From assembly GCA_030656555.1 (NCBI GenBank), contig JAUSPN010000040.1:375-64374 (forward strand): DNA of 64,000 nucleotides. The letters run 5' to 3'. The stretch comes from Candidatus Desulfaltia sp. (lineage in GTDB: Bacteria; Desulfobacterota; Desulfobacteria; Desulfobacterales; ETH-SRB1). The position numbers were made by a program, and so were the translations under genes. How positions within the stretch are numbered: the stretch's first letter is position 1; each line of letters opens with the position of its first letter. Shown here piece by piece: positions 1 through 64,000 of the stretch. Below the pieces are notes generated by a model. That model worked only from the letters and a program-made list of their open reading frames with translations, searched no databases and had not been told where the DNA came from.

Positions 1-1
1 T

Positions 2-175
2 TTTATTCGTTTGACTGTACAGTTTTTTAATGACCACATACCCCATTATGGCGTGCTGATCATTCCTTATACAATTCCAGGTGATCAATTTCCCCGTATC
101 GCCGATAAACTTGTTAACTACGCTCATAAGCACCCTGAAGGAATGATGCCTTATACTGTTGATTTTCTGTCTTAA
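2..175 (+). CDS. 3' end of a gene entering from the left edge; possibly a DUF5615/PIN-like protein
   Basis: Open frame from base 2 (FIRLTVQFFNDHIPHYGVLIIPYTIPGDQF...YTVDFLS) to TAA at 173-175. Not in the ORF track. The family call is recollection of the 'H-x-G-(I/V)-L-I' PIN-like C-terminus. Confidence 0.35.
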   Translation, partial: FIRLTVQFFNDHIPHYGVLIIPYTIPGDQFPRIADKLVNYAHKHPEGMMPYTVDFLS

Positions 176-1899
176 CTCCTCCCAAACATTTTCTCAACTT
201 CTCCTTTGCTCCACTTTATCCAAGTGGGCCTGCCGTGCGGGCAGTTGGACGGGTTCTCGCACTGGTCAAGCTGATTGAGAAGCGTCTTTATCTCTGTGTC
301 TGTAAGAGCCTGATTTGCCCTGATCGCTCCGTGACAGGCCATTGTAATCAGGCATTTGTCAATACCCTTTTCCATGTCCGGCCCAAAACCTGTTTTTGCA
401 ATTTTTTCCACCATCTCGATAATAAGCGGCCTTATCTCCCTGCCTGCAAGAATAGCCGGCGCAGACTTTATCGCAAATGTATTGTTGCCGAACGGCTCTA
501 TTTCAAGGCCGAGCCTTAAAAACTCCGGGATCATCTTTTCAAGTATTTCTGCCTCCCTGTAACCCAGATCAACTGTTTCAGGAATAAGCAGGCTCTGATC
601 AGGGCTTTTTGAGCCTTTATACCGGCTTTTCAGTTGTTCATACAAAACCCGTTCATGGGCTGCATGCTGATCAATAAGCACAAGCTCATGATCCGACTCA
701 CAGATAATATATGTATTATAAAATCGGCCTATTATTTTTAAATCTGCGAAACAGGTTTTTTTATCCCAGAGCTGGTCCTGAATTTGAAGCGGGGAATGCG
801 CTCGCTTTTGCGGTTCAAACTTTTTGTAAGCAATGGCAGGTTCTGAAACAGAAAAATCATTATGCGTTTCAGCTGGTTTCCATTTATCCGTTTCAGCCCA
901 TTTATGTGTTTCAAGTTGACGAAGCGCCGTTGACACAGCATCTTTTACAGCTTCATGGACCTCCTTCTGCCTGGCAAATCTGACCTCCTGTTTTGCGGGA
1001 TGAACATTTACATCCACCTGTTCAAAAGGAACATAAACAAAAAGAACGGCCACGGGAAACCGCCCCTTCATCAATCTTTGCCCGTATCCTTCAGACAGGG
1101 CATGCTGAATGACCCTGTCACGCACAAACCTTTTATTTACATATATATAGATTCCGCGGGAGGTGCTGCGGAAAATTTTTGGAGATGATATCCAGCCTGC
1201 AATTGAAACAAATTTTTCATTAAATTGAAGTTTGCAAAAATCACTTTTCAAACCGGTTCCTGTGACATCCATTACCCTGTCAAACGGATCAGATGCCGGG
1301 AGCCAGCTTTTTACAATTTTCCGGTTGTGATAAAGCCTGAATCCGGCGTTCGGGTTTCCCAGCGCAATGCTTGAAATAATATCGGCAATATGGCCCATCT
1401 CCGTGGAGGCGCTTTTTAAAAACTTGCGCCTGGCCGGAATGTTATAAAAAAGCTGGCTGACGGTTACCATTGTGCCTTGAGGAGCCCCTGTTTGAGAGAC
1501 CTTTTTAATTCTGCCGCCTTCAACGATTATTTCAGCAGCAATCTCAGAAGCTTGATCCTTTGTAACAAGAGAAAATCTGGAAACAGAAGCAATGCTTGGA
1601 AGAGCTTCTCCCCTGAAACCGAGGGTCTTAATGGAAAACAGATCGTCATCCTTATATATTTTGCTGGTTGCATACCGCTCCAGGGCAAGCATGGCATCAT
1701 CTCCGTTCATGCCAATACCGTTATCCGACACACGTATCAGGGATTTTCCACCGTTTTCGACTTCGATTATGATGCGGCCTGCATGTGCATCAAGAGCGTT
1801 TTCAACAAGCTCCTTGACAACCGAACATGGCCGCTCCACAACCTCGCCCGCAGCTATCTTGTTGGAAAGATTCTCGGGAAGTATTCTTATCTTTGGCAT
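172..1899 (-). CDS. mutL: DNA mismatch repair protein MutL
   Basis: KIAAGEVVERP, GFRGEALPSI, DVNVHP, DQHAAHER and CPHGRP motifs. Confidence 0.98.
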   Translation of the reverse strand: MPKIRILPENLSNKIAAGEVVERPCSVVKELVENALDAHAGRIIIEVENGGKSLIRVSDNGIGMNGDDAMLALERYATSKIYKDDDLFSIKTLGFRGEALPSIASVSRFSLVTKDQASEIAAEIIVEGGRIKKVSQTGAPQGTMVTVSQLFYNIPARRKFLKSASTEMGHIADIISSIALGNPNAGFRLYHNRKIVKSWLPASDPFDRVMDVTGTGLKSDFCKLQFNEKFVSIAGWISSPKIFRSTSRGIYIYVNKRFVRDRVIQHALSEGYGQRLMKGRFPVAVLFVYVPFEQVDVNVHPAKQEVRFARQKEVHEAVKDAVSTALRQLETHKWAETDKWKPAETHNDFSVSEPAIAYKKFEPQKRAHSPLQIQDQLWDKKTCFADLKIIGRFYNTYIICESDHELVLIDQHAAHERVLYEQLKSRYKGSKSPDQSLLIPETVDLGYREAEILEKMIPEFLRLGLEIEPFGNNTFAIKSAPAILAGREIRPLIIEMVEKIAKTGFGPDMEKGIDKCLITMACHGAIRANQALTDTEIKTLLNQLDQCENPSNCPHGRPTWIKWSKGEVEKMFGRS

Positions 1900-1916
1900 G
1901 ATATTATCAACTTTTT

Positions 1917-1952
1917 ATTCACCGCAAAGCCGCAAAGAGCGCAGAGATTAAG
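1917..1952 (+). repeat. Solo terminal arm of the CACCGCAGAGCCGCAGAG repeat family
   Basis: ATTCACCGCAAAGCCGCAAAGAGCGCAGAGATTAAG, near-identical to 5195-5230. Confidence 0.85.
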
Positions 1953-1963
1953 AGTTTTTTTAT

Positions 1964-2137
1964 TCAATTTTCAGAAACAAAGCGGGATAAAAATTCCGCA
2001 TCCTTGGGAGACAGGTTGAATTTCAGACAGGCATCGGCTGTAAGCTGCTTTAAATCTTTTACATGCTCATGTTTACGTTTTTCTGAAATCCACTTTACCG
2101 CCTTTCTCAAATCTTCGCCTTTTGGTTGAACGCCCAT
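1964..2137 (-). CDS. 57-aa small hypothetical protein missed by the ORF track
   Basis: AAAGGAG RBS, ATG at 2137, TGA at 1964-1966; MGVQPKGEDLRKAVKWISEKRKHEHVKDLKQLTADACLKFNLSPKDAEFLSRFVSEN. Confidence 0.75.
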   Translation of the reverse strand: MGVQPKGEDLRKAVKWISEKRKHEHVKDLKQLTADACLKFNLSPKDAEFLSRFVSEN

Positions 2138-2223
2138 GAAACACTCCTTTTGTTATGGATTTTACCACAAAGAGCTTTGTAAAAACATCCCCTTTTGCCT
2201 ATATTGAATCTTTCTATTATATT

Positions 2224-2290
2224 TTTCGTGTTTTCGTACCTTCGTGATTTCGTGATAGTTTTTTATCTATTTCTTTGTGTCCTTCGTGGT
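2224..2290 (-). repeat. CCACGAAG/CACGAAA-type short repeat cluster
   Basis: Repeated TTCGTG units; the reverse complement starts CCACGAAGGACACAAAG, like 4367-4388. Confidence 0.6.
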
Positions 2291-2301
2291 TTAATATGTT
2301 T

Positions 2302-3762
2302 TTATATTTCCGGTTTTTTCTTATGAAAATCCGTGGCCTGCTCAAAATTATAAGCAGCCGTTAACATCTTTTTTTCTTCAAAATGCCTGCCCATCAGTTG
2401 AAGCCCGATCGGAAGGCCTGCGGATGAAAAACCGCATGGAACCGATATCCCTGGTATTCCGGCAAGGTTGGCTGAAATCGTAAATATGTCGGATAAATAC
2501 ATTGTAAGGGGATCATCGACCTTATCTCCTATTTTGAAAGCAGGGGTCGGCGCCACAGGAGACAGTATCAGGTCGCATGATTTAAATACATTTTTAAAAT
2601 CCTCCATGATCAGTGTCCGCACCTGGGAAGCCTTTTTGTAATATGCATCGTAATATCCGGCGGAAAGGGAGTATGTGCCAAGTATAATTCTTCTCTGAAC
2701 CTCTGCACCGAACCCTTTTGTTCTTGTAGATCTGTACATATCGATCAGGCTGTTTTTCTCTTTGTCTCTAAAACCATACTTTACGCCGTCGTACCTTGCA
2801 AGGTTCGAGCTTGCCTCTGAAGGGGCTATAACATAATAAACTGCAACGGCATATTTTGTGTGAGGCAATGTAATTTCAATGCATTTTGCTCCAAGAGCCT
2901 CAACCACTTTGACGGCATTTTTAATTGCGCCGGAAACCTCGGGATCGAGCCCTTTTGTCTCGTTATATTCCTTTGGAATGCCGATAGTCGTCCCGCTTAA
3001 ACCCTTATTTGAAAAGGATGTATAATCCGGCACAGCTTCAGGCACTGAAGTGGAATCTGCCGGGTCGTAACCTGCAATAACATTCATAAGCATGGCGCAA
3101 TCTAAAACATCCTTTGCAAGCGGACCGATCTGATCAAGCGAGGATGCAAAAGCAATAAGACCGAATCGTGAAACCCTTCCATACGTGGGTTTCATCCCGA
3201 CAACTCCGCAATGAGAGGCGGGCTGGCGTATCGACCCGCCGGTATCGGAACCAAGTGAGCCAAGGCACATATCGGCTGCGACTGCCGCGGCTGATCCACC
3301 GCTTGACCCACCCGGAATACAGGTTAAGTCCCATGGATTGCGGGTTATTTTCACGGCTGAATTTTCCGTGGATGATCCCATGGCAAATTCATCCATGTTT
3401 GTCTTTCCGACAATCACGGCCCCGGCCTTTTTAAGCTTTTTTATGACAAAGGCATCGTATTGGGGCGTAAAGTTATCAAGTATCCTTGATGCGCAGGTTG
3501 TGCGCAGCCCCTTTGTACAGATAAGATCCTTTACAGAAAGAGGGATCCCTGACAGAGGCAAAATATTACCTTTAGATATTTCTTTATCTGTAAGCTCAGC
3601 CTGCTTTACCGCTGTTTCAGCGTCAATTGTAATATATGCCTCTACCTTTTTCTCAACAGATTCGATCCGGTCAAGAACAGCTCTGGTCAGCTCCTGCGAA
3701 GATATATCCCTTTTCTTTAAAAGACCGCAGGCTTCATGTATTGTAAGTTCATGCAGTTTCAT
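2302..3762 (-). CDS. gatA: Asp-tRNA(Asn)/Glu-tRNA(Gln) amidotransferase subunit A
   Basis: Amidase signature [32 protein letters not shown]; start placed at ATG 3762 (MKLHEL). Confidence 0.97.
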
Positions 3763-3799
3763 ATTTTCTACCATCTACTCGGACAAGCCAGTTTTTTTT

Positions 3800-3982
3800 A
3801 TTCACCGCAGAGCCGCAGAGGACGCTGAGAAATTTATTCTTTTAAATTGTCGTGAGAGGCGACAATTTAAAAACCAACCTGTCTAATGACAATCTTAATA
3901 ATGCGTTTCTTTTTGTTTTCCGTCCTCTCAACGGAAAACAAAAAAACTCTTAATCTTTGCGTTCTCTGCGGCTCTGCGGTGA
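3800..3982. mobile_element. Gene-less palindromic element with the same ends as the GxxExxY cassette
   Basis: Inverted arms TCACCGCAGAGCCGCAGAGGACGC / GCGTTCTCTGCGGCTCTGCGGTGA, each followed inward by a hairpin with a TGAGAGG loop (3841-3871; 3910-3944 inverted). Mobility is inferred. Confidence 0.7.
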
Positions 3983-3994
3983 GATATAAATTTT

Positions 3995-4285
3995 TTACGC
4001 GTTTATCACTTTTGGAACTATAAAATTTCCGCCTTCCTTTTCAGGAGCATTTGCAAGGGCTTTATCTGCGCCAATAGATTCTTTTACCTCGTCTTCCCTG
4101 AAAGCATTGGACAGAAAAACAGCATGAGAAGTCGGGGTGATGCCCTTGGTGTCAACACTGTTTAGAGTATCGACATATTCGAGTATATCGCCTATCTGTT
4201 CCGCAAGCCTGTTAATAGAGTTTTCATCCAAATCAAGACGGGCAAGATCCGCCGTGTAAACAACTTCGTCTTTGGTTATTTTCAT
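3995..4285 (-). CDS. gatC: Amidotransferase subunit C
   Basis: MKITKDEVVYTADLARL...REDEV...NAPEKEGGNFIVPKVI; directly upstream of gatA. Confidence 0.96.
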   Translation of the reverse strand: MKITKDEVVYTADLARLDLDENSINRLAEQIGDILEYVDTLNSVDTKGITPTSHAVFLSNAFREDEVKESIGADKALANAPEKEGGNFIVPKVINA

Positions 4286-4313
4286 GATAAAATTTATCCT
4301 TTTTGCAATCATT

Positions 4314-4388
4314 AACCACTGAGATCACAGAGGACACAGAGGATTATTTATAAAAATTTTTTATTTTACCACGAAGAACACGAAGAAT
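4314..4388 (+). repeat. ACCACAGAG / ACCACGAAG-type short repeats
   Basis: AACCACTGAGATCACAGAGGACACAGAGG and TTACCACGAAGAACACGAAGAA. Confidence 0.6.
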
Positions 4389-4562
4389 AAAAATTAATCA
4401 TCGCAATTCCTGCGGATTACAATCCAATATCAAGAACGTAGCCGTCAAGCTAAAAGGATATTAACATCGACGTTCAAAAGAATTTTTACTCTGCCGCTCA
4501 ACATTCTCTTATCATAAATATTTTATTTCTTAATCTTACAACCATGCCATTAGGAGAGGGAA

Positions 4563-5189
4563 TCATTCTTCAACAACTATCGGTCTGTATTTATCCTTTT
4601 TCAGCTTTTCTAAAGTGTCGGCGGCATCTGATCTGTTTTTAAAATGCCCTATCCTGATCCTGTGCCAGGCGCCCGTATCGGGTATTTTCGCTGAAACCGT
4701 ATATGCCTGATATCCTTTTTTCTTTAACATTTCCGCCATCTCGACGGCAACCTTCATGTCTTTTAAAGACGCAACCTGAATCGTAAAACCAGCGTCTGCC
4801 GCGGCCTTAGTCTGTTTACTGTTTGAAGCAGACTTTTCGACCTCTTGCTCCGGCCTGGTTTTTGCGTTTTTAACTTCATGCCGCACGATCGGCCCGGTCT
4901 CTTTCAACGCCTCATAAAAGCCAAGCTCCATTTTAGCGCTTGCAGGGCCCCCGTCGGTTTTAAACCTCTCCCGCCCCTCTTTAACAACAGCCTCTTTCAA
5001 GGCAGCCAGCTCCTTTTGAAGGTTCTCAATATCAAACTTTACCGGAACCGTCCCCCTTCCCACAAAGATACCGAGTACAAACATCCATGCGGAAACAAAG
5101 AATATCACACAGATCCATGTCATTGTTCCTTTTCTGCCGGTCCCTGTCGAAGGTTTTATTATCTTTGATGCCTTATCGCTATTTTTCAT
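4563..5189 (-). CDS. SPOR-domain cell division/peptidoglycan-binding membrane protein
   Basis: N-terminal TM helix; C-terminal FTIQVAS...WHRIRIGHF SPOR domain; downstream of argS. Confidence 0.88.
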   Translation of the reverse strand: MKNSDKASKIIKPSTGTGRKGTMTWICVIFFVSAWMFVLGIFVGRGTVPVKFDIENLQKELAALKEAVVKEGRERFKTDGGPASAKMELGFYEALKETGPIVRHEVKNAKTRPEQEVEKSASNSKQTKAAADAGFTIQVASLKDMKVAVEMAEMLKKKGYQAYTVSAKIPDTGAWHRIRIGHFKNRSDAADTLEKLKKDKYRPIVVEE

Positions 5190-5288
5190 CTGTTATTCAC
5201 CGCAAAGCCGCAAAGGACGCTGAGATTAAGTTTTTTATTGTTTTCCGTTGAGAGGACGGAAAACAATAAGAGCTATCTGAAAAGTGGA

Positions 5289-5672
5289 TTACTCGTCTAA
5301 TTCGTTCACTATTCTTACTATGCCATCCCGCATAAGGGCTACATTGAAATTCAGGATCAAACCTAAATGAAGCCCTGACAATTTAAGATACGTCAAAAGT
5401 TGTGCCTTATGAATGGGCTCAACCTTATCGCATGACTTTAATTCAAGTATGATTTCGTCTTCAACAACTATATCCAGCCTATAGCCACAATCCAGTTTCT
5501 TGTTTTTATACATTACAGGTAAAGACTTCTGTCTTTCAAACTCCAAACCTATGAGACTCAGTTCATGACATAAGCATTCTTCATATATAGACTCCAGCAA
5601 ACCAGGGCCCAAGGTTTTATGTACCTCAATAGCAGCACCTATAATCTTACTGCTTAATTTATTGATATCCAT
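5289..5672 (-). CDS. GxxExxY protein (PD-(D/E)XK nuclease fold)
   Basis: GPGLLESIYEECL, YRLDIVVE, ILELK, QLLTYLK, GLILNF; start placed at ATG 5672 because the upstream extension runs into a repeat insert. Confidence 0.93.
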   Translation of the reverse strand: MDINKLSSKIIGAAIEVHKTLGPGLLESIYEECLCHELSLIGLEFERQKSLPVMYKNKKLDCGYRLDIVVEDEIILELKSCDKVEPIHKAQLLTYLKLSGLHLGLILNFNVALMRDGIVRIVNELDE

Positions 5673-5686
5673 CACGATCCAATCGT

Positions 5687-5805
5687 TTGAACTGAACAGC
5701 GAGCGCATTCCCCGCTGCTTGCGGCGGGGTTAGCGAGCGAATCAAAAAATTGACAGAATTCCTTACAGTCGAAGATTCCCCGCTGCTTGCGGCGGGGAGC
5801 TTCAA
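5687..5805. repeat. 119-bp insert with twin GC hairpins and TTGAA/TTCAA ends
   Basis: CCCCGCTGCTTGCGGCGGGG at 5710-5729 and again at 5778-5797. Confidence 0.8.
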
Positions 5806-5914
5806 TGCCCTGAAAGCGTTAGTTTTTTCCTTTCTGTCCTCTCAACAGAAAGGAAAATCTATCTTCCCTTTGCGTTCTCTGCGGCTCTGCGGTAAACAAT
5901 GGTATCAGGCTTAG

Positions 5915-7579
5915 CTACATCTTTTCAGGCGCAGACACGCCGAGAAGGGTGAGCCCGTTTTTAATGACCTTTTTTACGGCCACAACAAGATATAGCCGCG
6001 CACCGGTCAACAATTGATCGTCTGTTAACACCCTGTGTTTATTATAATAGGTATGAAAAGAGGATGCAAGATTCATAAGATAAAATGTTATGCGATGAGG
6101 TTCCATAAACTCGGCGCTTAATCTTACCGTCTCCGGATAGCTGCCTAAGCTTTTAATCAGATTAATCTCCTCAGGCTCTTTCAGTATGGAGACTGCCTTC
6201 TCATCCCAGCCTGTCTCCTTTATTCCTTTTTCACGCCCCTTTCTTATAATGCTCGATATCCTGGCATGAACATATTGAACATAAAAAACAGGGTTTTCGT
6301 TTGTCTTTTTCTTTGCAAGTTCCAAATCAAAATCAAGCGGGCTTTCATGATGACGTGTCAAAAAAATAAACCTTGCAGCATCAGATCCCACTTCACTTAT
6401 TACATCAGCAAGGGTAATAAATTCACCTGCCCTTGTTGACATGGCAACAGGCTGTCCACCCCGCAGTAGATTTACAAGCTGAACCAGTATTACATCAAAC
6501 CGGTCTTTGCTGTATCCGGCCGCCTCTATAGAAGCTTTTATACGCGGGATATAGCCGTGATGATCCGCTCCCCATATATCTATTATACGCTCAAACCCGC
6601 GATCGAACTTGTCTTTGTGGTATGCAATATCAGATGCAAAATATGTTGTCTGGCCGTTATTGCGTACAACCACCCTGTCCTTTTCATCTCCAAAGTCTTT
6701 TGTTCTAAACCAGTGCGCCCCGTCCTTTTCATATATAATATTCCGGCTGCGAAAATCATTTAAAACGTTATCAACCTTGCCTGAGTCATAAAGGCTCTGT
6801 TCGCTGAACCAGTTGTCAAATTCCACACCAAAGGATTTAAGATCATCCCTGATACCTGCAATAATATTTTTTGCGGCAAATTGCGCGCAATAATGCACTG
6901 CCTCTTCCTCCTTTTGATCAAGAAGGGTGCGCCCTTTATCCTCTTTTATCAGCCCTGCCAGATCCCGTATATAATCTCCCTGATAACAGTCATCCGGAAA
7001 GTCTATGTTTTCTCCAAATAGCTGCCTGTATCTGAGAAAAACAGATCGCCCCAGGGTATTTATCTGCCTGCCTGAGTCGTTTATATAATACTCTTTTTCA
7101 ACATCATATCCGCAAAAAAGCAAAATGTTTGCCATAGCATCCCCGACCGCTGCCCCGCGTCCATGCCCCACATGCAGCGGCCCGGTTGGATTTGAGCTTA
7201 CAAACTCCACCTGAATTTTACTTCCCTTTCCGATATCTGATGAGCCGTACATGTCACCTTCTTCATGAATCCTGGGCAAAACAGGATGCCAGGCCAGGTT
7301 GTTTATGAAAAAATTAATAAAGCCGGGCACTGCTATCTCTGTTTTTGAGATTATTCCTTTTGGATCGTCGATGTTTTTGATTATCGCCTCTGCAATCCTT
7401 TTTGGCTGCATCTTCTGAACCGATGCCATAACCATGGCAATATTGGTTGAAAAATCACCTTGAGACTCAATCCTTGGCGTATCCACCTCGACATCCGGGA
7501 ATTCAGACGACGGCAGATCCCCTTTTTCATGGGCATTTAACGCTGCTTTAAGTATCAAATTTTTTATCTTTTGTTTCAT
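5915..7579 (-). CDS. argS: Arginyl-tRNA synthetase
   Basis: [18 protein letters not shown] (HIGH), [23 protein letters not shown]. Confidence 0.98.
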
Positions 7580-7624
7580 TTTGTTATAAATTCCAATCTA
7601 TTATAGTAAGAACCTGCTCAAAAC

Positions 7625-7666
7625 TGATGAACTCGTAAAAAGTCTAAAAATCACTTTTTGCGAACA
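7625..7666. repeat. Degenerate copy of the TGATGAATTCGTAAAAAGT inverted-repeat family
   Basis: TGATGAACTCGTAAAAAGT-CTAAAAATC-ACTTTTTGCGAACAT. Confidence 0.7.
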
Positions 7667-7740
7667 TGTAAGCTGTAACCAGAATTCATCTCCAAGTCAA
7701 GAAGCTTTGCCCAGCCTGACTCACGAGCTGCAATTTAACA

Positions 7741-7768
7741 TTGACATGCTTTCCCTCTTAATTATAAA
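7741..7768 (+). promoter_or_regulatory. Candidate sigma-70 promoter of the Ni/Co operon
   Basis: TTGACA (7741) - 16 nt - TATAAA (7763). Confidence 0.5.
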
Positions 7769-7832
7769 ACCAAATATAATTTACGGGCTGAAGCCTGTTG
7801 CATATTTAAGAAATCAATAAAATTCAGTAAAT

Positions 7833-7889
7833 AAAGCCACGAAGGTATTATGTGTCAGGAAGACACTTAATTTCTCGTGGTTTTTTTTT
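7833..7889 (+). promoter_or_regulatory. Leader hairpin plus U-tract (attenuator-like) ahead of the Ni/Co operon RBS
   Basis: AAAGCCACGA/TCGTGGTTTT outer stem, inner GTGTC-AGGAA-GACAC hairpin, T9 at 7881-7889. Confidence 0.5.
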
Positions 7890-7907
7890 GCAATGATGGA
7901 GGTAATT

Positions 7908-8678
7908 ATGAAAAAAGGAACTATTTTGGTTTTGATTCTTTGCTTTACTTTTTTTACAGCCGTGCCTGCGTTTGCACATTTCGGGATGCTGATCCCGTCA
8001 GATTCCATGGTCATGCAGAATGATAACAGAACCGTAAGCTTAAAGCTTTCCTTTTCCCATCCTTTTGAAGTGGTGGGGATGGAGATGGTTAAGCCAAAAG
8101 TATTTTCAGTTATGGCAAACAGCGCAAAAGAAGATCTGCTTGGAAACCTGAAAAAGATAAAGGTCATGGAGCATAGCGCATGGCAGGTTGACTACTCGAT
8201 TAAGAGACCCGGAATATACATGTTTTACATGGAGCCCAAACCTTACTGGGAACCGTCGGAAGACTGTTTTATCGTGCATTATACAAAAACGGTTGTCGCT
8301 GCTTTCGGGGATGACGAAGGATGGGATGAGGAAATCGGCCTTAAAACCGAAATAGTTCCACTGTCAAAACCATTTGGATTGTATGCTGGAAATGTTTTCC
8401 AGGGAATTGTCAAACTCGACGGCAAGGCTGTTCCATATGCTGACGTGGAAATAGAATACTACAACCAGGACGGAAAGTTAAAAGCCCCGACCGACTACAT
8501 GGTAACCCAGGCCATCAAGGCGGATCAAAACGGAGTGTTTACATACGCTGCGCCAAAGGCCGGCTGGTGGGGTTTTTCCGCTCTTAATCCATCGGACAAA
8601 AAAATGAACTACAACGGCAAGGAAAAGGATGTCGAGCTTGGAGCGGTTATATGGGTTGAATTTCATGATATGGATTGA
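7908..8678 (+). CDS. DUF4198-family periplasmic protein (Ni/Co uptake component)
   Basis: Signal peptide ending [11 protein letters not shown]; [15 protein letters not shown]; GWWGFSAL; GGAGG RBS before ATG 7908; heads the cbiM/Q/O operon. Confidence 0.85.
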
Positions 8679-8703
8679 GGAATTGAGGAATTGAGGGATT
8701 AAG
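8675..8703 (+). repeat. Heptamer tandem repeat (ATTGAGG)n
   Basis: attgaggaattgaggaattgagggattaagg overlapping the stop codon. Confidence 0.75.
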
Positions 8704-8724
8704 GAAAACCCATGGTTCTGAGCA

Positions 8725-8809
8725 GTCATTGCGAGAAGTGAGGAACGAACGACGAAGCAATCCCCTTGTTTTCGTGAGATTGCTTCGGTCGTACCTCCCT
8801 CGCAATGAC
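8725..8809. repeat. REP-like nested palindrome
   Basis: GTCATTGCGAG/CTCGCAATGAC outer IR and GAAGCAATC/GATTGCTTC inner IR. Confidence 0.85.
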
Positions 8810-8875
8810 AGAAAAACTGTAATTCAGAGACTTTTCGTTCAGGCACTATATAACTATATAATTGGAGCTTTTAAT

Positions 8876-10152
8876 ATGACAAATCGCAACTGTATTATTG
8901 TCTGTATAACGATATTTATGTCATTATTTCTATTTAACCTGAATGCCCACGCATTAAGCCCTGAAACCGAACTGCTTTTGAAGCTTCTTGAAAAAAAGGT
9001 GTTATAACAACAGATGAGGCAACTGCCCTGAAGCAAGAGATTGAAACCGCTGCTCCAAAAGCAACAGACAAAGAAACAATCAAGGCGGAAATCAAGCGGG
9101 AAATCACAGACGAGCTGAAAACCGATGGAGGCCCGTTAGCAGGGATTCAGGACAATTTAACCATAAGCGGGAAGGTTGAGGTTGATTACCAGTATCTTGA
9201 TCACAGGGACAGAACAAACAAAAACAGCGACGGCACGTCTGATCTTTATGCTTCGACAATCGAGCTGGGGATAGAAGCCCTGATTAATGAATCAACCAGG
9301 GCCAATATTGTTTTAAAGGCAGAGGATATCGATAAAAGCGATACCACTGCAAATAACACTGACCCGAGCGATCCTGACAAGGTATTATTCGACGAAGCAA
9401 CTATAACCATATTTAATCAGGAAAAATGCCCGTTTTATGCGGTTTTGGGAAAACGTGGCCAGCCGTTCGGAAATTTTTTCACACACACAATAAGCGACCC
9501 TGTCACAAAAAGCGCATACGAAATTGCGACAACAGGGGTTACCGTAGGATATGCGCCAGCGGATCTTTATGGCCTGGATCTTTCATTTACCCTGTACAAA
9601 GGAGAAAAGTTGATAGGTCAGGTAGCGGGGATCGGAAGCACAAGTGCCCCTGTCCGTAATACAACAAGCCATGTCGAAACCGATGATGTGGAATCATACA
9701 TAGCGAACCTGTCTTTGCAGCCTATAGAGGACCTGACAATCGGGGCTGCTTTCAACTCAGAACCGGGATATGAGAGCCGTAATAATACTGTAAATGCATT
9801 TGCGGAATATTCACTGGCCGGGTTTACCCTTGACTGCGAGTATTTTGCCGCCGTAAAGAGAGAAAAATTCTCAGATAACAAAACATACAAGGAAAAAGCA
9901 TGGGCAGCCGGGCTGGCCTATAAGATCACAGAGCCTCTTGAAATTGCGGCCAGGTATGAAACCTTTGATAATGACCGTGACACAGACTTAGACGGAGACA
10001 TCGATTACACTCTAACTGTAGGCGCAAACTATGAAATACTTGACAGCGTTACACTCATGGGTGAATATCGCAGGCTTCAGGAAAAGGCTACGGATTCATC
10101 TTATGAAAAAACAGCCAATGAATATAACCTGAGGATGGGGATAGAATTTTAA
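8876..10152 (+). pseudogene. Outer-membrane beta-barrel porin (LbtU-like), frameshifted at an A7 run
   Basis: Signal peptide from ATG 8876. One extra A at 8991-8997 gives LEKKGVITTDEA and a continuous 425-aa frame into ORF 9445-10152, which ends in the barrel-type C-terminus MGIEF. Confidence 0.8.
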
Positions 10153-10161
10153 GGAAAACAT

Positions 10162-10773
10162 ATGCATATATCTGAAGGAGTATTATCACCGGCCATACTT
10201 ATAGGCGGCGCGGTTGTCACAATGGCGGGCGTGGCTATCGGCTTGAAAGGGGTTGACAATAAAGATATCCCAAAGATGGGGATACTTTCAGCAGCCTTTT
10301 TCGTAGCCTCACTTGTCCACGTTCCTGTGGGGCCCGCATCCGTCCACATGATATTAAACGGCCTCCTTGGTTTCATCCTCGGCTGGAAGGCCTTTCCGGC
10401 AATACTGGTTGCTCTGGGGCTACAGGCCCTGCTTTTTCAGTTTGGCGGCATTACGACTCTCGGGGTAAACACCATGAACATGGCCCTTCCTGCCGTAATA
10501 TGCTACTACCTGTTCGGATGGAGCACAAAAAGCAGCATAAAACAATCTGTATTCATAACCGCTGCTTTTGCTTCCGGCTTTTGCGCAGTCCTTGTTTCCA
10601 GTATACTTGTCGGGTTTTGCCTGTATCTTACCGGAGAGGCCTTTTCGCCTGCGGCAAAACTTATAGTTGCAGCACATTTGCCTGTAATGATAATCGAAGG
10701 AATCGTTACAGCCGCCTGTGCGGTGTTTCTCAAAAAGATAAGACCGGAACTTTTGGAGGAAATAAATGTTTAA
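10162..10773 (+). CDS. cbiM: ECF Co/Ni transporter substrate-binding S component
   Basis: N-terminal MHISEG metal-binding motif; SVHMILNGLLG; GGITTLGVN. Confidence 0.93.
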   Translation: MHISEGVLSPAILIGGAVVTMAGVAIGLKGVDNKDIPKMGILSAAFFVASLVHVPVGPASVHMILNGLLGFILGWKAFPAILVALGLQALLFQFGGITTLGVNTMNMALPAVICYYLFGWSTKSSIKQSVFITAAFASGFCAVLVSSILVGFCLYLTGEAFSPAAKLIVAAHLPVMIIEGIVTAACAVFLKKIRPELLEEINV

Positions 10774-11458
10774 AAAAAATCAAAATCTTTGCAAAGTGAT
10801 CCCGTTTTTATATCTATTCCTGTTGATTCTGCCGATAACTTTTCATACAACGGCTGCTTTTGCGCACAAGGTTACTATCTTTGCCTGGGTTGAAGGGGAT
10901 ACAATATACACTCAAAGCAAATTCAGCAAAGGAAGAAAAGCCAAAGGATCGCTTGTTACGCTTTTTGACATGGAAGGAAACAAACTTCTTGAAGGCACAA
11001 CCAACGAAAAGGGGGAGTGCTCCTTTAAAATCCCCCAAAAGACCGGGCTTAAGGTTGTCTTAAAGGCTTCTATGGGCCATATGGCTGAATGGAAAATACC
11101 TGTAGAGGAAATCGCTGCAACACAGGCATCACAAACCAAAACTCCCGAAGCCGGCGTAATAAGCGATATTATATCGCCATCAAACCTCAGCGGCAGTGAA
11201 GCAGACGCTAAGCAGCCGATTTCCGGCCCTGCCAGCTTGCAAAAAGAGGAAATCAGGCGCCTGATTGATGAGTCCCTGGATCAAAAGCTCAGCCCTATTA
11301 TAAATATGCTGGCGGACTCTCAGGATCAAGATCCTGGAATAAGCGAAGTAATGGGCGGCATAGGTTATATATTCGGCCTTGTCGGCGTGGCCCTCTATTT
11401 TACAAACCGCCGCAAAACTCAAGAGGTCAGAGGTCAGAGGTCAGAGGTCGAAAAGTGA
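10766..11458 (+). CDS. Ni/Co transporter accessory protein (CbiL/NikL-like)
   Basis: AFA-HKVTIFAWVEG, GHMAEW, C-terminal TM GGIGYIFGLVG; between cbiM and cbiQ. Confidence 0.7.
   Translation: MFKKNQNLCKVIPFLYLFLLILPITFHTTAAFAHKVTIFAWVEGDTIYTQSKFSKGRKAKGSLVTLFDMEGNKLLEGTTNEKGECSFKIPQKTGLKVVLKASMGHMAEWKIPVEEIAATQASQTKTPEAGVISDIISPSNLSGSEADAKQPISGPASLQKEEIRRLIDESLDQKLSPIINMLADSQDQDPGISEVMGGIGYIFGLVGVALYFTNRRKTQEVRGQRSEVEK
11422..11449 (+). repeat. Perfect heptamer repeat (AGAGGTC)x4 in the gene's 3' end
   Basis: agaggtcagaggtcagaggtcagaggtc encodes the tail EVRGQRSEV. Confidence 0.9.
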
Positions 11459-12210
11459 TCGAAGAAATCAACGGCTATGATTCTTTTATTCAACGTCTTG
11501 ATCCTCGCGTCAAGATTATTATAGCCATTCTTTTTTCCGTTTTAGCAGCCGTGTCAAACCGGTTTGTGGTTTTAATTGCAGCCCTTGCCGTAAGCATTAT
11601 TATACTGTTTTCTGCCGGAATAAAGATAAAAGAGGTGTTCAAACGACTGATTCCCGTAAACACTCTACTTGTTTTCCTGTGGCTTTTTCTGCCCTTTACA
11701 TTTGCCGGTGAGCATCTCTTTTCAATCGGCTCTCTGACCGGAACACGTGAAGGCGTGCTGTTTGCTTTTAGAATAACCATTAAATCAAATTCAATCATGC
11801 TGATGCTGATCACGCTGGCTGTATCAACCCCGATATTTACTATAGGCCATGCCATGCATCAATTGGGTATGCCCCAAAAACTTGTGCACCTTTTCTTCTT
11901 TACATACAGGTATCTCCATGTAATATATAAAGAATATACTCGCCTGGTCAATTCCATGAAAATTAGAGGTTTTAAACCAAAGACAGATTTGCATACCTAT
12001 AAAAGTTACGCTCATCTGGTTGGAATGCTTCTGGTAAGGGGTTTCGACCGGTCGCAGCGGGTTCACAACGCCATGATTTGCCGCGGCTTCAGGGGAAAGC
12101 TTTACAGCCTGAGCAGCTTTTCAATCAGCAGAGCGGATATAATTGCATTTATTCTGATGGCAGGCTTTATCCTGATACTTGGAATACTGGAATGGACAAA
12201 AACAACCTGA
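11455..12210 (+). CDS. cbiQ: ECF transporter T component
   Basis: LDPRVK, FTYRYL, MKIRGF, AMICRGF. Confidence 0.92.
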   Translation: MIEEINGYDSFIQRLDPRVKIIIAILFSVLAAVSNRFVVLIAALAVSIIILFSAGIKIKEVFKRLIPVNTLLVFLWLFLPFTFAGEHLFSIGSLTGTREGVLFAFRITIKSNSIMLMLITLAVSTPIFTIGHAMHQLGMPQKLVHLFFFTYRYLHVIYKEYTRLVNSMKIRGFKPKTDLHTYKSYAHLVGMLLVRGFDRSQRVHNAMICRGFRGKLYSLSSFSISRADIIAFILMAGFILILGILEWTKTT

Positions 12211-12932
12211 TTGTCAATCTTCAAGATATATCCTTTGGCTACCCCGGCAGCCCGCTCATACTCGATAAACTCAGCTTGAAATTTTTCCGTTATGACCGGG
12301 TTGGATTGATGGGGCCTAACGGAAGCGGCAAGACCACCATGTTTCATGTTATCATGGGGCTTCTCAAGCATACTTCCGGCAGTATAGAGATATTCGGAAA
12401 ACCTGTAACAAAAGAAAAAGAGTTTGATGAAGTGCGCCGGAAAATCGGCCTGCTTTTTCAGGATGCTGACGACCAGCTATTCAGCCCCACGGTCCTTGAG
12501 GATGTTGCTTTTGGGCCATTAAACCTGGGTATGAGCAGAAATGAGGCTATCGACATCGCCAAAAGGACTTTGGAATCACTTGATCTGGCAGGGTTTGAAG
12601 AAAGGGTTACTTATAAACTGTCCGGAGGAGAAAAAAGGCTTGTCTCCCTTGCCACAATCCTTGCAATGGAGCCTGAAATCCTTCTCCTGGATGAGCCGAC
12701 CGCCGGCCTTGACGATAAAACAAAGGCAAAGCTTATCAGCATACTATCCAATCTTGATCTTTCCTTTATATTAATTTCACATGAAATCGATTTTCTTTTT
12801 GAAATAACCGATTCAATATATACAATGGAAAACAAAAGGATTGTTTCAGACAAAGAGGCGCATCTGCATCAGCATATCCATTCTCACTCTCATGGCTCAT
12901 ATACGCACAAACATAGTAAATCCAGTCCCTAA
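12192..12932 (+). CDS. cbiO: ECF transporter ATPase with His-rich tail
   Basis: GPNGSGKTT, FQDADDQLF, LSGGEKR, LLLDEPT; tail HLHQHIHSHSHGSYTHKH; start placed at ATG 12192. Confidence 0.92.
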   Translation: MDKNNLIVNLQDISFGYPGSPLILDKLSLKFFRYDRVGLMGPNGSGKTTMFHVIMGLLKHTSGSIEIFGKPVTKEKEFDEVRRKIGLLFQDADDQLFSPTVLEDVAFGPLNLGMSRNEAIDIAKRTLESLDLAGFEERVTYKLSGGEKRLVSLATILAMEPEILLLDEPTAGLDDKTKAKLISILSNLDLSFILISHEIDFLFEITDSIYTMENKRIVSDKEAHLHQHIHSHSHGSYTHKHSKSSP

Positions 12933-14065
12933 AGCCTTAAAAACTCTTTTATCTTTTCTACCACATAGTCTTGCTGATCATCTGAAAGTTCGGGGTATAT
13001 TGGGATGGCAAGTGTATGTGAGGCTGCATATTCAGCTACGGGAAAGTCACCTTTTTTGTAATTCAGACATGAAAAGCATTCCTGGAGATGCAGCGGCACA
13101 GGGTAGTAAATCTCTGTTCCTATTTTCGCATCATTTAAAAACAGGCGAAGCTCATCCCTTTTTTCCTTAATACTTATTACAAACTGATTGTATATATGCC
13201 GGTTCTCCTTTTCAACCGGCAGACTTACCATATCGCCTATATCTGCATCTGCAAAAAGCTCCCTGTATCTGCTTGCATTTTCCTGGCGGGCCTTTGTCCA
13301 GTTGTCAAGGTGCGAAAGCTTTAAGGAAACAATTCCCGCCTGCAATGCATCCAGCCTGAAATTGCCGCCGATCATTTTATGATAATACTTTGGTCTTCCC
13401 CCGTGAACACGGAGTATCCGCAGTTTATCATGCAAAGCCTCGGAATTTGTGGTTACAATTCCTCCATCGCCAAAAGCTCCAAGATTTTTTGAAGGAAAAA
13501 AGGAAAAGCATCCAAAATCACCCATAGCCCCTGCCCGCATTCCATTATGTTCGGCTCCAATGGCCTGTGCTGCATCCTCAATAACAATCAGGTTATATTT
13601 TCCGGCTATCTTCAAAACGCTCTGCATGTCCGCACACTGGCCGTAAAGATGAACCGGCATTATTGCCTTAACACTGGCCCGCTCTTCCTCGTTCATATCA
13701 GCCATAGCCCTGTCAATGCATTCAGGAGAGATATTATAGGTGTCTTGATTGATATCAACAAAAACCGGAATGGCGCCTGTACGGGCTATTGCTCCGGCTG
13801 TTGCAAAAAAGGTATATGGCGTAGTTATTACCCTGTCATGATATCCGATATCAGCAGCCATAAGTGAAATAAGCAAAGCATCTGTACCTGACGAAACCCC
13901 TGTTGCATGACGCGTGCGGCAATAGCCGGCAATTTCCTTTTCAAGCGCCTCAACACGAGGCCCTAAAATAAAATACTGGCTCTCAAATATTTCTTCAACA
14001 ACCTTCAAGACATCATCTTTAATGGTTTTATACTGGCTTTTAAGATCAAGTAATGGTACTTTCAT
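12929..14065 (-). CDS. DegT/DnrJ/EryC1/StrS PLP-dependent aminotransferase
   Basis: SGTDAL, PVHLYGQ, IEDAAQA, SFFPSKNLGAFGDGG. Confidence 0.93.
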   Translation of the reverse strand: MKVPLLDLKSQYKTIKDDVLKVVEEIFESQYFILGPRVEALEKEIAGYCRTRHATGVSSGTDALLISLMAADIGYHDRVITTPYTFFATAGAIARTGAIPVFVDINQDTYNISPECIDRAMADMNEEERASVKAIMPVHLYGQCADMQSVLKIAGKYNLIVIEDAAQAIGAEHNGMRAGAMGDFGCFSFFPSKNLGAFGDGGIVTTNSEALHDKLRILRVHGGRPKYYHKMIGGNFRLDALQAGIVSLKLSHLDNWTKARQENASRYRELFADADIGDMVSLPVEKENRHIYNQFVISIKEKRDELRLFLNDAKIGTEIYYPVPLHLQECFSCLNYKKGDFPVAEYAASHTLAIPIYPELSDDQQDYVVEKIKEFLRL

Positions 14066-14077
14066 TTTAATTAAACC

Positions 14078-15451
14078 TCACTTACAGCTCATTTGCACCT
14101 GAATAATATAAAGCGGCCTGCTTTCGGGGTTGCTCACTTTAACAGTGTCCTTATCAGAAATAAGAATTGTTTCCCCTTTTTCAAAAAGCCTTGTTTGTTT
14201 ATCTGATTTAATGTTCGCGCGGCCTTTTATTATAAGCAGATTCTTTGTTGCTGACGCGTCAACTTTAATTTTCAACATTGAACCAGGATATATGATTAAT
14301 TTAGACACTGTAAAATCATCCCTTTGCTCTAATAAAGTCAAAACCCCCCAGGGATGATACAGCGTATTATGCTCGTGATATTCCTTTCTACCCTTTTCCT
14401 TGAGCTGTGCCACAATAGACTTGACATCTCTGCTGTTATCAATATTTGAAATAAATACAGAATCAGGTGTTTCAACAACCACCATATTATTAAGATGGTT
14501 GGTCGCAATCAGCCTTTCGCGCCCCATTATAAAACAGTTTTTCGTATCCTTTGCAATTACATCTCCATCAATAACATTGTTGTTTTCATCCTTTGGAAGA
14601 AAGTCATAAAGAGATTTCCATGAGCCGATATCGCTCCATCCAAAATCGGACGGCAAAACAACCCCTTTGTCGGTTTTTTCCATTATAGCGCAATCAAAAG
14701 CAATATCCGGAAGTTGTTCATATTCATCTATGGTAATGGCTTTTTCTCTGGAAACCAGATTCTTCATGCTCTTCAGAAGTTCGGGCTGAAAGCGTTTAAA
14801 CTCTTCGATGACAACAGAAGCTTTAAAAGTAAACATTCCGCTGTTCCAGTAAAAATTGCCGGACTCGATATACTTTTCTGCAAAGGATTTATCAGGCTTT
14901 TCAACAAACCTCTTTATGGTTAATGCATTGCCGAATAACTCTTCAGCTCCCTCAATATATCCATAACCTGTTTCAGGGCAATCGGGTTTAATACCATAAG
15001 TGACAATATGTCCGATGTCGGCAAGCTTTATAGCGGTTTTAATGCTCTTATGAAACTTTTTAACATCCCTGATTACATGATCTGCCGGAAAAACAGATAG
15101 TATTGCATCTGAATCGGTTTTCAGAACATTCAGCACTCCAAGAAGAATTGCCGGCCCGGTGTTTCGGCCGCATGGTTCACAGATTATTTGCCCTTTAGCC
15201 TGCATACCTGTTTCCGCCATGTGCCGCGTGATTTCGTAAAAATGTTCCTGACCACAAACAATTCTGATGTTTTCCGTATCTATAACAGAAGACAATCTTT
15301 TTACAGTACTTTGCACAAGAGAATCATTACCGATAAACTTTACAAGCTGCTTGGGATATAATTCTCTTGATACCGGCCATAAACGTGTGCCTGTTCCGCC
15401 TGCTAACAAGATAGCATATACATTTATATTGCTGCCGGTTTTATGATCCAT
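14078..15451 (-). CDS. manC: Mannose-1-phosphate guanylyltransferase with a degenerate C-terminal cupin
   Basis: LAGGTGTRLWPVSR, PKQ, EPCGRNTGPA, FVEKPD, WNSGMF, WSDIGSW; start placed at ATG 15451. Confidence 0.88.
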   Translation of the reverse strand: MDHKTGSNINVYAILLAGGTGTRLWPVSRELYPKQLVKFIGNDSLVQSTVKRLSSVIDTENIRIVCGQEHFYEITRHMAETGMQAKGQIICEPCGRNTGPAILLGVLNVLKTDSDAILSVFPADHVIRDVKKFHKSIKTAIKLADIGHIVTYGIKPDCPETGYGYIEGAEELFGNALTIKRFVEKPDKSFAEKYIESGNFYWNSGMFTFKASVVIEEFKRFQPELLKSMKNLVSREKAITIDEYEQLPDIAFDCAIMEKTDKGVVLPSDFGWSDIGSWKSLYDFLPKDENNNVIDGDVIAKDTKNCFIMGRERLIATNHLNNMVVVETPDSVFISNIDNSRDVKSIVAQLKEKGRKEYHEHNTLYHPWGVLTLLEQRDDFTVSKLIIYPGSMLKIKVDASATKNLLIIKGRANIKSDKQTRLFEKGETILISDKDTVKVSNPESRPLYIIQVQMSCK

Positions 15452-18400
15452 TTTTAAATCTCTTTTTTTTCCCGTTGTTTCTAAAATTATTAGGCTGTTG
15501 GGAAGCGGCAACTTCTTTGCAAACCGTTTCCACGGCATTATAACCAAGAAATCTGTTAATTTCCTTTATTAATGCCGAACCAGCCTTAAGTTTCATTGTA
15601 TCAGGCAAAGCAATTATTGTCTCTGTTTTATCAGGATCACGCAGATGGATGTAAGCCGGGCACAAGCCCGAATGTTTGTTGATGATATCATAAAGTTTAG
15701 CAAGTTTTTTTCTTTCGATCTTCGTTATATCCAGATTAAAGTGGATGCTTGCAGTCCAGGTTTCTTCAGCCTTATCAATAGGAATGAGGGAATCAACCAG
15801 TATTTTTGCCGAGTTTTCATCCTTTTGAACCCTTCCCTGGAGAATAATTGGATTGTCATCTACTAAAAAATCGTGTGTGTGTTTATAAACTTCAGGGAAA
15901 ACCGTAACTTCAATAGCACCCAGCAGGTCCTCTATTGTCACAAAGGCCATTAAATCCCCTTTTTTCGTCGGAGTTGTCTTGATGTTTCTTATAATGCCTC
16001 CGATCCTGACCGTTTCACCATCGTTTTTTTCCTTTATTGAAATAGAGTTTGCATTGGTGAACTTATCAAGCAGAGCCTCATGCCTGGTTAAAGGATGCCC
16101 TGTTATATAAAAACCAAGCGACTCTTTCTCAAAGGCTAAAAGCTGTTTCTCATCCCATTCGTCAATTACCGGCATAGGCGGTTGCAATTTGTTTGCGCTG
16201 ACATCAAACAGGCTTATCTGTGGGCCTGATCTTTCCTTTTGCACCCTTTGGCCATAATCAAGAATGTCTTCCATGGATTCCATCATCTGACTGCGACCGG
16301 CGCCGGTAGAATCAAATGCCCCGCATTTTATAAGGCTTTCAATAACCCTCTTATTAACCTTTTGCAAATCCACACGCTCACAAAAATCATACAGGGAAGA
16401 AAATCTTCCATTTTTTCTGGCATCAATTATAGATTCAATTGCCCTTTCTCCTACATTTTTAACCGCTACAAGCCCGAATATTATCTTTGAACCAACCGTG
16501 GTAAATTCCTTGCTGCTTTCATTTATGTCAGGAGAAAGAACATCTATTGCGTGACTTCGGCATTCAGCAATATATTTTACTACGCCGTCGATTGAATGAA
16601 TTTCACTCGTAAGCAAAGAAGCCATAAGCTCTACAGGAAAGTGCGCTTTAAGGAAGGCGGTCCGGTATGCGATAAGAGAGTATGCAGCGCTGTGAGATTT
16701 GTTAAATCCGTATCCGCCGAATTTTTCTATAAGCTCAAATATTTTTTTTGCCTTATCGGAAGCAATGCCATTATCCTTTGCTCCCTGTATAAAACGCAGA
16801 GTGTGCTTAGCCATAATTGCCGGTAATTTTTTTCCCATTGCTTTGCGTAAATCATCCGCCTCTGCCATGGAATAGCTTGCCAGCACCCCTGCAATCTTCA
16901 TAACCTGCTCCTGATATACAATAACCCCGTAAGTTTCTTTTAAAATGGGTTCCAGCTCGGGGATAGCGTATTTAACAGATTTTCTTCCGTGCTTTCTTTC
17001 AACAAAATCATCCACCATTCCGCTTTCAAGCGGACCGGGACGGTAAAGAGCAACAAGGGCTATGATGTCGTCAAAGCATTCCGGCTGAAGTCTCACAAGC
17101 AGATCTCTCATGCCTGAACTTTCAAGCTGAAACACTCCGGTTGTATCGCCTGACGCTAAAAGTCTATAGGTATCAGGATCTTTAAAATCAAGACTTGCAA
17201 AATCAGGAGGAACGCTGCCACGTGCGGCAATAATAGAAAGGGTTTTGGCGATAACGGTAAGGTTGCGAAGACCTAAAAGGTCAAATTTTACCAGCCCGAT
17301 TTTCTCAACACATTTCATGTCAAACTGAGTTACCACTTCCCCTTTTTTGCCTCTGCATAACGGCAAATATTCCACAAGGGGTTTGTCTGCTATCACGACA
17401 CCTGCGGCATGTGTTGATGCATGCCTGGGCAGCCCTTCGAGTACACGGCATATCTTTATGAGATCCGCTACTTCTGGATTATTTTCTGCAAGGCGCTTAA
17501 TCTTTGGTTCCTTTTTAAGCGCCTCATCAAGGCTTATATTCAAAACATCCGGCACCATCTTGGCGATTGAATCCACCTCGCGCAGCGGTATTCCAAGGGC
17601 GCGGCCTACATCACGTATAACGGCTCTGGTTTTGAGCTTCCCGAATGTTATGATCTGGGCGACATAATCGCCGCCACCGTATTTATTCACTATGTATTTA
17701 AAAATTTCTTCCCTGCCGTTTATGCAGAAATCAACATCAATATCCGGCATACTTTTTCTGGCTGGATTAAGGAAGCGTTCAAAAATAAGACCATGCTCTA
17801 TGGGATCCAGCTCTGTAATTCCCAGGCTATAGGCGACAAGACTTCCGGCTGCAGATCCTCTTCCCGGGCCCACCGGAATATTATTTTCTTTGGCATAATG
17901 TATAAAATCGGCAACAATCAGGAAATAACTCGAAAATTCCATATCCTTTATGATGGAAATTTCATAATCAAGACGGTCATTATAAATTTTCTCATCAATA
18001 TCCGGGTTCTTTGTTTTTATACGTTGTAATATGTGTGAGTATCCCTGCCTGACCTTTTGCTCGAAAACTTCGGCCGCAGTCTGGCCGGAAGAAGAATCCG
18101 AAGAAAGACCAAATTTCGGAAAGTGATATGTGCTGCTTGCTTTTGACAGAAAGTCAAATTCAACATTGCACCTTTTTGCAATGCTTACAGCGTTGTTAAG
18201 GGCGCCGGGATAAAGGGAAAAAGATGAATACATCTCTTCTTTTGATTTAAAATAGAGCTGGTCGGTTGAAAACTTGAAGTGATCCGGATCATGAATGGTT
18301 TTTCCGGTCTGTATGCACAAAAGCACTTCATGTGCACGAACATCCTCTTTATCCAGGTAATGGCAGTCGTTGGTTGCTACAAGAGGGATTGAAAGCCTGT

Positions 18401-18995
18401 TGCTCATATCAAGAAGAGCCTGGTTAACCTTTTCCTGTATTTCAATCCCGTTCCTTTGAACTTCAAGAAAAAAGTTGTCCTCTCCAAAGATTTCAAGGCA
18501 GGTACGCGCAGCTTCATCAGCCTTATCAATAGTGTTTTCAATAATCAGCCTGGGGATTTCACCATGCATACATGCTGAAAGGCCGACAAGTCCCTTGCTG
18601 TATTTTTTCAGTACATCTTTATCTATACGTGGTTTATGGTAAAAGCCTTCAAGCTGTGCAATGGTAGCCAGTTTGCATAAATTGCGGTAACCTTCAAGAT
18701 TTTCGGCTAAAAGGACAAGATGGGAAAGCCCTTTGTGATCAAACGGGGTTTTATCATTAATGGTTCGCGGAGCCACATAGCATTCGCACCCTATTATCGG
18801 TTTTATTCCAGCCTTTACAGCCTTTTCATAAAATTCAATAGTTCCAAACATAGTGCCATGATCGGTAATGGACACAGAATCCATACCAAAATCGGATGCC
18901 CGTTTTAAGAGGGCATCAATCCTTATGGCGCCGTCAAGAAGACTGTATTGCGTGTGAACATGCAGATGGATAAAATCGGATGCTGGATTTGTCAT
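15441..18995 (-). CDS. dnaE: DNA polymerase III alpha subunit
   Basis: PHP HLHVHTQYSLLDG, GRGSAAGSL, PDIDVDF, GFNKSHS. Confidence 0.98.
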   Translation of the reverse strand: MTNPASDFIHLHVHTQYSLLDGAIRIDALLKRASDFGMDSVSITDHGTMFGTIEFYEKAVKAGIKPIIGCECYVAPRTINDKTPFDHKGLSHLVLLAENLEGYRNLCKLATIAQLEGFYHKPRIDKDVLKKYSKGLVGLSACMHGEIPRLIIENTIDKADEAARTCLEIFGEDNFFLEVQRNGIEIQEKVNQALLDMSNRLSIPLVATNDCHYLDKEDVRAHEVLLCIQTGKTIHDPDHFKFSTDQLYFKSKEEMYSSFSLYPGALNNAVSIAKRCNVEFDFLSKASSTYHFPKFGLSSDSSSGQTAAEVFEQKVRQGYSHILQRIKTKNPDIDEKIYNDRLDYEISIIKDMEFSSYFLIVADFIHYAKENNIPVGPGRGSAAGSLVAYSLGITELDPIEHGLIFERFLNPARKSMPDIDVDFCINGREEIFKYIVNKYGGGDYVAQIITFGKLKTRAVIRDVGRALGIPLREVDSIAKMVPDVLNISLDEALKKEPKIKRLAENNPEVADLIKICRVLEGLPRHASTHAAGVVIADKPLVEYLPLCRGKKGEVVTQFDMKCVEKIGLVKFDLLGLRNLTVIAKTLSIIAARGSVPPDFASLDFKDPDTYRLLASGDTTGVFQLESSGMRDLLVRLQPECFDDIIALVALYRPGPLESGMVDDFVERKHGRKSVKYAIPELEPILKETYGVIVYQEQVMKIAGVLASYSMAEADDLRKAMGKKLPAIMAKHTLRFIQGAKDNGIASDKAKKIFELIEKFGGYGFNKSHSAAYSLIAYRTAFLKAHFPVELMASLLTSEIHSIDGVVKYIAECRSHAIDVLSPDINESSKEFTTVGSKIIFGLVAVKNVGERAIESIIDARKNGRFSSLYDFCERVDLQKVNKRVIESLIKCGAFDSTGAGRSQMMESMEDILDYGQRVQKERSGPQISLFDVSANKLQPPMPVIDEWDEKQLLAFEKESLGFYITGHPLTRHEALLDKFTNANSISIKEKNDGETVRIGGIIRNIKTTPTKKGDLMAFVTIEDLLGAIEVTVFPEVYKHTHDFLVDDNPIILQGRVQKDENSAKILVDSLIPIDKAEETWTASIHFNLDITKIERKKLAKLYDIINKHSGLCPAYIHLRDPDKTETIIALPDTMKLKAGSALIKEINRFLGYNAVETVCKEVAASQQPNNFRNNGKKKRFKNGS

Positions 18996-19077
18996 TTAGT
19001 AGATTGTAACATTTTAGGTTTTTGAAAATAAATCAAACTTCAGGTATAATCAAATTTAAACTTGTTTAAAAAGTTAT

Positions 19078-19249
19078 AAGTGAGCTAAAGTGGTTTGAAG
19101 TTACAAGTTGCAAGTGCCTAAAGTGAGCTAAAGTTAATGAGTCGCTTTGCTCCATTTTTTATATAAAATTGCCAGCATACCTTAACTTTAGGCACTCGTA
19201 ACTTTAGTCACTCGTAACTTTAGGCACTTTAGCTCACTTTAGACACTTA
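19078..19249. repeat. Palindromic intergenic element built from 9-nt AAGTGAGCT/AAGTGCCTA units
   Basis: Left arm AAGTGCCTAAAGTGAGCTAAAGTT; right arm has ACTTTAGGCACTTTAGCTCACTTT and tandem ACTTTAG(G/T)CACTCGTA. Confidence 0.8.
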
Positions 19250-19319
19250 TAAGTCTTCAACCCATAAAGGGTGGGCGCCTAATAATTAATGATGTCACTG
19301 TATTTACGAATCAAAGTAC

Positions 19320-20783
19320 TTACTCAACCTGATAATTCGGGGCTTCTTTGGTAATTATTACATCATGAACATGGCTTTCGCGCATTCCTGCAGCGCTTAT
19401 CCTTATAAAGCGAGCCTTTTCCCTGAGTTCTTCCAGGGTTCGGCACCCAACATACCCCATGCCCGCCTTTAATCCTCCAATAAGCTGAAAGATATTAGCT
19501 GTAAGAGAACCTTTATATGGAACACGTCCGACAATGCCTTCCGGAACCAGTTTATCGTCCTCGGGCATTTCATCATGATAATACCTGTCCTTGCTGCCTT
19601 TTTTCATTGCCTCAATTGAGCCCATGCCCCTGTATACCTTGTATCTGCGGCCCTGAAAAAGGATTAATTCGCCGGGGCTTTCCTCTGATCCGGCAAAAAG
19701 CCCGCCTATCATTACCGTATGGGCTCCGGCGCCTATAGCCTTTGTAATATCGCCGGAAAACTTGATGCCTCCATCAGCAATTAAAGGAACGCCGGTTTTG
19801 CTGGATATTGACCTGCAATTAATTATTGCGGACAACTGGGGTATACCTATGCCGGCAATGATACGCGTAGTACATATGGACCCCGGCCCTATTCCGATTT
19901 TTACTGCGTCAACACCCGCTTTAATAAGATCTTCAGCCCCTTTTGCCGTGCTGACATTGCCGGCAATCAGTTCAATGTTTTTGAAATTGCCTTTTAATGT
20001 TTTTACTGCATCAATAACATTTTTTGTATGTCCATGAGATGTATCTATTAATATAACATCTGCTCCTGCTGTGAGAAGGGCTTGGGCTCGTTCCTCCATA
20101 TCCAGACCGACTCCGATTGCCGCTCCGGCCCTGAGCCTGCCCATATTGTCTTTGCAGGAATTTGGATATTTTTTTATTTTTTCAATGTCTTTTATTGTTA
20201 TCATCCCCTTGAGCCGGCCATTTTTATCAACAACAAGAAGCTTTTCAATCCTGTGTTTATGAAGCAACCTCTTAGATTCTTCCAGATTAATTCCTTCTTG
20301 AACCGTTATAAGGTTTTCCTTTGTCATAACTTCAGAGACTTTCTTCTGCATGTCTGTTTCAAATCGCAGATCCCTGTTGGTCACGATACCGACCAGCTTA
20401 TCTCCTCTTGTAACCGGAATCCCGGAAATGCGATACTGTTCCATCAGCTTCAAAACTTCATATACCAATTGGTCGGGATGGATTGTAATCGGATCAATAA
20501 TCATACCGCTTTCAGATTTTTTAACCTTGTTAACCTCCATAACCTGGCTTTTGATACTCATGTTGCGGTGTATGAAACCTATACCCCCTTCACGGGCCAT
20601 GCTAATGGCTGTATGCGCCTCTGTTACGGTATCCATGGCAGCGCTTACAATCGGGATGTTAAGCGCAATATTTCTTGTCAACATGGTTGCGGTATTAACA
20701 TCTTTCGGCAGCACATCGGAATAGTTCGGAATTATCAGAACATCATCAAAAGAAAAAGTTTCTTCAGGTGGTATTTTTATCAT
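19320..20783 (-). CDS. guaB: IMP dehydrogenase
   Basis: [12 protein letters not shown] pair, [23 protein letters not shown]. Confidence 0.98.
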
Positions 20784-20821
20784 AAATTTCCTCCGGGAAA
20801 GATTATTTTAAAAGTTTGAAC

Positions 20822-21802
20822 TCATTTATCTAATTCGGTTGCTTCCGGCTCATATTCATCGAACAGCTCGCTATAATGCTTTTTCAAACAGTTGGGACAA
20901 ATACTATGGCTGAATTCAGCCTCAGAATGTTTATGAATGTATGATTCAATTTGATTCCAATAACCTTTATCATCACGTATTTTTTTACAATAAGAGCAAA
21001 TCGGAAGTATTCCTTTTAATGTTTTGATTTCAGACAGGGCTTTTTCAAGTTCTTCTTTGCGGATCTGGAGCTCCCTATTCAAACCGCGCAATTTCATCAC
21101 ATTTAACTGGTTTACCTCCTCATATTTTTTTTCAATAATCTCCTTGTCTTTTTCCTGTTCAGCAATGATATCCTTCAGCATTGCTCTGGACATAAAAAAC
21201 CTGGAAAGATACTCACGAACTGTGTTTTGGAACCGCCATCTTACATGATACTCACAATATGGAGCGCCGTCGAAATAGCAACATTCCTCTTTGAATTTAA
21301 AAGGCTTTCCTGACCAGATGGTTGGTAAAAATGTATAAATACCTTGATTGAAAAGGCATAAATCTTTTGAAAGTTTCATTGATGAATCCCAGTGTAAACG
21401 AAGTATGGCCAAATTTCTTCTTTTATGCACAAGTTCGACCTTTTTGCTCCGATTAAATTTATCGTTGATCGCCTGGGCATGTTCGAAACTCTTTTTTGAA
21501 GACCAGAATGCCTTAACAAATATCTTTTGGATATAGCCAAGAGATGAATTCTCAACAGAATGTTTTGCAATATTATAAGCAACCCTTTCGTCATGCAAAA
21601 TCAATCCTGCCCTTTTTAATAATTTAGAAATTACAGAGGTTGAAATCCAGTTATTTGGATCCTGTAAAAAACTTTCAGGGTCGGGGAGGCTGTCTATTTC
21701 AGGGTCAAGGTCACGTAACAGTTCGGAACAATCACCGTTGTTATGAGCCCTCATATAATTTATAATGGACTTGGAATTTATACAGTTTACTTCTTTTTCC
21801 AT
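20822..21802 (-). CDS. V4R-like sensor domain protein with coiled coil and C-terminal Cys/His motif
   Basis: DLC...EECCYFDGAPYC; tail LPICSYCKKIRDDKGYW...FSHSICPNC. Confidence 0.7.
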   Translation of the reverse strand: MEKEVNCINSKSIINYMRAHNNGDCSELLRDLDPEIDSLPDPESFLQDPNNWISTSVISKLLKRAGLILHDERVAYNIAKHSVENSSLGYIQKIFVKAFWSSKKSFEHAQAINDKFNRSKKVELVHKRRNLAILRLHWDSSMKLSKDLCLFNQGIYTFLPTIWSGKPFKFKEECCYFDGAPYCEYHVRWRFQNTVREYLSRFFMSRAMLKDIIAEQEKDKEIIEKKYEEVNQLNVMKLRGLNRELQIRKEELEKALSEIKTLKGILPICSYCKKIRDDKGYWNQIESYIHKHSEAEFSHSICPNCLKKHYSELFDEYEPEATELDK

Positions 21803-22097
21803 GTAGCATACTTTATTGTGTTTGCATCAAATACTTATCCTCTTTTATCCAGTCTTGTCAAAAGAAGGCCTAAATACGTATTTATTAAAGCCGGTAAGGC
21901 CCAAAATAAATTTGGCTCCTTTACCGTCCTAAATTTGATAGAAATTAGGAATGTAAAACTTAAGTTAATAACATTAAAAGCGAAATAGCAAATGGATTTA
22001 CCTTTATCAATCTTTTACTTGTTGCATTGACAATATAAAAGGATTAGGGAATTAAGGATTATAGGATTAGAAGGTTCTTTAACTTTTAGATATAATT

Positions 22098-22709
22098 ATG
22101 CTTATTAAAATAAATTCAAAAAATCCGCAGGCGCGTCTCATCACAAAGACCGTTGAAACGCTCAAAAAAGGTGGAATAATCGCCTATCCAACAGATACCT
22201 TTTACGGGATAGGTTGTGATATTATGAACAAAAGGGCTATTGAGAAGATTTACCAGTTAAAGCAGCGAGATAAAAGCAAGCCGTTTAGTTTTATCTGTTC
22301 AGGACTCAAAAATATCAGCCATTATGCCAAAATATCAAATTATGCGTATAAAACCATGAAACGGCTTTTGCCCGGACCTTATACTTTCATTCTGGAAGGA
22401 TCAAAACTTGTACCCCAAATTATGTTGACCAAGCGAAAAACCGCGGGCATACGTGTACCTGACAATCAGATTTGCCTGGCGATTGTGGAAGAACTGGGAA
22501 ATCCGATTATCACAACAAGCGCAACAATGCCGGACGGAAGCATTATTCATGATCCATCCATTATACATGATTATTTCCATTCAAGAATTGATCTTGTAAT
22601 TGACGGGGAAACCCCTGTCACGGGAAAACCCTCAAGTGTAATCTCCCTTATAGATGATATGCCCAAGGTTATTCGCGAAGGTATCGGCGATGTGAGTATT
22701 TTTATGTAA
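22098..22709 (+). CDS. Sua5/YciO/TsaC-family protein
   Basis: AYPTDTFYGIGC, KQRDKSKP, LPGPYT, TSAT, PSSVI. Confidence 0.92.
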   Translation: MLIKINSKNPQARLITKTVETLKKGGIIAYPTDTFYGIGCDIMNKRAIEKIYQLKQRDKSKPFSFICSGLKNISHYAKISNYAYKTMKRLLPGPYTFILEGSKLVPQIMLTKRKTAGIRVPDNQICLAIVEELGNPIITTSATMPDGSIIHDPSIIHDYFHSRIDLVIDGETPVTGKPSSVISLIDDMPKVIREGIGDVSIFM

Positions 22710-22783
22710 CCTGGTATTTTTATTGCAAAATCACTTTTATATCAAAAAATTCGTCGCAGATATTCTTCTTTTTCAAGACAGAA

Positions 22784-23941
22784 TTAAGGCCTCATAATAG
22801 TAACGGTTTTTGAAGAATCGGATAAAAGCAACAGGTTTTGCCTGTTAATTTTGACACCAAGTCCAGGTCCATCCATAGGGCCTGCTTCACCGCCGAGTCC
22901 AAAGGAAACATCTTCACAAGTAATGTTTTTTTTTAACAAAAACTTATCATAGGAGCCGTCATAATATACAGCATCGCCGCATAGAAGTGATAAAATTCTC
23001 CCTGCAGCAGAAAGGATGCCTGACTCGCCCAGGTGACAACTGATCTGAAAAGGTGTTTTATTTAACCGCAAATAGTTAATTATTTTAAGAGAATTTCTAA
23101 ATCCGCCGCATTTTGATAATCTTACATTTATCATCTTATAGAAACCCTCTTTATAAAGCCTTTTTACGTCCTGCAGAGAGCATGCAGACTCATCAGCCAT
23201 TAAAATCATACCATAGGTTTGCGCTAATTTCGCATAATCAGCGATGTTCGGATCATCCGGCATCATAGGTTGTTCAATAATGCTGACCTTGTATTCCTTC
23301 ATGAGCTGCAGATGTTTTAAGGCAAATTCGCCATCTCCCGCTCCATTGATATCTACCCTCAGATCATAACTGTCTATAAACATGTGCCTTACTGTATCAA
23401 AAATTTCTTTGTTCTGGTCAAAATCTTTACCTATCTTAATACGAAGTTTATTGATTTTGATTTTGATTTTTTTGATCAATTCACAGATTTCCGTGATTCT
23501 TTCTTTATTCTCCATAGGAATTAATGCTCCATAATAGATTTTGTCTGTTCGGAAATCCTTTGGAAAATAGTCTATGATATATTTGTTCTGGTTCGTGCCT
23601 AAAGCATCCAAAAGAGCAGTTTCAATTGCGCATAATGCACAGTGATGTGCCTTGTCACGGGGAAGGCTGTCAACAAACTCCCATATCTGGGAAACATCAT
23701 TTAATTCCCACGGAAAATTATTCTGCTTGATGAAACCTTTTATAGTTCTGGTAACGCTTTCTTGTGATTCTCCTGTTACGTAGGATCGTGGGGCGCTTTC
23801 TCCATAGCCTTTAATTTCCCCTTGTTTGGCTATAACTTCAGCAACGATATTCTTTGCTGATGATCTTTTTCTTAAAGAATGAGTGAAATTACCTGTAAAA
23901 GGCAGTAATACCTGATAAATATTTACCTTTTCTATTTGCAT
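22784..23941 (-). CDS. Enolase superfamily, muconate-lactonizing/dipeptide-epimerase-like enzyme
   Basis: GYGESAPRSYVTGES, RVDIN, EQP, ADES, SKCGG. Confidence 0.85.
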   Translation of the reverse strand: MQIEKVNIYQVLLPFTGNFTHSLRKRSSAKNIVAEVIAKQGEIKGYGESAPRSYVTGESQESVTRTIKGFIKQNNFPWELNDVSQIWEFVDSLPRDKAHHCALCAIETALLDALGTNQNKYIIDYFPKDFRTDKIYYGALIPMENKERITEICELIKKIKIKINKLRIKIGKDFDQNKEIFDTVRHMFIDSYDLRVDINGAGDGEFALKHLQLMKEYKVSIIEQPMMPDDPNIADYAKLAQTYGMILMADESACSLQDVKRLYKEGFYKMINVRLSKCGGFRNSLKIINYLRLNKTPFQISCHLGESGILSAAGRILSLLCGDAVYYDGSYDKFLLKKNITCEDVSFGLGGEAGPMDGPGLGVKINRQNLLLLSDSSKTVTIMRP

Positions 23942-23944
23942 AGA

Positions 23945-25949
23945 TTAATCTTTATCCGATGATACCGGGGCATGGCCGGCAGAAGTGTTGGGAAAAGATA
24001 AGATAAATATAGTACCCTCATTTACCTTGCTTTTTACTTCAATGGTTCCGCCATGTTCCTGCATGTTTTTATGGGCAACAAACAGGCCCAATCCTGTTCC
24101 ATTGTGCATGCTGCTTTTATGCCTGGTGGTAAAATACGGGTTGAATATTTTGTTAATTAAAGATTCAGGTATTCCAGGGCCATTATCTTTGATTTCTATC
24201 TGAACAGACTCGGACTCTTTATCTCCCATAATTTTTTTTGTTGTTAATTCGATTTTTCCATTATCCGGAGTAAAATCTATGGCATTTGAAAGCAGGTTTA
24301 AAACAACCTGTTTCATCTTTTCCGAATCCATCCATACTTGTCCAATGCCGGAATCATAATTACGTACAATATCGATATGTTTTGCCTTGCTATGAGGTGA
24401 AGTAAGAAGAATCATTTTATCTATCAGTTCATTAACATCGTTTAGCTCAAAGTGTGATTCTCTTGTTTTAGCCAAATCCATGAGTTCGGTAATAAGATTA
24501 TTTACTCTTGCTGTTTCCTCCATTGCGATTTCATAAAACTCGGTTCTGAATTCTTCATCATCATATTTTTGTGGCAGCATCTGGATAAATGTTCCTATGG
24601 CTGTCATTGGATTTTTAATCTCATGGGCCAGCCTTGCCGCCATATTGCCGAGAAAGGAAAGCTTTTCAGCTCTGCTTAAAAGAGCCTGGGATCTTTTCAG
24701 CTCCTCCATCTGCTCGTATAGTCTTTTATATAATTTTGCATTTTCTATTGCGATAGCGATCTGTGGGGCAAAGATTTCCAGGGTTTGCCTTGTTTCCTCT
24801 GGGACTCCATCTCTATCCACAGCATCTGTCGCAATGATCCCAATTACCTTGGATTTTGTTACAAGAGGAACAATGAATGCCGAAGTGGGATTAGCAAGCT
24901 TTAAAACGATATTTTCCTTTCTCAGGATTGATTTTTTTATATCAGGAACATACTCGGGCAGTCCTGTGCTGGCAACCCTTGCAATTATGTTGCTCAAACG
25001 ATTCAGGGGGATCGTGTAATTTTTGACCTCTTCCGGAACTTCACCATCAAAACCCACACCATGCATATATTGAAGGCATCCTTTCTCCTCGTTTACAAGC
25101 ATGATTACGGCCCGGTTTATTTGGCATATATTTGATAAAATATTCATTATGACGGTCAAAAGCTGCTTTAAATCCAGTATGGAAAGTATAGCCTTTCCAG
25201 TGTCCTGTATAGCCATGAGCTGTTTAATTTTTTTGTTTAGCGCAACGTTTAAATGGTTTACCTCTCCATATTTTTTTTCAATAAGCTCCTTGTCATTCTC
25301 CTGTTCAGTAATGATATCCTTCAGCATTGCTCTGGACATAAAAAATCTGGAAAGATACTCACGAACTCTGTTTTGAAAGCGCCATTTTATATGGTACTCG
25401 CAATACGGAGCGCCGTCAAAATAACAACATTCTTCTTTTAATATATAAGGCTTTCCTGACCAGATAGTTGGAAAAAATGTATAAATACCTTGATTGAAAA
25501 GGCATAGAACTTTAGAAGATTTCATTGATGAATCCCAGTGCAAACGAAATATGGCCAAATTTCTTTTTACATCTACAAGTTCGACCTTTTTGTTCCGGTT
25601 AAATTTATCATTGATCGCCTGGGCATGTTCGAAACTTTTTTTTTGAAGACCAGAATGCCTTAACAAATATCTTTTGAATATAGCCAAGAGATGAATTCTC
25701 AATAGAATATTTTGCAATCTTATAAGCAACCCTTTCATCATGCAGAATCGATTCTGCCTTTTTGAATAATTTAGAAATTACAGAGCTTGAAATCCAGTTG
25801 TTTGGATCCTTTAAAAAACTTTCAGGGTCGGAAAGGGAGTCTATTTCAGGATCAAGACCATATAACAGTTCGGAGCAATCCCCGTTGTTATGAGCCTTTA
25901 TATAATTTATAACAACCCTGGAATTTATACAGTTTACTTCCTTTTCCAT
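23945..25949 (-). pseudogene. V4R-like - GAF - HisKA - HATPase sensor kinase, frameshifted at a T9 run
   Basis: ORF 25608-25949 plus 23945-25741; removing one base at 25636-25644 restores 667 aa, as judged against the intact paralog; HEIKNP, NLLSNA, DNGPG, GTGLG. Confidence 0.88.
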
Positions 25950-25991
25950 GCAACATACCTCATTGTGTTTGCATTAAGTACTTATCCGGTT

Positions 25992-26969
25992 TTATGAAAC
26001 CCCACCAAAAGAATGCCTGAGTTGCGGCAGATATAATGATTTTTCAACCATTGTGCCGGATGACGGGACATGTTCGATAGCCGGATATTTTTTCCATTGA
26101 TACCAGCCTTCTGGATACTTGTAAATGTATTGCTCCAGATATTTTAACACGATCTCTCCGACTGATGCATCTGTTAATTGTTTGAACTGTTTTTTTATTT
26201 CTCCCATTGAAGCTGAAATAAATTTATATCGATTATTACGATCTCTATGCATAATGCCGAACACTACAAAAGCGCCGCCCTTTTTTGAAATAATATTTAT
26301 CGTTCTATCCAGATTTATCTCTTTACCCAGAAAGGACATTCTGTTTTTAGGGGAAGGCCTCCACTCATCTATCTCATCACACTGAGTAAGTACCACACGA
26401 TTTTCTCTCAGGTTATCAAAAATAGCCTTTATGATATTGGGGGTATTATTAGCGTCGATAATTCTTGTTGAAAAGTTATTAGACTGTTTCATAGCTGTGT
26501 TACGCATGTGGTCTGAAGAAAATCTTACTATCATCGTTACAGGATATTTCTTGTCACAAAGAAAAGCAGGAATCAGCTCAATTCCTCCCACATGTCCGGT
26601 GATTAACAAAACACCCTTACCTCTGGAAAGCCCCTTTTCTATGGCTGCTATGCCTGTGCTTTCAATGTGTGTTTTCACAAAAGCTCTGAGAGTTGCAGGA
26701 GAAGAATATGCGTTAAAAAATTTTTCATAATAATGCGATACTATCCCACGAAAAATATCCCTGGTAATCAACTTTATCTCAAATCTACTTTTCCTGCCGG
26801 CAAATACCTCCTTAACGGAATTTTTTATTTTCCACCTTTCCTTTCTTCTAAAGAAAAAATATAATTTCCCCAACATTGTTATATAAAAAAAGGTAATTCT
26901 CCACCCAAGTTTCTTGCACATAAAAATGTTAAACCTTAATTGCAAAAAGGAACTTAAGTTTATCTTCAT
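25992..26969 (-). CDS. LpxL/HtrB-like lipid acyltransferase
   Basis: GKGVLLITGHVGGIE (H-x4-E), LRENRVVLTQCDE, YPEGWYQW. Confidence 0.78.
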   Translation of the reverse strand: MKINLSSFLQLRFNIFMCKKLGWRITFFYITMLGKLYFFFRRKERWKIKNSVKEVFAGRKSRFEIKLITRDIFRGIVSHYYEKFFNAYSSPATLRAFVKTHIESTGIAAIEKGLSRGKGVLLITGHVGGIELIPAFLCDKKYPVTMIVRFSSDHMRNTAMKQSNNFSTRIIDANNTPNIIKAIFDNLRENRVVLTQCDEIDEWRPSPKNRMSFLGKEINLDRTINIISKKGGAFVVFGIMHRDRNNRYKFISASMGEIKKQFKQLTDASVGEIVLKYLEQYIYKYPEGWYQWKKYPAIEHVPSSGTMVEKSLYLPQLRHSFGGVS

Positions 26970-27230
26970 TATAACTGCCTCCTGTTATTATAATTAATGA
27001 TTATGCCTATAAACCTAATAACCCTTCTTACTAACTCAAAATACATGCCAAGAAAGATCTGATGCATTGCACAGTCAAAAAAAGGAACGCTCTTCTGGAT
27101 ATTTTGAATTTATTATTATGCCAATTCCTGTTTCACAGGTATTTAACACTAATATGATGTGCAAACCGTATGTTTGAATATCAAGACAAATATAACGGAA
27201 AAAATAATTATATAAATAAATCTTAGCGAA

Positions 27231-27273
27231 TGCACATATTTTTGTGTGCAAATGCACATGTTTTTGTGCATTT
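27231..27273. promoter_or_regulatory. Tandem TGCACA-Nn-TGTGCA palindromes (candidate activator sites)
   Basis: TGCACA-N8-TGTGCA (27231-27250) and TGCACA-N6-TGTGCA (27253-27270) in the divergent intergenic region. Confidence 0.5.
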
Positions 27274-27322
27274 GCCGCGGCATTCATTTGACGAAAACAA
27301 AATTTTGTGGTGATATGTTATC

Positions 27323-28666
27323 ATGAATAAGGCTACAATTCTTGTTGTTGATGATGAACGTGGAATTCGCCAGTCTTTTAACATGGCGCTAAAGGACGAA
27401 TATCATGTTCTTCTTGCCGGTACTGGTGAAAAAGCCATTGATATCTTTCAGAAAAATCCTATTGATCTGATTTTACTGGACATCCTCCTTCCTGATATTG
27501 ACGGCATTGATCTTCTTAAAAAACTCAAACACACAGATCCAAATACCGAAATTATTATGGTAACAGCCGTCAACGATCTTCAAACAGCTGTAATGGCAAT
27601 TAAATTAGGAGCTTATGAGTATATCATCAAGCCGTTTATTGTTGATGATGTATTAACCGTAATAGGCAGAGCTTTAGAAAAACGGCGTCTTGTAAGGCAG
27701 GTTGCCTATCTTAGGAATGAACTCGAAAGATATCAGCCCTTTGAAAAGATGATTGGCAAAGATAAAAAGATGAGAAGTATTTTTGAGTTAATATCTACTG
27801 TTTCTCAAAGTGACGGCACCGTACTTATTCAGGGGAAAAGCGGAACAGGCAAGGAGCTTGTTGCCAGAGCGATACATAACCTTAGCCCAAGGAAAAGCCA
27901 GCCTTTTGTAGTGATAAATTGTGCGGCCATACCTCCGACCCTGATGGAAAGTGAACTTTTTGGATATAACAAGGGGGCATTTACAGGAGCTGCAAGCACC
28001 AACATGGGAAAACTGGAAATAGCCGATAAGGGCACGGTTTTTTTCGACGATATAGATTCTCTGGATATCAATATGCAGGCCAAGCTCCTCAGGATTATAC
28101 AGGAAAAAGAGTTTCAAAGATTAGGCAATACAAGGCTTATTAAGGCTGATCTAAGATTCGTAGCAGCTTCAAACAAGGACATTAGCGACCTGATATTACA
28201 TGGAGAATTTCGGGAAGATCTTTTTTACCGGCTAAATGTATTTCCCATAAAACTTCCGCCTTTAAGAGAAAGAATGGGGGATATTCCTTTGCTTTTAAAT
28301 CACTTTTTTAAATTGTATGCAAAAAAATCCGGCCGCCCTCAAAAAACGGTTTCTGAAAAGGCATTAAAGGTTCTAATGGAATATGATTGGCCCGGAAATG
28401 TCAGAGAAGTTCAAAATATAGTGGAAAGGTTATGCACAATAAAACAAAATTCGGTTATTCAATTTAAAGATGTTGCAACACTTATTATCAGCAAGAAAAA
28501 AATAACAGACAGCTCCCTCAAAGAGGCGGTAAGCTCTTTTGAAAAACAATATATTGCCGAAGTGCTTGAAATGGTTAATGGCAACAGAAAAAAAGCATCG
28601 GAAAAACTCGGCATTCATCGCAACACACTCCTTTCAAAAATTCATGAATACGATCCGCATATATAA
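27323..28666 (+). CDS. Sigma-54-dependent response regulator (NtrC family)
   Basis: REC domain, GKSGTGKELVA, ESELFG, GAFTGA, WPGNVRE, Fis-type HTH. Confidence 0.95.
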   Translation: MNKATILVVDDERGIRQSFNMALKDEYHVLLAGTGEKAIDIFQKNPIDLILLDILLPDIDGIDLLKKLKHTDPNTEIIMVTAVNDLQTAVMAIKLGAYEYIIKPFIVDDVLTVIGRALEKRRLVRQVAYLRNELERYQPFEKMIGKDKKMRSIFELISTVSQSDGTVLIQGKSGTGKELVARAIHNLSPRKSQPFVVINCAAIPPTLMESELFGYNKGAFTGAASTNMGKLEIADKGTVFFDDIDSLDINMQAKLLRIIQEKEFQRLGNTRLIKADLRFVAASNKDISDLILHGEFREDLFYRLNVFPIKLPPLRERMGDIPLLLNHFFKLYAKKSGRPQKTVSEKALKVLMEYDWPGNVREVQNIVERLCTIKQNSVIQFKDVATLIISKKKITDSSLKEAVSSFEKQYIAEVLEMVNGNRKKASEKLGIHRNTLLSKIHEYDPHI

Positions 28667-28704
28667 GAATACCTTTAAAACTTTTTTCTGTAAATTAACA
28701 TAAA

Positions 28705-28726
28705 TTGTGTGCATATTTGCACTCAA
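28705..28726. promoter_or_regulatory. Candidate upstream activator palindrome
   Basis: TTGTGTGCA-TATT-TGCACTCAA; shares the TTGTGTGCA half-site with 27242-27250. Confidence 0.45.
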
Positions 28727-28778
28727 TATGCGGCAATAACAGTCTGTAAAAAATGTCATAAAATCATAAAGATATGTT

Positions 28779-28794
28779 TGGCACAACTATTGCT
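28779..28794 (+). promoter_or_regulatory. Sigma-54 -24/-12 promoter
   Basis: TGGCACAACTATTGCT (GG-N10-GC). Confidence 0.75.
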
Positions 28795-28881
28795 AAACCT
28801 AATAACAGGAACTTTGAAATACCTTTTCCGCTCAAGCGGGATTTGAGTTCAAGGAAAGCAAGAAATGAAGAGGTCTTGAAG

Positions 28882-30042
28882 ATGTACCCAGAACCAAAGA
28901 ATGAGGATAAAAATAACAATTATGAGAAAAAACCGCGTATTTTAGTGGCAGATGATGAGCCGAACATTTTGCGGGCAATGTCTCTAGTGCTCAAATCAAA
29001 GTTTGATGTTACCATGGTAACAAGCGGCAATAAAGGAATTGAAAAGATCCGGCAGGGCATGGATTTTGATGTAATTTCATTGGACCTGCAAATGCCCGGA
29101 CTGTCAGGCATTGAATCGCTCAAAGCTATAAAACAATTGAGCCCTTCTACGGAAGTGTTATTTGTTACAGCCCATTCAGATGTTGAATCAGCAAAAGGAG
29201 CTCTTAAATTTGGAGCTTATGATTACATTAATAAACCATTCAACAATGCTGAATTAATTGCGGCATTCTGCAAAGGTGTGAAACGCCGAAACAATGTAAT
29301 AAAGGTGGAAAAAACCAAAGAACAGCTTGCGTTCGTCAAGGCACAATTGATGCAATCGGAAAAATTCTCCGCTATCGGACAACTGCTGTCCGGGGTTGCC
29401 CATGAATTAAACAACCCCCTGGCCGCGGTCATTGGTTTCTCAGAACTTCTTCTTATGAGGGAACACCCACCTGATATAACCCGAAACTACCTGGAAAAAA
29501 TAAATAAAAACTCTATGCTTTGCAAAAATATCATCAAAAAGCTGCTTTTATTTTCCAGAAAAGAGGAATCAAAACTGGAATATATCCAGATCAATCACGT
29601 TATTGAAAGCACCATTGACCTTAAACAGTATGATTTCAAAGTAGATAGCATTGAGGTGGTCAGGCAATTAGCAGATAATATACCCAATACAATGGCTGAC
29701 TTCTACGAACTCCAGCAGGTATTTCTGAATATAATCAACAATGCACACCAGGCAATGAAAATGGATGCAGGAACGGGAATTCTGACCGTTAAGAGCGAGT
29801 TTGATAAAAAAACAATACGCATCAGTTTCCTTGATACCGGGCCTGGCATCCCCCAAAAAAATCTCCAGAATATTTTTGAACCGCTTTTTACCACAAAAAA
29901 AAGAGGTGAGGGCACAGGGCTCGGTTTAAGTATTTGCCATGAAATCATCAAAAAACATAATGGGGATATCTTTGTTGCCAGTGACAAACAAAAAGGAGCT
30001 TGCTTCGTAATAGAGATTCCTGTTGTTGACCGGATATCATAA
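28882..30042 (+). CDS. Hybrid REC-HisKA-HATPase protein
   Basis: VADDE, DLQMP, HELNNP, NNAHQA, DTGPG, GTGLG; start placed at ATG 28882 after GAAGAGG and the sigma-54 promoter. Confidence 0.9.
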   Translation: MYPEPKNEDKNNNYEKKPRILVADDEPNILRAMSLVLKSKFDVTMVTSGNKGIEKIRQGMDFDVISLDLQMPGLSGIESLKAIKQLSPSTEVLFVTAHSDVESAKGALKFGAYDYINKPFNNAELIAAFCKGVKRRNNVIKVEKTKEQLAFVKAQLMQSEKFSAIGQLLSGVAHELNNPLAAVIGFSELLLMREHPPDITRNYLEKINKNSMLCKNIIKKLLLFSRKEESKLEYIQINHVIESTIDLKQYDFKVDSIEVVRQLADNIPNTMADFYELQQVFLNIINNAHQAMKMDAGTGILTVKSEFDKKTIRISFLDTGPGIPQKNLQNIFEPLFTTKKRGEGTGLGLSICHEIIKKHNGDIFVASDKQKGACFVIEIPVVDRIS

Positions 30043-32733
30043 ACTGCGCAGAACGTAAGCCAGTATCCCTCCATGCCTGTAGTAACTGAGCTCTATTGGA
30101 GAGTCGATCCTGGCGGTAACCATAAATTCGATCTTTTCGCCGTCTTTCCGGTTGGCGCAAACCAAAAGTTTCCCCCCGGGTTTTAGTTTGTTTTGAATCC
30201 CTATTATATTATACAGTTCGGTTCCATCCAGTTGAAGCGATTCGGCATTTTCACCGGATTTGAACTGAAGAGGTAAAACACCCATGCACACAAGGTTGCT
30301 CCTGTGTATCCGCTCGAAACTTTCAGCAATTACCGCTTTAACTCCAAGTAAAGAGGTTCCTTTGGCTGCCCAGTCCCGAGAACTGCCGGTGCCATAGTCG
30401 CTGCCTGCCATAATCAGCAGCGGTGTTCCTTGCTTTTGATAATGCATGGCTGCTTCATAGATGGACATTTCTTTTCCTTCCGGCAAACAGATGGTCCATC
30501 CACCCTCTATGCCTGGCACAAGCCTGTTTTGAAGACGGATATTGCCGAATGCGCCCCGCAACATAACGTCATGGTTTCCGCGCCGGGATCCAAACGAATT
30601 AAAATCCAAAGGCTTTACGCCATGCTCAGTAAGATATACGCCGGCCGGACCGTCAGCAGGGATTGCGCCCGCAGGTGAAATATGGTCTGTTGTAACGCTG
30701 TCTCCAAGAAGAGCCAGAATCCTTGCTCCCTTGATCTCCTGAATCTTTGGAACCTCACGCGTTATTTTCTTAAAAAAAGGTGGTTCCTTGATATAAGTTG
30801 ATTTTGAATCCCATTTGTAAATTGCTCCTTCAGGAGTCGAAATCGATTTCCACTGGTTTGATCCTTCAAACACCGTTGCATACGCTTTTCTATATATTTC
30901 CGGTTTTATGGTCTTTTTAACAACTTTTTCAATCTCCTCCATGCCGGGCCATATTTCACTCAAATATACCGGCTTGCCGATGGAATCAATCGATATGGGC
31001 TCTTTTTCAAAATCAATGTCCACTCTCCCTGCAATGGCGTAAGCAACAACTAATAGGGGCGATGCAAGAAAGTTGGCTCGGGTCAGGGGAGAAACCCTTC
31101 CTTCAAAGTTACGGTTGCCGCTTATCACAGATGCAGCCACGAGGTTGTGTTCCCTTATAGCATTTGCCACAGATTCCAAAAGAAGCCCGCTGTTACCGAT
31201 ACAGGACGCGCATCCATAGGCAACAAGGTTAAACCCCAGAGCATCTAAATATTGCATCAGCCCAGCAGCCTTAAGGTATTCTGTAACCACTTTAGACCCT
31301 GGTGCCAGGCTGGTTTTAACCCACGGCTTGGCACAAAGTCCTCGGTCAACAGCATTTTTTGCCAGCAGACCTGCTCCAACCATAACCGAGGGGTTTGAGG
31401 TGTTGGTGCAGCTTGTTATTGCCGCTATAACCACACAACCATTGCCGATACTAAATGTATTACCGTCAATGCTGATCTCAACAGATTTTGCGCTTTGCTG
31501 ATTTGGGGAATTGCCGGTTGCGAATGATTCCTTCAAGTCATTAATAAAACTCTTTTTCATTTTCAAAAGAGGAATCCGCTGCTGGGGACGGCTTGGGCCG
31601 GCCAGGCTCGATTCTATACCGCTCATGTCCAGATGGATGGTATCATTGTAAATCGGGTCCGGCATTGCCGAAGTTCTGAAAAGGCCCTGGGCTTTGCAAT
31701 AATTTTCAACAAGGTTGATATTTTTTTGTGATCGACCCGATAGACCAAGGTACTTGATTGTTTCATCATCTACAGGGAAAAAACCCATGGTTGCTCCGTA
31801 CTCTGGGGCCATATTGGATATTGTCGCCCTATCTTCGCAGCTCAGGCTCTTTACCCCGGGCCCGTAGAATTCAACAAATTTGCCGACCACCTTTTTTTTT
31901 CGAAGCAGTTCGGTTATGGTAAGCACAAGATCTGTAGCCGTGGCTCCGTCAGGAAGCCTGTTGGTCAGATTACACCCGACTACCTGGGGAGTAAGCATAA
32001 AATAAGGATTGCCGAGCATCACGGCCTCGGCTTCAATACCGCCGACACCCCAGCCAAGAACACCGATTCCGTTAATCATGGTAGTGTGGGAATCAAGGCC
32101 GACAAGGCTGTCCGGGAAAGCGATCATTTGCCCATTTTCTGTCTTTACAAATATTACTCTTGCAAGGTATTCCAGATTAACCTGATGAATAATGCCTGTT
32201 GCCGGAGGCACTACATTAAAATTTTTAAAATTTTTCTGCCCCCAGCGCAAAAAGGCATAACGCTCTGAATTACGTTGAAACTCCTTTTTAACATTATACT
32301 CAAAGGATCTCGCAGAACCGAAAGAGTCAACCTGAACCGAGTGATCAATTACCAGTTCAACTGGAATATCAGGATTGATTTTCATGGGATCGATATTAAG
32401 GCGATTTGCGGCATCTCGCATGGCAGCCAAATCAACAAGAGCCGGAACCCCTGTGAAATCCTGGAGCAGGATTCGGGCAGGCATGAAAGGAACCTCATTG
32501 TTTCCGGAAACCTTTGGATTCCATCTTGCCATATTTTCTACGTCATCGGCATTCACTACAATACCGTCTTCATTCCTGAGCAGGTTTTCCAAAAGTATTT
32601 TTATACAAAAAGGAAAGCGATCGATATCGGCAAAACCCGAATCCGCAATTTTTTTCAGATCATAGTATACAAAAGAACCATCAGATGTGTCGAGAATCGA
32701 CCTTGTTCCAAAACTGTTTTTGCACGCTGTCAT
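30037..32733 (-). CDS. acnA: Aconitate hydratase A
   Basis: QDFTGVP, DSHTTM, AITSCTNTSN, CASCIGNSG, SGNRNFEGR, TTDHISPAG. Confidence 0.97.
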   Translation of the reverse strand: MTACKNSFGTRSILDTSDGSFVYYDLKKIADSGFADIDRFPFCIKILLENLLRNEDGIVVNADDVENMARWNPKVSGNNEVPFMPARILLQDFTGVPALVDLAAMRDAANRLNIDPMKINPDIPVELVIDHSVQVDSFGSARSFEYNVKKEFQRNSERYAFLRWGQKNFKNFNVVPPATGIIHQVNLEYLARVIFVKTENGQMIAFPDSLVGLDSHTTMINGIGVLGWGVGGIEAEAVMLGNPYFMLTPQVVGCNLTNRLPDGATATDLVLTITELLRKKKVVGKFVEFYGPGVKSLSCEDRATISNMAPEYGATMGFFPVDDETIKYLGLSGRSQKNINLVENYCKAQGLFRTSAMPDPIYNDTIHLDMSGIESSLAGPSRPQQRIPLLKMKKSFINDLKESFATGNSPNQQSAKSVEISIDGNTFSIGNGCVVIAAITSCTNTSNPSVMVGAGLLAKNAVDRGLCAKPWVKTSLAPGSKVVTEYLKAAGLMQYLDALGFNLVAYGCASCIGNSGLLLESVANAIREHNLVAASVISGNRNFEGRVSPLTRANFLASPLLVVAYAIAGRVDIDFEKEPISIDSIGKPVYLSEIWPGMEEIEKVVKKTIKPEIYRKAYATVFEGSNQWKSISTPEGAIYKWDSKSTYIKEPPFFKKITREVPKIQEIKGARILALLGDSVTTDHISPAGAIPADGPAGVYLTEHGVKPLDFNSFGSRRGNHDVMLRGAFGNIRLQNRLVPGIEGGWTICLPEGKEMSIYEAAMHYQKQGTPLLIMAGSDYGTGSSRDWAAKGTSLLGVKAVIAESFERIHRSNLVCMGVLPLQFKSGENAESLQLDGTELYNIIGIQNKLKPGGKLLVCANRKDGEKIEFMVTARIDSPIELSYYRHGGILAYVLRSL

Positions 32734-32880
32734 ATCTTTTCCTTACACATTTCAAAGATTCGGAATTCACAGTTAGAGGACGATGAAGCTTGAGTTGTGG
32801 GTTCTTATTGAAAACTAAAAAATACCAATCGTCAATTGAAATTTGACAATATATTTTTAAGCTGTTTCTTTCTTTTATTC

Positions 32881-32909
32881 TTGACAAAATTTTGCGGGTT
32901 GACTATAAG
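32881..32909 (+). promoter_or_regulatory. Candidate sigma-70 promoter of RsbRD-dsrMKJOP
   Basis: TTGACA - 17 nt - TATAAG. Confidence 0.6.
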
Positions 32910-32978
32910 CTCTAACTTAAAATCAAACCTCATAAGATGATAGATGCTGATTTTCATGTGTTAAATTAATAAGGAACA

Positions 32979-33509
32979 ATGCTGAGAATGAGGCTAAACG
33001 ATTTACTGAAGCAAAAAAAAGCCGCAATTGTTAAACAATGGTTTGATATGGTGGTTAATACTTATCCTCTCGACACCTCTCAGTTTCTCAAGGGCCAGAA
33101 AGATCCTTTTGCCAATCCTGTTGGAAACACCATTTCGCAGGGCATTGAACCTCTATTTGATGAATTAATCAATAAAATGGATCAAAACACAATAACATCG
33201 TTTTTGGAACCTATCCTCAAAATCAGAGCTGTCCAGGTAATGTTTTCTCCCTCACAAGCTGTTGCCTTTATCTTTTCTTTGAAAGAAGTAATTAGAAAAA
33301 ATTTAAAAAAAGAAACCAGCGATAATGAGATTTTAAATGAGTTGTTGCTGTTCGAGTCAAAAATTGACGAGATGGGATTAATGGCATTTGATGTTTTTAT
33401 GAAATGCAGAGAAAAAATTTACGCAATTAAGGCAACCGATGAAAGAAACAGAACTTTCAAGGCCTTTGAAAGAGCAGGCCTGGTAGCAGAAAGCCAGGAT
33501 GCCTGGTAG
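32979..33509 (+). CDS. RsbRD N-terminal-domain protein
   Basis: KDPFANPVG, KIRAVQ, FSPSQAVAFIFSLK, CREKIY; this family commonly precedes dsrM. Confidence 0.85.
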   Translation: MLRMRLNDLLKQKKAAIVKQWFDMVVNTYPLDTSQFLKGQKDPFANPVGNTISQGIEPLFDELINKMDQNTITSFLEPILKIRAVQVMFSPSQAVAFIFSLKEVIRKNLKKETSDNEILNELLLFESKIDEMGLMAFDVFMKCREKIYAIKATDERNRTFKAFERAGLVAESQDAW

Positions 33510-33524
33510 CAGAATGCCAGTAGG
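33479..33524 (+). repeat. Imperfect 23-bp tandem duplication over the stop codon
   Basis: CCTGGTAGCAGAAAGCCAGGATG / CCTGGTAGCAGAATGCCAGTAGG. Confidence 0.7.
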
Positions 33525-33584
33525 ATAGATCGAGCAATTAATTTCAGATATATATTTTAGGGCTATACAGCGAGGTAATGTTAA

Positions 33585-34586
33585 ATGAATTCAAAGTATA
33601 TGTTTTCCCTCATAGCGGTTGTTGTGCTGATTTTGCTAGCCTATGTGGGAGTTGAGGCGGCTGGACTTCAGGTTATTTTTGGCATCGTTATACCTTATAT
33701 AGCCGTACTCATCTTTATTGTGGGGTTTATATCTCGTGTAATGGACTGGGCGCATTCACCTGTTCCATTCCGCATTCCCACTACATGTGGCCAGCAAAAA
33801 TCTCTCCCCTGGATCAAACATTCTAAGATAGACAATCCGTTTACTGCCGGCGGCGTAATTGTGCGGATGTTTTTTGAAATACTTTTTTTCCGCTCATTAT
33901 TCAGGAATACCAGGTGCAGAATAAATGAAGGGGCTAAAATCTCATATATATGGGAAAAGTGGTTGTGGCTTGCGTCATTGGCATTCCACTATTCTTTCCT
34001 TACCGTGCTGATAAGGCATCTGCGGTTTTTTCTTGAGCCTGTGCCTGTATGTTTGCAGTTGCTGGAGAATGTCGATAGTTTCTTCCAGGTCGGTTTGCCC
34101 GGGCTTTTCCTGTCCGGCGCAGTTCTTTTAGCATCTGTAACCTTTCTGTTTTTAAGGAGAATCTATATTCCGCAGATAAGATATATTTCCCTTGCTGCAG
34201 ATTTTTTTCCGCTTTTCCTTATTATCAGCATAGCCACTACCGGCATTCTCATGCGTTATTTCACAAAGGTGAACATCGTAGGCATTAAAGAGTTTGCCAT
34301 GGGTTTGGCAACACTTCATCCAACTGTGCCTGATGGTATAGGAAGCCTTTTTTATGTCCACCTGTTTCTTGTAAGTGTTCTTTTTGCATATTTCCCTTTC
34401 AGCAAACTCATGCATATGGGAGGTATATTTTTGAGCCCTACCAGGAATCTGCCAAACAACAACCGTGCTGAAAGACATATCAACCCCTGGAATCCCTCTG
34501 TTAAGATTCATACATATGAAGAATATGAAGATGACTTCAGGGAAAAAATGATAGAAGCTGGACTTCCAGTGGAAAAGGAGAGCTAA
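33585..34586 (+). CDS. dsrM: Sulfate reduction electron transfer complex, b-type cytochrome
   Basis: PVPFRIPTTCGQQKSLPWI, FPFSKLMHMGGIF, PTRNL; NarI-like. Confidence 0.97.
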   Translation: MNSKYMFSLIAVVVLILLAYVGVEAAGLQVIFGIVIPYIAVLIFIVGFISRVMDWAHSPVPFRIPTTCGQQKSLPWIKHSKIDNPFTAGGVIVRMFFEILFFRSLFRNTRCRINEGAKISYIWEKWLWLASLAFHYSFLTVLIRHLRFFLEPVPVCLQLLENVDSFFQVGLPGLFLSGAVLLASVTFLFLRRIYIPQIRYISLAADFFPLFLIISIATTGILMRYFTKVNIVGIKEFAMGLATLHPTVPDGIGSLFYVHLFLVSVLFAYFPFSKLMHMGGIFLSPTRNLPNNNRAERHINPWNPSVKIHTYEEYEDDFREKMIEAGLPVEKES

Positions 34587-36199
34587 TGGCTGCACTTCCC
34601 AAATCAGATGAATTGTTTTCGAAGATTAATTATAAACCTCCACAAAGTGGATGGATGGATACCCCTGCAGTACTTAGAGAAGGGATGTTTTGTTTTGCCG
34701 CTAAACCGAAAAGCGTTGAAACACTTAGTCTCCCCTACCCCAGGGAATGGAATCCTAGAAATGATGACTGGCTGCTTCCAGAAAACTGGAAAGAGATAAT
34801 TTATGAGGGTATGAAAGATCGACTGGGGCGATTTAGAACCTTCAAAATTTTCATGGATATCTGTGTGCGGTGCGGAGCATGCGCCGACAAATGCCATTTT
34901 TTTATCGGAACAGGCGACCCGAAAAATATGCCGGTTCTCAGGGCCGAACTTATACGATCTGTATATAGAAATGATTTTACAACGTTCGGAAAAATGCTGG
35001 GAAAGCTTGCAGGTGCAAGACCTCTCACTTTAGATGTTTTGAAAGAGTGGTGGTACTATCTTTTTCAGTGTACTGAATGCCGCCGCTGCTCGGTCTTTTG
35101 TCCATACGGTATTGATACTGCCGAAATCACCATTATCGGCAGGGAGCTACTCAATCTTCTTGGCCTTAACATTGACTGGATAGCGACACCTGCTGCAAAT
35201 TGTTACAGGACAGGAAATCATATGGGGATTCAGCCACATGCATTTAAAGATATGCTTGATTTCTTTGTCGATGAAATTGAAGAGGTAACCGGAGTAAGAG
35301 TAGAGCCTAGTTTTAATAAAAAAGGCGCGGATATTCTGTTTATTACCCCGTCCGGTGATGTGTTTGGCGATCCAGGCACATATACTGCGATGGGATATTT
35401 GATGCTGCATCACTATTTAAAGGTGAACTACGGGCTTGATATTACATGGAGTACCTATGCTTCAGAGGGAGGAAACTTTGGCTTTTTCACTTCCAATGAA
35501 ACAATGAAACGTCTTAACGCAAAAATGTATGCTGAAGCCAAAAGGCTGGGAGTAAAATGGATTCTCGGAGGAGAGTGCGGGCATATGTGGCGGGTTATAA
35601 ACCAGTACATGGGCACCATGAACGGCCCTGCCGATTTTCTTGAAGAACCGGTTAATCCGATAACAGGCACCAAGTTCGAGAATGCCAAGTCCACCAAAAT
35701 GGTTCATATTATTGAGTTTACTGCTGATCTTATCAAACACGGCAAACTTAATCTTGATCCGAGCCGTAATGATCATTTAAGGGTTACATTCCATGATTCC
35801 TGTAATGTTGCAAGGGGCATGGGAATGTTTGATGAGCCAAGATATGTTATAAAAAATGTGTGCAATAATTTTTATGAGATGCCAAGAAACTGTATAAAAG
35901 AACAGACATTCTGCTGTGGAAGCGGGTCCGGCCTGAATGCAAGCGAAGATATGGAATTGCGGCTTGCAGGAGGTCTGCCAAGGGCTAATGCCGTAAAATA
36001 TGTTCATGATAAACACGATGTGAACATGCTGGCCTGTATATGCGCAATTGACAGAGCTGCGCTTCCGCCGCTTATGAAATACTGGGTCCCCGAAGTGGAT
36101 GTTACAGGTACTCACGAGATGGTGGCCAATGCCCTGATCATGCCCGGAGAAAAGGAAAAAACCGTTAATCTGCGTGGAGAAGAACTACCGGGCAAATAG
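34586..36199 (+). CDS. dsrK: Fe-S/CCG subunit
   Basis: CVRCGACADKC, CTECRRCSVFCP, GECGH, HDSC, CCG. Confidence 0.97.
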   Translation: MAALPKSDELFSKINYKPPQSGWMDTPAVLREGMFCFAAKPKSVETLSLPYPREWNPRNDDWLLPENWKEIIYEGMKDRLGRFRTFKIFMDICVRCGACADKCHFFIGTGDPKNMPVLRAELIRSVYRNDFTTFGKMLGKLAGARPLTLDVLKEWWYYLFQCTECRRCSVFCPYGIDTAEITIIGRELLNLLGLNIDWIATPAANCYRTGNHMGIQPHAFKDMLDFFVDEIEEVTGVRVEPSFNKKGADILFITPSGDVFGDPGTYTAMGYLMLHHYLKVNYGLDITWSTYASEGGNFGFFTSNETMKRLNAKMYAEAKRLGVKWILGGECGHMWRVINQYMGTMNGPADFLEEPVNPITGTKFENAKSTKMVHIIEFTADLIKHGKLNLDPSRNDHLRVTFHDSCNVARGMGMFDEPRYVIKNVCNNFYEMPRNCIKEQTFCCGSGSGLNASEDMELRLAGGLPRANAVKYVHDKHDVNMLACICAIDRAALPPLMKYWVPEVDVTGTHEMVANALIMPGEKEKTVNLRGEELPGK

Positions 36200-36281
36200 A
36201 GCGATCCTGATGGAATTATGTATGGCCTGTTTTCCCAGGCCGGTAGTTGAATGCCGATTTCAGTAATGGAGGATGAAGTGG

Positions 36282-36680
36282 ATGAATGATAAAAACAAAA
36301 TCATCACCGGTTTAATCATTTTTGTTATATTTATAACGTTTCCTTTTTGGTATAATATGGGGAAAGCAGCTCCTGTCCCCGAACCAAAACTGACAGAAAA
36401 GGCAAAACTTGAAAAAGAATGTATTGAGCCAAAGGAGTTTATGAAGGCAGAGCACATGCAGATACTTGATGTCTGGAGAGAATCTGTTGTAAGGAATGCC
36501 AGCAGGACTTATGTGAGCAAAACAGGCAAAAAATTTAATATGAGTCTTGCCAGCGGAGATGATTCATGTATTGGATGCCATTCCAGCAAGGCTGATTTTT
36601 GTGATAAATGCCACAATTATGCATCGGTAAGACCTTACTGCTGGACTTGTCACATAGAGCCGCCAAAGGAGAAGAAGTAA
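36282..36680 (+). CDS. dsrJ: Triheme cytochrome c
   Basis: CIGCH, CDKCH, CWTCH; HMQILDVWR; start placed at ATG 36282. Confidence 0.96.
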   Translation: MNDKNKIITGLIIFVIFITFPFWYNMGKAAPVPEPKLTEKAKLEKECIEPKEFMKAEHMQILDVWRESVVRNASRTYVSKTGKKFNMSLASGDDSCIGCHSSKADFCDKCHNYASVRPYCWTCHIEPPKEKK

Positions 36681-37465
36681 TGGAAAACAGCAGAAGAAGC
36701 TTCTTGAAAATAGCTGGTATTTCAGCTCTTGGTTTTGGGACAAAGCCCGTTCTGAATGCATTTGCTTCTGGTGGAAACAGCGAAAAGCATGAAGCTGAAA
36801 TCCAGAAAAATCCAGCTGCTTTAAAAGCAAAAAGATGGGCTATGGTTATAGATACCAGAAAGTACAAGTCGGAAGAGGACCTCAAGCCGATTATTGAGGC
36901 TTGCGACAAGATCCATAATATCCCTAAGCATACGAACAAAAGACACGAAATCATGTGGATATGGATTGACGAATTTAAATATGTCTTTACAAATCAGGAA
37001 CATGAATTTGTTGATGACAGGGTAAAACATTTGCCATTTCTGGTGCTTTGTAATCATTGTGAAAAACCCGCATGTGTTAGAGCCTGTCCGACCAAGGCAA
37101 CTTTTAAGCGGGATGACGGAATTGTTCTAATGGACTTTCATCGCTGCATAGGGTGCAGGTTTTGCATGGCTGCATGCCCCTATGGATCGAGAAGCTTCAA
37201 TTTCAGAGATCCACGTCCTTTCATCAAGGAGGAAAACAAAGAATTCCCCACAAGGATGAAAGGGGTTGTGGAAAAGTGCAATTTTTGCGCTGAAAGGCTG
37301 GCTGTTGGGAAAATGCCGGCCTGCGTGGAAGCATCAAACGGAGCAATGGTTGCTGGAGATCTTTACGATCCTGAGTCTGAAATCAGAAAATTATTGAAAA
37401 ATAACTATACAATTCGTCGAAAACCGGAGCTTGGTGCAGGACCGGCCATTTACTACATAGTATGA
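36680..37465 (+). CDS. dsrO: Tat-exported Fe-S protein
   Basis: SRRSFLK Tat signal; CNHCEKPACVRACP, CIGCRFCMAACP, KCNFC. Confidence 0.96.
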   Translation: MENSRRSFLKIAGISALGFGTKPVLNAFASGGNSEKHEAEIQKNPAALKAKRWAMVIDTRKYKSEEDLKPIIEACDKIHNIPKHTNKRHEIMWIWIDEFKYVFTNQEHEFVDDRVKHLPFLVLCNHCEKPACVRACPTKATFKRDDGIVLMDFHRCIGCRFCMAACPYGSRSFNFRDPRPFIKEENKEFPTRMKGVVEKCNFCAERLAVGKMPACVEASNGAMVAGDLYDPESEIRKLLKNNYTIRRKPELGAGPAIYYIV

Positions 37466-37472
37466 GGTTATT

Positions 37473-38633
37473 ATGCTTGAATTAGCGATTAAAGGTAGCA
37501 AAAAATACTGGGTTTGGATTCTGAGCTTGCTCGCTGTTATGAGCATTGCTTTTTGTTTCTGGCTGTGGCAGCTTAGTTTCGGCCTTGGAATTACAGGTAT
37601 GAGCAGAGACGTTTCATGGGGTTTTTATATCGCCCAATTTACATTTCTTGTCGGTGTTGCAGCAGGGGGTGTTATGGTGGTTCTTCCATACTACCTCCAT
37701 GACTATAAAGCTTTCGGCAGGATTACTATTTTAGGTGAGTTTCTGGCTATAGCGGCTGTTATCATGTGTCTTATGTTTATTATTGCAGATCTTGGACAAC
37801 CTATGCGCGCTCTTAATGTTTTATTATATCCAACGCCGGGATCTGTCCTTTTTTGGGATATGATAGTGTTAAACGTGTATCTTTTGCTGAATATCATTGT
37901 GGGTTGGAATGTGATTGAGGCAGAACGGAATAATGTGCATTATCCAAGCTGGATAAAGGTACTTGCGATTTTTTCTATTATATGGGCGCCGGCCATACAT
38001 ACTGTAACAGCCTTTTTATACTGTGGTTTGCCGGGAAGGGGCTTCTGGCTAACCGCTATTCTTGCTCCGAGATTTCTTGCTTCAGCCTTTGCCGCAGGCC
38101 CTGCATTATTAATTCTTTTGTGCCTTATCATCAGGAGGGTAACAAAGTTTGATCCAGGCAGGGAACAGATTCAATCTCTTGCTAAAATTGTAACATATGC
38201 GATAATAATCAATGTATTTTTCTTCCTTTGTGAAATATTTGTAGTCTTTTACAGCAGAATACCGAGCCACATGTCTCATATAAAGTACCTTTTTTTCGGG
38301 CTTCACGGACATGCCGCACTGGTTCCATGGATGTGGGCATCAATGGCGTTTATGGTGATATCGATTATTCTCCTTGCTAATCCTGTTACCCGCAAAAATG
38401 AAGCTGTTCTGGCTTTTGCGTGCGTAATACTGTTTATCGGAACATGGATTGATAAAGGGCTTGGAATGATCTCAGGCGGATTTGTGCCGAACCCGCTCCA
38501 TCATGTTACCGAATATATCCCAACATTACCGGAGCTTGTTATAGCTCTCGGTGTTTGGGCAACGGGATTTTTTGTATTAACCCTGCTTTTCAAGATTGCT
38601 GTTACTGTTAAGGAAGAGGTTTCCGGGGTATAA
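37473..38633 (+). CDS. dsrP: NrfD-family membrane protein
   Basis: GITGMSRDVSWG, ADLGQP, HTVTAF, WIDKG; last gene of dsrMKJOP. Confidence 0.96.
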   Translation: MLELAIKGSKKYWVWILSLLAVMSIAFCFWLWQLSFGLGITGMSRDVSWGFYIAQFTFLVGVAAGGVMVVLPYYLHDYKAFGRITILGEFLAIAAVIMCLMFIIADLGQPMRALNVLLYPTPGSVLFWDMIVLNVYLLLNIIVGWNVIEAERNNVHYPSWIKVLAIFSIIWAPAIHTVTAFLYCGLPGRGFWLTAILAPRFLASAFAAGPALLILLCLIIRRVTKFDPGREQIQSLAKIVTYAIIINVFFFLCEIFVVFYSRIPSHMSHIKYLFFGLHGHAALVPWMWASMAFMVISIILLANPVTRKNEAVLAFACVILFIGTWIDKGLGMISGGFVPNPLHHVTEYIPTLPELVIALGVWATGFFVLTLLFKIAVTVKEEVSGV

Positions 38634-38637
38634 AAAG

Positions 38638-38685
38638 ATGATAAATTCGTAAAAAGTCAAAAACCACTTTTTACGAATTTATCAT
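38638..38685. repeat. Perfect 20-bp inverted repeat (empty form of the TGATGAATTCGTAAAAAGT family)
   Basis: ATGATAAATTCGTAAAAAGT-CAAAAACC-ACTTTTTACGAATTTATCAT. Confidence 0.92.
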
Positions 38686-38699
38686 AATATAATATGCAT

Positions 38700-38735
38700 A
38701 AAAAGGGTTCGCAATTTATCGATGAACCCTTTTTT
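38700..38735. terminator. Bidirectional intrinsic terminator between dsrP and fdhD
   Basis: AAAAAGGGTTC...GAACCCTTTTTT. Confidence 0.75.
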
Positions 38736-38758
38736 GTATTTTAATCGGTTTAAGTTTT

Positions 38759-39535
38759 TTAACAGGTTAATTGTTTGCCAAACCGATGTTTGCCGCAGAA
38801 GATGTATAAGCCGGAACCTTTGGCAAGACATGCCAGGGTCATATTTAGTTTTGTTGCAATCTCTACGGCAATGGAAGTGGGACGCGACATTGCAAGTATA
38901 ACAGGAATTCTTGCCCTTGCAGCCTTCTTGACAAGTTCATAACTGATACGGGAAGAAAGGATAAGGAGGGATGCCTTGTTGAGTGTATTATCCAAAAAGA
39001 GCTTTCCGATAGCTTTATCAACAGCGTTGTGACGGCCGACATCCTCAGCAACGGATAATAACTCAAAATCTGAATTATACAGGGCAGCGGCATGGGCTGC
39101 ATGTGTATTAGAACGCAAGGGTTGATGATTGGAGAGCCCTTCAAGACAATTTACGGCTGATTTGACATCTATTATAATTTCATCTGCCATGGGAGGAATG
39201 TTTTGATAATAAAAACTGTCAACTATATCCTGCCTCTCAAGAAGATGGGATATTTTATTTTTTCTTGATTCGCTCAGGGTAATGGCAACCACATTGGTAT
39301 CTGCATCATCTTTAAATGATAGTGATGTTAAATCATCGGGGATATCAATGAGTTCTTCATAAAGGCTGAAACCGGCCACATGCTGAAGTTCATTGCCAGG
39401 TGTGCGCATAATAACACAGTATGGTTTCCCCTGAACCAGAATTGATAAGGGTTTTTCATTAATAAGTTTGTGTTGCGCTAAAATTGTGTTTTTTTTATCA
39501 ATAAAAACAACCTGATGATTTAAAAAAGTATTCAA
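38759..39535 (-). CDS. fdhD: FdhD-family sulfurtransferase lacking the CGxCG loop
   Basis: EKPLSI, MRTPG, HAAAL, EDVGRHNAVDKAIG, SSRISYELVKKA, SRPTS. Confidence 0.85.
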   Translation of the reverse strand: MNTFLNHQVVFIDKKNTILAQHKLINEKPLSILVQGKPYCVIMRTPGNELQHVAGFSLYEELIDIPDDLTSLSFKDDADTNVVAITLSESRKNKISHLLERQDIVDSFYYQNIPPMADEIIIDVKSAVNCLEGLSNHQPLRSNTHAAHAAALYNSDFELLSVAEDVGRHNAVDKAIGKLFLDNTLNKASLLILSSRISYELVKKAARARIPVILAMSRPTSIAVEIATKLNMTLACLAKGSGLYIFCGKHRFGKQLTC

Positions 39536-39689
39536 CGAGACCTCCTTGCGTAAAATATAATTTAAAATTTTTTACTTGACAAAATAGTTTAATAAAATAG
39601 AAAATCAATATTTTATTAGTTGAAGGTTTCATAATAAGTCAAATGTTTAATTTTAAAAGTCGTTAAAATTAAGAGGGGAGCTAAATCAG

Positions 39690-40001
39690 ATGTACGCTAT
39701 AGTTGCTACAGGTGGAAAACAATATAAAATTCATGAGGGAGAAACTTTAAAGGTTGAAAAGATTCCCGGAGAAACAGGTGACTTTGTTTCTTTTGATAAA
39801 GTCCTCATGTTTTCAGATGGTAAAACTGTAAATATCGGCAGACCGCTTCTTGATAATGTGGTGGTTAAAGGACATATTGTTTTGCAGGGTAAAGCAAAAA
39901 AAATAATTGTTTTCAAGTATAAGAAACGGAAAAGATACCGCAAAAAGCAAGGTCATCGCCAGCAGCTTACTGATGTTATGATAGATAATATTGAAGCATA
40001 A
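39690..40001 (+). CDS. rplU: 50S ribosomal protein L21
   Basis: MYAIVATGGKQYK...GHRQQLT. Confidence 0.98.
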   Translation: MYAIVATGGKQYKIHEGETLKVEKIPGETGDFVSFDKVLMFSDGKTVNIGRPLLDNVVVKGHIVLQGKAKKIIVFKYKKRKRYRKKQGHRQQLTDVMIDNIEA

Positions 40002-40190
40002 ATAATATTTATAACAGTTCAGCCACTTAGGCACAAAGGCACAACAAAGGGATATTATTGACAAATTGAGGAATTAAAAGTGACAATCTCCTTCAATTTG
40101 CAATCCCTAAATTTCCAAATTATAAATTGCAAGAGAATTATTATAATCTTGGTGTCTTGGTGGCAGGAATATACGCAAGGAGTAGAAATA

Positions 40191-40445
40191 ATGGCACATA
40201 AAAAAGCCGGCGGCAGTTCAAGAAACGGTCGCGACAGCAAAGGACAAAGGCGTGGTGTTAAACGATATGGCGGAGAACAGGTAATAGCCGGAAATATACT
40301 GGTTCGCCAGCTTGGTACAAAGATTCATCCAGGTAATAATGTTGGAATGGGTCGAGATTATACATTATTTGCCACGATTGACGGGATTGTTGCTTATGAA
40401 CGAATGGGCCGTTTGCGCAAGAAAGTAAGTGTTTATGCAAATTGA
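40191..40445 (+). CDS. rpmA: 50S ribosomal protein L27
   Basis: [16 protein letters not shown]; start at ATG 40191. Confidence 0.98.
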
Positions 40446-41443
40446 AATTCATTGACGAAGCGATTATTACTGTTCAGTCCGGGGATGGAGGTCGCGGGTG
40501 TGTAAGTTTCAGGCGTGAAAAATTTATACCCCGAGGAGGACCGGATGGAGGAGACGGCGGAAAAGGCGGAGATGTTGTTTTTGTGGCAACAGCAGGGAAA
40601 CGCACCCTGTATCAGTTTCGATACAAAAAGCAGCTGAAAGCTAAAAACGGCGTTTACGGACAGGGCAACCAAAAGAAAGGCAAAAACGGTGAAGATCTTA
40701 AAATAGAAATTCCCCTTGGCACCTTGGTCTTTAATGCCGAAACCGGACTCCTGATAAAAGATTTTGTTAAAGTCGGCGAACCTTTTATTATAGCAAAAGG
40801 CGGAAGAGGCGGCCAGGGAAACACACGGTTTAAATCGTCAACAAACCGTACGCCACGGTTTGCCCAGCCGGGTGAACCCTGCGAAACACTGACTCTAAAG
40901 ATAGAACTCAAACTCCTTGCAGATGTGGGCATTGTCGGTCTTCCCAATGCAGGAAAATCCACCCTTATCAGCGTAATTTCTTCAGCGCGACCCAAAATAG
41001 CCGATTACCCCTTTACAACCCTTACACCCAACCTCGGCGTAGTTCAAACAGACAAGGGAGAACCTTTTGTTGTCGCTGATATACCCGGATTGATATCAGG
41101 AGCACATAAAGGGGCAGGCCTGGGTATAAGATTTCTAAAACACATAGAGCGAACCCGAATCCTTGTTCATCTTATCGATATATCCTCTGTTGACACGAAC
41201 CATCCCCTTGATGTTTATAATACGATAAACATCGAACTTGCGCTATACAGCGAGAATCTTGCAAAAAAGCCTCAAATTGTTGTATTGAATAAACTTGATC
41301 TCCCAGGCGCTAAAGAAGCGGCAGATATATTTCAATCCGCTGCCAAGGAAAAGGACATAGAATTAATTTCCGCCATTACCGGAAAAGGGGTTAACCATTT
41401 AATATTACGGATTCTTGAGATATTAGATAAGACGTATGAATAA
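40442..41443 (+). CDS. obgE: GTPase ObgE/CgtA
   Basis: Gly-rich [32 protein letters not shown]; TTG start. Confidence 0.97.
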
Positions 41444-42572
41444 AAACAGAAAATCTTGTTTTAATTGCGTAAAGCGTGTTGTTATCAAGGTCGGCAGCGG
41501 AGTCCTCACCGAAGATAACGGGTTGAACCTAAAAGCTCTCAGATCCATCAGCAGGCAGATTTGTTATCTTATTGACGGAGGAATGGAGATTATCCTTGTT
41601 TCATCCGGGGCTATGGCAGCAGGGATAAGAAAAGTCGGGCTTTCCAGAAGACCGGATGAAATCCCCCAAAGGCAGGCAATTGCCGCTGTTGGTCAGGCCG
41701 GACTTATCATGGAGTATGAAAAGGCATTTGCCAGATATGGGAAAAGAGTAGCTCAGATTCTTCTGACCAGCGAAGATCTCAGCAACCGAAAAAGATACTT
41801 AAATGCTCGAAACACTTTAAGCACATTGTTGTCCTGGAAGTTTGTTCCGATTATTAATGAAAACGATACTGTTGCAGTGGAAGAGATTAGATTTGGAGAT
41901 AATGACAATCTTGCCGCCATGATTACAATGCTGATGGATGCCGATATTCTAATCAATCTTACCGATATTGACGGGCTTTATAATAAAGATCCTCGCAACA
42001 ATCCGGATGCAAAGCTGATTCCGGTTGTATCCACAATAAATAAGAGCATTGAAAAACTTGCAAGTGATATTCCGGGCACCCTCGGAACCGGGGGAATGAT
42101 TGCAAAGATAAATGCTGCAAAGAAGGTTACTGCAGCTGGAATACCTATGATAATTGCCGGTGGTGCAAAACCGGATATTTTGAAAAAGCTTTTTTCAGGA
42201 AAAGATTATGGAACCTTTTTTGTTCCGAAAAAGGAAAAGCTTGCAGGACGTAAATGCTGGATCGCTTATAGTTTGAAGCCTAAGGGGGTTATCATAATTG
42301 ATAACGGTGCTGCAACCGCAATACTTAAAAAAGGAAAGAGTCTTCTTCCAGGCGGTATTATCGGTGTGGAAGGTAATTTCAGTGTGGGAGCGCCTGTAGA
42401 ATTTCAAATGGATGATAACAAGAAATTGGGAACCGGCCTTGTCAATTACAGCGCAGCCGATATACGTAAGATCATGGGGCTCAAGTCAAGCAAGATTGAG
42501 GAGTGCCTCGGATATAAGCCTTATGACGAAGTTATACATAGAGACAACCTGGCTATTACATATTATGATTAA
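41436..42572 (+). CDS. proB: Glutamate 5-kinase
   Basis: VIKVGS, VSSGA, NENDTV, GDNDNL, GTGGM, PUA domain. Confidence 0.97.
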   Translation: MNKNRKSCFNCVKRVVIKVGSGVLTEDNGLNLKALRSISRQICYLIDGGMEIILVSSGAMAAGIRKVGLSRRPDEIPQRQAIAAVGQAGLIMEYEKAFARYGKRVAQILLTSEDLSNRKRYLNARNTLSTLLSWKFVPIINENDTVAVEEIRFGDNDNLAAMITMLMDADILINLTDIDGLYNKDPRNNPDAKLIPVVSTINKSIEKLASDIPGTLGTGGMIAKINAAKKVTAAGIPMIIAGGAKPDILKKLFSGKDYGTFFVPKKEKLAGRKCWIAYSLKPKGVIIIDNGAATAILKKGKSLLPGGIIGVEGNFSVGAPVEFQMDDNKKLGTGLVNYSAADIRKIMGLKSSKIEECLGYKPYDEVIHRDNLAITYYD

Positions 42573-42574
42573 TA

Positions 42575-42682
42575 TTGATGAATTCGCAAAAAGTCTAATT
42601 CATCAGGTGTTAGGTGTTAAGAGCTTTATAAAAAAGTTAATTGCTTTAACCTGACAAACAACCCCTAACACATTTTATAAAA
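42575..42682. repeat. Composite repeat: TGATGAATTC hairpin plus inner palindromic segment
   Basis: TGATGAATT..AATTCATCA-GGTG followed by a 48-nt core that recurs inverted at 61623-61670. Confidence 0.8.
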
Positions 42683-42704
42683 ATCTCAAAAAAAAGGGAT
42701 AGAG

Positions 42705-43961
42705 ATGTCTGTTGAATTAACGGTTCTGGAAATGGCAAAAGCCGCAAAAGCTGCTTCAATAGAGATGGCAAAATGCCCCTCAATTAAAAAAAACGGAGCT
42801 CTTCTCGGAATTGCCGGTAAAATCGAAAAAGAAGCTTCATATATAAAGCAAGAAAACAATAAGGATCTTTCACGCGCAAAGGAGATGGGGCTTTCAAGTG
42901 CAATGATTGATCGACTTACTGTTTCTGATTCAACTATAAAATCTATGGCTGATGGACTGAGAGAAGTAGCGCAGCTTGACGACCCTGTCGGTTCCATAAG
43001 CAAAACATTGATAAGACCCAACGGCTTGCAGGTGTCACGTATGCGCATACCTTTGGGCGTTATCGGTATAATTTATGAATCAAGACCAAATGTTACCGTA
43101 GATGCTGCCGGCCTTTGCCTGAAGGCCGGAAATGCGGTTATACTTCGCGGCGGTTCTGAGGCATTCCATTCCAATCAGGCATTAGCCGGAATTATAGCTA
43201 GCGCTCTTCTTGAAAACGGCCTTCCTGAGGCTGCGGTTAATATTGTGCCGGTTAGAGACAGGGCCGCCGTTAATGCGCTGTTAAATCAGGAAGAGTTTGT
43301 TGATCTTATTATACCGCGTGGCGGCGAGAGCTTGATCCGCTTTGTCGTGGAAAATTCAAAGATACCTGTATTAAAACATTATAAAGGCGTATGCCATGTA
43401 TATGTTGATGATAGCGCAGATCTGTTTATGGCTGAAGAGATCTGTTTTAATGCAAAGGTTCAGCGCCCCGGCGTATGCAATGCCATGGAGACAATGCTTG
43501 TTCACAAATCAGTGGCCCAAAAATTTTTGCCGGCTATCGAAAAACGCTTTGTTAAGGCCGGGGTTGAAATCAGGGGCTGCCCTGAAACATGCCGTATCCT
43601 GCCAAAAGTAATAAAGGCATCGGAAGAGGACTGGCCTGCCGAATATCTGGACCTTGTTATTGCCGTCAAGGTTGTTGATGATATGGATCAGGCCATAGCA
43701 CACATGGCAAAATACGGTTCCAGCCATACGGAAGCTATTGTTACATCAGATTATAAGAGAGCAAGGCGCTTTGTCCGCGAGGTGGATTCTTCGGTTGTTC
43801 TTGTAAACGCTTCAACACGCTTCAACGATGGAGGACAGTTAGGATTAGGTGCTGAAATCGGCATAAGCACTTCCAAGCTGCACGCTTTCGGACCAATGGG
43901 TGTGAAAGAGCTTACCACTACCAAGTTTGTAGTTTTTGGAGACGGGCAAATAAGGCTTTAA
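42705..43961 (+). CDS. proA: Gamma-glutamyl phosphate reductase
   Basis: [38 protein letters not shown]. Confidence 0.97.
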
Positions 43962-43964
43962 GTA

Positions 43965-44642
43965 ATGCATATAGGACTTTTTGGCGGTACATTTAATCCG
44001 ATTCATAATGGACATCTAAAAGCTGTCGAAGAAGTGCAAAAGGGGTTTTCTTTAGATGAAATCTATCTTATTCCATCCGCCCTTCCCCCGCACAAAGAGC
44101 AAAAAAATCTTGCTGACGCAAAAAACCGTATGGAGATGATACGCCTCGCTGTTGCAAGCTGCCCTGCCCTTATGAAATCAGTCATTGTTTCCGATGTTGA
44201 GCTGAAACGTTCAGGACTTTCATATACAATCGATACTGTTTGCCATTTCAAATCCATATCACCGAAAAACAGCCGGCTTTATCTTATCCTCGGCCTTGAT
44301 GCTTTCCTTGAGATAGACACATGGAAATCTTATATGGATATTTTCACGCTTGCCTCCTTTATTATAATTCCCAGGCCCGGGACAGGAAGCTCGGATAAGT
44401 CCATTGTCCTGAAATCTATTGAAAATTATCTAAAAAAGAGCATATCTCACGGTTATAACTATTCCTTTTCGCAATCATGCTGTATTCATCCCGATAAACA
44501 GCCTGTTTTTTTCTTTGATATAAGCCCAATAAATATTTCGTCAACAAAAATACGCAAACTTATTAACCAGGGCATATCTGTTAAATCTTTAGTCCCTGAA
44601 AAGGTGGAAGAATTTATTAAAACAAAAGGACTTTATTTATGA
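43965..44642 (+). CDS. nadD: Nicotinate-nucleotide adenylyltransferase
   Basis: GGTFNPIHNGH, PPHK, SYTIDT, ISSTKIR. Confidence 0.96.
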   Translation: MHIGLFGGTFNPIHNGHLKAVEEVQKGFSLDEIYLIPSALPPHKEQKNLADAKNRMEMIRLAVASCPALMKSVIVSDVELKRSGLSYTIDTVCHFKSISPKNSRLYLILGLDAFLEIDTWKSYMDIFTLASFIIIPRPGTGSSDKSIVLKSIENYLKKSISHGYNYSFSQSCCIHPDKQPVFFFDISPINISSTKIRKLINQGISVKSLVPEKVEEFIKTKGLYL

Positions 44643-44995
44643 CCAACGATCTTGATGAACTTCTTGCTCATTACGTTAAAGCAGTTACGGGGAAACAGGC
44701 GATCGATCCTGTGTTTCTTGATGTCCGGGGACTGACTTCTGTCGCAGATTTTTTTATTATTTGCAGCGGCAGTTCAAACCGCCAGGTTATGGCGATTGCC
44801 GAATTTATTAAGGTCGATCTCAAAAAGCATGGAATAAAGCCGCTTAGCGTGGAGGGTATAAAGGATGGGCGCTGGGTTTTGATAGACTACGGCGATGTTA
44901 TCATTCATGTTTTTTATGAACCTTTGCGTGGTTTCTATGACCTTGAAGGATTATGGACAGATGCAAAAAGAGTAAAAACCGATGACAAAGAATAA
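44639..44995 (+). CDS. rsfS: Ribosome silencing factor
   Basis: ADFFIICSGSSNRQV, WVLIDYGDVIIHVF, FYDLEGLW. Confidence 0.96.
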   Translation: MTNDLDELLAHYVKAVTGKQAIDPVFLDVRGLTSVADFFIICSGSSNRQVMAIAEFIKVDLKKHGIKPLSVEGIKDGRWVLIDYGDVIIHVFYEPLRGFYDLEGLWTDAKRVKTDDKE

Positions 44996-46556
44996 AAAAC
45001 CATGTATGTTGATGATTTTAGACGGATGGGGAATCAATCCCAACCAATACGGAAATGCTGTTAATCTTGCCAGAACTCCCTGTCTGGACATGCTGAAGAA
45101 AGAATATCCTAATACCAGCCTCATGTGTTTTGGTGAAGCTGTAGGACTTCCAGAAGGTGTGATGGGCAATTCCGAGGTTGGTCATCTAAATATTGGAGCA
45201 GGAAGGATAGTCTTTCAGGCTTTACTCAGAATAAACACGGCAATTAATGATGGATCGTTTTACGAAAATCAGGCCATAAACTCCATAATATCCAAGGTAA
45301 AGGATAATAATTCCGCGCTTCATATGATGGGGCTTGTTTCAGACGGAGGCGTGCACAGCCATCTGAATCATCTGTTTGCCCTTCTAAATATGGCTAAACA
45401 AAAGGGGCTTAGCCGGGTTTATATACACGTCATAACCGATGGCCGTGACACACTGTCCGACAGCGGAGCAGGATATGTAAAAGATCTGCAGGACTATATC
45501 GACTCAATCAATTTCGGCTTTATCGCGACTGTTTGCGGCCGTTTCTATGCTATGGACAGGGATAGCAGATGGGACCGTACTGAAAAGGCTTTCCGTTTGT
45601 ACACACTTGGTGAAGGAATAAAAGAAAAGGAACCTGTAGAAGCGGTAAAAAACGCTTATATGCGAAAGGAAACCGATGAATTTATCCGCCCAACCGTAAT
45701 TACAGGTAAGGATAATAGCGCCCTGGGAACAATAAAAGATGGTGATGGAATTATATTTTTCAATTTTCGCGTCGACCGTGCCAGACAGATAACTCACGTC
45801 TTTACAGACCCGGTTTTTGATTCATTTAAAAGAGAGTCGCTGCCAAAGCTTTGCGAATATCTCTGCATGACCTTATATGATGAAAAGTTTAATTTGCCTC
45901 TGGCTTTTCCCCCCGTTCATCTGAATAAAATCCTGGGACAGGTAATAAGCGAGCAGGGATTAAGACAGCTCAGAATTGCGGAAACAGAAAAATATGCCCA
46001 TGTAACCTATTTTTTTAACGGCGGAGAAGAAAAGCCTTTCTCGCTCGAAGATCGATGCCTCATCCCGTCGCCACGCGAGGTCGCGACCTATGACTTAAAA
46101 CCCGAAATGAGCGCCGCTCTGGTGACTGAAGAGGTTATTTCACGCTTGCGGTCAAATAGCTATGGCACCTACGACCTGATTGTTCTAAACTTTGCCAATA
46201 TGGATATGGTGGGTCATACAGGAGTTCTTGAGGCTGCAATCAAAGCATGCGAAACAGTTGACAGGTGTGTAAAAAAAATAGTCGATGAAATGCGGCTGAT
46301 AGGCGGAGTTATTCTGATTATGGCAGATCACGGAAATGCAGAAGAAATGATAAATGAAAACGGCCATATCCATACCGCCCATACACTCAATCCTGTTCCT
46401 TTTATATTAGTTGGCGATAATTACAAGGATGCCAAGCTGAAATCCGGCATCCTTGCAGATGTCGCCCCCACCATCCTCAACATCTTAGGGATTGACAAAC
46501 CAGAACAGATGACCGGAAATTCTTTGATTCATCAGCCCGTTAAATTCCCTCTTTGA
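44982..46556 (+). CDS. gpmI: 2,3-BPG-independent phosphoglycerate mutase
   Basis: ILDGWG, MGNSEVGH, SDGGVHSH, AETEKYAHVT, DMVGHTG, ADHGNAE. Confidence 0.97.
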   Translation: MTKNKKPCMLMILDGWGINPNQYGNAVNLARTPCLDMLKKEYPNTSLMCFGEAVGLPEGVMGNSEVGHLNIGAGRIVFQALLRINTAINDGSFYENQAINSIISKVKDNNSALHMMGLVSDGGVHSHLNHLFALLNMAKQKGLSRVYIHVITDGRDTLSDSGAGYVKDLQDYIDSINFGFIATVCGRFYAMDRDSRWDRTEKAFRLYTLGEGIKEKEPVEAVKNAYMRKETDEFIRPTVITGKDNSALGTIKDGDGIIFFNFRVDRARQITHVFTDPVFDSFKRESLPKLCEYLCMTLYDEKFNLPLAFPPVHLNKILGQVISEQGLRQLRIAETEKYAHVTYFFNGGEEKPFSLEDRCLIPSPREVATYDLKPEMSAALVTEEVISRLRSNSYGTYDLIVLNFANMDMVGHTGVLEAAIKACETVDRCVKKIVDEMRLIGGVILIMADHGNAEEMINENGHIHTAHTLNPVPFILVGDNYKDAKLKSGILADVAPTILNILGIDKPEQMTGNSLIHQPVKFPL

Positions 46557-46588
46557 AGATTTCCCTTCTGAAGGGGGATAAGGGGTAA

Positions 46589-46657
46589 AGGGCTCGGTGT
46601 CAGGGCTCGGTGTCAAATCTTGATTAGTGTCAGGGCTCGGTGTCAAATCTTGATTAG
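46589..46657 (+). repeat. Perfect 30-bp tandem duplication with nested 13-mer
   Basis: TGTCAGGGCTCGGTGTCAAATCTTGATTAG at 46598-46627 and 46628-46657; AGGGCTCGGTGTC occurs three times. Confidence 0.9.
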
Positions 46658-46806
46658 CACATTAGCGGACTCCCGAGACGCCCTGAAATTATAAGTTTCT
46701 ATTTTATCTGTTATATGACATGGTTTTAAGAACGCGGTGTTATGTGGTAAATAAAAATAGGAAATGCAACAATTAATCAATAAATTTAAATGTAAAGGAG
46801 TTAAAA

Positions 46807-47133
46807 ATGGCAGAAGCAAAAGGATTGATGAAACCGGTAAAGCTGAAAAGTCAGCTGGCAAAGTTTCTGGGAGCAACAGAACTTCCCAGGACAGAGATCA
46901 CCAAAAAACTATGGGACTATATTAAAGCGAATAAACTTCAGACAAAGACTGAAAATGGAAAACCTGAGAACGCAGGAAAGTTCATTGTGGCTGATGCGAG
47001 TTTGCTCCCGATCTTCAAAAACACAAAATCCAAAAGCAAATCAGGCAATGTCACTGACCTTACAAAGCTGAAAGAAGGCCAGACGATCAACATGCTGCAG
47101 ATGGCCGCTGTTGTTGGCGCAAACATAGAATAA
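46807..47133 (+). CDS. SWIB/MDM2-like small protein
   Basis: GLMKPV...LAKFLG...RTEITKKLWDYIKANKLQ; AGGAG RBS. Confidence 0.75.
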   Translation: MAEAKGLMKPVKLKSQLAKFLGATELPRTEITKKLWDYIKANKLQTKTENGKPENAGKFIVADASLLPIFKNTKSKSKSGNVTDLTKLKEGQTINMLQMAAVVGANIE

Positions 47134-47191
47134 GCTTAAAGTATCGGGCCTGCATATGAATAATGCATTTGAGCAAAAGCCCGTGGGCGGA

Positions 47192-47237
47192 AATATGAGT
47201 CAAGAAACAGGCGGCAAGTCTGTTCTTGACTCATGTT
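47192..47237. terminator. Long hairpin between convergent genes
   Basis: AATATGAGTCAAGAAACAG / CTGTTCTTGACTCATGTT. Confidence 0.55.
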
Positions 47238-47313
47238 CGCTGATAATGGAAAAACAAATCTAACCTTGCTCTTTCAGCCGACAGCTGATCGCTGAAAGGA
47301 GTTGAGAGATGTC

Positions 47314-47745
47314 TATTCAACCACCCAGACCAACTCCGGGACTTCCGGAACGCCCCTAAAAGAAATGGGGCCACCCATTATCTTTTGTTTTTTTATGGTA
47401 TGATAGCCTTTGGCACTTTTCCCAGGATATTAATTCCTTCATCCACAAATTCACAAAAGGGAAGTTCCCTCTCTATTTGTGCCAGATGCTCTTCGGAAGG
47501 TTCTTCCATTTGCAACTGCCATTTAATCCAAAAGCATTTTCCAGTATAAGGCTTTCCGTCTTTTTCATAAATTAATGCTCCATGTCTGGCGCTTTTATCT
47601 GCATGTTTTCCAAAGAATACAGCGGCTGCCAGAGCAGATGGTGCTTTAATCATGCGTTCATTAGAAATAATAACTGCTTTGTATATGTGTAGTTTCATAA
47701 TTGCCCGATTTTTAATCCAATTTTTCTTATTCAACCACCCAGACC
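47314..47745. repeat. 18-bp direct repeat of the USP gene 3' end flanking a small gene
   Basis: TATTCAACCACCCAGACC at 47314-47331 and 47728-47745. Confidence 0.85.
47393..47698 (-). CDS. Hypothetical protein (101 aa)
   Basis: MKLHIYKAVIISNERMIKAP...; co-oriented just after USP; start placed at ATG 47698. Confidence 0.6.
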   Translation of the reverse strand: MKLHIYKAVIISNERMIKAPSALAAAVFFGKHADKSARHGALIYEKDGKPYTGKCFWIKWQLQMEEPSEEHLAQIERELPFCEFVDEGINILGKVPKAIIP

Positions 47746-48194
47746 GTACAGTTGCGCGCATAGTTGACGATCTTGCTGGAAACACTCCCGAAGAGGAATT
47801 CCTGGCTTCGTGAAAGCCCTTGTCTTCCAACAACTACGGTGCTGTATTCGGCCTCGTCTTTTTCTTCCAGGATGCATGTTGCCATGGAAGGACAGTGGCG
47901 CATTATAGAACGAACCGAAACCACGCTTGGATCAAAACCGCCTTGTATCAATATCTGACGGTAGTCTTCAAGTGTTTTATCAACCTTCTTTTTATGCTGA
48001 TCAAGCCATTTGTCTCTCTCTTCCAAAGTGGGAAAGTAATCTTCCTCGGGTTCAGGAATTACATGCAGGACAGATACCCTGAAGCCTTTAGCGCCTTCCA
48101 GAAGTTTAGCCACATATAAAACCGCACGACGAGCGTTCTCTGACTCATCAACCGCAATAAGGATATTCTTGTTAAAAATATGCTCTTTATTCAT
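47727..48194 (-). CDS. Universal stress protein
   Basis: ILIAVDESENA, VVGRQG, FLFGSVSSKIV. Confidence 0.92.
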   Translation of the reverse strand: MNKEHIFNKNILIAVDESENARRAVLYVAKLLEGAKGFRVSVLHVIPEPEEDYFPTLEERDKWLDQHKKKVDKTLEDYRQILIQGGFDPSVVSVRSIMRHCPSMATCILEEKDEAEYSTVVVGRQGLSRSQEFLFGSVSSKIVNYARNCTVWVVE

Positions 48195-49173
48195 GCTTTT
48201 TCTCCTTGCAAGTCTGCATAAACCCTTCTAAATCCTCCAGCAACTGACCGGTGTTATCATAAAACCAGTTGGCGCCTCGTGAAAAATGCATTAGAACCGT
48301 GTTAAGGATTTCAGGTATATAGGGATAAACCTTTTTTAAGTTTGCCACGCGATTGTGAAAAACAATATTAACATCATCATCTGTCAGCAAACTTAAAGCA
48401 GGATGGTTTTGATTTTTAAGGTCGGTCATCATTAGATCGCCCATTCCTGTCAGAAATATTAAAATATTACCCAAACCAAAAAGATCATAACCATATATAT
48501 TCTCTCTGTGGCGGTAATTATAGTCAAAATCTATCCAGCGGAAATCTCCGCTGTTCCTGTCAATGAAAATATGATCTCTACGGATATCACCGTGTTTCTC
48601 ATTATTTTCGTGTAGAAATTTAACAGCCTTAATACACTCAATATATTTACTTAAAATGTCCGGAAACAGCTCATAAAAATAAGCCTTATGATCAAGCTTT
48701 AAGTTTTGCACATAAGCATGGATAGTTTCTCCATTAATTACGTCTAATACTCTAACAATATTAGCCTTTTCATCTTCTACCGCATATCCATGCATGAAAT
48801 TTTTATGACCGGCTACCAGCTTCAATATGCGCGCCTCTTTTTTTGGGCTTCTAAAGCACTCGAACGGAATGCCTGCTATATTAGCCGTAAACTTTTCATG
48901 AAAAACGAGCTTTAAGATCTTCCTGCTCCCATCAGTCAAGTCAACTGATCGCTTAACCCAGAATTTTTCCTCATCATCAAGCCCGAAACGTCCTTCCTTT
49001 GTATTATGCAGAACCAGAAATGGTTTTTCATTAAGAACAACCACGCTTCCATATTCGACACGGAAAAAATCCGAGGTATCTTTATAAATTTTAAACCGAT
49101 AACTTTCAGGGCGAGGAGATGTCCACCGCGCAATCATTTGATGAAGAGTCTCTTGAGATATAGATTTTGCCAT
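48187..49173 (-). CDS. Protein-kinase-like protein
   Basis: KLVF Lys, KKEARIL alphaC Glu, HGDIRRDH catalytic loop, IDFD. Confidence 0.72.
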   Translation of the reverse strand: MAKSISQETLHQMIARWTSPRPESYRFKIYKDTSDFFRVEYGSVVVLNEKPFLVLHNTKEGRFGLDDEEKFWVKRSVDLTDGSRKILKLVFHEKFTANIAGIPFECFRSPKKEARILKLVAGHKNFMHGYAVEDEKANIVRVLDVINGETIHAYVQNLKLDHKAYFYELFPDILSKYIECIKAVKFLHENNEKHGDIRRDHIFIDRNSGDFRWIDFDYNYRHRENIYGYDLFGLGNILIFLTGMGDLMMTDLKNQNHPALSLLTDDDVNIVFHNRVANLKKVYPYIPEILNTVLMHFSRGANWFYDNTGQLLEDLEGFMQTCKEKKHE

Positions 49174-49346
49174 AACTATTTTTATGTTATTGAAGAACCC
49201 TGTAGCCCCGCTGGAACGGGATCTCCGCTTTGCTCCGACAAGCTACAGGGAATTCGCTCATTATTGCGGTTAAAAAGTCAGCCGGCGGAAATGCGCTCTA
49301 TGGAAGGTTTAAAAAACTTCTTTGGGGGAAAACAGAGAAAAAATAA

Positions 49347-50024
49347 TCAAAGGCCCGCAACCTCTTTGCCGCAATGCTTGCAGACGTTGGCTCTTTTTTT
49401 TATTATTTCAGCGCAAAACGGACATTCCCGCGTATAATGTCTTTCATGTATCTTTTTTATAGATTCATCGACCTGTTTTTGAATAAGCTGATTACCGAAT
49501 TTTACATTTCTGATCGGATCGATCGACTCCAGACATCCAACATCACCAATCATTTCAGCTGCTTTAAGCCTGACCCTTACCGGCTCTGTTGCATCTAAAA
49601 GCAATCTTAATATTGTAATGTCATCCTTTTCCACATAACAGCCGGCAAGAATTGAAAACCCTTTCTTTATAGCCTCTTTCAACATATCCTCCTGTATAAG
49701 GACCTGTTCATCAACAACCTGCCCTGTTGCTCCTGATTTGCTGAAAACAGGCATACATTCGAACGTTCCTGAACTGGGATAGCACATGCATCTGTAAGAA
49801 GCATGATGGCCATAATCTTCCTCAACTTTATCCCACCCCTGATTATATAATGAGCATTCATCATTAAAACATACAAACAGGTAGGGTTCACCCCATCCAA
49901 GGCCGTCGCCCATAGAAACAGGAGGCACCTCCCATAAGTTCATTTCTTTGCCGCAATGAGGACATGTTGGTTTCTCCTGAGATAGTATCTTTTCTAAAAC
50001 TTGTTCCTTTGTTTCAAAATTCAT
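49347..50024 (-). CDS. Zinc-ribbon plus HEAT-like repeat protein
   Basis: CPHC...CFNDEC; RLKAAEMIGDVG; CPFC...CKHC; start placed at ATG 50024. Confidence 0.75.
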   Translation of the reverse strand: MNFETKEQVLEKILSQEKPTCPHCGKEMNLWEVPPVSMGDGLGWGEPYLFVCFNDECSLYNQGWDKVEEDYGHHASYRCMCYPSSGTFECMPVFSKSGATGQVVDEQVLIQEDMLKEAIKKGFSILAGCYVEKDDITILRLLLDATEPVRVRLKAAEMIGDVGCLESIDPIRNVKFGNQLIQKQVDESIKKIHERHYTRECPFCAEIIKKRANVCKHCGKEVAGL

Positions 50025-50197
50025 TGGATTTCCTCTTAAATTAACAGTTTCGTAACGCAACAGTTATTACCTGATATCTCGCATAATACCCTCTTTGATC
50101 AAACAGGTCAATAACAATGACAAAATTAAGATTGCCACACAGCAATGACCAAAATATCCAGCAGGCCGCCGGCAAAAACGGGATAGAACAGGGTGGT

Positions 50198-50815
50198 TTA
50201 TTCTCGATCAGCCTTATTGTCGGCGGGTTTGGGTTTCATCAAATCAGAAAAGCTCATAATTTTTTCAGAATCTTTATATTTATCCAACATTTTTTGCATT
50301 TTTTTAAAATAAGGAAGCTTGTGTTTGATCTTGCCAAAGAGGATGCGGGCAAGGATATACATGGGTATGAATGTGAAGGAATATCCCGCTGATTCTCCCA
50401 GTGCGGGAAGACGGCAAGGCAACAAGAACTCCACATCTAAGAAACGCGTCTGCATCCAGCCCAGGGCAAAGGGGATTGGCCATAAGGAAGAGGCTGCAAG
50501 GGCTATCTGTTTAAAAAATACCTTTCCAAAGGCCTCATTAGCTTCTTTATTACATGCCTTGTAACTCATCTTGTCTTTGGCCATCAGAGCCTGAACAGAA
50601 AGGTTCTGCATCCTTACCATCTTCCGGTTGTCATGATCAATGTACTTTTTATTAAATCTAAAAGCCAGGGAGATGGTAAACTCGCCTATAATGACACAAA
50701 TCACGGATAAGACAAGAATTCCAATAAAATAGCCAATCACAGGATTTGTTGTGATGCGAAAAAAAAAGATCAGAAAGGTGTCAATATTCAAGTAAATGGT
50801 TTGGAAAAAATTCAT
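50198..50815 (-). CDS. Hypothetical membrane protein
   Basis: Hydrophobic segments; SSLWPIPFALGWMQTRF; in an operon with TauE. Confidence 0.75.
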   Translation of the reverse strand: MNFFQTIYLNIDTFLIFFFRITTNPVIGYFIGILVLSVICVIIGEFTISLAFRFNKKYIDHDNRKMVRMQNLSVQALMAKDKMSYKACNKEANEAFGKVFFKQIALAASSLWPIPFALGWMQTRFLDVEFLLPCRLPALGESAGYSFTFIPMYILARILFGKIKHKLPYFKKMQKMLDKYKDSEKIMSFSDLMKPKPADNKADRE

Positions 50816-50921
50816 AAAAAAAGCCGCGTCCTGGGTCTTAAGTATTAATGGGGCGATCTCGCTGGAATCTTATCAGACCCGCAGAGATCTGCCCCCGGTT
50901 AAGTAATTATTTGTCTCAATG

Positions 50922-52091
50922 CTAAAATGGCGGTACAATGCTGAATCCGAGAAATCCCACGCTCGTGTACCGAACGCCCACATAGAGCGCCAATACTATA
51001 AAAAGCCTCTTAAGCCAGACTTCCGGAAAGTACTTTGAGGTACGGGGACCGATCATGGAACCAACAAAGATACCGATAAGCTCAACGCCGATCAACGGCC
51101 AGTAAATCATTGTGCCCTTGACGACCATATAGGTGAAGATACTCACTACCATCCCCACCAATACAGTAAGGGCTGATGTGCCGGCCACTATGAACATGGG
51201 CAGGCCCGCGACACTCGTCAGGAACGGAACGAACAGGAAGCCGCCACCCACACCGATAAACGAAGCTATCATTGCGATAAAAAAGCCACCAAGCACAGGT
51301 ATGATGGGACGGAAACTGAACTCCACTCCATAGAAAGTAAAGACTACCCTGCCAAAGCCAAATTTTTTGATCTTAACACCACGTTTTTCATCTTTTTCAG
51401 CTATATCCTTTCCCTTTACGCTTTCTTCAAAGGCCCTGGCTGCTTTTGAAGCTTCCTTCCTTTTTCTCTGCCCCGCTGGAAGCGTTTCCCACAAGAGAAC
51501 AAATGCTACGGCAAACACGCAAAGCCCAAAGTAGCCTATATACGCTTTCAATGAAATCTTGCCTGCTGTCAGGATTGGCACCAGGATGCTGCCCCCGACA
51601 GCGCCAATGGCCAGGCATATGCCGAGAGGCAACACGAGTCTGCCCATTCTATAGTAATTGAGGCTTGAGATGGCCGCGCTCAAACCTACCAGCCACTGGT
51701 TCGACACCCGGATGCTGTCTGTTATCAGTTTGTTAAGGGTTGGTGACGTCTCCTTAAAGGCCTTGCCGTAATTGGCCAGTCCAAAGATCGTAATATGTCC
51801 AACGCCTGCCATGATCCCTCCAAAAGCGCCTACTGTAGAAAAAATCCAGCCTACCCATATGGCCCAAAAAAAGGCTAAAATTAAACTGGGTGATGGCGCT
51901 CCTGGAATCCCTAACCATCCAGGCTTGGCCTTCGGATCAATCTGGCCCTTTTCGGTGCCCTGGGGTGTTTTGGCAATAGCCTCGGTGAGTCTATCCCCGG
52001 CCGCATGAGCTGAGGCAGCAATCAGAATCGGCGATACAAAGAATACGCTTAGAACAAAGATCGCAAAAAATACTTTCAAGTTTTTACTCAT
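50922..52091 (-). CDS. TauE/SafE (TSUP) family exporter
   Basis: Signal-like N-terminus; STVGAFGGIMAG, IGVGGGFLFVPFL, AGTS; multiple TM helices. Confidence 0.88.
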   Translation of the reverse strand: MSKNLKVFFAIFVLSVFFVSPILIAASAHAAGDRLTEAIAKTPQGTEKGQIDPKAKPGWLGIPGAPSPSLILAFFWAIWVGWIFSTVGAFGGIMAGVGHITIFGLANYGKAFKETSPTLNKLITDSIRVSNQWLVGLSAAISSLNYYRMGRLVLPLGICLAIGAVGGSILVPILTAGKISLKAYIGYFGLCVFAVAFVLLWETLPAGQRKRKEASKAARAFEESVKGKDIAEKDEKRGVKIKKFGFGRVVFTFYGVEFSFRPIIPVLGGFFIAMIASFIGVGGGFLFVPFLTSVAGLPMFIVAGTSALTVLVGMVVSIFTYMVVKGTMIYWPLIGVELIGIFVGSMIGPRTSKYFPEVWLKRLFIVLALYVGVRYTSVGFLGFSIVPPF

Positions 52092-52194
52092 TTTTCCTCC
52101 TCACTCCTTTAAATGTTTGAATATTTGAGACCTTTGAAAAATGTTCATGCAGTTATGCAAAGGTCTATCTGTGTGAAACCTTTAGAAAGTTTTT

Positions 52195-52210
52195 TGCAAG
52201 CAATATGCCA
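52195..52210 (-). promoter_or_regulatory. Sigma-54 -24/-12 promoter for the TauE operon
   Basis: TGGCATATTGCTTGCA on the minus strand (GG-N10-GC). Confidence 0.75.
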
Positions 52211-52502
52211 TAGACACTTTTGTCCTGAATAAATCTTTTTAATTCAGCCCTGGTTTAGCTTGATGTTACAATAAAAATCTTTTACTTGGCTGTTATTACT
52301 GAGCATTTGGCAGGGCAATGCTGAAACGGTTTAAAGGAGGATAGTTGTGTATAGAAAGATATATTATTTTTTATAAGAAGTGATATACAGATAACATGAA
52401 GCGTAAGCTGCTAAAAACAGATGACAATTTGGAGGATATATGAAGGTATGATCTATAATTACAAAAGGTTATATGTTATAAAAGGTTTTAGTTGCAGAGC
52501 AG

Positions 52503-53906
52503 TTAATTTCTTGCACTTTTTCTAAATTTAGCTGATTTAATATTGCATTTTTTCATAATCTGTTGCGAAGATTGCTTTTTCAGCTCGCATAGTTGGGCAG
52601 CTCTTGTTACATTGCCGCCTGTTTTCTGCAAGGCTTTAGTTGCATAATTAATATTAAAATCTTGCAAAACCCGCTGTTTTGCCTTTCGATATAGAAGGTC
52701 TTCCTCTTTTTTAAAAGAAAAGCCCTTTTGTTTAGAAGCAATATCCCATCCAATATCAGAAACTTTAACTTTATCGCCAGGCGCCATAACCACCGCTTTC
52801 TTTATAATATTTTCTAATTCCCTTACATTGCCGTTCCAGTCGCTGTCTAAAAATAGCCCCATTAGCTCAGGAGATAGTTGCTTATTTTTCCTGTTAAACT
52901 TTGCGCAATATTTTTTCAGGAAAAATTCAGTCAAAAGGGGTATATCCTCTTTTCGTTCCCTTAATGGAGGCATATTTATGTCAACCACACAGAGCCTGTA
53001 ATAGAGGTCTCTGCGAAATTTGTTTTCCTCCATCCTAACCTTTAAGTTGATATTCGTAGACGCAATAATCCTTACATCAACATGCATTGTCTTAGTACAG
53101 CCAAGTGGTTTAAATTCTTTGTCCTCCGATATCTGCAAAAGTTTTGTCTGGACAGACGGACTGATGTCTCCAATTTCATCAAGAAAGATAGTGCCTCCAT
53201 CAGCCTCTTCAAAAAGTCCTTTCCTGGTTTGAACGGCATTGGTAAAGGCTCCCTTTGTGTAACCAAAAAGTTCACTTTCCAATATGTTTTCCGGGATAGT
53301 AGGACAGTTTATCCGAACATATGGTTTGTTACTGCGATGACTTAATGCATGTATGGCCTTTGCGGCAAGATTCTTGCCGGTGCCTGAGTCTCCGGTAATT
53401 AACACGGCAACATCGGTTTTGCTGATTATCTGTATAGTATCATACACCTTCTGCATGCATAGACTGGCACCAACAAAGTTCTGAAAGGTTTCCTCTTCCC
53501 TGATACGCTCTCGAAGGTTCAGATTCTCTCGCAGTAAGCGGCTCCGTTCCAAAGCCTTTTGCAAAAGATGTATGAGGTGGTCGTGATCAAACGGTTTGGT
53601 AATAAAGTCGTAAGCCCCTTTCTTGATCGATTCCACCGCAACTTCTATAGCGCCGTGCGCTGTCATCATGATTACCGTGAGCCATTGGTCGAGCTGTTTG
53701 ATCCGTTCAAGAAGTTCAATCCCGTTCATGCCCGACATGCGTATATCCACAAGGGCGAGATCAAACGGTTTTTGTTCAACAAGGCGGAAGGCCTCTTCAC
53801 CGCTTAAAGCTGTTTCGATCTCGCAGTCAATATGCTGTGGGATAGATCTACTCAGAAGCTTAAGCATATCTATTTCATCATCAACAATTAAGATTCTTGT
53901 TTTCAT
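52503..53906 (-). CDS. Sigma-54-dependent response regulator (NtrC family)
   Basis: REC domain, GDSGTGKNLAA, ESELFG, GAFTNA, WNGNVRELEN, HTH. Confidence 0.94.
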   Translation of the reverse strand: MKTRILIVDDEIDMLKLLSRSIPQHIDCEIETALSGEEAFRLVEQKPFDLALVDIRMSGMNGIELLERIKQLDQWLTVIMMTAHGAIEVAVESIKKGAYDFITKPFDHDHLIHLLQKALERSRLLRENLNLRERIREEETFQNFVGASLCMQKVYDTIQIISKTDVAVLITGDSGTGKNLAAKAIHALSHRSNKPYVRINCPTIPENILESELFGYTKGAFTNAVQTRKGLFEEADGGTIFLDEIGDISPSVQTKLLQISEDKEFKPLGCTKTMHVDVRIIASTNINLKVRMEENKFRRDLYYRLCVVDINMPPLRERKEDIPLLTEFFLKKYCAKFNRKNKQLSPELMGLFLDSDWNGNVRELENIIKKAVVMAPGDKVKVSDIGWDIASKQKGFSFKKEEDLLYRKAKQRVLQDFNINYATKALQKTGGNVTRAAQLCELKKQSSQQIMKKCNIKSAKFRKSARN

Positions 53907-55888
53907 AGTGTTGTATTGTCATAAACAGGAAGCGTAACAATAAATGTCGCTCCATTTCCAGGCTCACTTTGCACAGAAATTTCACCGTTATGTTCCTTAA
54001 TAATTCCATAGCTTACTGAAAGGCCAAGGCCTGTGCCCAGACCGGTCGGCTTGGTAGTAAAAAATGGATCAAATATCTTGTTGATAATATTAGTCGGAAT
54101 GCCGGAGCCGCTATCTTCAACGATAACACATACCCTGTTATGGTTTGGCGCAAATGTCTTAATAGTAATATCTCCGGATTCTGATATTGCCTGCCTGGCA
54201 TTCATTAAAAGGTTCATAAAGACCTGTTTGAGTTTTTCCTCGTCTCCAGTGACAGGTTGTATGCTTTCATCAAGAACTGTTACAAGACTTACATTGTCAA
54301 GTTCGAATTGATGTCTGATAACGGCAATTATATTTTTGATGGTCTGGTTTATATTTATCGCTATTTTTTGTGTTTCCGTTTTTCTGGCAAAATTCAGCAG
54401 GGCTTCAACAATTATTTTGCAATTACATGTTTGCTTTTCTATTGTTTTAAGGTCTTCAAATACTTGAGGACCTTTAGATTCACCACGCATCAAAAGCTGT
54501 GTGTATCCAAGAATCAGGCCGAGCGGATTATTGATTTCATGGGCTATTCCCGCAGAAAGCTGGCCAAGAGAGGCCAGCTTATCGGCCTGAAGCAACTGCT
54601 GCTTCATATCTTTCCATATAGTGATATCCTTTATTATCCCTTCATGTCTAAGTATCTGACCTGTTTCGTCTTTTTGAGCCGTGCTGCTGAAAAGAGCTTG
54701 AAGTTCACAACCGTTTTTTGTCTTTAATTTATATTCCATGTCTTTGATAAATCCTTTAGACCCGATTTCATTAAGCATGTTTTCATAATGCTCAGTCTCG
54801 ACAAAGAGATCGGCCAGATTCACGGATTGAAGGAAGTCTTCTCTGGTGTCATAGCCAAGCATTTCAATGCCGGCCCGGTTGATATCTATAAAGCGGCCAT
54901 GGTTGCCGGCTATAAATATCAGGTCTATAGAGCCTTCGAATATTCGGCGATACCTCTTTTCGGATTTTTCTATAGTTTCTGCTGATTGTTTTAATTGCGT
55001 TATATTGTTTTTCAAGGTCAGGGCCATGGCATCAAAGGCCTCTGCCATTTCCTGGATCTCGTCACCCGATAGCCTGGAATATACCTCACAGGTCCGGCAG
55101 CTAATAATTTTTTTTGCATATTTACCGTCAATGCAATTCGGGCACATGGTGCCCGCAAGATACCAGCAGCGCCTGCGCCTGTCACCATAAGCAGAGCATG
55201 CCTCTCTGTTGCAGCTCATGATTTCCCAGCAGTTTTTGTTCAACAATGGGGCTGTCTGGATATCCAGATCGCCGCTTAATGCTTTTTCAGATGCCTGGCG
55301 CAGCTTTTTTACTCTTTTTGTAACCTGATCGGCAAAACCTGCCCCAACAAGACCGGCAATAAGTATTGTCAATCCGGTTAATAGAAAGATCGTTCCCAAT
55401 AGATCTTTGATCGTTTGTTCAATTCTTGTTCTTGAAAGACCCAGCCGCACAGTTCCAAGCCGGTGATTTTCTATGAACACAGGCGCAGCAACATCGTAAA
55501 TCAGATATTCTCCGGTATCCAGGAGCCTGATGCTGTAATCCTGATCTTTTGAAACACTGTTCGCTTTTTTAAGCTCGACTGGAAAGCCTTCCTGAAATGT
55601 GTGAGCCAGGGTCTGTCCATTTTGATCAAGTATAAATGCGTATGGAATATCATCGCCTGAATCAGAGACTTCATCGATCAGATCCTTCATGCGAAGGAAA
55701 TCCACAGCCAGAATCGGGTCCTGGGCTCGGGCGGCGAGGTTTAAGGCAATGGATATTCCTCTGTGTTTACACTCGGTCGATAATGCTTCTGCAACTATTA
55801 TTCTCACAGACAGAGCCATCAGCAGCCCTGAGAGCAGAACTATGGAAATGATGCCGGTGTAAACTTTTCCTCTAAAGCTAAATTTCAT
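53903..55888 (-). CDS. Membrane histidine kinase: HAMP with 8-Cys insert, PAS, HisKA, HATPase
   Basis: Two TM helices; CWEIMSC...CWYLAGTMC...CRTC; HEINNP, MNARQA, DSGSG, GTGLG. Confidence 0.92.
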
Positions 55889-55893
55889 TTTGC

Positions 55894-56820
55894 TTATCTA
55901 TCCAGATCAATTCCCAACCCTGTCAACAGGTTTCTAACAGAATTAAATTCCGAATCTTTAGAGTGAGCAACACCTGTGATATCGGCCATATCGAGTATTT
56001 TTCTATGTTCAGGGTTATCATAATTTAGCCTCAAGAGAGCATCTCTTATCCTGCCGACAATTTCCGGGTCGAGTTCTCGCCGCGAAGCATATACCCAACC
56101 AGGATACCATTTACTGTGTGCAACAACCCTGATCTGACCTATGTCGATCTTGTCGGCCACAACATTCAGCGTCCCTTCCCGAATGGAGCCTATGTCATAT
56201 TTGCCCGCATATACGGCAAGGACCACTTTTTCCTGTTTACCACCCGGACCTGGAGAAAAGGCGATTTCAGCAAAGTCTTTTTTGGTAATGCCGTGGTCAT
56301 AAAAATGCCCCAACGGATAAAGATATCCACCGGCAGATGATGGATCAACAGCAATCCAGCGCTTGCCTTTGCAATCTTCAAGCGTTTTTATCTTCTTATT
56401 GTCAGAGCGGCATATGATCTGTCCTCTAAAGTTTTTCTTGCCGTAAACTTCTATCACCTGCGCAAAGGCGCCGGCTCCACAGCGATGGGCAATCTTTACG
56501 TAAACACAGGGATTGGAAAACGAAATATCTATCTTGCCCTGCTCTACCATCCTCATGTGTTCGTCAAAGGTGTCAGGAAATACCTGTTTAATGTTAAGCC
56601 CTGTTTCCTTTTTAAGATACTCTATCAGCAAGTAATGTCTTTGATAGGAAACAGTGTGTGAATATTGCGGCAGATAGGCATATGTAATCGCATTTTCTGC
56701 CTCTTTTACATATACTGCTTCCCGTTTGCTCAGGTCAATTTTTTGAACCAATTCGTCTTCAAAGCAGCCACAAAACAAAAAGTTTGTTAATAAAAGTATT
56801 ATTGAAATCCCTTTTTTCAT
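55894..56820 (-). CDS. PhnD/SsuA-like periplasmic oxyanion-binding lipoprotein
   Basis: Lipobox-like LFCGC; YLPQYS, FSNPCVY, DPSSAGGY, YDIGSIRE; start placed at ATG 56820. Confidence 0.85.
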   Translation of the reverse strand: MKKGISIILLLTNFLFCGCFEDELVQKIDLSKREAVYVKEAENAITYAYLPQYSHTVSYQRHYLLIEYLKKETGLNIKQVFPDTFDEHMRMVEQGKIDISFSNPCVYVKIAHRCGAGAFAQVIEVYGKKNFRGQIICRSDNKKIKTLEDCKGKRWIAVDPSSAGGYLYPLGHFYDHGITKKDFAEIAFSPGPGGKQEKVVLAVYAGKYDIGSIREGTLNVVADKIDIGQIRVVAHSKWYPGWVYASRRELDPEIVGRIRDALLRLNYDNPEHRKILDMADITGVAHSKDSEFNSVRNLLTGLGIDLDR

Positions 56821-57112
56821 AATTATTATCCGTTGAACTGCAATGGTGAGCAAATTAAACAGTTTCTATGCAGAATATGTCCAAATGTCAAGATGATTGA
56901 CCTCATGGTGCAATTTTTATATTGCAGAACAATAGTATTATTTTAGCATTATGTATTTCATTAATATCATAGGATAAATATTTACTATCCTCTTTCAACT
57001 GTCACTGTAATATTGCATTCAAAACCTAATTTATAAAACTATTTTCAATACATATCATAAAATTAGCGTATAACCTACTGTAATAGTAATATAAATCACG
57101 CATGCCAACAAT

Positions 57113-57128
57113 CGGCACTCTTTTTGCA
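57113..57128 (+). promoter_or_regulatory. Sigma-54 -24/-12 promoter for the oxidoreductase operon
   Basis: CGGCACTCTTTTTGCA (GG-N10-GC), 50 nt before the ATG. Confidence 0.72.
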
Positions 57129-57178
57129 ATTGTTTTTAGTAGTTGGTCTATACTAATTAACCTATAGAGAGTAAAAAT

Positions 57179-59977
57179 ATGCAAGACAGTAAATCAATAA
57201 AGGCAACGGCAAAGGCGCTTCAATTTCTATCCACCTTGTATCGTGACGAAATACCTCTTGATTTAGTAAGCATGATGCAAAAAGCCGATTTTACAGAAAA
57301 GCTTTCCGGCGCTGCAAAGGAATCAGGTGCCGGCATTTTTGAGGAAGCTGTTTCTCAGATAACCTCATTTTTGAACGCCGGCAACAAAGAAAAGGTTTAT
57401 AAAGAACTAAGCTACGAGTATGCTGATCTATTCCTGAACGCCGGGGCAAACCCGGTTTTCCCCTATGAATCCGTTCATGTAAGTAAAGAACCGGTTGTAA
57501 TGCAAGCGCCTGTTTTCGAACTGCGCAAGGCTTTTTATAAGGCCGGCGTACACAAATCTGAAGACTACAAAGATCTTGATGAGCACATTGCCGTGGAGAT
57601 AGAATTCCTAAGATATCTTCTGGACATGGAAATGACAGACAAATACACCGAATTTTTCAAAGACAGGTTCTTAGCCTGGGTGCCCTCTTTTTGCGAACAG
57701 CTTGAAAATTGCGCTCAAACCGATTTCTACAAAGGCCTGGCCAAACTTACCCGGGCGGTTATTGAGTGTTCCATGACTACCCTGTCTGAATCTGCAGGAG
57801 ATGCTGAAAAAGCTATAAATAGTTTAGCTGCTTCTGTAGGCGAGCTGAATTTAGATTCAGGATATGTTACCCTAACTGAAGGATCTGTTGAGCCTGAACC
57901 GGCAAAGAATATCCCGAGCCATTGTTACACCTGCGGCGCTCTTTGCGGAATGGTGGCAAACCTAAAGGACGGTATACTTGTAAAAACTTCCGGCCTTCCC
58001 GGAGATCCCAAGGGAGGCGGAAGGCTCTGTCCCAAAGGAGCTTCCGCAAACAAACATCTCTACTCCCCTTACAGATTAAAAAGCCCTATGATAAAGGAAA
58101 ATGGTCGTTTCCGCAAGGCAAGCTGGGATGAAGCCCTGGATAGAGTGGTCCAGGGAATTAAGAGCATTGAGCAGGGTAAACTTGGCTATTTCAGAGGTAA
58201 TGACTATGTAAACTGGATACATGAAGCCCTCTTTGACCATCTCGGCTGCCCCAAAGGCACTCACAGGACAATGTGCGACAACTCCAACCGCATGGCAAAC
58301 GAGCATAATTTAAATGACAAACGCCCCTGGATAAACTATCAAGAATCGGATTATATTATTCATTTTGGGATAAATGAACTCGCAACATCAATCGGTCAAC
58401 GCAAAACGGCCGAATTTAGAGAGGCGATCAAAAACCGTGCAAAACTTGTTGTCTTTGATCCGAGAAAATCCGAAACAGCTTCTTCCGCAACTGAGTGGAT
58501 ACAGATAAAACCGTCAACAGATGGCGCCGTGGCAATGGCCATGTGTTATGTTATCATTAAAAATGATCTGTATGATAAAGAATTTGTGGCCGACTGGACT
58601 TACGGATTTGAAGAATTTAAAAAGAGAGTTTTAGGAGAAGAGGATGGCGTTGCCCGCACCCCTGAGTGGGCCGAAAAGATAAGCGGCGTTCCAGCCAAAA
58701 CCATTGAGCGTATTGCTGTTGAATTCGCCGGCTCTAAAAATAAAGGCGTAATCTCGTGGGCCGGAGTTGCCCAGGGGCCAAACTCAATGTATGCCACAGC
58801 CGCTATTCAGGCATTAAACGGTCTCTGCGGCGCCTTTGACGCGCCAGGCGGCCCTTCACTGCCTTTTAAACGCAAGCTGAAGTCTGCCTGGGGGGAGGGC
58901 CAGGAAAAACCGCCAAAGACACCAGCCCCCAAACTCGACAAATTTGGCCTCTGGTCAGGCTGGGCGCCGGCAAACATGTTGGCCGATGTTGAAGCTGGAA
59001 AGCTTAAAGGGATGATCACATATTTTGGCGATCCTGTATTATCAGCCGGCAACCAGGAAGCCATCACCAAGGCTATTGAGATGATGGGGTTTAATGCAAT
59101 TATCGAGGCTTACATGTGCAACACAGCTCTCCTCTGCGACGTTATTCTCCCTGATGCCACATGGATGGAGCAGGCACAGATCAAACCGGACTGGCTTTAC
59201 GACGCCTTTATCGGCTACTATGCCGAAGTGGTAAAGCCGATGTACAACACAAAGCCCATATGGAAAATAATTGTCGAGCTGGCCGGCAAACTAAATCTTG
59301 GACACTTCTTCCCATGGGAAAACATCGAAGAGGCATTCCGCAATCAGATGGCAGGTCTCCCATGGTCTTTTGATGAACTAAAAGAAAAAGGATTTATTAT
59401 CACCGACGAAGCTGAATATTATAAATATAAAAAGTGGGGCTCACTCAACCCACCTGAAGGTTATGGATCATCAGGTAATACAAAAACCGGAAAATATAAC
59501 TTCCTGAACCCAGTGGCCCGGGAAAAAGGCATAGACCCGCTTCCTGACTATAAAGAACCGGATAAAGAGTTCCAGCCGGATGAAGAATATCCCTTTATCT
59601 TCGGCAACTTCAGAGTTCTTGGGCACGAACACTCTTCAACATTCAACAATTACTATCTCATGAAGCAATATAGCACAAATCCACTCTGGATCAATATGCT
59701 TGACGCTCAGAAACTGGGAATAACCGAAGGGGACAGGGTAAAGCTCAAGTCTCCATGGGGCGAGGTCGATATGGTGGCCAACCCAACATGGCGCATTATG
59801 AGCGGAGTTCTGGCAACTGCCGGAGGTTTCGGCCATATCCGGGGCATAGAGGGTGATCCAAAGTATCCGCAGTTCGGCGGGGTAAACACTCCAGGCATTA
59901 TGAAGCCTAACACAACCGAAGAAATCGGCGGCACCCCCCTGCGCAAGTATATAAAAACCAAAGTTGTAAAATTATAG
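57179..59977 (+). CDS. TorD/DmsD chaperone fused to a Mo/W-bisPGD oxidoreductase (PsrA/PhsA-like)
   Basis: PYES and DEHIAVEIEF chaperone motifs; CYTCGALC...LCPKG 4Fe-4S; HRTMCD Cys ligand; DVILPDATWME; molydopterin-binding C-terminal domain. Confidence 0.88.
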   Translation: MQDSKSIKATAKALQFLSTLYRDEIPLDLVSMMQKADFTEKLSGAAKESGAGIFEEAVSQITSFLNAGNKEKVYKELSYEYADLFLNAGANPVFPYESVHVSKEPVVMQAPVFELRKAFYKAGVHKSEDYKDLDEHIAVEIEFLRYLLDMEMTDKYTEFFKDRFLAWVPSFCEQLENCAQTDFYKGLAKLTRAVIECSMTTLSESAGDAEKAINSLAASVGELNLDSGYVTLTEGSVEPEPAKNIPSHCYTCGALCGMVANLKDGILVKTSGLPGDPKGGGRLCPKGASANKHLYSPYRLKSPMIKENGRFRKASWDEALDRVVQGIKSIEQGKLGYFRGNDYVNWIHEALFDHLGCPKGTHRTMCDNSNRMANEHNLNDKRPWINYQESDYIIHFGINELATSIGQRKTAEFREAIKNRAKLVVFDPRKSETASSATEWIQIKPSTDGAVAMAMCYVIIKNDLYDKEFVADWTYGFEEFKKRVLGEEDGVARTPEWAEKISGVPAKTIERIAVEFAGSKNKGVISWAGVAQGPNSMYATAAIQALNGLCGAFDAPGGPSLPFKRKLKSAWGEGQEKPPKTPAPKLDKFGLWSGWAPANMLADVEAGKLKGMITYFGDPVLSAGNQEAITKAIEMMGFNAIIEAYMCNTALLCDVILPDATWMEQAQIKPDWLYDAFIGYYAEVVKPMYNTKPIWKIIVELAGKLNLGHFFPWENIEEAFRNQMAGLPWSFDELKEKGFIITDEAEYYKYKKWGSLNPPEGYGSSGNTKTGKYNFLNPVAREKGIDPLPDYKEPDKEFQPDEEYPFIFGNFRVLGHEHSSTFNNYYLMKQYSTNPLWINMLDAQKLGITEGDRVKLKSPWGEVDMVANPTWRIMSGVLATAGGFGHIRGIEGDPKYPQFGGVNTPGIMKPNTTEEIGGTPLRKYIKTKVVKL

Positions 59978-60020
59978 TATTGAAGGATTTGCAAAAAAAA
60001 TTATATTTTATGGGCAACAT

Positions 60021-60194
60021 TGATGAATTCGTAAAAAGTCCCTTTAGCCTGTCATTTCGAGTGAAACGAGAAATCCTTGTTTCGACGACAGGAGAAATCT
60101 TGCTGCAACCTATTGAAAAGATAAGATTTCTCCCTGTGGTCGAAATGACACAAATGACACATTCGATGAATCCGACTTTTTACGAGTTCATCAA
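60021..60194. mobile_element. MITE-like element: 21-bp terminal IRs around a REP-like palindrome
   Basis: TTGATGAATTCGTAAAAAGTC / GACTTTTTACGAGTTCATCAA; inner GTCATTTCGA/TCGAAATGAC and GGAGAAATCT/AGATTTCTCC. Confidence 0.8.
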
Positions 60195-60225
60195 CATTGA
60201 GTAATTTTGGGAAAAGGAGAACTCT

Positions 60226-61584
60226 TTGAAAAAAGGCAAAACGCTTGTTTTTGTATCATTTATTTTGTTATCATTATTTTTAATGAGCCTCACCCCAATT
60301 GTCTCATTTGCCAGAGCAATTACAATTGACAGCGAATGTATAAACTGTCACACCAACCTGAAAAAACTGATCCGTCTTTGCTGGGAAATCGAAAAAACAA
60401 GGTCAAAGGCGGGTAACTCGGCTGAAACATCCGGTGAAGGATGAGGCGGGCCGCTGGCTCCGTTGGAGTTATACGAAAAGATCTACGTTAATCCCTCTTT
60501 TTTAAAAACCGATCATGGTGAAATTGCATGTGTGACCTGCCACAGTGGAGATCCAAAAAACCCAGACTGGCAAACAGCGCACAAGGGAATCGTTAGAGAC
60601 CCCACATTTCCTGATGCCGGCAATACATGCGGGGAATGCCATGAAGATATTGTTAAAACCGCTAAAAACAGCCTGCATTTTACTCTGGCGCCTTTTAAAA
60701 AGATTATTGAAACACGGGCCAACAAACATGATAAGACTGTTTTTAAAAAGGTCTGCGGGGCAGCAGAAAAGCACTGCAACGCTTGTCACTCCAGTTGTGG
60801 TCAGTGCCATGTAAGCCGTCCTGATTACGCCAAAGGCGGCTTTCTGGCCGGTCATCTCTTCCAGAAAAAACCGTGTATGGACACAACATGTTCGAGCTGC
60901 CACGGCGGTCGGGTGTACGGAGAATTTACAGGTTTAAACGACGGATACCCGGCAGATGTTCATTATGAGAAAAAGGAGATGACGTGCATGGACTGCCACA
61001 CCGGAGAAGAGATGCACGCTGATGCCTCAGGTCTGTCCAGCAGGTTTGATCTTCCCGAGCGACCGGCATGCAAAAAATGCCACCCAAATGTTCTGTCTGA
61101 AAAACCTGAAACCAGGTCGCATAGCATTCACAGAGAGAAGGTTGCATGCCAGGTCTGTCATGTTGTAGCCAATAAAAACTGCTTTGGTTGCCATGTGGGA
61201 ACCGATAAAAAAGGGCTCCCCTTTTACAAGTCCGGAGAGACCAAAATGCTCTTTAAAATCGGACTCAACATAAACAAGACAAACGAGAGGCCCTATAACT
61301 ATGTGGTTTTGCGGCATCCGCCGGCAGATCCGGGGCTGTTTGATTTTTATGTAAAGAATGGACTGGCGGATTTTGATAAGCTTCCGACCTGGAAGCTTGA
61401 TACACCCCACAGTATTCAGCGGATAACCCCGCAGAACAAGACCTGCAATAACTGTCACGGCAATCCCGCACTCTTTTTGCAGGAAAAAGATGTAACCGGA
61501 TGGGAACGTAAGGCCAATGCCGGTGTAATTGTTCCGGACAATAAGATACCGGAACCTGTAAAAGAGGAGGCTGCCAAACAATGA
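60226..61584 (+). CDS. Exported 11-heme cytochrome c with in-frame UGA (probable selenocysteine), 452 aa
   Basis: ORFs 60226-60444 and 60463-61584 share one frame, split only by TGA at 60442-60444; signal peptide; 1+10 CxxCH motifs. Confidence 0.82.
60457..60469 (+). promoter_or_regulatory. Candidate bacterial SECIS apical stem-loop
   Basis: GCTCC-GTT-GGAGT starting 13 nt after the UGA, with G first in the loop. Confidence 0.5.
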
Positions 61585-61682
61585 TGAGTTCATAAAAAGT
61601 TAAATTCATCAGGTGCCAGGGATCAGGTTAAAGTAATTATCTGTTTTATCAAGCTCTTAACACTTAACACATTTCGTAAAAA
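61582..61682. repeat. Composite repeat, sister of 42575-42682 with the core inverted
   Basis: TGATGAGTT..AATTCATCA-GGTG then TCAGGTTAAAGTAATT...TTAACAC. Confidence 0.8.
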
Positions 61683-61693
61683 AGGAGGAAGAA

Positions 61694-62275
61694 ATGAAGC
61701 ACGTTAAAAGGACATTGGTACTATCTATTGCTCTGGTTTTTGTTTTAAGCGGACTTGCCTTTGCAGGATTCGCATACAAGGTAGAAAAGGCTCATATCGG
61801 TGGCGATCTCACACCCTCGGAGGCCTTTGAGATGATCGAAAAAGATCCAGGCCATACCTTTCTGGTTGATTGCAGAACCCGTGCCGAATATCAATTAATC
61901 GGCTACCCAAAAGGGGCCTGCAATATCCCTTTGCAATTCTGGACCGGCAAGTTTGGGGAAAAGGAATATGGAAATGCCGCTAATCCTGATTTTGGCAAGG
62001 ATCTTCTGGCCCGGTTCAATCCAAAGACCGACACATTGTTGTTTATATGCCGGAGCGGCAGCAGGAGCTGCGCTGCATGCAACGAAGCGGTTAAGGCGGG
62101 ATTTGCCGAAAACAAGGTGTTTAATGTAATGGGCGGTTTTGAAGGGGGCAAGGTAAAATGCAAATCAAGCGCTTACTCAGGCCAGCGCAAGCTTGGCGGA
62201 TGGCGCAATGAAGGCCTTCCCTGGACATATCATATGGACAAAAAACTGGTCTATCAACCTGATATCGCAAAATAA
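61694..62275 (+). CDS. Exported single-domain rhodanese
   Basis: Signal peptide; LVDCRTRAEY, active loop CRSGSR, NVMGGFEG, GWRNEGLPW. Confidence 0.92.
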   Translation: MKHVKRTLVLSIALVFVLSGLAFAGFAYKVEKAHIGGDLTPSEAFEMIEKDPGHTFLVDCRTRAEYQLIGYPKGACNIPLQFWTGKFGEKEYGNAANPDFGKDLLARFNPKTDTLLFICRSGSRSCAACNEAVKAGFAENKVFNVMGGFEGGKVKCKSSAYSGQRKLGGWRNEGLPWTYHMDKKLVYQPDIAK

Positions 62276-62297
62276 CAAATTCCTCTGTCTCACAATT

Positions 62298-62331
62298 AAA
62301 GGCTCACGCTGCCACAGTGTGGGCCTTTTTT
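62298..62331 (+). terminator. Intrinsic terminator ending the oxidoreductase operon
   Basis: AAAGGCTCAC...GTGGGCCTTT stem followed by a T run. Confidence 0.7.
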
Positions 62332-62443
62332 ATGAAACGCCTGCCAGTATCTCCGACAGCCCAAAAAGAGTCTTGCTAAAAAACCGTGGCAATGCGATAA
62401 TTTTTTGGTTAATGCCGGTGTAATTGTTTCGGATAATAAGATA
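62330..62443 (+). pseudogene. Decayed duplicate of the multiheme cytochrome 3' end
   Basis: 62411-62443 matches 61516-61548 at 31/33 nt; weaker similarity continues upstream. Confidence 0.6.
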
Positions 62444-62463
62444 GAGATCAAGATCAAGTTCCC

Positions 62464-64000
62464 ATGAATAATTCAGACCAGATCATACAGTATCCAGCTC
62501 CTGGAACACATCTCCTTTTATTCCGAGGCGATACCATAACATTCACCCTTTCACTTTCCCGCAAAGAAAAGGGATGTGCCTGGCTTCGCACAAACATAGG
62601 ACATGCCAGAATCTCGCGCAGAGAAATAATAAGAGAGGTTCATTACGATGAACCTCCTCTTGGACGTGACTGGTTTGATATCCCCATGACCAGGGTTGAC
62701 GACCAGCGCTTTAAGGTCGTCCTCCCTCTTTGTGAGGTCGGCCATTTTCAGGGAAAATGCATGTTTTTAAGCAAAGGCGGGTCTGATCCAATATGGCCGG
62801 TCGGCTCAAATACCATTGTCAATGTTGAGCCGTCGGATACATGTTGTGCGAACATAATATATAATGCTTTTGTGCGACAATTCGGGCCGAACAAGAAAGG
62901 CGGTAAAACCCTTGATCAGGCAAAAGAGACCTGTATCAAATCGCTCGACAGCTCCGCTTATTCCGTGATTCCGCCCTCCGGAACCTTTCGTGACATGATA
63001 AAGGAGCTTGATTTTATAATCGGAGAACTCGGCTGCCGGATTATCCAGTTGCTTCCGATTCATCCCGCACCGGTTACCTATGGCAGGATGGGACGGTTTG
63101 GAAGTCCGTATGCGGCGCTAAATTTTACTTCCGTCGATCCTGCCCTTGCGGAATTTGATCCATGCACCACTCCCATGGAGCAGTTCATCGAACTGCTGGA
63201 TGCGATCCATAAACGCTACGGGAAAATTGTTATGGATATTGCCATCAACCATACAGGCTGGGCTGCCGGTATCCATGAAACACACCCTAAGTGGCTTGTC
63301 AGAGATAATAAAGGACGTATCGAGGCTCCGGGAGCATGGGGCACAACATGGGAAGACCTGACAAGGCTCGATTATACCCACAAGGATTTGTGGAAATACA
63401 TGGCGGAAAGATTTCTGTTGTGGTGCGGACGTGGAGTAGACGGCTTCCGTTGCGATGCAGGCTACATGATTCCTGTGGCTGCCTGGAAGTATATTGTTGC
63501 CGTTGTCCGGGACCAATATCCTGACACGATTTTTATTCTCGAGGGGCTTGGCGGAAAGATTTCCGTTACTCGAGATATATTAAGCAGGGCGAATTTCAAC
63601 CAGGCATACTCAGAACTGTTCCAAAATTATGACCGCAGCCAGATCCAAGCATATCTTCCAGGGGCTATTGAAATATCCCAAAAAGATGGAATTATAATCC
63701 ATTTTGCCGAAACACACGATAACAATCGCCTGGCTGAACGTTCAAATACTTTTGCCAGGATGCGTACCTCACTGTGCTCTCTTTGTTCCAGCAATGGGGC
63801 CTTTGGTTTCGCCAATGGGGTGGAATGGTATGCAACCGAAAAAATCGACGTTCACGAAGCTCCTTCTCTTAACTGGGGAGCGGCAAACAACCAGGTCGAT
63901 CACATACGCCGTCTCAACACACTGCTAAAGCTCCACCCTGCTTTTCACGACCAGACAGAGCTGAAGCTTGTGCAGCAGGGCGACGGGAACTACATTGTCT
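62464..64000 (+). CDS. Glycogen debranching enzyme / GH13 alpha-amylase-domain protein (5' part, runs off the window)
   Basis: Open frame from ATG 62464 read by hand (absent from the ORF track): QLLPIHP, GRFGSPYA, DIAINH, DGFRCDAG, FAETHD. Confidence 0.85.
   Translation, partial: MNNSDQIIQYPAPGTHLLLFRGDTITFTLSLSRKEKGCAWLRTNIGHARISRREIIREVHYDEPPLGRDWFDIPMTRVDDQRFKVVLPLCEVGHFQGKCMFLSKGGSDPIWPVGSNTIVNVEPSDTCCANIIYNAFVRQFGPNKKGGKTLDQAKETCIKSLDSSAYSVIPPSGTFRDMIKELDFIIGELGCRIIQLLPIHPAPVTYGRMGRFGSPYAALNFTSVDPALAEFDPCTTPMEQFIELLDAIHKRYGKIVMDIAINHTGWAAGIHETHPKWLVRDNKGRIEAPGAWGTTWEDLTRLDYTHKDLWKYMAERFLLWCGRGVDGFRCDAGYMIPVAAWKYIVAVVRDQYPDTIFILEGLGGKISVTRDILSRANFNQAYSELFQNYDRSQIQAYLPGAIEISQKDGIIIHFAETHDNNRLAERSNTFARMRTSLCSLCSSNGAFGFANGVEWYATEKIDVHEAPSLNWGAANNQVDHIRRLNTLLKLHPAFHDQTELKLVQQGDGNYIV

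Follow-up and report, generated by a model that had tools for sequence, protein, structure and literature searches.

A gene-less, heptamer-armed MITE-like element between gatC and gatA and its putative link to GxxExxY nucleases

In the 64,000-nucleotide stretch of a Candidatus Desulfaltia sp. genome analyzed here (the window), gatC (3995 to 4312; PF02686, 2.8e-22) and gatA (2302 to 3762), both on the minus strand and with gatC upstream in the direction of transcription, are held apart by a short sequence carrying two hairpins with different stems and the same seven-nucleotide loop. In relatives, the gatA ATG is directly adjacent to the gatC stop codon or nearly so, and in one of them (G006) it lies directly at the gatC TAA. 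The locus raises the questions of what the intervening sequence is, whether it moves, and what might read a loop that is kept while the stems around it change.

Anatomy and mobility of the element

The interval between the gatC stop and the gatA start (3792 to 3994) contains no gene, as the initial annotation of this DNA had proposed. Its left end begins with an outer AT-rich terminus on the plus strand (TTTTTTTTATT, 3792 to 3802), at which the exact element boundary is uncertain; TTTT(T/A)TATT is found 5' of CACCGC in independent copies at separate loci, and this tip is common to other A-type ends. The left arm (3803 to 3829, plus strand) consists of CAC and three heptads, CGCAGAG (3806 to 3812), CGCAGAG (3814 to 3820), and CGCTGAG (3823 to 3829), and an AT-rich linker on the same strand (AAATTTATTC, 3830 to 3839) leads from the array to hairpin A (3840 to 3872, plus strand), which has a 13-bp stem (TTTTAAATTGTCG / CGACAATTTAAAA) and the loop TGAGAGG at 3853 to 3859. 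A 37-nt noncoding core (3873 to 3909, assigned to neither strand) links the A-type and B-type inner sequences; the same core is found on contigs C6 and C89 of this genome, and other A-B copies have longer cores. The right end mirrors the left on the minus strand, with hairpin B (3910 to 3944; 14-bp stem, loop CCTCTCA at 3924 to 3930, reading TGAGAGG on the minus strand), a second AT-rich linker (ATTAAGAGTT read inward, 3945 to 3954), the mirror-image array of the right arm (3955 to 3981, reading inward CAC followed by CGCAGAG, CGCAGAG, and CGCAAAG), and an outer AT-rich terminus (AGATATAAATTTT, 3982 to 3994) that abuts the gatC stop codon (3995 to 3997).

Each end module therefore has the order of AT-rich tip and CACCGC, three CGCRRAG heptads, a linker of ~10 nt, and a hairpin of 13 to 14 bp that presents TGAGAGG between a T-rich 5' arm and an A-rich 3' arm. 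The ends are convergent with different stems, such that each hairpin folds locally and not end with end. Four hairpins had been reported initially, two here and two in a neighboring cassette, and their positions are correct to within 1 bp (the first spans 3840 to 3872 with 13 bp rather than 3841 to 3871 with 12 bp); TGAGAGG is read in all of them when moving inward from the closer terminus, and their stems are perfect and all different. The view that these are not plain terminators also holds, in that the AT-rich stems carry their T-run 5' and their A-run 3', no U-tract follows the hairpin, and a scan called no intrinsic terminator within the element on either strand.

The element has features expected of a miniature inverted-repeat transposable element (MITE), being small (~200 bp) and noncoding with 27-nt inverted heptad arms, and it shows the insertion polymorphism between relatives that is characteristic of this class, with empty and filled orthologous sites. 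The presence/absence comparison suggested at the outset shows the gatC-gatA junction to be empty in seven relatives and to hold a deleted remnant of the same element in another (G005), and conversely at least eight sites are filled in relatives and empty in the genome under study (G000). Among filled/empty pairs, one clean junction is compatible with a TAAA target-site duplication, and the others are blurred by extra variable sequence. One gene-less A-B variant is present in ~98 to 99% identical form at four non-orthologous loci (G000:C63; G006:C10, which is the same locus as G008:C59; G004:C361; and G007:C227), with host flanks that are 87 to 92% identical. Between the orthologous copies G000:C49 and G007:C174, 5 of 212 positions differ and all 5 lie outside the hairpins, and the flanking genes are ~10% different. 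Ends are also swapped between elements, as shown by G008:C59, which carries a swapped B end. The gatC-gatA copy behaves as a non-autonomous, insertable element, and the empty and filled sites support the corresponding part of the initial REPIN/MITE-like assignment; it is not a strict REPIN, and the nine Y1-transposase genes of the genome are unassociated with it.

Other repeats are found at this junction and near it. Unrelated repeats fill the gatC-gatA junction in other genomes, and in G008 and G007 the junctions hold tandem heptamers (CCTCTGC, CCTCTGT, and CTTCTGA; at least 30 units with a period of 7), arrays whose CCTCTGC-type units are the complement of GCAGAGG-type heptads and which resemble the STRR arrays of cyanobacteria. 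In the window, a different heptad element lies upstream of gatC (4312 to 4392), with CACTGAG, CACAGAG, and CACAGAG, an AT palindrome, and two direct copies of CACGAAG; G002 and G012 have elements of this type at their gatC-gatA junction. A solo CGC-type arm that has a B-type linker but lacks a hairpin (1923 to 1946, within 1915 to 1960) faces CACGAAG-type arrays ~300 bp away (2215 to 2295), with a 57-codon open reading frame between them (1964 to 2137, minus strand), and the pair may be a decayed or chimeric cassette.

A common loop on changing stems

The word TGAGAGG is not itself enriched in the window, where it occurs at 8 sites against 5.8 expected. A genome-wide search for TGAGAGG hairpins, as the initial annotation had advised, was performed over the 2.73-Mb G000 genome with a requirement for at least 6 bp of flanking complementarity, and it places 35 of 183 sites in hairpins; 33 of these have perfect 13- to 14-bp stems, and the sites outside these 35 have 0 to 3 bp. 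All 35 hairpins are preceded by a triple CGCRRAG heptad array and lie 23 to 25 nt inside it. They form 17 convergent pairs plus one single, all of them intergenic, and fall into eight stem classes. The stems within an element always differ, with the combinations A-B, A-F, C-D, E-H, and E-G.

Arms-only or one-hairpin forms also recur (G000 C89:45806-45880, G015:C7:75721, G006:C15:11199, G003:C22:184, and G004:C11:1320), with junctions in the T and A runs of the hairpins that are consistent with slippage deletions between the runs. Small hairpins, GAAGCTTCGCTTC and ATCGCTTCGCGAT, lie just inside C-type and F-type hairpins (G000 C2:7760, C46:18680, and C89:47120, and in relatives), and their complement contains GCGAAGC, which we take to be an unusually stable DNA mini-hairpin motif.

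Loop-blind searches anchored on the heptad array alone were extended to 18 further related genomes. In G000 and ten relatives there are 143 arrays with a hairpin, ~111 of which carry TGAGAGG; 16 of the 143 belong to other loop families (GRACGRA, GGAGACRA, and GGAAAYGR), and others have the one-base variants TGAGACG, TGAGAAG, TGAGATG, and TGAGGGG, which are seen in more distant genomes. The loop had been called invariant, with variability in a wider copy set named as the observation that would speak against selection on it. The loop does vary at a distance, a weak objection given that TGAGAGG is the modal, ancestral-looking state over very different and unrelated stems in several families of the phylum. 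One sister family in G000 (C64:37094-40760 and C32:27150-27850) has CGCTAAG arrays and GRACGRA-loop hairpins, with modules in direct rather than inverted order on both sides of GxxExxY genes, in a cassette-array-like arrangement.

Compensatory change in the stems, also proposed initially, is strong beneath this loop. Eleven genomes yielded 63 distinct TGAGAGG hairpins, a set in which at least 10 of 14 pairs were required and related copies inflate the counts. In this set, 94.1% of the cells are paired, compared with 67.7% after shuffling and 46 to 58% when partners are slid; both sides change in 13 of 14 stem pairs, and double-sided cells number 213 against 52.6. One loop is shared by at least 48 distinct 5' arms, and this diversity, together with the slid controls, makes the conclusion of covariation robust despite the selected set and the kinship of its members. 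The spacing is similarly constrained, with an array-to-loop distance of 23 to 25 nt in 109 of 126 distinct copies, and the loop, the stem base, and the heptads carry the most information, with little in the linker and core. Among 301 sampled genomes of the phylum, 22 from 15 genera contain the array-plus-TGAGAGG pattern, with up to ~60 copies per genome, and a reversed-pattern control gives a single match across the same 301 genomes.

It is conceivable that nothing reads the loop, and that templated repair or gene conversion, together with recent copying, keeps the palindromes perfect, with the loop shared by descent only. Many perfect stems may simply be young, since copies are 98 to 99% identical within and between congeneric genomes, and the recombination of ends between elements described above fits such a process. 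However, the loop is TGAGAGG or one base off where the linked protein is only 66 to 81% identical and the stems are wholly replaced, and the linkers and core drift while the loop and spacing do not. We therefore regard an element without a reader as improbable.

An RNA role is a live rival because the elements lie inside operons with a biased orientation. The element would then be a structured intercistronic RNA, co-transcribed with the operon, with its loops read by an RNA-binding factor and its arrays paired into a stem of ~24 bp that is a possible RNase III substrate or exonuclease block, as in REP/BIME or the intervening sequences of 23S rRNA. All 15 G000 elements for which both flanks are known lie between co-directional genes, against a baseline of 0.77 (P = 0.02) or a gap-size-matched 0.69 (P = 0.004); 17 of 18 G000 elements keep the preferred order of their type relative to transcription, and A-B elements read B then A in 11 of 14 independent copies across genomes. 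The transcribed orientation creates no terminator, and the predicted fold is Y-shaped at -87 kcal/mol (z = -11). Counter-selection of polar insertions can, however, also explain the orientation bias, and the motif is two-fold symmetric across the ends, each strand showing TGAGAGG once and CCTCTCA once. One transcript would thus display UGAGAGG and CCUCUCA, which are equally conserved, and such symmetry is what a DNA-level process needs. There is no G-U excess on either strand (12 wobbles versus 24 A/C mismatches in 882 pairs, a comparison that is not decisive), the element has no match in Rfam 15 (the sole match, a chance-level StyR-3 at E = 0.61, is elsewhere in the region), and the loop tracks the clade of a nuclease, as described below. 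An RNA function appears unlikely as the main explanation, although it is the foremost of the rivals.

It is also conceivable that the TGAGAGG and CCTCTCA loops of one element kiss, joining its ends, such that the need for complementarity fixes the loop. Loop complementarity is perfect in every G000 element, and one junction atop the array stem gives rise to both hairpins in the predicted Y-shaped fold, but such complementarity is trivial for inverted copies of one motif. Nor is it maintained elsewhere, as three G144 elements combine a TGAGAGG end with a TGAGGGG end (C12:34997/35081, C23:274154/274237, and the C31:24033/24592 cassette). The GRACGRA sister family, moreover, has its modules in direct order. 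Kissing of the loops is quite improbable as the reason for their conservation.

Loop type and the GxxExxY nuclease

A candidate autonomous partner lies nearby in the window, in a cassette (5195 to 5894, minus strand) with a GxxExxY nuclease gene between hairpin-bearing arms. The gene (5289 to 5669, minus strand) codes for 126 amino acids and its product matches only PF13366 (PDDEXK_3; 1.2e-44) and TIGR04256 (GxxExxY; 2.9e-46). The cassette has the same two end modules as the gene-less copy with other stems, hairpin G (5235 to 5269; 14 bp, loop TGAGAGG at 5249 to 5255) and hairpin E' (5825 to 5857; 13 bp, loop at 5838 to 5844 on the minus strand). This is the single full GxxExxY gene between TGAGAGG hairpins in G000, and a gene lying between such hairpins is a GxxExxY gene in every case found. 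The nuclease gene is flanked by hairpins on both sides in the window and in homologous loci of G015, G006, G236, G071, G144, G325, and G297. Inside the cassette and upstream of the gene, a GC-rich hairpin, CCCCGCTGCTTGCGGCGGGG, is present twice (5703 to 5722 and 5769 to 5790), with a T-G wobble on the strand antisense to the gene.

The gene-less A-B copy is not a deletion derivative of this particular cassette, with which it has only the arrays, the spacing and hairpin geometry, and the loop in common, and in the genomes sampled the A-B lineage never encloses a gene. Those common features are nonetheless the pattern expected if they are the ones needed in trans. A deletion series that retains gene fragments (G000 C89:45192-45530, G000 C32:12585-12795, G004:C238, and G002:C175) provides a link between the full and gene-less forms.

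Mobilization by a Y1 (HUH) transposase, with GxxExxY as cargo of a true REPIN or IS200-type system, has to be weighed here. HUH enzymes typically act on subterminal hairpins with a conserved loop, and G000 encodes nine Y1_Tnp (PF01797) matches, at loci that include C6:40161, C99:56461, C42, C43, C63:149776, C68, and C79. But no array or TGAGAGG hairpin lies within 700 bp of any Y1 gene, GxxExxY is the only gene ever found between the hairpins, and the end hairpins are on opposite strands, unlike the one-strand arrangement of IS200/IS605. Movement by a Y1 enzyme is highly improbable.

The association between loop and nuclease extends beyond this genome. In a protein tree of 48 GxxExxY loci from relatives, with T-rich-5'-arm hairpins at 17 of the loci, the exact TGAGAGG loop goes with the clade of the window's nuclease gene, and GGAGACGR, GRACGRA, GAYRT, and CGGAC are each tied to one nuclease clade. 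Looser TGAG-type loops (TGAGAGC, TGAGAAGG, and TGAGGGG) are found beside a second clade at ~52% identity, so that this label needs three changes on the tree. Overall, loop type requires seven changes, compared with 16.5 for shuffled labels, and this value was reached in 0 of 200 shuffles. A gene-anchored search shows that TGAGAGG-type loops flank all homologues of the window nuclease at 66 to 81% identity (in G236, G325, G071, G144, G241, and G297, representing four families), and that their stems bear no relation to those of G000. We note that the gene is inherited along with its flanks, so that the agreement between loop and clade reflects co-evolution as a unit and linkage alone could produce it.

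Co-occurrence of the hairpins with their cognate gene is mixed, with several hairpin-rich draft genomes lacking the gene. No GxxExxY match was found in the draft metagenome-assembled genomes G007, G008, and G003, despite intact hairpins, and among drafts of the same kind G238, with ~60 hairpin copies, has a best homologue at 38% and G297, also with ~60 copies, only a fragment. The absence of the nuclease is not secure in such assemblies, which repeats tend to break.

Taken together, we assign a probability of about 0.55 to the reading that the sequence at 3792 to 3994 belongs to the heptamer-armed GxxExxY cassette family as a MITE-like, non-autonomous member, with a hairpin that most likely serves in DNA recognition or cleavage. 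The hairpin probably acts at the DNA level, and we infer that the reader of its loop is a trans-acting protein. Such a protein would recognize the features common to all lineages, namely the heptads, the fixed spacing, a hairpin of any stem, and the TGAGAGG loop, and it would most likely be the cassette's own nuclease. Recognition would probably take place once single-stranded or supercoiled DNA has extruded the hairpin, and a cut at or near the 5' stem-loop junction would probably start copying, excision, or recombination of the element, with gene-less copies either mobilized in trans or persisting as relics. To our knowledge, a PD-(D/E)XK nuclease alone is not known as a transposase.

Breaks are concentrated at this junction of 5' arm and loop, the exact site of 8 of ~30 truncations or insertions, but the hot spot could stem from host hairpin processing and not from the element's nuclease. 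A GC-rich palindrome, CGYGCAGCGCAGGC...GCGCCGCGTG, in 28-nt and 58-nt forms, is inserted between the 5' arm and TGAGAGG (T|TGAGAGG) in three hairpins of two types, and once inside a CACAGAG heptad (CACA|GAG); its sites are G006:C27 ~14042-14122, G004:C44 ~1909-1989, G004:C122 ~9414-9494, and G000 C89:57634. One possibility is a nested mini-element with insertion sites 5' of GAG. The loop insert beginning CGCGCAGCGCAGGC was considered as an insertion sequence and rejected, as it is this 28- or 58-nt palindrome.

Relation to known systems and significance

The closest published systems are Ssn/NTS (PMC11893778) and REP/RAYT. Ssn nucleases cleave single-stranded DNA at hairpin repeats that also frame them (PMC11893778), and the present elements resemble them in three respects: a hairpin-forming repeat lies on either side of a small nuclease gene, many gene-less repeat copies lie around the genome, and repeat variants go with nuclease variants (PMC11893778). 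However, the nuclease described here is of the PD-(D/E)XK type (PF13366) and Ssn is GIY-YIG, and the elements fall outside the Ssn systems because the two nucleases belong to different superfamilies. The repeats differ too, with three heptads and a free-stem, fixed-loop hairpin here in place of the one conserved palindrome of Ssn.

As in REP/REPIN-RAYT systems, the repeats are extragenic, palindromic, arranged in inverted doublets, present in tens of copies and mostly inside operons, with a single associated gene flanked by its own repeats. In contrast, that gene is not a Y1/HUH gene here, the termini are CACCGC with no conserved GTAG head, and the stem is free and the loop fixed, whereas REP stems are conserved within a family. 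The missing GTAG head and the nine Y1 genes of G000 that are unassociated with the repeats exclude them from REP/RAYT. The IS200/IS605 ends differ in that the loop motif is inverted between the ends here and no Y1 gene is associated.

MITEs are similar in being small and noncoding with terminal inverted repeats, in their presence or absence at a given site among relatives, and in the series of internal deletions from gene-bearing copies. Unlike for typical MITEs, the putative autonomous partner encodes no known transposase, and no clear target-site duplication was found beyond the one possible TAAA.

The origins of circular Rep-encoding single-stranded DNA viruses and geminiviruses have iterons beside a stem-loop in which the stem varies with compensation and the invariant loop is the site of action. 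The short direct repeats beside a compensating-stem, fixed-loop hairpin are alike, a likeness that we treat as a lead only; there is no Rep/HUH gene here, and the module lies at both ends of a chromosomal insert and is not an origin. The open reading frame-bearing intervening sequences of 23S rRNA similarly have a small orphan gene or nothing within long inverted arms that form an RNase III-type transcript stem, but the elements described here occupy mRNA operon junctions, have a different cargo family, and carry additional subterminal hairpins.

GxxExxY proteins (PF13366 / TIGR04256) are a very large family for which we know of no function, and a search of the open literature returned no description of repeats framing GxxExxY genes. 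A broader possibility, which we advance only tentatively, is that GxxExxY PD-(D/E)XK proteins are structure- and sequence-specific hairpin nucleases whose site of both recognition and cleavage is the lineage-specific loop ~24 nt from the triple heptads on an extruded DNA hairpin, and that they drive mobile or self-copying elements without an HUH or DDE enzyme; TGAGAGG, GRACGRA, and GGAGACGR would then be separate specificities within a single enzyme family.

Because the loop travels with one GxxExxY lineage, it offers a testable DNA target for the nuclease. The candidate substrate is defined, a ~60-nt oligonucleotide with three heptads, a 10-nt linker, and an arbitrary-stem hairpin with the loop TGAGAGG, and GRACGRA and GGAGACGR are natural specificity variants paired with sister nucleases. 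Even if the nuclease does not read these features, the elements matter for annotation, as they split operons (gatCAB), break assemblies, and yield spurious open reading frames. If it does, this would account for a class of intergenic repeats that is widespread both within and outside Desulfobacterota, programmable hairpin-cutting reagents could follow, and GxxExxY cassettes would represent a third nuclease-plus-hairpin-repeat system beside REP/RAYT and Ssn/NTS.

Follow-up and report, generated by a model that had tools for sequence, protein, structure and literature searches.

A GxxExxY nuclease-fold gene with inverted heptamer arms, inserted at an argS-SPOR junction: a candidate selfish cassette

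Introduction

Why does a small nuclease-fold gene sit between structured inverted repeats, inside a junction of two host genes that leaves almost no room for it in related species? The gene encodes a GxxExxY protein (PF13366), a member of a very large family that has no function assigned to it and was entered as 'Unknown' in a 2012 survey of PD-(D/E)XK proteins (PMC3424549). Its host is a groundwater Desulfobacterales bacterium represented by a metagenome-assembled genome (MAG). We analysed the locus within a window of 64,000 nucleotides, by which we mean the whole stretch of DNA under study. A first-pass annotation of this window, made from the sequence alone, had proposed a RAYT/REP-like system in which the nuclease recognises and spreads its own flanking hairpins. 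Here we ask whether the unit is an insertion, whether its ends belong to the gene, and what may move it.

The insertion and its relatives

The inserted segment lies between argS and the SPOR-domain gene, in agreement with the first-pass annotation, with the start codon of the SPOR gene (5187-5189) on one side and the stop codon of argS (5915-5917) on the other. Read on the gene strand, it consists of a 5' arm, a 5' hairpin, a nested repeat, the GxxExxY gene, a 3' hairpin and a 3' arm (Table 1). The annotation had suggested looking for empty argS-SPOR junctions in relatives, and four congeners (G005, G003, G008 and G006) have them: 2-9 nt separate the argS stop codon from the SPOR ATG (TAG-2 nt-ATG). 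A metagenome contig (X3) joins 5190 to 5915, i.e., the flanks without the insert, and another congener (G004) carries the same element at this junction with the gene deleted. The runs that hold cassette sequence are DNA metagenomes, in which it is found in assembled contigs. These comparisons show that segment 5190-5914 was inserted into a junction that is otherwise tight and translationally coupled.

Table 1. Features of the inserted segment, its neighbours and other arm-bounded units in the window.
Feature	Position	Strand	Description	Basis
Whole inserted segment	5190..5914	-	725 bp	Empty argS-SPOR junctions in relatives; metagenome contig X3
5' arm (gene sense)	5868..5894	-	TACCGCAGAG CCGCAGAG AACGCAAAG, three CRCNRAG heptamers; TTTAC terminus at 5895-5899	Same array type upstream of 63/80 homologues
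5' hairpin	5825..5857	-	13-bp perfect stem; sense-strand loop UGAGAGG	Sequence and fold
Nested double-hairpin repeat	5698..5806	.	108 bp, unrelated to the cassette; two copies of TTCCCCGCTGCTTGCGGCGGGG	In cassette leader (family D1)
GxxExxY protein gene	5289..5672	-	127 aa plus stop; PD-(D/E)XK nuclease fold	TIGR04256, PF13366
3' hairpin	5235..5269	-	14-bp perfect stem; sense-strand loop CCUCUCA (TGAGAGG on + strand)	Sequence and fold
3' arm (gene sense)	5198..5224	+	+ strand reads CACCGCAAAG CCGCAAAG GACGCTGAG, preceded by TT at 5196-5197	Sequence
argS	5915-7579	-	Neighbour of insert, same strand	
SPOR-domain gene	4563-5189	-	Other neighbour of insert, same strand	
Gene-less doublet	3803..3981	.	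179 bp, between gatA and gatC; both arms and both TGAGAGG hairpins	Same arm family
Third arm-bounded unit	1920..2256	.	Left arm of the same family (1920-1946), right arm a CACGAAR-type array (2224-2256)	Arrays
57-aa ORF inside the hybrid-arm unit	1964-2137	-		ORF

The cassette has also changed locus within the genus. Candidatus Desulfaltia bathyphila (G006, locus L031) holds an intact cassette, 87% identical to this one, at another locus, and the matching site in the present genome (G000, contig C32) carries a remnant that lacks 338 bp of the gene. At the 3' end the two G000 copies are 96% identical, versus 85-87% to G006. Gene-less derivatives that keep both ends arise by internal deletion. 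The gatC/gatA junction varies too: the genes overlap (TAATG) in G006, the junction is nearly empty in G001, and an internally deleted doublet occupies the same site in G005; further junctions are also polymorphic among the congeners. The unit is not vertically fixed, as seen from the empty argS-SPOR junctions together with the congener's orthologous cassette at a different locus.

The first-pass annotation had seen no clear target-site duplication, and we found none either, in filled-versus-empty comparisons at three junctions or in 8 aligned doublets with their flanks. These comparisons showed only AT-rich flanks and, on the elements themselves, the conserved TTCAC terminus; no defined target was found in them. 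The nested repeat in the leader has 82 hairpin copies genome-wide and a very high metagenome depth; neither G004 nor G006 has it in the orthologous cassette.

The encoded protein

The open reading frame at 5289-5708 (-) matches TIGR04256 (E 4e-46, 156.1 bits against a cut-off of 35) and PF13366 (PDDEXK_3; E 1.7e-44, 151.4 bits against a cut-off of 22). Its profile matches fall in PF13366 only and include no recognised transposase family. Translation most likely begins with the ATG at 5672, since all 80 homologues align from that methionine, and the longer frame to 5708 is probably not used. The motif residues are G24-L-L-E27-S-I-Y30, with catalytic residues at D67 and E77-L-K79; across 75 aligned sequences E27, E77 and K79 never change, while at least 90% have D67.

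An AlphaFold2 (AF2) model of the protein (pLDDT 95.5) has a PD-(D/E)XK alpha-beta-beta-beta-alpha-beta core, which bears out the fold that the first-pass annotation had ascribed to GxxExxY proteins. The top PDB fold matches, weak ones with TM ~0.5, are Cas4, lambda exonuclease and RecE (4ic1, 4r5q, 6m9k). From the conserved catalytic residues and these fold matches the protein is predicted to be an active enzyme. Sequence searches with it gave zero matches in the PDB and zero in PHROGs, and the PADLOC anti-phage defence models gave weak Cas4 core matches only (E 1e-3). A cruciform-cutting Holliday-junction resolvase was considered and set aside: the fold search returned Cas4 and lambda exonuclease, not enzymes of the Hjc/RecU type.

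The ends and what they may do in DNA or RNA

All the parts that the first-pass annotation described, inverted arms enclosing the gene and a perfect hairpin inward of each, are present. The arm at 5198-5224 has the sequence CACCGCAAAGCCGCAAAGGACGCTGAG, the arm at 5868-5894 is the reverse complement of TACCGCAGAGCCGCAGAGAACGCAAAG, and the two are 82% complementary across 28 nt. In the consensus end, TTCAC is followed by three tandem CRCNRAG heptamers (8+9-nt spacing) and then by a hairpin with the loop TGAGAGG. The element thus defined has terminal inverted repeats with the conserved terminus TTCAC...GTGAA, and the A and C of TTCAC are invariant in 114 of 114 arms. The two cassette hairpins have unlike stems and an identical 7-nt loop (TGAGAGG / CCTCTCA). 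This loop stays invariant on at least 23 different stems elsewhere and on 13 in the present genome. Stems measure 13-16 bp in this Desulfobacterota lineage. In many homologues the arrays abut the open reading frame and there is no hairpin; to judge from these comparisons, the hairpin is a lineage-specific add-on.

Neither hairpin qualifies as an intrinsic terminator, as the gene strand has no T-run after the hairpins, and a promoter role was likewise discarded after a search of the gene strand of the cassette found no promoter-like site. The upstream neighbour is co-oriented with the gene in 60 of 69 loci. Given the lack of a promoter-like site and a gene orientation that almost always matches that of the host gene upstream, the sequence context suggests that the cassette is expressed by read-through transcription.

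The arms could also work in RNA. They might pair in the transcript as a stem of ~28 bp round the open reading frame, from which RNase III would free the cassette mRNA out of the argS-SPOR polycistron, so that the operon tolerates the insert; the nuclease would then have another role, and spread would occur by recombination or some other route. Such an element would resemble an intervening sequence (IVS). In the predicted fold of the sense RNA (5185-5915; dG -240 kcal/mol, z = -6.1) the arms do form the closing stem, in both the MFE and the centroid structure, and both loop-conserved hairpins form. The position of the cassette inside an operon, co-oriented with it, fits this reading as well, as do the negative promoter search and the fact that four-helix-bundle genes, the family of IVS open reading frames, are packaged alike in this genome. 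Where arrays abut the ATG, moreover, their final heptamer (CAGAGG) can also serve as the Shine-Dalgarno site.

Several details of the arms count against an RNA stem. Mismatches between arms are chiefly transversions at heptamer position 4, and on the sense strand they have no G.U-compatible bias (10 sense, 22 antisense, 37 transversions). Conservation extends to the sequence of the heptamer (C1, C3, A6 and G7), beyond what complementarity would ask for. Homogenisation of the units within one arm is as strong as between arms, which a stem would not require. The hairpin stems are almost pure Watson-Crick (11 G.T versus 6 A.C pairs, in a count that excludes the loop-closing T.G pair), so that no strand can be inferred from them, and in GxxExxY subfamilies C and D the arrays are in direct, not inverted, orientation and would not pair. 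Since arm differences are mostly position-4 transversions and a G.U bias is absent, the arms point to sequence recognition rather than simple pairing. We consider the RNA-stem explanation unlikely. Whereas an IVS of 23S rRNA occupies helix 25 or 45, the cassette sits between protein genes; an Rfam search of positions 1500-8000 at E up to 1 gave zero matches.

Arrays around homologues and across genomes

The enrichment of arms at GxxExxY loci that the first-pass annotation had anticipated is strong. Among 80 homologues, drawn from many phyla and from archaea, a triple-heptamer array lies upstream of 63 (62 in + orientation) and downstream of 54 (50 in - orientation), with 20 arrays elsewhere in these loci. 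The heptamer is retained around homologues that are only 58-91% identical, in many phyla and archaea. In a sample of 151 genomes, arms occur in 33 of 33 genomes with a gene of this subfamily versus 38 of 118 without one (p = 9e-14), using a search pattern that also picks up other array families such as CACGAAG; a reversed-pattern control gave ~0 matches per genome. The unit class (CGC or CAC) changes 7 times on the protein tree versus 13-18 times in the ten shuffles listed, and arm type goes with protein subfamily. The six units of one element agree more than expected, at 0.81-0.82 versus 0.59 in shuffles. Around homologues of the type-D paralogue the arrays are of another kind, ATCCTGT, upstream in 62 of 80 loci and downstream in 70 of 80. 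In a record of cultured Bacteroides finegoldii, a minimal form, CACC...GGTG, separates radA from its neighbour. From the enrichment of arrays at homologues and the subfamily-specific heptamer we infer that the arms are cognate to the gene and selected.

Carriage by phages or plasmids was considered and set aside: no phage copies of the cassette were found, and the plasmid records number 7, mostly megaplasmids.

Within the window, the 16-mer arm core occurs 5 times versus 0.17 expected by chance, a number reached by 0 of 100 shuffles. The 2.73-Mb genome holds 36, mostly as gene-less doublets of ~180 bp, of which there are ~11 in this arm family. The 57-aa open reading frame of the hybrid-arm unit had zero matches in a Pfam search. 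At least 130 array unit families are present in this genome.

In another reading, tandem heptamer arrays might be binding sites of a global regulator of the host or translational control elements, with the small gene there by coincidence. Arrays frequently lie just upstream of start codons, and similar ones have been interpreted in this way in print (PMC2700814, PMC4679880). The number of unit families, however, is too large for host regulators, array presence varies at orthologous junctions among congeners, and the essential operon junctions of sister species work without arrays. As arrays also accompany the gene across phyla, we regard this as very improbable.

At least 10 arms and zero PF13366 genes were found in 13 of the 151 genomes (for example, 180 arms in G128, 60 in G151 and 54 in the congener G008), which is why we conclude that the nuclease is not needed for arms to persist or spread, although the broad search pattern counts other array families here as well. 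In this genome analogous arrays also flank 8 of 11 four-helix-bundle (PF05635) genes, whose products lack a nuclease fold, so a nuclease-specific mechanism cannot account for the whole class. These results count against the claim that the nuclease spreads its own arms, as do the direct arms of two subfamilies, the lineage-specific hairpin and the missing target-site duplication.

One way to accommodate them is to take the arm-hairpin modules as non-autonomous repeats that a different enzyme moves in trans, for instance one of the genome's Y1/IS200-type transposases or an unrecognised recombinase, and the GxxExxY and four-helix-bundle genes as frequent cargo with a different function, e.g., defence or addiction. 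Beyond the genomes with abundant arms and no GxxExxY gene, this would explain why gene-less arms are the majority in the present genome, why about half of the abundant array families have no cargo copy, and why hybrid arms surround the 57-aa open reading frame; the genome also encodes 10 Y1_Tnp matches. But an array adjoins just 1 of 8 Y1 genes, versus 6 of 6 full-length GxxExxY genes and the 8 of 11 four-helix-bundle genes, and on this count we rejected a Y1/RAYT enzyme as driver of the arms. The heptamer, moreover, stays with the protein subfamily across phyla and domains, where a common host enzyme cannot be assumed, and the PADLOC and PHROGs results and the scarcity of phage and plasmid copies weigh against this reading too. 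Movement of the arms as passengers of another enzyme is, in our judgement, improbable, to about the same degree as the RNA stem.

Discussion

Our best explanation, mechanism included, is a tentative one: segment 5190-5914 would be a small selfish insertion cassette of a widespread class, in which a GxxExxY PD-(D/E)XK gene travels with two cognate ends. Full-text literature searches found no description of this cassette class. The heptamer arrays are most likely binding sites of an oligomeric GxxExxY protein, because the cassette's own product is the sole element-specific factor that crosses phyla with it. Three units at 8-9-nt spacing would predict an oligomer of defined make-up. With its predicted Cas4/lambda-exonuclease-like active site, the protein would cleave the arms or the hairpin loops, or positions close to them, and cleavage would promote copying of the arm-bounded segment. 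Copies could be directed to new intergenic sites or, alternatively, enter existing gene-less doublets by break-induced recombination with the arms as homology.

Several observations weigh against this mechanism. A single intact type-A GxxExxY gene accompanies the 36 arms, neither a target-site duplication nor a defined target was found, and the direct arrays of subfamilies C and D clash with a simple cut-and-paste transposon with inverted ends.

A broader proposal, possible but doubtful, is that GxxExxY proteins are the enzymes of previously unrecognised minimal autonomous mobile elements. These would consist of a 127-aa nuclease and two ends of ~30-80 bp, each with three cognate heptamers and with or without a loop-specific hairpin; they would enter operon junctions, give rise to MITE-like gene-less doublets and pass between phyla and domains. 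Together with four-helix-bundle cassettes of like build, they could account for many unexplained intergenic heptamer/octamer arrays, including the Geobacter 'regulator sites', STRR and TAACTGA repeats.

The locus gives the GxxExxY (PF13366) family a testable context, since the gene belongs to a self-contained package that moves horizontally, and its candidate partner in DNA or RNA, i.e., CRCNRAG triplets plus TGAGAGG hairpin, is now known base by base. Should the protein act on its own arms, the cassettes would be among the smallest autonomous mobile elements known, and their product a small nuclease module with sequence specificity. Independently of mechanism, much of the intergenic repeat content and many of the contig breaks in this MAG and its relatives are explained by the cassettes and what remains of them after decay. 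The cassettes also illustrate how junctions within operons withstand invasion time and again, and they may link several 'regulatory' repeat families to selfish elements.

Among known systems, rolling-circle and CRESS-type origins have iterons beside a stem-loop with an invariant loop. The cassette encodes no HUH Rep and resembles them in layout only: at each end a hairpin with an invariant loop and a covarying stem stands 5-16 nt away from three short repeats in tandem. Cas4, lambda exonuclease and RecE share with the protein, besides the structural matches of the AF2 model and weak Cas4 HMM similarity, an E...D...ExK active site, whereas the GxxExxY protein is a minimal 127-aa core without an Fe-S cluster domain or toroid-forming extensions.

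Cyanobacterial STRR repeats are, like the arrays described here, short intergenic tandem arrays. Intergenic tandem heptamer/octamer arrays of Geobacter metallireducens were called 'global regulator binding sites' (PMC2700814), and a regulatory role was proposed for the TAACTGA repeats of Beggiatoaceae (PMC4679880). Like the arrays of the cassette, those of all three groups are made of 3-6 tandem 7-8-mers, often as opposite-strand pairs at variable distance, intergenic and of patchy phylogeny; the Geobacter and Beggiatoaceae reports differ in that they do not tie the arrays to a cargo gene, insertion polymorphism, or GxxExxY or four-helix-bundle proteins.

The IVS of 23S rRNA that bear an open reading frame (Coxiella, Leptospira; S23p/PF05635) likewise hold a small open reading frame within inverted arms that form a predicted long transcript stem, lie inside a transcription unit, co-oriented and promoterless, and have been described as selfish elements whose means of spread is not known (PMC4990558). 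The four-helix-bundle genes of the present genome share the arm design. The cassette, unlike those IVS, is not in rRNA, encodes a nuclease-fold protein and has arms built of tandem heptamers of conserved sequence.

MITEs and their autonomous parents are similar in having terminal inverted repeats, gene-less copies that arise by internal deletion (as in C32 versus G006) and insertion polymorphism among close relatives, but the cassette has no recognisable transposase family or target-site duplication, and its ends are internally repetitive.

With REPIN-RAYT systems, finally, the likeness that the first-pass annotation saw stands in part. The cassette protein is of the PD-(D/E)XK (Cas4/lambda-exonuclease-like) type and RAYTs have the Y1/HUH fold of IS200/IS605; as the protein is not a Y1/HUH enzyme, the system is an analogue of RAYT/REP and not a member. 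Its ends are three tandem heptamers with a loop-conserved hairpin rather than a palindrome with a GTAG head, some GxxExxY subfamilies have direct arms, and the cassette of gene plus arms moves horizontally between phyla, whereas RAYTs mostly pass by vertical descent. What the two have in common is a short structured repeat that flanks a single-copy small gene in inverted orientation, many dispersed intergenic gene-less inverted doublets of the same repeat, formed by internal deletion as in REPINs, and a repeat type that is specific to the gene lineage.

Organisation of the argS-SPOR cassette

The GxxExxY gene and its ends form a package that is mobile both horizontally and within genomes, with cognate ends under selection and with non-autonomous derivatives. 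As the first-pass annotation had described from sequence, the gene between argS and the SPOR gene is enclosed by inverted, hairpin-bearing arms. Profile searches assign the ORF to TIGR04256 (E 4e-46) and PF13366 (E 1.7e-44) and its neighbours to TIGR00456 (argS, E 3e-138) and a SPOR-domain protein, and the arm core, expected 0.17 times by chance, matches the window 5 times. Every arm is built of three CRCNRAG heptamers in tandem.

Features of the argS-SPOR cassette and of neighbouring array elements in the window
Feature	Position	Strand	Remarks
argS stop codon	5915-5917	-	gene-strand reading; then 20 nt before arm
5' arm TACCGCAGAG-CCGCAGAG-AACGCAAAG	5894-5868	-	three tandem CRCNRAG heptamers
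5' hairpin	5857-5825	-	13-bp stem, loop UGAGAGG
Leader, 150 nt	between 5' hairpin and ATG at 5672	-	
Nested double-hairpin repeat, 108 bp	5698-5806		within leader
GxxExxY ORF, 127 codons	ATG 5672, stop 5289-5291	-	TIGR04256, PF13366
3' hairpin	5269-5235	-	14-bp stem, loop CCUCUCA
3' arm CTCAGCGTC-CTTTGCGG-CTTTGCGGTG	5224-5198	-	then 8 nt to SPOR ATG
SPOR-domain gene ATG	5189	-	profile search
SPOR-gatC spacer arrays CACAGAGGACACAGAGGA and CACGAAGAACACGAAGAA	4326-4390		short, back to back
gatC-gatA doublet, 179 bp	3803-3981		pair of arms of the cassette's arm family, gene-less
Mixed-arm unit	1920-2256		left array CCGCAAAG-type, right array CACGAAR-type
57-aa ORF	1964-2137	-	within mixed-arm unit; no Pfam match

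The repeat nested in the leader is unrelated to the cassette and has 82 hairpin copies across the host genome. Its family, TTGAACCGCAAAAGCGAGCGCA-TTCCCCGCTGCTTGCGGCGGGG-AGCTTCAA, occurs as single (~50 bp) or double (~118 bp) units and reaches a depth in the thousands in four metagenomes; the double unit is missing from the orthologous cassettes of the congeners G004 and G006.

Among 75 protein sequences, E27 (of GxxExxY), E77 and K79 never vary, and conservation of D67 is at least 90%. The best PDB neighbours of an AF2 model (pLDDT 95.5, pTM 0.89) are Cas4 (4r5q, 4ic1), followed by lambda exonuclease and RecE, at TM ~0.5; a sequence-level PDB search with the protein gave no match. A 2012 survey of the PD-(D/E)XK superfamily lists the function of GxxExxY proteins as 'unknown' and reports that the family moved repeatedly between bacteria and archaea (PMC3424549).

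Insertion and movement among congeners

Empty argS-SPOR junctions, which the first-pass annotation proposed to look for in relatives, were found in four congeners: G005 (ArgS identity 93%, TAG-CG-ATG), G003 (91%, TAG-TG-ATG), G006 (Ca. Desulfaltia bathyphila; 89%, TAG-CG-ATG) and G008 (90%, TAG-CGAGGCTTG-ATG). The gene is thus not vertically fixed at this locus. G004 (91%) has the window's element with an identical left junction, its gene cut down to the first 4 and last ~30 codons, and G001, G002 and G007 (90-91%) carry different arrays of the ACTTTAGGC type. In metagenome run X3, one contig links 5190 to 5915 with a single base in between.

The joined flanks of ten doublets of the window gene's subfamily (type A) were used as queries against eight congeners, and all tested sites were polymorphic, being empty or holding the same element, an internally deleted one or another array family. 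Where the window has its gatC-gatA doublet, the genes overlap as TAATG in G006 and a 59-bp remnant is present in G005. Eight further gene-less copies (~180-240 bp) align mutually from TT-CACC to GGTG-A and are unrelated outside. Neither these eight aligned doublets nor the junctions compared show a target-site duplication, in keeping with the first reading of the window.

Other arrays occupy the gatC-gatA junction in G003 and G007; in the latter, (CCTCTGC)n / (CTGACYT)n heptamers have expanded to ~300 bp. The arrays of the SPOR-gatC spacer also occur in G005, and in G007 and G008 this spacer is empty (14 nt). A GC-rich palindrome in G001, GGGGCGGGTTTATCCCGCCCGCTGAATGAATTCGGGCGGGGTAAACCCGCCCC (locus L007, ~3780-3840), is apparently an in-frame insert in the SPOR gene, within its low-complexity linker.

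Movement shows most clearly at a locus on C32, another contig of the host. Here G006 has an intact cassette, whose protein is 87% identical to the window's; the host retains the two arms with just the final ~50 nt of the gene, 338 bp being lost. The window copy and this remnant are 96% identical across their common 3' 130 nt, whereas each is just 85-87% identical to G006. These comparisons indicate that the argS-SPOR copy is secondary, made within the host lineage, and that the older C32 copy later decayed to a 'MITE'.

Arms as partners of the gene

We scanned one genome per species for homologues. The 80 returned (58-91% identical) come from Thermodesulfobacteriota, Myxococcota, Nitrospirota, Acidobacteriota, Verrucomicrobiota, Planctomycetota, Bacteroidota, Chloroflexota, Pseudomonadota and Methylomirabilota and also from archaea (Methanoperedens, Methanosarcinales), and their protein tree does not follow taxonomy. 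A triple CRCNRAG array within 330 nt of the gene was present upstream at 63 of the 80 loci (62 sense), downstream at 54 (50 antisense) and on both sides at 45. The rest of those loci (~136 kb) holds only 20 arrays, and a control with the reversed pattern gave ~0 matches per genome, so that the suggested check for arm enrichment at GxxExxY genes came out positive.

The heptamers are spaced 8+9 nt in 53 arms and 8+8 nt in another 23. Immediately outside the array stand the 5 nt TTCAC, whose A and C are kept in 114/114 arms, and beyond them conservation ends. At the variable heptamer positions, the six units of an element match one another better than they match units of other elements: agreement reaches 0.81 for comparisons across its arms and 0.82 inside a single arm, whereas shuffles give 0.59. 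The CGC/CAC variant takes only 7 changes on the protein tree compared with 13-18 in the ten shuffles printed. Because neutral DNA would be unrecognisable at 60% protein identity, the heptamers must be under purifying selection for sequence.

An independent subfamily (type D of the host genome; 80 metagenome loci, 67-92% identity) has ATCCTGT arrays upstream at 62 loci and downstream at 70, directly oriented and each preceded by its own hairpin. The minimal form, CACCACAGAGGACGCAGAGGACACGGAGG, ORF, CTCTGTGACCTCTGTGTCCTCTGTGGTG, separates radA from the gene after it in a record of Bacteroides finegoldii that was submitted as a plasmid. Three homologues from archaeal MAGs (L056, uncultured archaeon; L066, Methanoperedens; L067, Methanosarcinales) share 67-70% identity with the bacterial protein and have the same triple arrays of CGCAAAG abutting the ORF, which implies that the package as a whole has crossed between domains.

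At the genome level, at least 3 arrays occur in 33/33 genomes of the class with the subfamily gene versus 38/118 without it (151 genomes; Fisher p = 9e-14, kinship ignored). Thirteen genomes have at least 10 arrays and no PF13366 gene, including G008, which has type-A doublets; all genomes are MAGs or drafts in which repeats break contigs, so apparent gene absence is possibly an assembly artefact, and the CRCNRAG pattern also picks up arrays of further families, for instance CACGAAG in G128. This genome, of the same order, has ~180 arrays, mostly CTTCGTG x3 / 25-nt spacer / CACGAAG x3 (e.g. L229 1501-1575), and no PF13366 gene; relative to the loop, its heptamers run opposite to those of type-A doublets.

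Arrays of the host genome

The host, a groundwater MAG (2.73 Mb, 107 contigs, 41.9% GC) whose contig C13 includes the window, carries ~500 short arrays of 7-10-mers in ~130 unit families, among which inverted pairs 5-250 bp apart are common. Its full-length genes number 6 for GxxExxY and ~9 for four-helix-bundle (PF05635) proteins, and Y1 transposases give 10 matches; arrays flank 6/6 full-length GxxExxY genes, 8/11 four-helix-bundle matches and only 1/8 Y1 genes. The GxxExxY units are CGCAGAG (window gene), CACGAAAG, CGCTAAG (two copies) and ATCCTGT (two copies), closely related paralogues having their unit in common.

Examples of the unit families are GGTTCAG-type (~120 copies), ACTTTAGGC (35), TTCGACG (29) and AATCCCTT (26). 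Among the abundant families, about half flank a four-helix-bundle or GxxExxY gene with the same unit; the other half have none in the draft. At ~27-33 kb of C32, adjoining sugar-nucleotide genes, GxxExxY genes at 27327, 28956 and 30185 and a four-helix-bundle gene at 32180 form a tandem series in which every one of them has a directly oriented hairpin-plus-array module after it; they are interspersed with other small genes, one MNT-nucleotidyltransferase-like by its N-terminal sequence; the layout is like that of a cassette array. The mixed-arm unit around the 57-aa ORF could represent either a further type of cargo or two half-elements side by side.

Hairpin, transcription and mechanism

In the Desulfobacterota clade a 13-18-bp hairpin, its stem nearly all Watson-Crick, follows the array by 5-16 nt. 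TGAGAGG or a near variant forms the loop on every stem counted, at least 23 distinct ones from other genomes and 13 from the host, and this clear covariation around an invariant loop marks the loop as a putative recognition element. The arrays of distant homologues adjoin the ORF (gaps -7 to +10 nt) with no hairpin, so the hairpin is accessory and not a defining part. The perfection of the stem leaves its strand and its RNA or DNA form indistinguishable.

Neighbours are co-oriented upstream at 60/69 loci and downstream at 46/72 (crude ORF calls). No promoter- or terminator-like site was found on the gene strand of the cassette, and the absence of a promoter-like site suggests dependence on read-through transcription. 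In the predicted sense-RNA fold the two arms close as a ~28-bp stem (z = -6.1), a design like that of intervening sequences (IVS) of 23S rRNA, and a role of the arms in RNA processing is possible for the inverted-arm subfamily; it would leave heptamer sequence conservation and within-arm unit homogenisation unexplained, and does not account for the direct-arm subfamilies.

The cassette's own protein is the sole specific factor that crosses phyla and domains with it, and we consider it probable that this protein recognises the heptamer arrays. A more tentative proposal, to which we give somewhat less than even chances, is that the protein uses its conserved nuclease site on the arms and so drives copying; this proposal is made less secure by the 13 array-rich genomes lacking a PF13366 gene, by four-helix-bundle cassettes of the same design with no nuclease, by direct-orientation arms in two subfamilies and by the absent target-site duplication. 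Such copying could be transposition-like, or could proceed by break-induced gene conversion with the ~70-nt end modules as homology.

Comparison with known systems

No account of the cassette turned up in full-text literature searches. Arrays resembling its own have been reported from Geobacter metallireducens, as 'global regulator binding sites' (PMC2700814), and from Beggiatoaceae, as TAACTGA repeats (PMC4679880); neither set was tied to mobility or to any cargo gene. ORF-bearing 23S rRNA IVS are similar in look, but the cassette is located outside rRNA. The first-pass annotation had proposed a RAYT/REP-like system; the cassette falls outside REPIN-RAYT because its enzyme is of another class, but in its way of working the REPIN-RAYT pair is its nearest counterpart.

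Follow-up and report, generated by a model that had tools for sequence, protein, structure and literature searches.

A sigma-54-linked cassette with a Psr/Phs-like molybdoenzyme in Candidatus Desulfaltia: a candidate system for sensing, importing and reducing a sulfur oxyanion

The closest described enzymes are those of the PsrABC and PhsABC systems, represented by Thermus thermophilus PsrA (2VPW) and Salmonella PhsA. A PhsAB-like enzyme of the sulfur disproportionators Dissulfuribacter thermophilus and Desulfolithobacter dissulfuricans, which lacks both a Tat leader and a fused TorD and whose B subunit is separate, was proposed as a cytoplasmic thiosulfate reductase, and in D. thermophilus TauE, a co-occurring membrane protein and a PEP-synthase-like protein become more abundant when thiosulfate is disproportionated (PMC13490349). 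In the MOLY cluster (MolyABC) of sulfur disproportionators among the Desulfobacterota, a Psr/Phs/Ttr-like Mo enzyme occurs with a TorD-type chaperone; chaperone and B subunit are separate there, the enzyme is predicted to be extracellular, and a link to TauE or a sigma-54 sensor is missing (PMC12998232, PMC9676032). Among sensory systems, AioXSR and ArxXSR combine a transporter-less PhnD-family binding protein, a membrane kinase and a sigma-54 NtrC regulator with a -24/-12 promoter before the Mo genes (PMC5908839, PMC4563254). TtrS and ThsS, encoded next to a reductase, use PhnD-like domains as sensors of tetrathionate and thiosulfate (PMC5408782). MccSep (ExtKL) of Geobacter sulfurreducens, with the rhodanese ExtH, offers a functional analogy for a cytochrome/rhodanese pair that also lies in the region analyzed here.

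The locus compared with these systems is located in a window of 64,000 nucleotides, the whole stretch of DNA analyzed, from Candidatus Desulfaltia sp. (GCA_030656555.1, JAUSPN010000040.1:375-64374), a groundwater sulfate reducer in whose genome dsrAB was found. It contains a 10.15-kb cassette (50122-60274) with a TorD-domain::MopB fusion, a Mo-oxidoreductase, at 57179-59977 (+). The protein matches PF04879, PF00384 and PF01568, with the TorD domain covering residues 1-200. It shares the MopB fold, the FS0 [4Fe-4S] motif and the Cys ligand with PsrA and PhsA, which provide its best structural and NCBIfam matches. Thermus PsrA aligned with 233 bits, and PhsA was the top NCBIfam match with 263 bits, which is below the cut-off of 694; ArrA and TtrA scored 129 and 61 bits, respectively. 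The Cys of the TMCDNS motif aligns with PsrA Cys173 and is the predicted metal ligand, but PsrA His145 and Arg332, which we take to line the PsrA active site, are not conserved and correspond to Gly and a gap in the alignment. Unlike PsrA and PhsA, the enzyme carries no RR (Tat) motif in its N-terminus or linker, with TorD fused there instead, and it is cytoplasmic. It is a Psr/Phs-like Mo/W-bisPGD protein that, like the PhsAB-like enzyme, lacks a Tat leader. The earlier note on this DNA had pointed out that the usual B and C subunits are lacking, and indeed no adjacent gene for a four-cluster B subunit (PsrB) or an NrfD-type C anchor (PsrC) was found between 47 and 62 kb of the window. This is a trait of the whole family, as a poly-ferredoxin-like neighbour occurred in just 4 of 60 related loci. 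The cassette encodes no electron donor.

Divergently from the enzyme, three genes are encoded on the minus strand. The first encodes a PhnD-family exported binding protein (55894-56853; PF12974, 198 bits), whose true start is likely the ATG at about 56820. It is followed by a sensor histidine kinase (53903-55888) with a periplasmic sCache_3_2 domain, a HAMP domain that a Cys-rich insert interrupts, and PAS, HisKA and HATPase domains, and by an NtrC-type sigma-54 activator (52503-53906) with REC and AAA+ domains, the start of which shares 4 bp with the kinase stop. On the same strand follow a TauE/SafE (TSUP) family anion permease (50922-52091), matching PF01925 with 79.7 bits over a gathering score of 32.6, and its partner, a 205-aa membrane protein (50198-50815) that follows TauE in the loci and had no match in the Pfam search. 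Two outward-facing -24/-12 promoters flank the activator operon, one at 52195-52210 (-) for the TauE arm (TGGCAT-N5-TTGCA) and one at 57113-57128 (+) for the Mo-enzyme arm (cGGCAC-N5-TTGCA). Both had been proposed before and both agree with 10 of 11 consensus positions, a quality that is reached by just 21 sites in the 2.73-Mb genome, in which rpoN was also found. In 12 of 55 loci, the Mo gene was preceded by sigma-54-like sites, compared to about 0.03 expected per gene, and equivalent sites were located 5' of TauE, or of a small membrane gene heading its operon, in 14 loci.

The palindrome TGCAAT-N6-ATTGCA is present in one exact copy in the genome (TGCAATTTTTATATTGCA, 56909-56926), 204 bp 5' of the -24 element of the Mo promoter. 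Counting copies with at most one mismatch, related loci show a 28-fold enrichment of the motif in the 600 bp preceding the Mo gene, and the activator is 53-61% identical to activators from loci with the same palindrome. It is a candidate for the activator-binding site. At the TauE promoter, only weak copies with 2-3 mismatches were identified, 290-430 bp upstream. The proposed tie of the PhnD-like protein, kinase and activator to both arms through a sigma-54 circuit is supported by these findings, with sites and palindrome conserved.

Co-conservation of the TauE and Mo arms was supported by the synteny comparison across Desulfobacterota, in other members of which the parts of the cassette occur together; cultured carriers include Desulfohalobium retbaense and Desulfosarcina widdelii. 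Among the 23 loci with at least 3 kb visible on both sides of the Mo enzyme, TauE adjoined the enzyme in 14, while the partner, NtrC and PhnD genes occurred in 12, 7 and 5, respectively. The same six gene kinds in different orders were found in four loci (L052, L036, L022, and L026). In Archaeoglobales loci, it is a LysR regulator that accompanies the enzyme, TauE and the partner. In profile comparisons, the 205-aa partner matched a bacterial 199-aa partner with 83.5% (E 8e-6) and the archaeal partner with 90% (E 1.6e-6). The Mo-enzyme family is limited to Desulfobacterota and Archaeoglobales, and the cassette is part of a conserved system that has so far been unstudied.

The PhnD-like gene always adjoins the kinase gene in the loci, the Cys-rich insert is kept in 8 of 8 PhnD-paired kinases, and no ABC transporter genes accompany the binding protein, which is presumed to be a co-sensor. 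This arrangement is that of AioXSR and ArxXSR, from which it differs by the sCache domain and Cys-rich HAMP insert of the kinase and by a Psr/Phs-like enzyme located in the cytoplasm. It also differs from TtrSR and ThsSR, in which kinase and PhnD domain form a single protein and the regulator does not depend on sigma-54. In the PDB, the binding protein matched PtxB (E 1e-15), HtxB (E 2e-11), AioX (E 1e-8) and ArrX (E 1e-7), and it is thereby closer to PtxB than to the distant AioX. Phosphite and hypophosphite binders are its best matches and arsenic binders the next, which counts against a sulfur reading. Its match to the TtrS model of NCBIfam was weak.

These PDB matches are one reason to consider that the same cassette serves a non-sulfur oxyanion (arsenite/arsenate, selenate/selenite, tellurite or phosphite) in a detoxification or respiration similar to that of AioXSR and ArxXSR, with which it shares the arrangement of a PhnD-like protein and a kinase with a sigma-54 activator and a Mo enzyme. 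A match of 70 bits to a putative selenate-binding-protein family (NCBIfam) and an ArsB/CitMHS-type permease downstream in Desulfohalobium retbaense point in the same direction. However, the enzyme is nearest to PsrA and PhsA and scored far lower with ArrA and TtrA, the loci are without ars or arr genes, the distribution tracks dsr-bearing lineages, and TauE and its partner are thiosulfate-responsive in the one available proteome. A non-sulfur substrate is therefore considered rather unlikely, although it is the alternative that survives best.

A sulfur reading is favoured, and it is reasonably probable that the cassette constitutes a self-contained sigma-54 regulon that would sense and import a sulfur oxyanion and reduce it in the cytoplasm. 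A link to sulfur is supported by dsrAB in the host, by the limitation of the Mo-enzyme family to Desulfobacterota and Archaeoglobales, by the sulfur-oxyanion sensors TtrS and ThsS, and by the thiosulfate response of TauE and the proposed Tat-less reductase in D. thermophilus. The exported PhnD-family protein would capture the oxyanion outside the cytoplasmic membrane and signal to the sCache histidine kinase, whose cytoplasmic Cys-rich insert may provide a second redox or metal input. The kinase would phosphorylate the NtrC-type activator, which would bind TGCAAT-N6-ATTGCA and open both outward promoters. The TauE/TSUP permease and its small membrane partner could then carry the anion across the membrane, with import as the favoured direction, while the cytoplasmic Psr/Phs-type molybdoenzyme would be made with its fused TorD in place of a Tat leader and its single FS0 cluster presumably fed by a soluble low-potential donor, e.g., ferredoxin. 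Inorganic sulfur oxyanions or sulfane compounds form the likeliest class of substrates, and thiosulfate is the leading guess for a single one; it would yield sulfite and sulfide, which could enter the Dsr pathway of the host.

Transport may also run in the opposite direction if the enzyme is oxidative or disproportionating, e.g., with a substrate of the sulfite or sulfane type, and its product leaves the cell through TauE. The first description of TauE was that of a sulfite or sulfoacetate exporter, according to a passage of PMC3949148 that cites this work, and the Dissulfuribacter authors propose that it exports sulfate or sulfite. The extracytoplasmic sensor argues for an incoming external substrate, and no acceptor module is encoded in the cassette. 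Furthermore, Psr/Phs-type enzymes are reductases, which makes an oxidative role improbable. Export of a product by TauE, as the earlier note had it, is supported no better than import of a substrate.

On both sides of the cassette, the congener G024 is collinear with 86-91% DNA identity (blastn, tblastx against L089), while the segment 50122-60274 is missing from it. The genes for the Zn-ribbon protein (49347-50060, -) and the cytochrome, 86% DNA-identical and 89% identical to those of the window, are direct divergent neighbours in G024, about 180 bp apart. The Mo enzyme was not found in any of 18 same-family genomes sampled (8 congeners and 10 confamilials), and an independent Logan contig spans the left junction and 49224-60058 with a depth of 38.1 compared to 38.8 to the right. 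Runs holding this sequence are DNA runs only. Because G024 is collinear without the cassette, the Mo enzyme is absent from the 18 genomes and the contig is of even depth, 50122-60274 is best read as a lineage-specific insertion of a horizontally acquired, self-contained sigma-54 regulon cassette, with the polarity of the indel based on one collinear congener and phyletic absence. At the borders of the cassette, neither a target-site duplication nor a mobility gene was found.

Accompanying genes on either side appear to be resident neighbours and not original members of the cassette. This applies to the Zn-ribbon gene, to the genes of the kinase-like protein (48187-49173, -; Pkinase match under threshold) and the USP (47727-48194, -; overlapping the end of the kinase-like gene), and to the cytochrome/rhodanese pair. 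The kinase-like gene is family-core and occurs with 68-91% identity in 15 of the 18 same-family genomes, none of which has the Mo enzyme; the survey of relatives supports resident status through this gene and not through the USP. The membrane-partner gene and the Zn-ribbon gene are kept apart by a terminator-like hairpin (50172-50158) and, beyond it, the sigma-70-like promoter of the Zn-ribbon gene (50111-50083). The genes listed in the earlier note were recovered by Pfam and NCBIfam, except that no HEAT part was detected in the Zn-ribbon protein. An open reading frame at 47393-47833 is probably not a gene, since it matches no family and shares sequence with the USP gene.

The cytochrome (60226-61584, +; TTG start) contains 11 CxxCH motifs and a predicted Sec at residue 73, encoded by an in-frame UGA (60442-60444) that is followed by a SECIS-like hairpin at about 60454-60470. 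The UGA recurs in nine homologues together with an invariant CTGGCTCCGTTGGAGC stretch, and two tRNA-Sec genes and selB were identified in the genome. With conservation on both sides of the UGA, the SECIS-like hairpin and the Sec machinery, it has the marks of a bacterial selenoprotein. It had no similarity to any PDB chain and no NCBIfam model above cut-off, and the ExtKL model was not among its matches. It differs from MccSep in its heme number (11 compared to 5) and in its Sec site, which is N-terminal and reads SGEG-U-GGPLAPLE, whereas the motif of MccSep is ...DGUPTPNR. The rhodanese (61694-62275, +; CRSGSRS) follows the cytochrome in L066, L067, L068, and L089 as well, and both proteins carry signal peptides for export. 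The cytochrome occurred in 23 of 201 class genomes compared to 12 for the Mo enzyme, with the two adjacent only here, and in 62 Mo-enzyme loci the cytochrome was found near 0 and the rhodanese near 1. No sigma-54 site was found upstream of the pair in 8 genomes. Judged by this distribution, cytochrome and rhodanese form an autonomous two-gene module that is found elsewhere without the enzyme. A direct Mo/selenoheme/rhodanese relay, as proposed before, is topologically implausible because the enzyme is cytoplasmic, the other two are exported and no membrane electron conduit is encoded.

The gap of 248 bp between the Mo gene and the cytochrome holds a MITE-like, highly structured interspersed repeat with a long hairpin (60019-60195), which has 33 matches in its own genome and a folding energy of -76 kcal/mol (z = -6.4), and at which Logan contigs break. 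No strong intrinsic terminator was found in the gap. The pair may depend on read-through from the Mo gene because the insertion removed the native upstream region of the cytochrome.

Least probable is a single evolved regulon, with the relay, export by TauE and the genes of the Zn-ribbon protein, the kinase-like protein and the USP all under the sigma-54 activator. In its favour, every gene points in the direction of its promoter, the gap has no strong terminator, read-through is plausible after the loss of the native upstream region of the cytochrome, and in L044 an 81%-identical rhodanese directly follows a Mo-enzyme homologue. Such a regulon is very hard to reconcile with a cytochrome found near none of the 62 Mo-enzyme loci and present with its rhodanese alone in unrelated contexts without a sigma-54 site, the congener with the same flanks and no cassette, the family-core kinase-like gene, the hairpin and promoter before the Zn-ribbon gene, the separate compartments, and the hairpin in the gap. 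From the single-regulon claim of the earlier note, the link of sensor, kinase and NtrC activator to the TauE and Mo arms is retained, while the cytochrome, rhodanese, Zn-ribbon, kinase-like and USP genes are not supported as members; the Zn-ribbon gene adjoins the cytochrome where the cassette is missing, and the kinase-like gene persists where the Mo enzyme is absent.

In its most far-reaching form, which we regard as unlikely, the reading as an inserted sulfur-oxyanion regulon would make this a mobile plug-in cassette for sensing thiosulfate or a related sulfur intermediate, taking it up and reducing it in the cytoplasm. It would correspond to the soluble thiosulfate reductase of sulfate reducers, a system to which genes have yet to be assigned, and its insertion would have brought the resident Sec cytochrome and its rhodanese under control of this sigma-54 signal. 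If true, the cytochrome/rhodanese pair would represent an undescribed selenoprotein family, a functional analogue of MccSep and ExtH, and the locus would encode a new two-compartment pathway for sulfur intermediates.

All genes named in the earlier note, which had proposed a sulfur-oxyanion sensing island under one sigma-54 activator, were found in the window. On the minus strand these were a USP gene (47727-48194), a kinase-like protein with a Pkinase match below threshold (48187-49173), a protein with a Zn-ribbon at each end (49347-50060), a 205-aa membrane protein (50198-50815), a TauE permease (50922-52091), an NtrC-type activator (52503-53906), a histidine kinase with sCache_3_2, HAMP, and PAS domains (53903-55888), and a PhnD-family protein (55894-56853). 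The plus strand carried a 932-aa protein (57179-59977), in which a TorD/NarJ domain (residues ~1-200) is followed by a complete MopB catalytic subunit (TorD::Mo, here the Mo enzyme), a cytochrome with 11 CxxCH motifs (60226-61584; start TTG at 60226, in-frame UGA at 60442-60444), and a rhodanese (61694-62275) that carries a CRSGSRS loop as well as a signal peptide. The ORF at 47393-47833 matched no family and probably does not represent a gene. The -24/-12 elements TGGCAT-N5-TTGCA (52195-52210, minus) and cGGCAC-N5-TTGCA (57113-57128, plus) precede the first genes of the TauE arm and the Mo-enzyme arm by 119 and 66 nt, respectively. Both belong to the only 21 sites matching 10 of 11 positions in the entire 2.73-Mb genome, which also encodes rpoN. 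The third 10-of-11 site of the window (28779-28794, plus, TGGCACAACTATTGCT) is not part of the island finding.

No twin-arginine motif was found in the TorD::Mo protein. Its closest solved structure was the Thermus PsrA (2VPW, 233 bits), and the Mo-ligating Cys173 of PsrA aligned with the cysteine of TMCDNS. PsrA His145 and Arg332, two residues lining the active site, aligned with a glycine and a gap. The top NCBIfam model was PhsA with 263 bits, far below the 694-bit cut-off. The Mo enzyme is therefore classified as a Psr/Phs-like, cytoplasmic, single-subunit enzyme outside the characterised families. The absence of the usual B and C subunits was upheld, and ferredoxin-like or NrfD-like neighbours almost never occurred in related loci. 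The MOLY cluster was considered as a family for the enzyme and rejected. Chaperone-enzyme fusions were not mentioned in a survey paper on REMPs, and a full-text literature search on TorD, TauE, and cytoplasmic molybdoenzymes returned no description of this system.

Homologues of TorD::Mo with 51-79% identity were identified in 62 loci, including those of Desulfohalobium retbaense, Desulfosarcina widdelii, many Desulfobacterota MAGs, and Archaeoglobales. Co-occurrence was counted over the 23 loci with at least 3 kb visible on each side. TauE occurred in 14 of these, the small membrane partner in 12, the NtrC activator in 7, and the PhnD-type protein together with the sCache kinase in 5, and the synteny search bore out the co-conservation of sensor, permease, and Mo enzyme in other lineages. 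The cytochrome, the rhodanese, and the kinase-like gene occurred in none of the 23. The 205-aa protein is homologous to a 199-aa bacterial partner and to the archaeal partner (hhalign 83.5 and 90%, respectively), and the SEED-style annotation of this family reads "transmembrane protein co-occurring with TauE". Four loci (L052, L036, L022, and L026) contained all six kinds of gene in other arrangements. Loci of the Desulfovermiculus type carried an extra double-PhnD protein, sCache kinase, NtrC activator, and palindrome of their own. In archaeal loci, a LysR regulator occurred instead. Three further genes recurred beside Mo/TauE loci (L026 17046-19559, L036 12837-13961, and neighbours), encoding a PEP-synthase-like protein (PPDK_N plus mobile domain), a single-domain receiver, and a DSP-phosphatase/CxxCxxCC protein. 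The "PEP synthase" adjoining the TauE pair of D. thermophilus increased by 3.4 log2 units under thiosulfate disproportionation.

Sigma-54-like sites (at least 9 of 11 positions) precede the Mo gene by no more than 350 nt in 12 of 55 loci, and lie upstream of TauE or the leading small membrane gene of its operon in 14 loci, at a chance expectation of ~0.03 per gene. Several copies of TGCAAT-N6-ATTGCA lie between the divergent promoters of these related loci, and the density of this palindrome (up to one mismatch) over the 600 bp preceding the Mo gene was 28 times that in the rest of the loci. The exact copy in the window, the candidate activator site TGCAATTTTTATATTGCA (56909-56926), lies 204 bp upstream of the -24 element and is the sole exact copy in the genome. 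The NtrC activator of the window shares 53-61% identity with the activators of loci carrying the palindrome. When a common activator site was sought in both promoter regions, it was convincing on the Mo side only. Control of the TauE arm by the same activator appears likely but is less secure, because the palindrome versions at the TauE promoter carry 2-3 mismatches and lie far upstream. A distinct conserved palindrome (GTTCCATTTGGGACAA ... TTGTCCCAAATGGAAC) was observed ahead of the sigma-54 site upstream of TauE in three Desulfovermiculus-type loci (L022, L024, and L036). A Cys-rich insert in the HAMP domain was shared by all eight PhnD-paired kinases.

The core was delimited by comparison with a congeneric genome (G024, locus L089) whose DNA runs collinear to the window with 86-91% identity. 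Window stretches 39591-46528, 49305-50121 (the Zn-ribbon gene), and 60275-62274 (cytochrome and rhodanese) were matched there, and 50122-60274 had no counterpart. In G024, ~180 bp separate the divergently oriented Zn-ribbon and cytochrome genes, which adjoin each other. The Mo enzyme was missing from all eight other congeners and from the ten other genomes of the family sampled, which makes a gain in the lineage of the host the best reading of the 10.15-kb block. No direct or inverted repeats of at least 9 bp and no integrase or transposase were found at the cassette borders. A MITE-like repeat with terminal inverted repeats (core ~60019-60195; 33 matches in the genome) lies exactly at the right border, within the 248-bp gap (59978-60225) downstream of the Mo gene. 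An assembly mis-join at this repeat is argued against, because the G024 synteny restarts exactly past it. When the source metagenome was assembled independently, one contig at a depth of 38.1 covered 49224-60058, the right-hand contig had a depth of 38.8, and the break fell solely within the repeat. The contig lay-out also showed a "joint" linking 60154 to 52149, which could not be reproduced and was treated as a repeat artefact.

The inclusion of the Zn-ribbon, kinase-like, and USP genes in the regulon was not supported. The kinase-like gene was found at 68-91% identity in 15 of 18 genomes of the family, all without the Mo enzyme, and a terminator-like hairpin downstream of the 205-aa gene (50172-50158) is followed by a sigma-70-like promoter upstream of the Zn-ribbon gene (50111-50083), within the stretch common to G024. 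Beside the Zn-ribbon gene, G024 carries a CBS protein and a Na+/H+ exchanger where the kinase-like gene sits in the window. The kinase-like protein is very strongly conserved and its gene overlaps the USP gene; its function is unrelated to the cassette. Several of the family's genera shared it at 79-91% identity, and other families of the order at 59-66%.

The proposed selenoheme/Mo/rhodanese relay was likewise unsupported, as the cytochrome and rhodanese were absent from the 23 Mo loci compared and stand as a pair in unrelated contexts, where a 190-193-aa rhodanese follows the cytochrome. Among 201 genomes of the class, 23 carried the cytochrome and 12 the Mo enzyme, and the two adjoin only in the window; both occurred in 4 genomes against ~1.4 expected, numbers too small to interpret. 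No sigma-54 site was found upstream of the cytochrome in eight genomes. In G024, the region ahead of it contains a TTGACA-17-TATATG element together with a long palindrome, and the latter may be an operator for native regulation. The 19-bp-stem palindrome overlaps the promoter element (L089 10228-10276), and this native upstream region is missing from the window. The stretch was recovered from DNA runs alone and from no RNA run. Read-through from the Mo gene into the cytochrome would be possible; the repeat between them folds into a ~170-nt hairpin (-76 kcal/mol, z = -6.4) without a clear U-tract. The lone hint of a link between Mo enzyme and rhodanese came from another locus (L044 340-3810), where a rhodanese with 81% identity to that of the window lies 76 bp downstream of a TorD::Mo gene (57% identity); it is too little to override the remaining evidence. 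No cytochrome was found in the assembled part of that genome. In an unrelated genome, a 311-aa TauE gene lies divergently beside a Sec cytochrome/rhodanese pair (L067 6600-7535).

Hundreds of cytochrome homologues were identified, nearly all annotated as ~370-aa fragments starting past the UGA. The in-frame UGA within SGEG-U-GGPLAPLE was common to nine genomes. The nucleotides 3' of it, CTGGCTCCGTTGGAGC, were invariant over nine homologues including synonymous sites and for this reason would fit a SECIS hairpin; the single-sequence fold of this region was no better than shuffles. A Syntrophales homologue (P0225) has Trp in the Sec position. The 2.7-Mb host genome encodes two tRNA-Sec genes (ARAGORN) and two selB genes scoring over the family cut-off (C95:10709-12601 and C31:4171-6069). 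The cytochrome passed no NCBIfam cut-off, had no PDB relative, and is not among the cytochrome selenoproteins of a 2026 review (PMC13188914). An identity with MccSep/ExtKL was rejected, since MccSep has five hemes and another Sec site (PMC13510729). By analogy with MccSep/ExtH and Sud, cytochrome and rhodanese may handle periplasmic polysulfide or sulfane sulfur.

Regarding the substrate, a sulfur oxyanion or sulfane compound is moderately favoured by the Psr/Phs affinity of the Mo enzyme and the TSUP permease, and by the restriction of the enzyme family to dsr-bearing lineages, the host itself having dsrAB. It is further favoured by one proteome in which thiosulfate disproportionation raised TauE, its partner, and a neighbouring PEP-synthase-like protein, alongside a Tat-less PhsAB-like enzyme (PMC13490349). 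TtrS and ThsS sense tetrathionate and thiosulfate via PhnD-like domains (PMC5408782). An arsenic, selenium, or phosphorus oxyanion is a live rival. The PhnD-like protein matched PtxB (1e-15), HtxB, AioX (1e-8), and ArrX (1e-7), and AioXSR/ArxXSR likewise combine an orphan binding protein, a kinase, a sigma-54 activator, and a Mo enzyme (PMC5908839, PMC4563254). Thiosulfate itself as the substrate is a tentative proposal.

Of the one-regulon interpretation, the core of sigma-54 sensor, permease, and cytoplasmic Mo enzyme stood, and the relay and the Zn-ribbon/kinase-like/USP extension were not supported. Gene neighbourhood should not be taken for regulon membership, and resident DNA makes up half of the proposed island. 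In the window, an acquired 10-kb cassette carries this core, a conserved and undescribed system of sigma-54 sensor, permease, and cytoplasmic molybdoenzyme. The TorD domain fused to the enzyme naturally tethers chaperone to client, and the enzyme-less congener provides a natural comparison with and without the cassette. Relatives are carried by the cultured Desulfohalobium retbaense and Desulfosarcina widdelii, making experiments feasible. The enzymes for the cytoplasmic steps of thiosulfate and other sulfur intermediates in sulfate reducers and disproportionators are still without genetic identification, and the cassette, with its sensor trio, two promoters, candidate activator site, permease pair, and one-subunit enzyme, is a compact and testable candidate.

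Follow-up and report, generated by a model that had tools for sequence, protein, structure and literature searches.

A rare but conserved fusion of a TorD-family chaperone with a Mo/W-bisPGD enzyme in sulfate reducers

TorD-family chaperones have been described as separate proteins. TorD and DmsD, which serve TorA and DmsA, bind the twin-arginine leader of their client and release it before export, while NarJ, likewise free, serves the cytoplasmic NarG, whose partner subunits are NarH and NarI. Two sites on NarG are bound by NarJ, a helical remnant of a Tat peptide and a second one on the enzyme core; NarG is so far the only client for which the location of this core site is established (PMC10609526). 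On the enzyme side, PsrA of Thermus thermophilus (2vpw) and PhsA have a Tat leader, the partners PsrB/PsrC and a membrane anchor, and for Desulfobacterota, thiosulfate cleavage by leaderless, cytoplasmic PhsAB-like enzymes has been proposed (PMC13490349). In the following, we describe a family in which chaperone and enzyme form a single chain. An earlier note on this DNA had asked whether such a fusion might already be a characterised family; in the literature searched, including a REMP evolution paper, a MopB superfamily paper and a maturation review, we found neither a natural TorD-enzyme fusion nor a study of such a family.

The fusion gene lies at positions 57179–59977 (forward strand) of the window, the whole stretch of 64,000 nucleotides analysed here, and encodes 932 residues in one uninterrupted open frame. 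As the earlier note had claimed, about 200 residues of TorD domain stand ahead of a catalytic subunit, and a PF02613 match and the full set of Mo/W-bisPGD domains share one open reading frame. The TorD/NarJ-family chaperone domain (57179–57778, forward strand; residues 1–200) is all-helical, with helices as the only secondary structure that DSSP assigns to residues 4–202 of the AlphaFold2 model. It matches the Pfam family Nitrate_red_del/TorD (PF02613) over residues 54–173 with 76.6 bits (cut-off 22.2) and aligns with the NCBIfam TorD model over residues 7–202, but stays below the cut-offs of the named equivalogs (TorD, 78.2 versus 132 bits; DmsD, 43.9 versus 162; DMSO_red_II_cha, 36.1 versus 152). 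Its best match in the PDB is the S. massilia TorD (1n1c, E = 4e-10), and its invariant residues are D23, E24, Y81, A82, F85, L86, N87, G89, P92, P95, Y96, P105, V139 and W167. Two proteins of 274–279 residues, P0129 and P0165, which could be taken for free-standing close homologues of this domain, run into the FS0 domain and are fragments from contig ends.

The chaperone domain is followed by a linker of about 40 residues (57779–57904, forward strand; residues 201–242) with an amphipathic helix, and by the FS0 [4Fe-4S] domain (57905–58072, forward strand; residues 243–298), recognized as Molybdop_Fe4S4 (PF04879) at residues 243–296. The FS0 pattern is C249-x2-C252-x3-C256-x27-C284, followed by K286, and all 50 sequences compared have the four cysteines and K286. 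The molybdopterin-binding domains (58073–59866, forward strand) comprise Molybdopterin (PF00384, residues 299–703; 115.9 bits versus a cut-off of 24) and Molydop_binding (PF01568, residues 807–896; 48.9 versus 26.8 bits). Within the motif H-R-x-M-C-D-N, the family-invariant Cys366 (codon at 58274–58276, forward strand) is the predicted Mo/W ligand; in a HMMER alignment, it pairs with Cys173 of Thermus PsrA, which we take to be the Mo ligand of that enzyme. On the sequence level, the protein therefore has the hallmarks of a MopB-superfamily catalytic subunit, namely both Pfam domains, the FS0 motif and the metal-ligand cysteine. The AlphaFold2 model of the fusion protein (pLDDT 93.5, pTM 0.92) has an ordered linker helix, and its pTM suggests that the TorD domain stays docked.

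Few sulfate reducers have the fusion, but it is conserved. Proteins with the same four Pfam domains form more than 120 clusters at 90% identity, and we located their genes at 63 genome loci, including six from Archaeoglobales or other archaeal MAGs; the hosts seen belong to sulfate-reducer lineages of two domains, Bacteria and Archaea. In a survey of 401 genomes of the phylum Desulfobacterota, five (about 1%) have the gene, and it is absent from a genome of the same genus as the window. A 28.6-kb contig from an independent groundwater metagenome covers the whole fusion ORF at about 92% identity, and the indels in this relative are confined to an in-frame 12-nt insertion in the linker and a compensated +1/−1 pair. 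The earlier note had named a stop between the domains, and hence an assembly artefact, as the finding that would speak against it; with an uninterrupted fusion ORF in more than 60 genomes and an independent metagenome contig, we reject this explanation.

The analyses of distribution and phylogeny that had been proposed there depict an isolated family. Identity to the window protein is 51% or more throughout the family but does not exceed 36% for the nearest unfused enzymes, and the full-length fusion scores 1155 bits against the sole other full-length 50% representative versus 284 bits against the best unfused enzyme. The fused clade is monophyletic (support 1.0) on a stem of 0.72 substitutions per site, and the candidate placements of its sister group have supports of 0.12–0.76. 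The archaeal sequences constitute a single clade nested among the bacterial ones. Among the nearest unfused relatives, two candidates for a pre-fusion state with adjacent torD and psrA-like genes were discarded: in P0131, the upstream gene encodes DUF1638, not TorD, and P0140 belongs to a PsrABC-TorD operon of the ordinary archaeal kind.

The fusion enzyme is leaderless and probably cytoplasmic. Upstream of its ATG, the frame continues for only six sense codons before a stop (an open frame of 938 residues), and therefore a hidden leader is impossible. Furthermore, the first 245 residues of the window protein contain no RR dipeptide, the protein lacks an N-terminal S/T-R-R-x-F-L-K motif with a hydrophobic stretch behind it, and no twin-arginine motif is conserved across 53 family members, so the earlier statement that there is no Tat signal holds. 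Likewise, no PsrB-like or NrfD-like gene is present in the window operon, and a motif scan of the neighbours within 3 kb detected a ferredoxin-type cysteine motif at only 3 of the 63 loci, with none at the other 60.

Both neighbours of the gene do carry export signals, as had been observed before: the upstream PhnD-like protein has a lipoprotein-like N-terminus (MKKGISIILLLTNFLFCGC), and downstream, leader-like starts are found in the cytochrome (MKKGKTLVFVSFILLSLFLMSLTPIVSFARA) and in the rhodanese, whose leader is hydrophobic. The earlier note had suggested that the fusion protein might be exported with a Tat-signal partner such as DsrO and work in the periplasm, an idea that the exported proteins on both sides favour, as does the known hitchhiking of some Tat substrates. 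We find this scarcely credible, as the surroundings of the gene contain no conserved Tat-signal partner, the strongly conserved 200-residue cytoplasmic chaperone domain would need export too, and the conserved permease neighbour described below favours an intracellular substrate. DsrO and DsrP, the speculative partners proposed at the time, are canonical subunits of the DsrMKJOP operon at 33585–38633, in which every subunit scores above its equivalog cut-off, and nothing connects them to the fusion gene. The other option raised, a cytoplasmic enzyme, is well supported and the best reading of a leaderless protein with no conserved Tat motif.

The linker may retain a trace of a different past. 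Its helix (residues 207–223, block pLDDT 89–92) is located where a Tat leader would sit, and its surroundings are conserved in character, with hydrophobic residues at L216, A/V219, V/L220, L223 and L225 preceded by K/R-rich positions 214–215; in 3 of 53 family members, the linker even contains the sequence TRRM[VI]. The helix is possibly a vestigial Tat peptide.

Among described enzymes, the catalytic part is most similar to PsrA and PhsA. A phmmer comparison with PsrA (2vpw) yields an E-value of 3.5e-68 and 233 bits, at about 27–30% identity, and PsrA is also the best Foldseek match (TM-score of 0.80 on the target), with ArrA second (0.74). The top NCBIfam match is the PhsA model NF012032, but with 263.3 bits against a cut-off of 694, an assignment to the PhsA equivalog fails. 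His145 and Arg332 of PsrA, which we take to be the active-site residues proposed in the 2vpw work, correspond to G340 and to a gap, respectively, in a HMMER pairwise alignment that is not decisive at this level of identity. A non-redox hydratase or lyase akin to acetylene hydratase would explain the missing electron-transfer partner; that enzyme, too, is monomeric, leaderless and partner-less, and 2e7z is among the PDB matches. Such a function is nevertheless highly improbable, since the position of the Asp that presumably follows directly on the second FS0 cysteine of acetylene hydratase is taken by the nearly invariant Gly253, the electron-relay residue Lys286 is invariant, and the similarity to PsrA is much higher (233 versus 136 bits).

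Directly downstream of the fusion gene, the window encodes an 11-haem selenocysteine cytochrome and a rhodanese on the same strand. All three proteins could plausibly take part in sulfur chemistry, and the gap between fusion and cytochrome would shrink to about 60 nt if an inserted, dispersed 185-nt nested hairpin repeat were removed; given this gap, the two genes may be co-transcribed in this strain. A single polysulfide or sulfur-redox operon, composed of the cytoplasmic enzyme, the periplasmic cytochrome and the rhodanese, is very unlikely all the same. The window locus is the only one with a multihaem neighbour; at the other 63 fusion loci, flanks of up to 10 kb contain no cytochrome, and the cytochrome-rhodanese pair adjoins none of them. 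In the 92% identical relative, the sequence diverges right after the fusion stop codon, and the pair is absent there. The repeat itself separates the genes, and the proteins would reside in different compartments with no membrane-spanning link. The indirect coupling to the periplasmic cytochrome that the earlier note had considered is thus not borne out by co-occurrence, and we have dropped cytochrome and rhodanese as partners of the fusion. They are a separate module, adjacent to the fusion gene only in this strain, and the local annotation is corrected accordingly. As a side observation, a 61-nt fold following the UGA of the cytochrome, considered as a SECIS element, is no better than those of shuffled sequences (z = 0.76).

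The recurrent partner of the fusion gene, judged by adjacency, is instead a TauE/TSUP-family permease together with a small membrane protein. In this respect, the earlier claim that there are no partner subunits needs to be amended: it is right for PsrB and PsrC, but it overlooked this conserved pair. In the window, the permease (50922–52091, reverse strand; PF01925, 79.7 bits) is directly followed by a membrane protein of about 200 residues (50198–50815, reverse strand; clusters c15, c3 and c22), which has no Pfam hit, but is related to the archaeal cluster c22 (E = 2e-4) and marginally to c3. Across loci, this small protein always comes immediately after TauE. TauE is present at 30 of the 63 loci and at 15 of the 25 that are well flanked, i.e. 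that have at least 3 kb on both sides; at 14 of these 25, it lies within 3 kb. In Bacteria as well as Archaea, it shares an operon with the fusion gene: in the Archaeoglobales, the order is LysR, fusion, TauE and TM protein, with gaps of 39–47 nt, and at another locus (L033), it is TauE, c3, c16 and fusion, with gaps of 25, 3 and 19 nt. The fusion-TauE module has moved between the two domains of life as a single unit.

By phyletic pattern, TauE is not a dedicated partner, with orthologues in 78 of the 401 phylum genomes versus 5 for the fusion, and the link is one of adjacency. Being far more common than the fusion, TauE must have a function of its own and may simply be a favoured neighbour. 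This bears on the idea that the enzyme is bound, on the cytoplasmic side, to a complex of TauE and the small membrane protein, which would serve as an anchor in place of PsrC, as a substrate channel and possibly as a link to the quinone pool. TauE and one or two small membrane proteins are indeed the only conserved neighbours, operonic in both domains of life, and no soluble redox partner is conserved across the 63 loci. Still, we judge such docking improbable, as the small membrane proteins lack a Pfam hit, about 40% of the well-flanked loci have no TauE nearby, and many genomes that lack the fusion have a TauE orthologue.

Regulatory elements connect the two units in the window. A sigma-54 (−24/−12) promoter, CGGCAC-N5-TTGCA (57113–57128, forward strand), is found 51 nt upstream of the fusion ATG; a pattern search gave two matches in 64 kb, with 0.18 expected. 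A second promoter of this type, TGGCAT-N5-TTGCA (52195–52210, reverse strand), faces the TauE operon. A related TGGTAT-N5-TTGCA precedes the fusion gene at 8 of 50 other loci. Among RNA runs, a search retrieved none with the fusion gene. The two promoters flank genes for a PhnD-like periplasmic oxyanion-binding lipoprotein (55894–56853, reverse strand; PF12974, 198 bits), a likely co-sensor, for an sCache-HAMP-PAS histidine kinase identified by domain search (53903–55888, reverse strand), and for an NtrC-type sigma-54 activator with REC and AAA+ domains, identified by its domains and matches (52503–53906, reverse strand). Kinase or regulator genes (cluster c1) occur at 15 of the 25 well-flanked loci and PhnD-like homologues at nine fusion loci. 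The PhnD-like protein matches phosphate, phosphite and phosphonate SBPs, a putative selenate SBP and the sensor domain of TtrS; sensors of this type detect tetrathionate and thiosulfate (PMC5408782).

These matches are relevant to the question of the substrate. With the same architecture and location, the enzyme could detoxify or assimilate a non-sulfur oxyanion, such as selenate, arsenate, chlorate, nitrate or a phosphite-like anion, which would enter via sulfate-type permeases, and have no part in sulfur respiration. The sensor's best matches are to the phosphorus-oxyanion and putative selenate SBPs, ArrA is the second-best structural match, His145 and Arg332 of PsrA have no counterparts in the indecisive alignment, and a rare accessory gene (5 of 401 genomes, absent within the genus) is what detoxification genes often look like. 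On the other hand, the nearest sequence families are PhsA and PsrA, the host range consists of sulfate-reducer lineages of two domains, and the consistent neighbour, TauE/TSUP, belongs to a family associated with sulfur anions (PMC5840216). We regard a non-sulfur substrate as rather unlikely.

On balance, we think it probable that the fusion protein is a soluble, cytoplasmic, single-subunit Mo/W-bisPGD oxidoreductase of the Psr/Phs branch, which carries its TorD/NarJ-type chaperone as an N-terminal domain and would be part of a module that imports and reduces an oxyanion. In such a module, the PhnD-like lipoprotein and the sCache kinase would together sense a periplasmic oxyanion, upon which the NtrC-type regulator would fire the two divergent sigma-54 promoters; TauE and its small membrane partner would then move the anion into the cytoplasm, or a product out of it. 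The TorD domain would fold first, act in cis and remain docked, while electrons from a soluble low-potential donor, e.g. a ferredoxin, would travel via FS0 to the metal and reduce the substrate. We tentatively infer this substrate to be a sulfur oxyanion, with thiosulfate as the foremost candidate; from it, sulfite and sulfide would be formed and enter the Dsr pathway in the cytoplasm. More speculatively, and with considerable doubt, the TorD domain may be a permanent subunit that clamps the vestigial Tat peptide, and thereby a record of a move from the periplasm to the cytoplasm; with TauE, the protein would then be a ferredoxin-fed, import-and-cleave reductase for thiosulfate or a related sulfur oxyanion that operates without a membrane complex.

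If true, this would provide the first natural, stoichiometric chaperone-client complex of the TorD family for structural study. The fusion is a natural 1:1 covalent complex with a high-confidence model, ready for crystallography or cryo-EM, and it bears on how TorD/NarJ-type chaperones grip the core of the apo-enzyme. Likewise, a Psr/Phs-type enzyme that works in the cytoplasm with no partner subunits, linked to a TauE/TSUP permease and to oxyanion sensing by a two-component system, would give sulfate reducers a new, minimal route for thiosulfate or related oxyanions into the Dsr pathway.

In comparison with known systems, the fusion shares the FS0 cluster and, at the same position, the cysteine metal ligand with PsrA and PhsA, but lacks their leader, partners and anchor and has gained an N-terminal TorD domain. 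Like FdhF, the ferredoxin-dependent NarB/NasA and acetylene hydratase, it is a leaderless single subunit with FS0 only, and those of these enzymes that are redox-active use a soluble electron donor; yet they all belong to other branches of the superfamily, with lower scores against the fusion protein, and we know of none with a fused chaperone. The PhsAB-like/MolyAB-TorD clusters of sulfur-disproportionating Desulfobacterota are leaderless, of the Psr/Phs type, from the same phylum and equipped with a TorD/DmsD chaperone gene, and thiosulfate or sulfite is the proposed cytoplasmic substrate of their enzymes (PMC13490349). By description, rather than by sequence comparison, they differ in having the Fe-S B subunit and the chaperone as proteins of their own, whereas the fusion family has neither. 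With TorD and DmsD, the N-terminal domain shares the PF02613 family, the motifs YxDLF...P..PYES and D/E-H-I-x-x-E-x-E-F, and presumably the job of holding the apo-enzyme for bis-MGD insertion (PMC10609526). In contrast to these separate proteins, it is covalently joined to its enzyme in all members, with neither leader nor export, and docked in the predicted structure. Finally, the NarJ/NarG pair resembles the fusion in that the client is cytoplasmic, and the linker helix occupies the place equivalent to that of the NarG peptide, just before FS0, and may be a remnant peptide as well; but where NarJ is free and NarG has two further subunits at its side, the fusion combines chaperone and enzyme in one chain.

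The fusion gene (57179-59977, + strand) is a single open frame of 932 codons, whose predicted 104-kDa product carries four Pfam domains above cut-off: a TorD/NarJ-family domain (PF02613, aa 54-173), an Fe4S4 domain (aa 243-296), a molybdopterin domain (aa 299-703) and a dinucleotide-binding domain (aa 807-896). Over aa 7-202 the protein also aligns to the NCBIfam TorD model, and among solved structures Shewanella massilia TorD (1n1c, E 4e-10) comes closest to residues 1-244; these matches agree with Pfam in placing a TorD domain ahead of the catalytic subunit, as an earlier note on this DNA had read it. The best match of the catalytic part is PsrA of Thermus (2vpw, E 3.5e-68), and Cys366, counted along this alignment, lies opposite PsrA Cys173, which we take to be the molybdenum ligand. 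The first 245 residues of the window protein contain no RR dipeptide, so there is indeed no twin-arginine motif at the N-terminus or in the linker. A hidden leader is excluded as well, since only 6 sense codons separate the ATG from the preceding stop (open frame of 938 aa).

The concern that an assembly error had concealed a stop between the domains can be set aside. The fusion is uninterrupted in more than 120 clusters with 58-74% identity, retrieved from 5.8 billion proteins, at 63 loci found by scanning one genome per species, and in a 28.6-kb contig of an independent groundwater metagenome, which spans the entire ORF at ~92% identity. Nearly all of these clusters have a length of 900-970 aa and the same four Pfam domains. 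Named carriers include Desulfohalobium retbaense and Desulfosarcina widdelii; most of the 63 loci belong to Desulfobacterales, Desulfatiglandales and Desulfohalobiaceae, and six belong to Archaeoglobales or other archaeal MAGs (53-56% identity, full length). The ~92% contig differs from the window ORF by just two kinds of indel. One is a 12-nt in-frame linker insertion at 57798, which this relative carries in two other metagenomes; the other, present in one of those two, is a compensated +1/-1 pair at 58478/58485. Length change is tolerated by the linker, not by the domains. In a 50-sequence alignment of the family, the cysteines of the [4Fe-4S] cluster domain FS0 (C249, C252, C256, C284), Lys286 and Cys366 (motif H-R-x-M-C-D-N) are invariant, as are D23, E24, Y81, A82, F85, L86, N87, G89, P92, P95, Y96, P105, V139 and W167 of the TorD domain. 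Pairs of members are on average 66-70% identical over the catalytic domains, 44% over the TorD domain and 30% over the linker, which shows that selection maintains the fused chaperone domain.

The fusion family forms a rare clade that is both tight and isolated. Among the representatives of a library of 50%-identity clusters, the window protein has a sole other full-length fused representative (P0126; 55% identity, 1155 bits), followed by an unfused full-length match with 36% identity (284 bits); the other N-terminally extended matches scanned lack a TorD domain. When the fused sequences are placed in a tree with 141 unfused representatives, they come out as monophyletic (support 1.0), set off by a stem of 0.72 substitutions per site. 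The archaeal members group together as one clade (support 1.0) within the bacterial ones, a topology that indicates a single inter-domain transfer, later than the fusion event. The gene occurs in 5 of 401 genomes sampled evenly across the phylum; within this sample, it is not in the same-genus genome. Among the nearest unfused relatives is the leaderless, 704-aa protein P0131, whose locus (L067:1-4924) is a tandem of DUF1638, MopB and MopB, another partner-less cytoplasmic MopB arrangement.

The absence of an Fe-S or NrfD partner, first remarked in the window, holds across the family: neighbours within 3 kb carry a ferredoxin-type cysteine motif at just 3 of the 63 loci. DsrO and DsrP, which had been suggested as partners, belong to a canonical DsrMKJOP operon (33585-38633), and we do not retain this suggestion. 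Export by hitchhiking on a Tat partner, a route put forward in the earlier note, is scarcely credible, since no partner with a Tat signal is conserved around the gene.

The recurrent neighbour of the fusion gene is a TauE/TSUP permease (PF01925; 50922-52091 in the window), present at 30 of the 63 loci and, where at least 3 kb are available on both sides, at 15 of 25 (within 3 kb at 14). Directly after it there is normally a gene for a ~200-aa membrane protein (in the window 50198-50815, - strand, no Pfam). Three archaeal loci have the order LysR, fusion, TauE, membrane protein, the genes being 39-47 nt apart, and locus L033 the order TauE, c3, c16, fusion (c3 and c16 being clusters of neighbour proteins) with gaps of 25, 3 and 19 nt. 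TauE orthologues are far commoner than the fusion (78 versus 5 of the 401 genomes). The permease therefore has its own function, and its link to the fusion is one of adjacency. An enzyme docked on TauE might be read from the close spacing of these genes, but given the wider occurrence of the permease we consider such docking improbable.

The membrane proteins, which are always placed behind TauE in Bacteria as in Archaea (170-205 aa; also L014:6932-7531 and L050:13875-14393), have a charged helical stretch past the first transmembrane segment and no Pfam match; their clusters are related at E 2e-4 (c15-c22) and E 0.15 (c15-c3). In a proteomic study, a 'transmembrane protein co-occurring with TauE/SafE' goes up in thiosulfate disproportionation (PMC13490349). 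The genes that come after TauE and its membrane protein in the window encode a zinc-ribbon protein (49347-50060), a protein-kinase-like protein (48187-49173; its weak Pkinase match of 29.6 bits does not reach the cut-off) and a universal stress protein (47727-48194); all are on the - strand and apparently in one sigma-54 operon with TauE and the membrane protein. Other recurrent neighbours of the fusion are two-component genes and PhnD-like binding proteins (9 loci). At seven Desulfobacteraceae loci (L009:4137-5525, L013:13030-14397, L060:12877-14265 and four more), a gene for a protein of ~455 aa with a signal peptide lies directly 3' of the fusion on the same strand. Rich in beta-strand-like sequence and with a weak match to Alginate_exp (E 2.5e-5), this protein may let the substrate through the outer membrane as a porin; the window has no such gene. 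At five loci from Desulfohalobiaceae and Desulfobacula (L015, L018, L023, L027, L037), the recurrent genes beside the fusion encode a PEP-synthase-like protein (~840 aa) and a phosphatase-like protein (~370 aa) whose C-terminal part is rich in Cys (clusters c9 and c11), accompanied by kinase and receiver genes.

In the window, the fusion gene is followed by a cytochrome gene (60226-61584, + strand), one frame with eleven CxxCH motifs and a Sec-type signal peptide, and by a leader-bearing rhodanese (61694-62275). The single in-frame TGA of the cytochrome (60445-60447, context GEG-TGA-GGP) is probably a selenocysteine codon; the 61-nt fold after it is no better than shuffles. The polysulfide reductase MccSep of Geobacter, with five haems, is far smaller than this cytochrome (PMC13510729). 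The gene order speaks for a cytochrome-coupled operon, in which the enzyme would be coupled indirectly to the periplasmic cytochrome, as had been proposed. When ORFs were called in all loci and clustered, however, no cytochrome counterpart was found beside any other fusion locus, a rhodanese counterpart was found at one, and the window locus alone had a multihaem protein in its fetched flanks. In the ~92% relative, the sequence diverges directly 3' of the fusion-gene stop codon, and there is no depth over the cytochrome. Moreover, the 248-nt spacer between the two genes contains a 185-nt nested hairpin (60015-60199; 26-nt outer arms of 88% complementarity, plus inner arms), which occurs in the 2.73-Mb genome in some ten long copies and in many fragments. 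Its contig depth is in roughly 15-fold excess across four metagenomes, and it resembles a dispersed repeat of the MITE or REP kind. Together, these findings show that the adjacency is strain-specific, and we regard the cytochrome-coupled operon as very unlikely.

A predicted sigma-54 promoter (57113-57128, CGGCAC-N5-TTGCA) lies 51 nt before the fusion-gene ATG and another (52195-52210, TGGCAT-N5-TTGCA) faces the TauE operon. Between them are genes for an NtrC-type activator, an sCache-HAMP-PAS kinase and a PhnD-like lipoprotein, which matches oxyanion-binding proteins and, weakly, the TtrS sensor domain; sensor domains of the PhnD-like type recognise tetrathionate and thiosulfate (PMC5408782). 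The best-supported reading, towards which we lean, is a cytoplasmic stand-alone reductase. Its own chaperone domain would mature it in cis and a periplasmic oxyanion signal would induce it, with TauE supplying the substrate anion and a soluble donor giving electrons at FS0. A non-redox enzyme would need no electron-transfer partner; in view of the invariant Lys286, the electron-relay residue, we give it very little weight. As the substrate, we tentatively favour a sulfur oxyanion, thiosulfate being the first choice. This assignment draws on the nearest families (PhsA and PsrA), the association of TauE/TSUP permeases with sulfur anions (PMC5840216), the PhnD-type sensor and the sulfate-reducing hosts from two domains of life, for which leaderless PhsAB-like enzymes of this phylum set a precedent (PMC13490349). 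It is a weak assignment: the PhsA model score is far below its cut-off, and PsrA His145 and Arg332 have no match in the pairwise 2vpw alignment (27-30% identity). The unmatched PsrA residues would also fit a reductase of a non-sulfur oxyanion, which the same evidence of family, permease and hosts makes rather unlikely.

The domain pair is recorded in databases, for example at JGI as 'anaerobic selenocysteine-containing dehydrogenase/TorA maturation chaperone TorD', and full-text searching found no description of a natural fusion between an enzyme and a redox enzyme maturation protein. New here are the linkage to TauE, the strain-specific cytochrome adjacency and the Tat-like linker. In an AlphaFold2 model of the whole chain (50-sequence alignment; pLDDT 93.5, pTM 0.92), for which Foldseek returns PsrA first (TM 0.80 on target) and ArrA second, the N-terminal domain is all-helical, the linker forms an ordered helix (aa 207-223) and FS0 is preceded by a short strand (aa 232-234); the pTM implies that the TorD half is packed against the catalytic half in a defined way. 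Conserved hydrophobic residues (L216, A/V219, V/L220, L223, L225) follow K/R-rich positions 214-215, three members have TRRM[VI] in the linker, and the helix lies 30-40 residues ahead of the first FS0 cysteine, where exported relatives have their Tat leader. On NarG, NarJ binds both a core site and what remains of a Tat peptide, in helical form (PMC10609526); by analogy, we propose that the linker helix is the equivalent of this remnant, a vestigial Tat peptide gripped by the fused chaperone domain.
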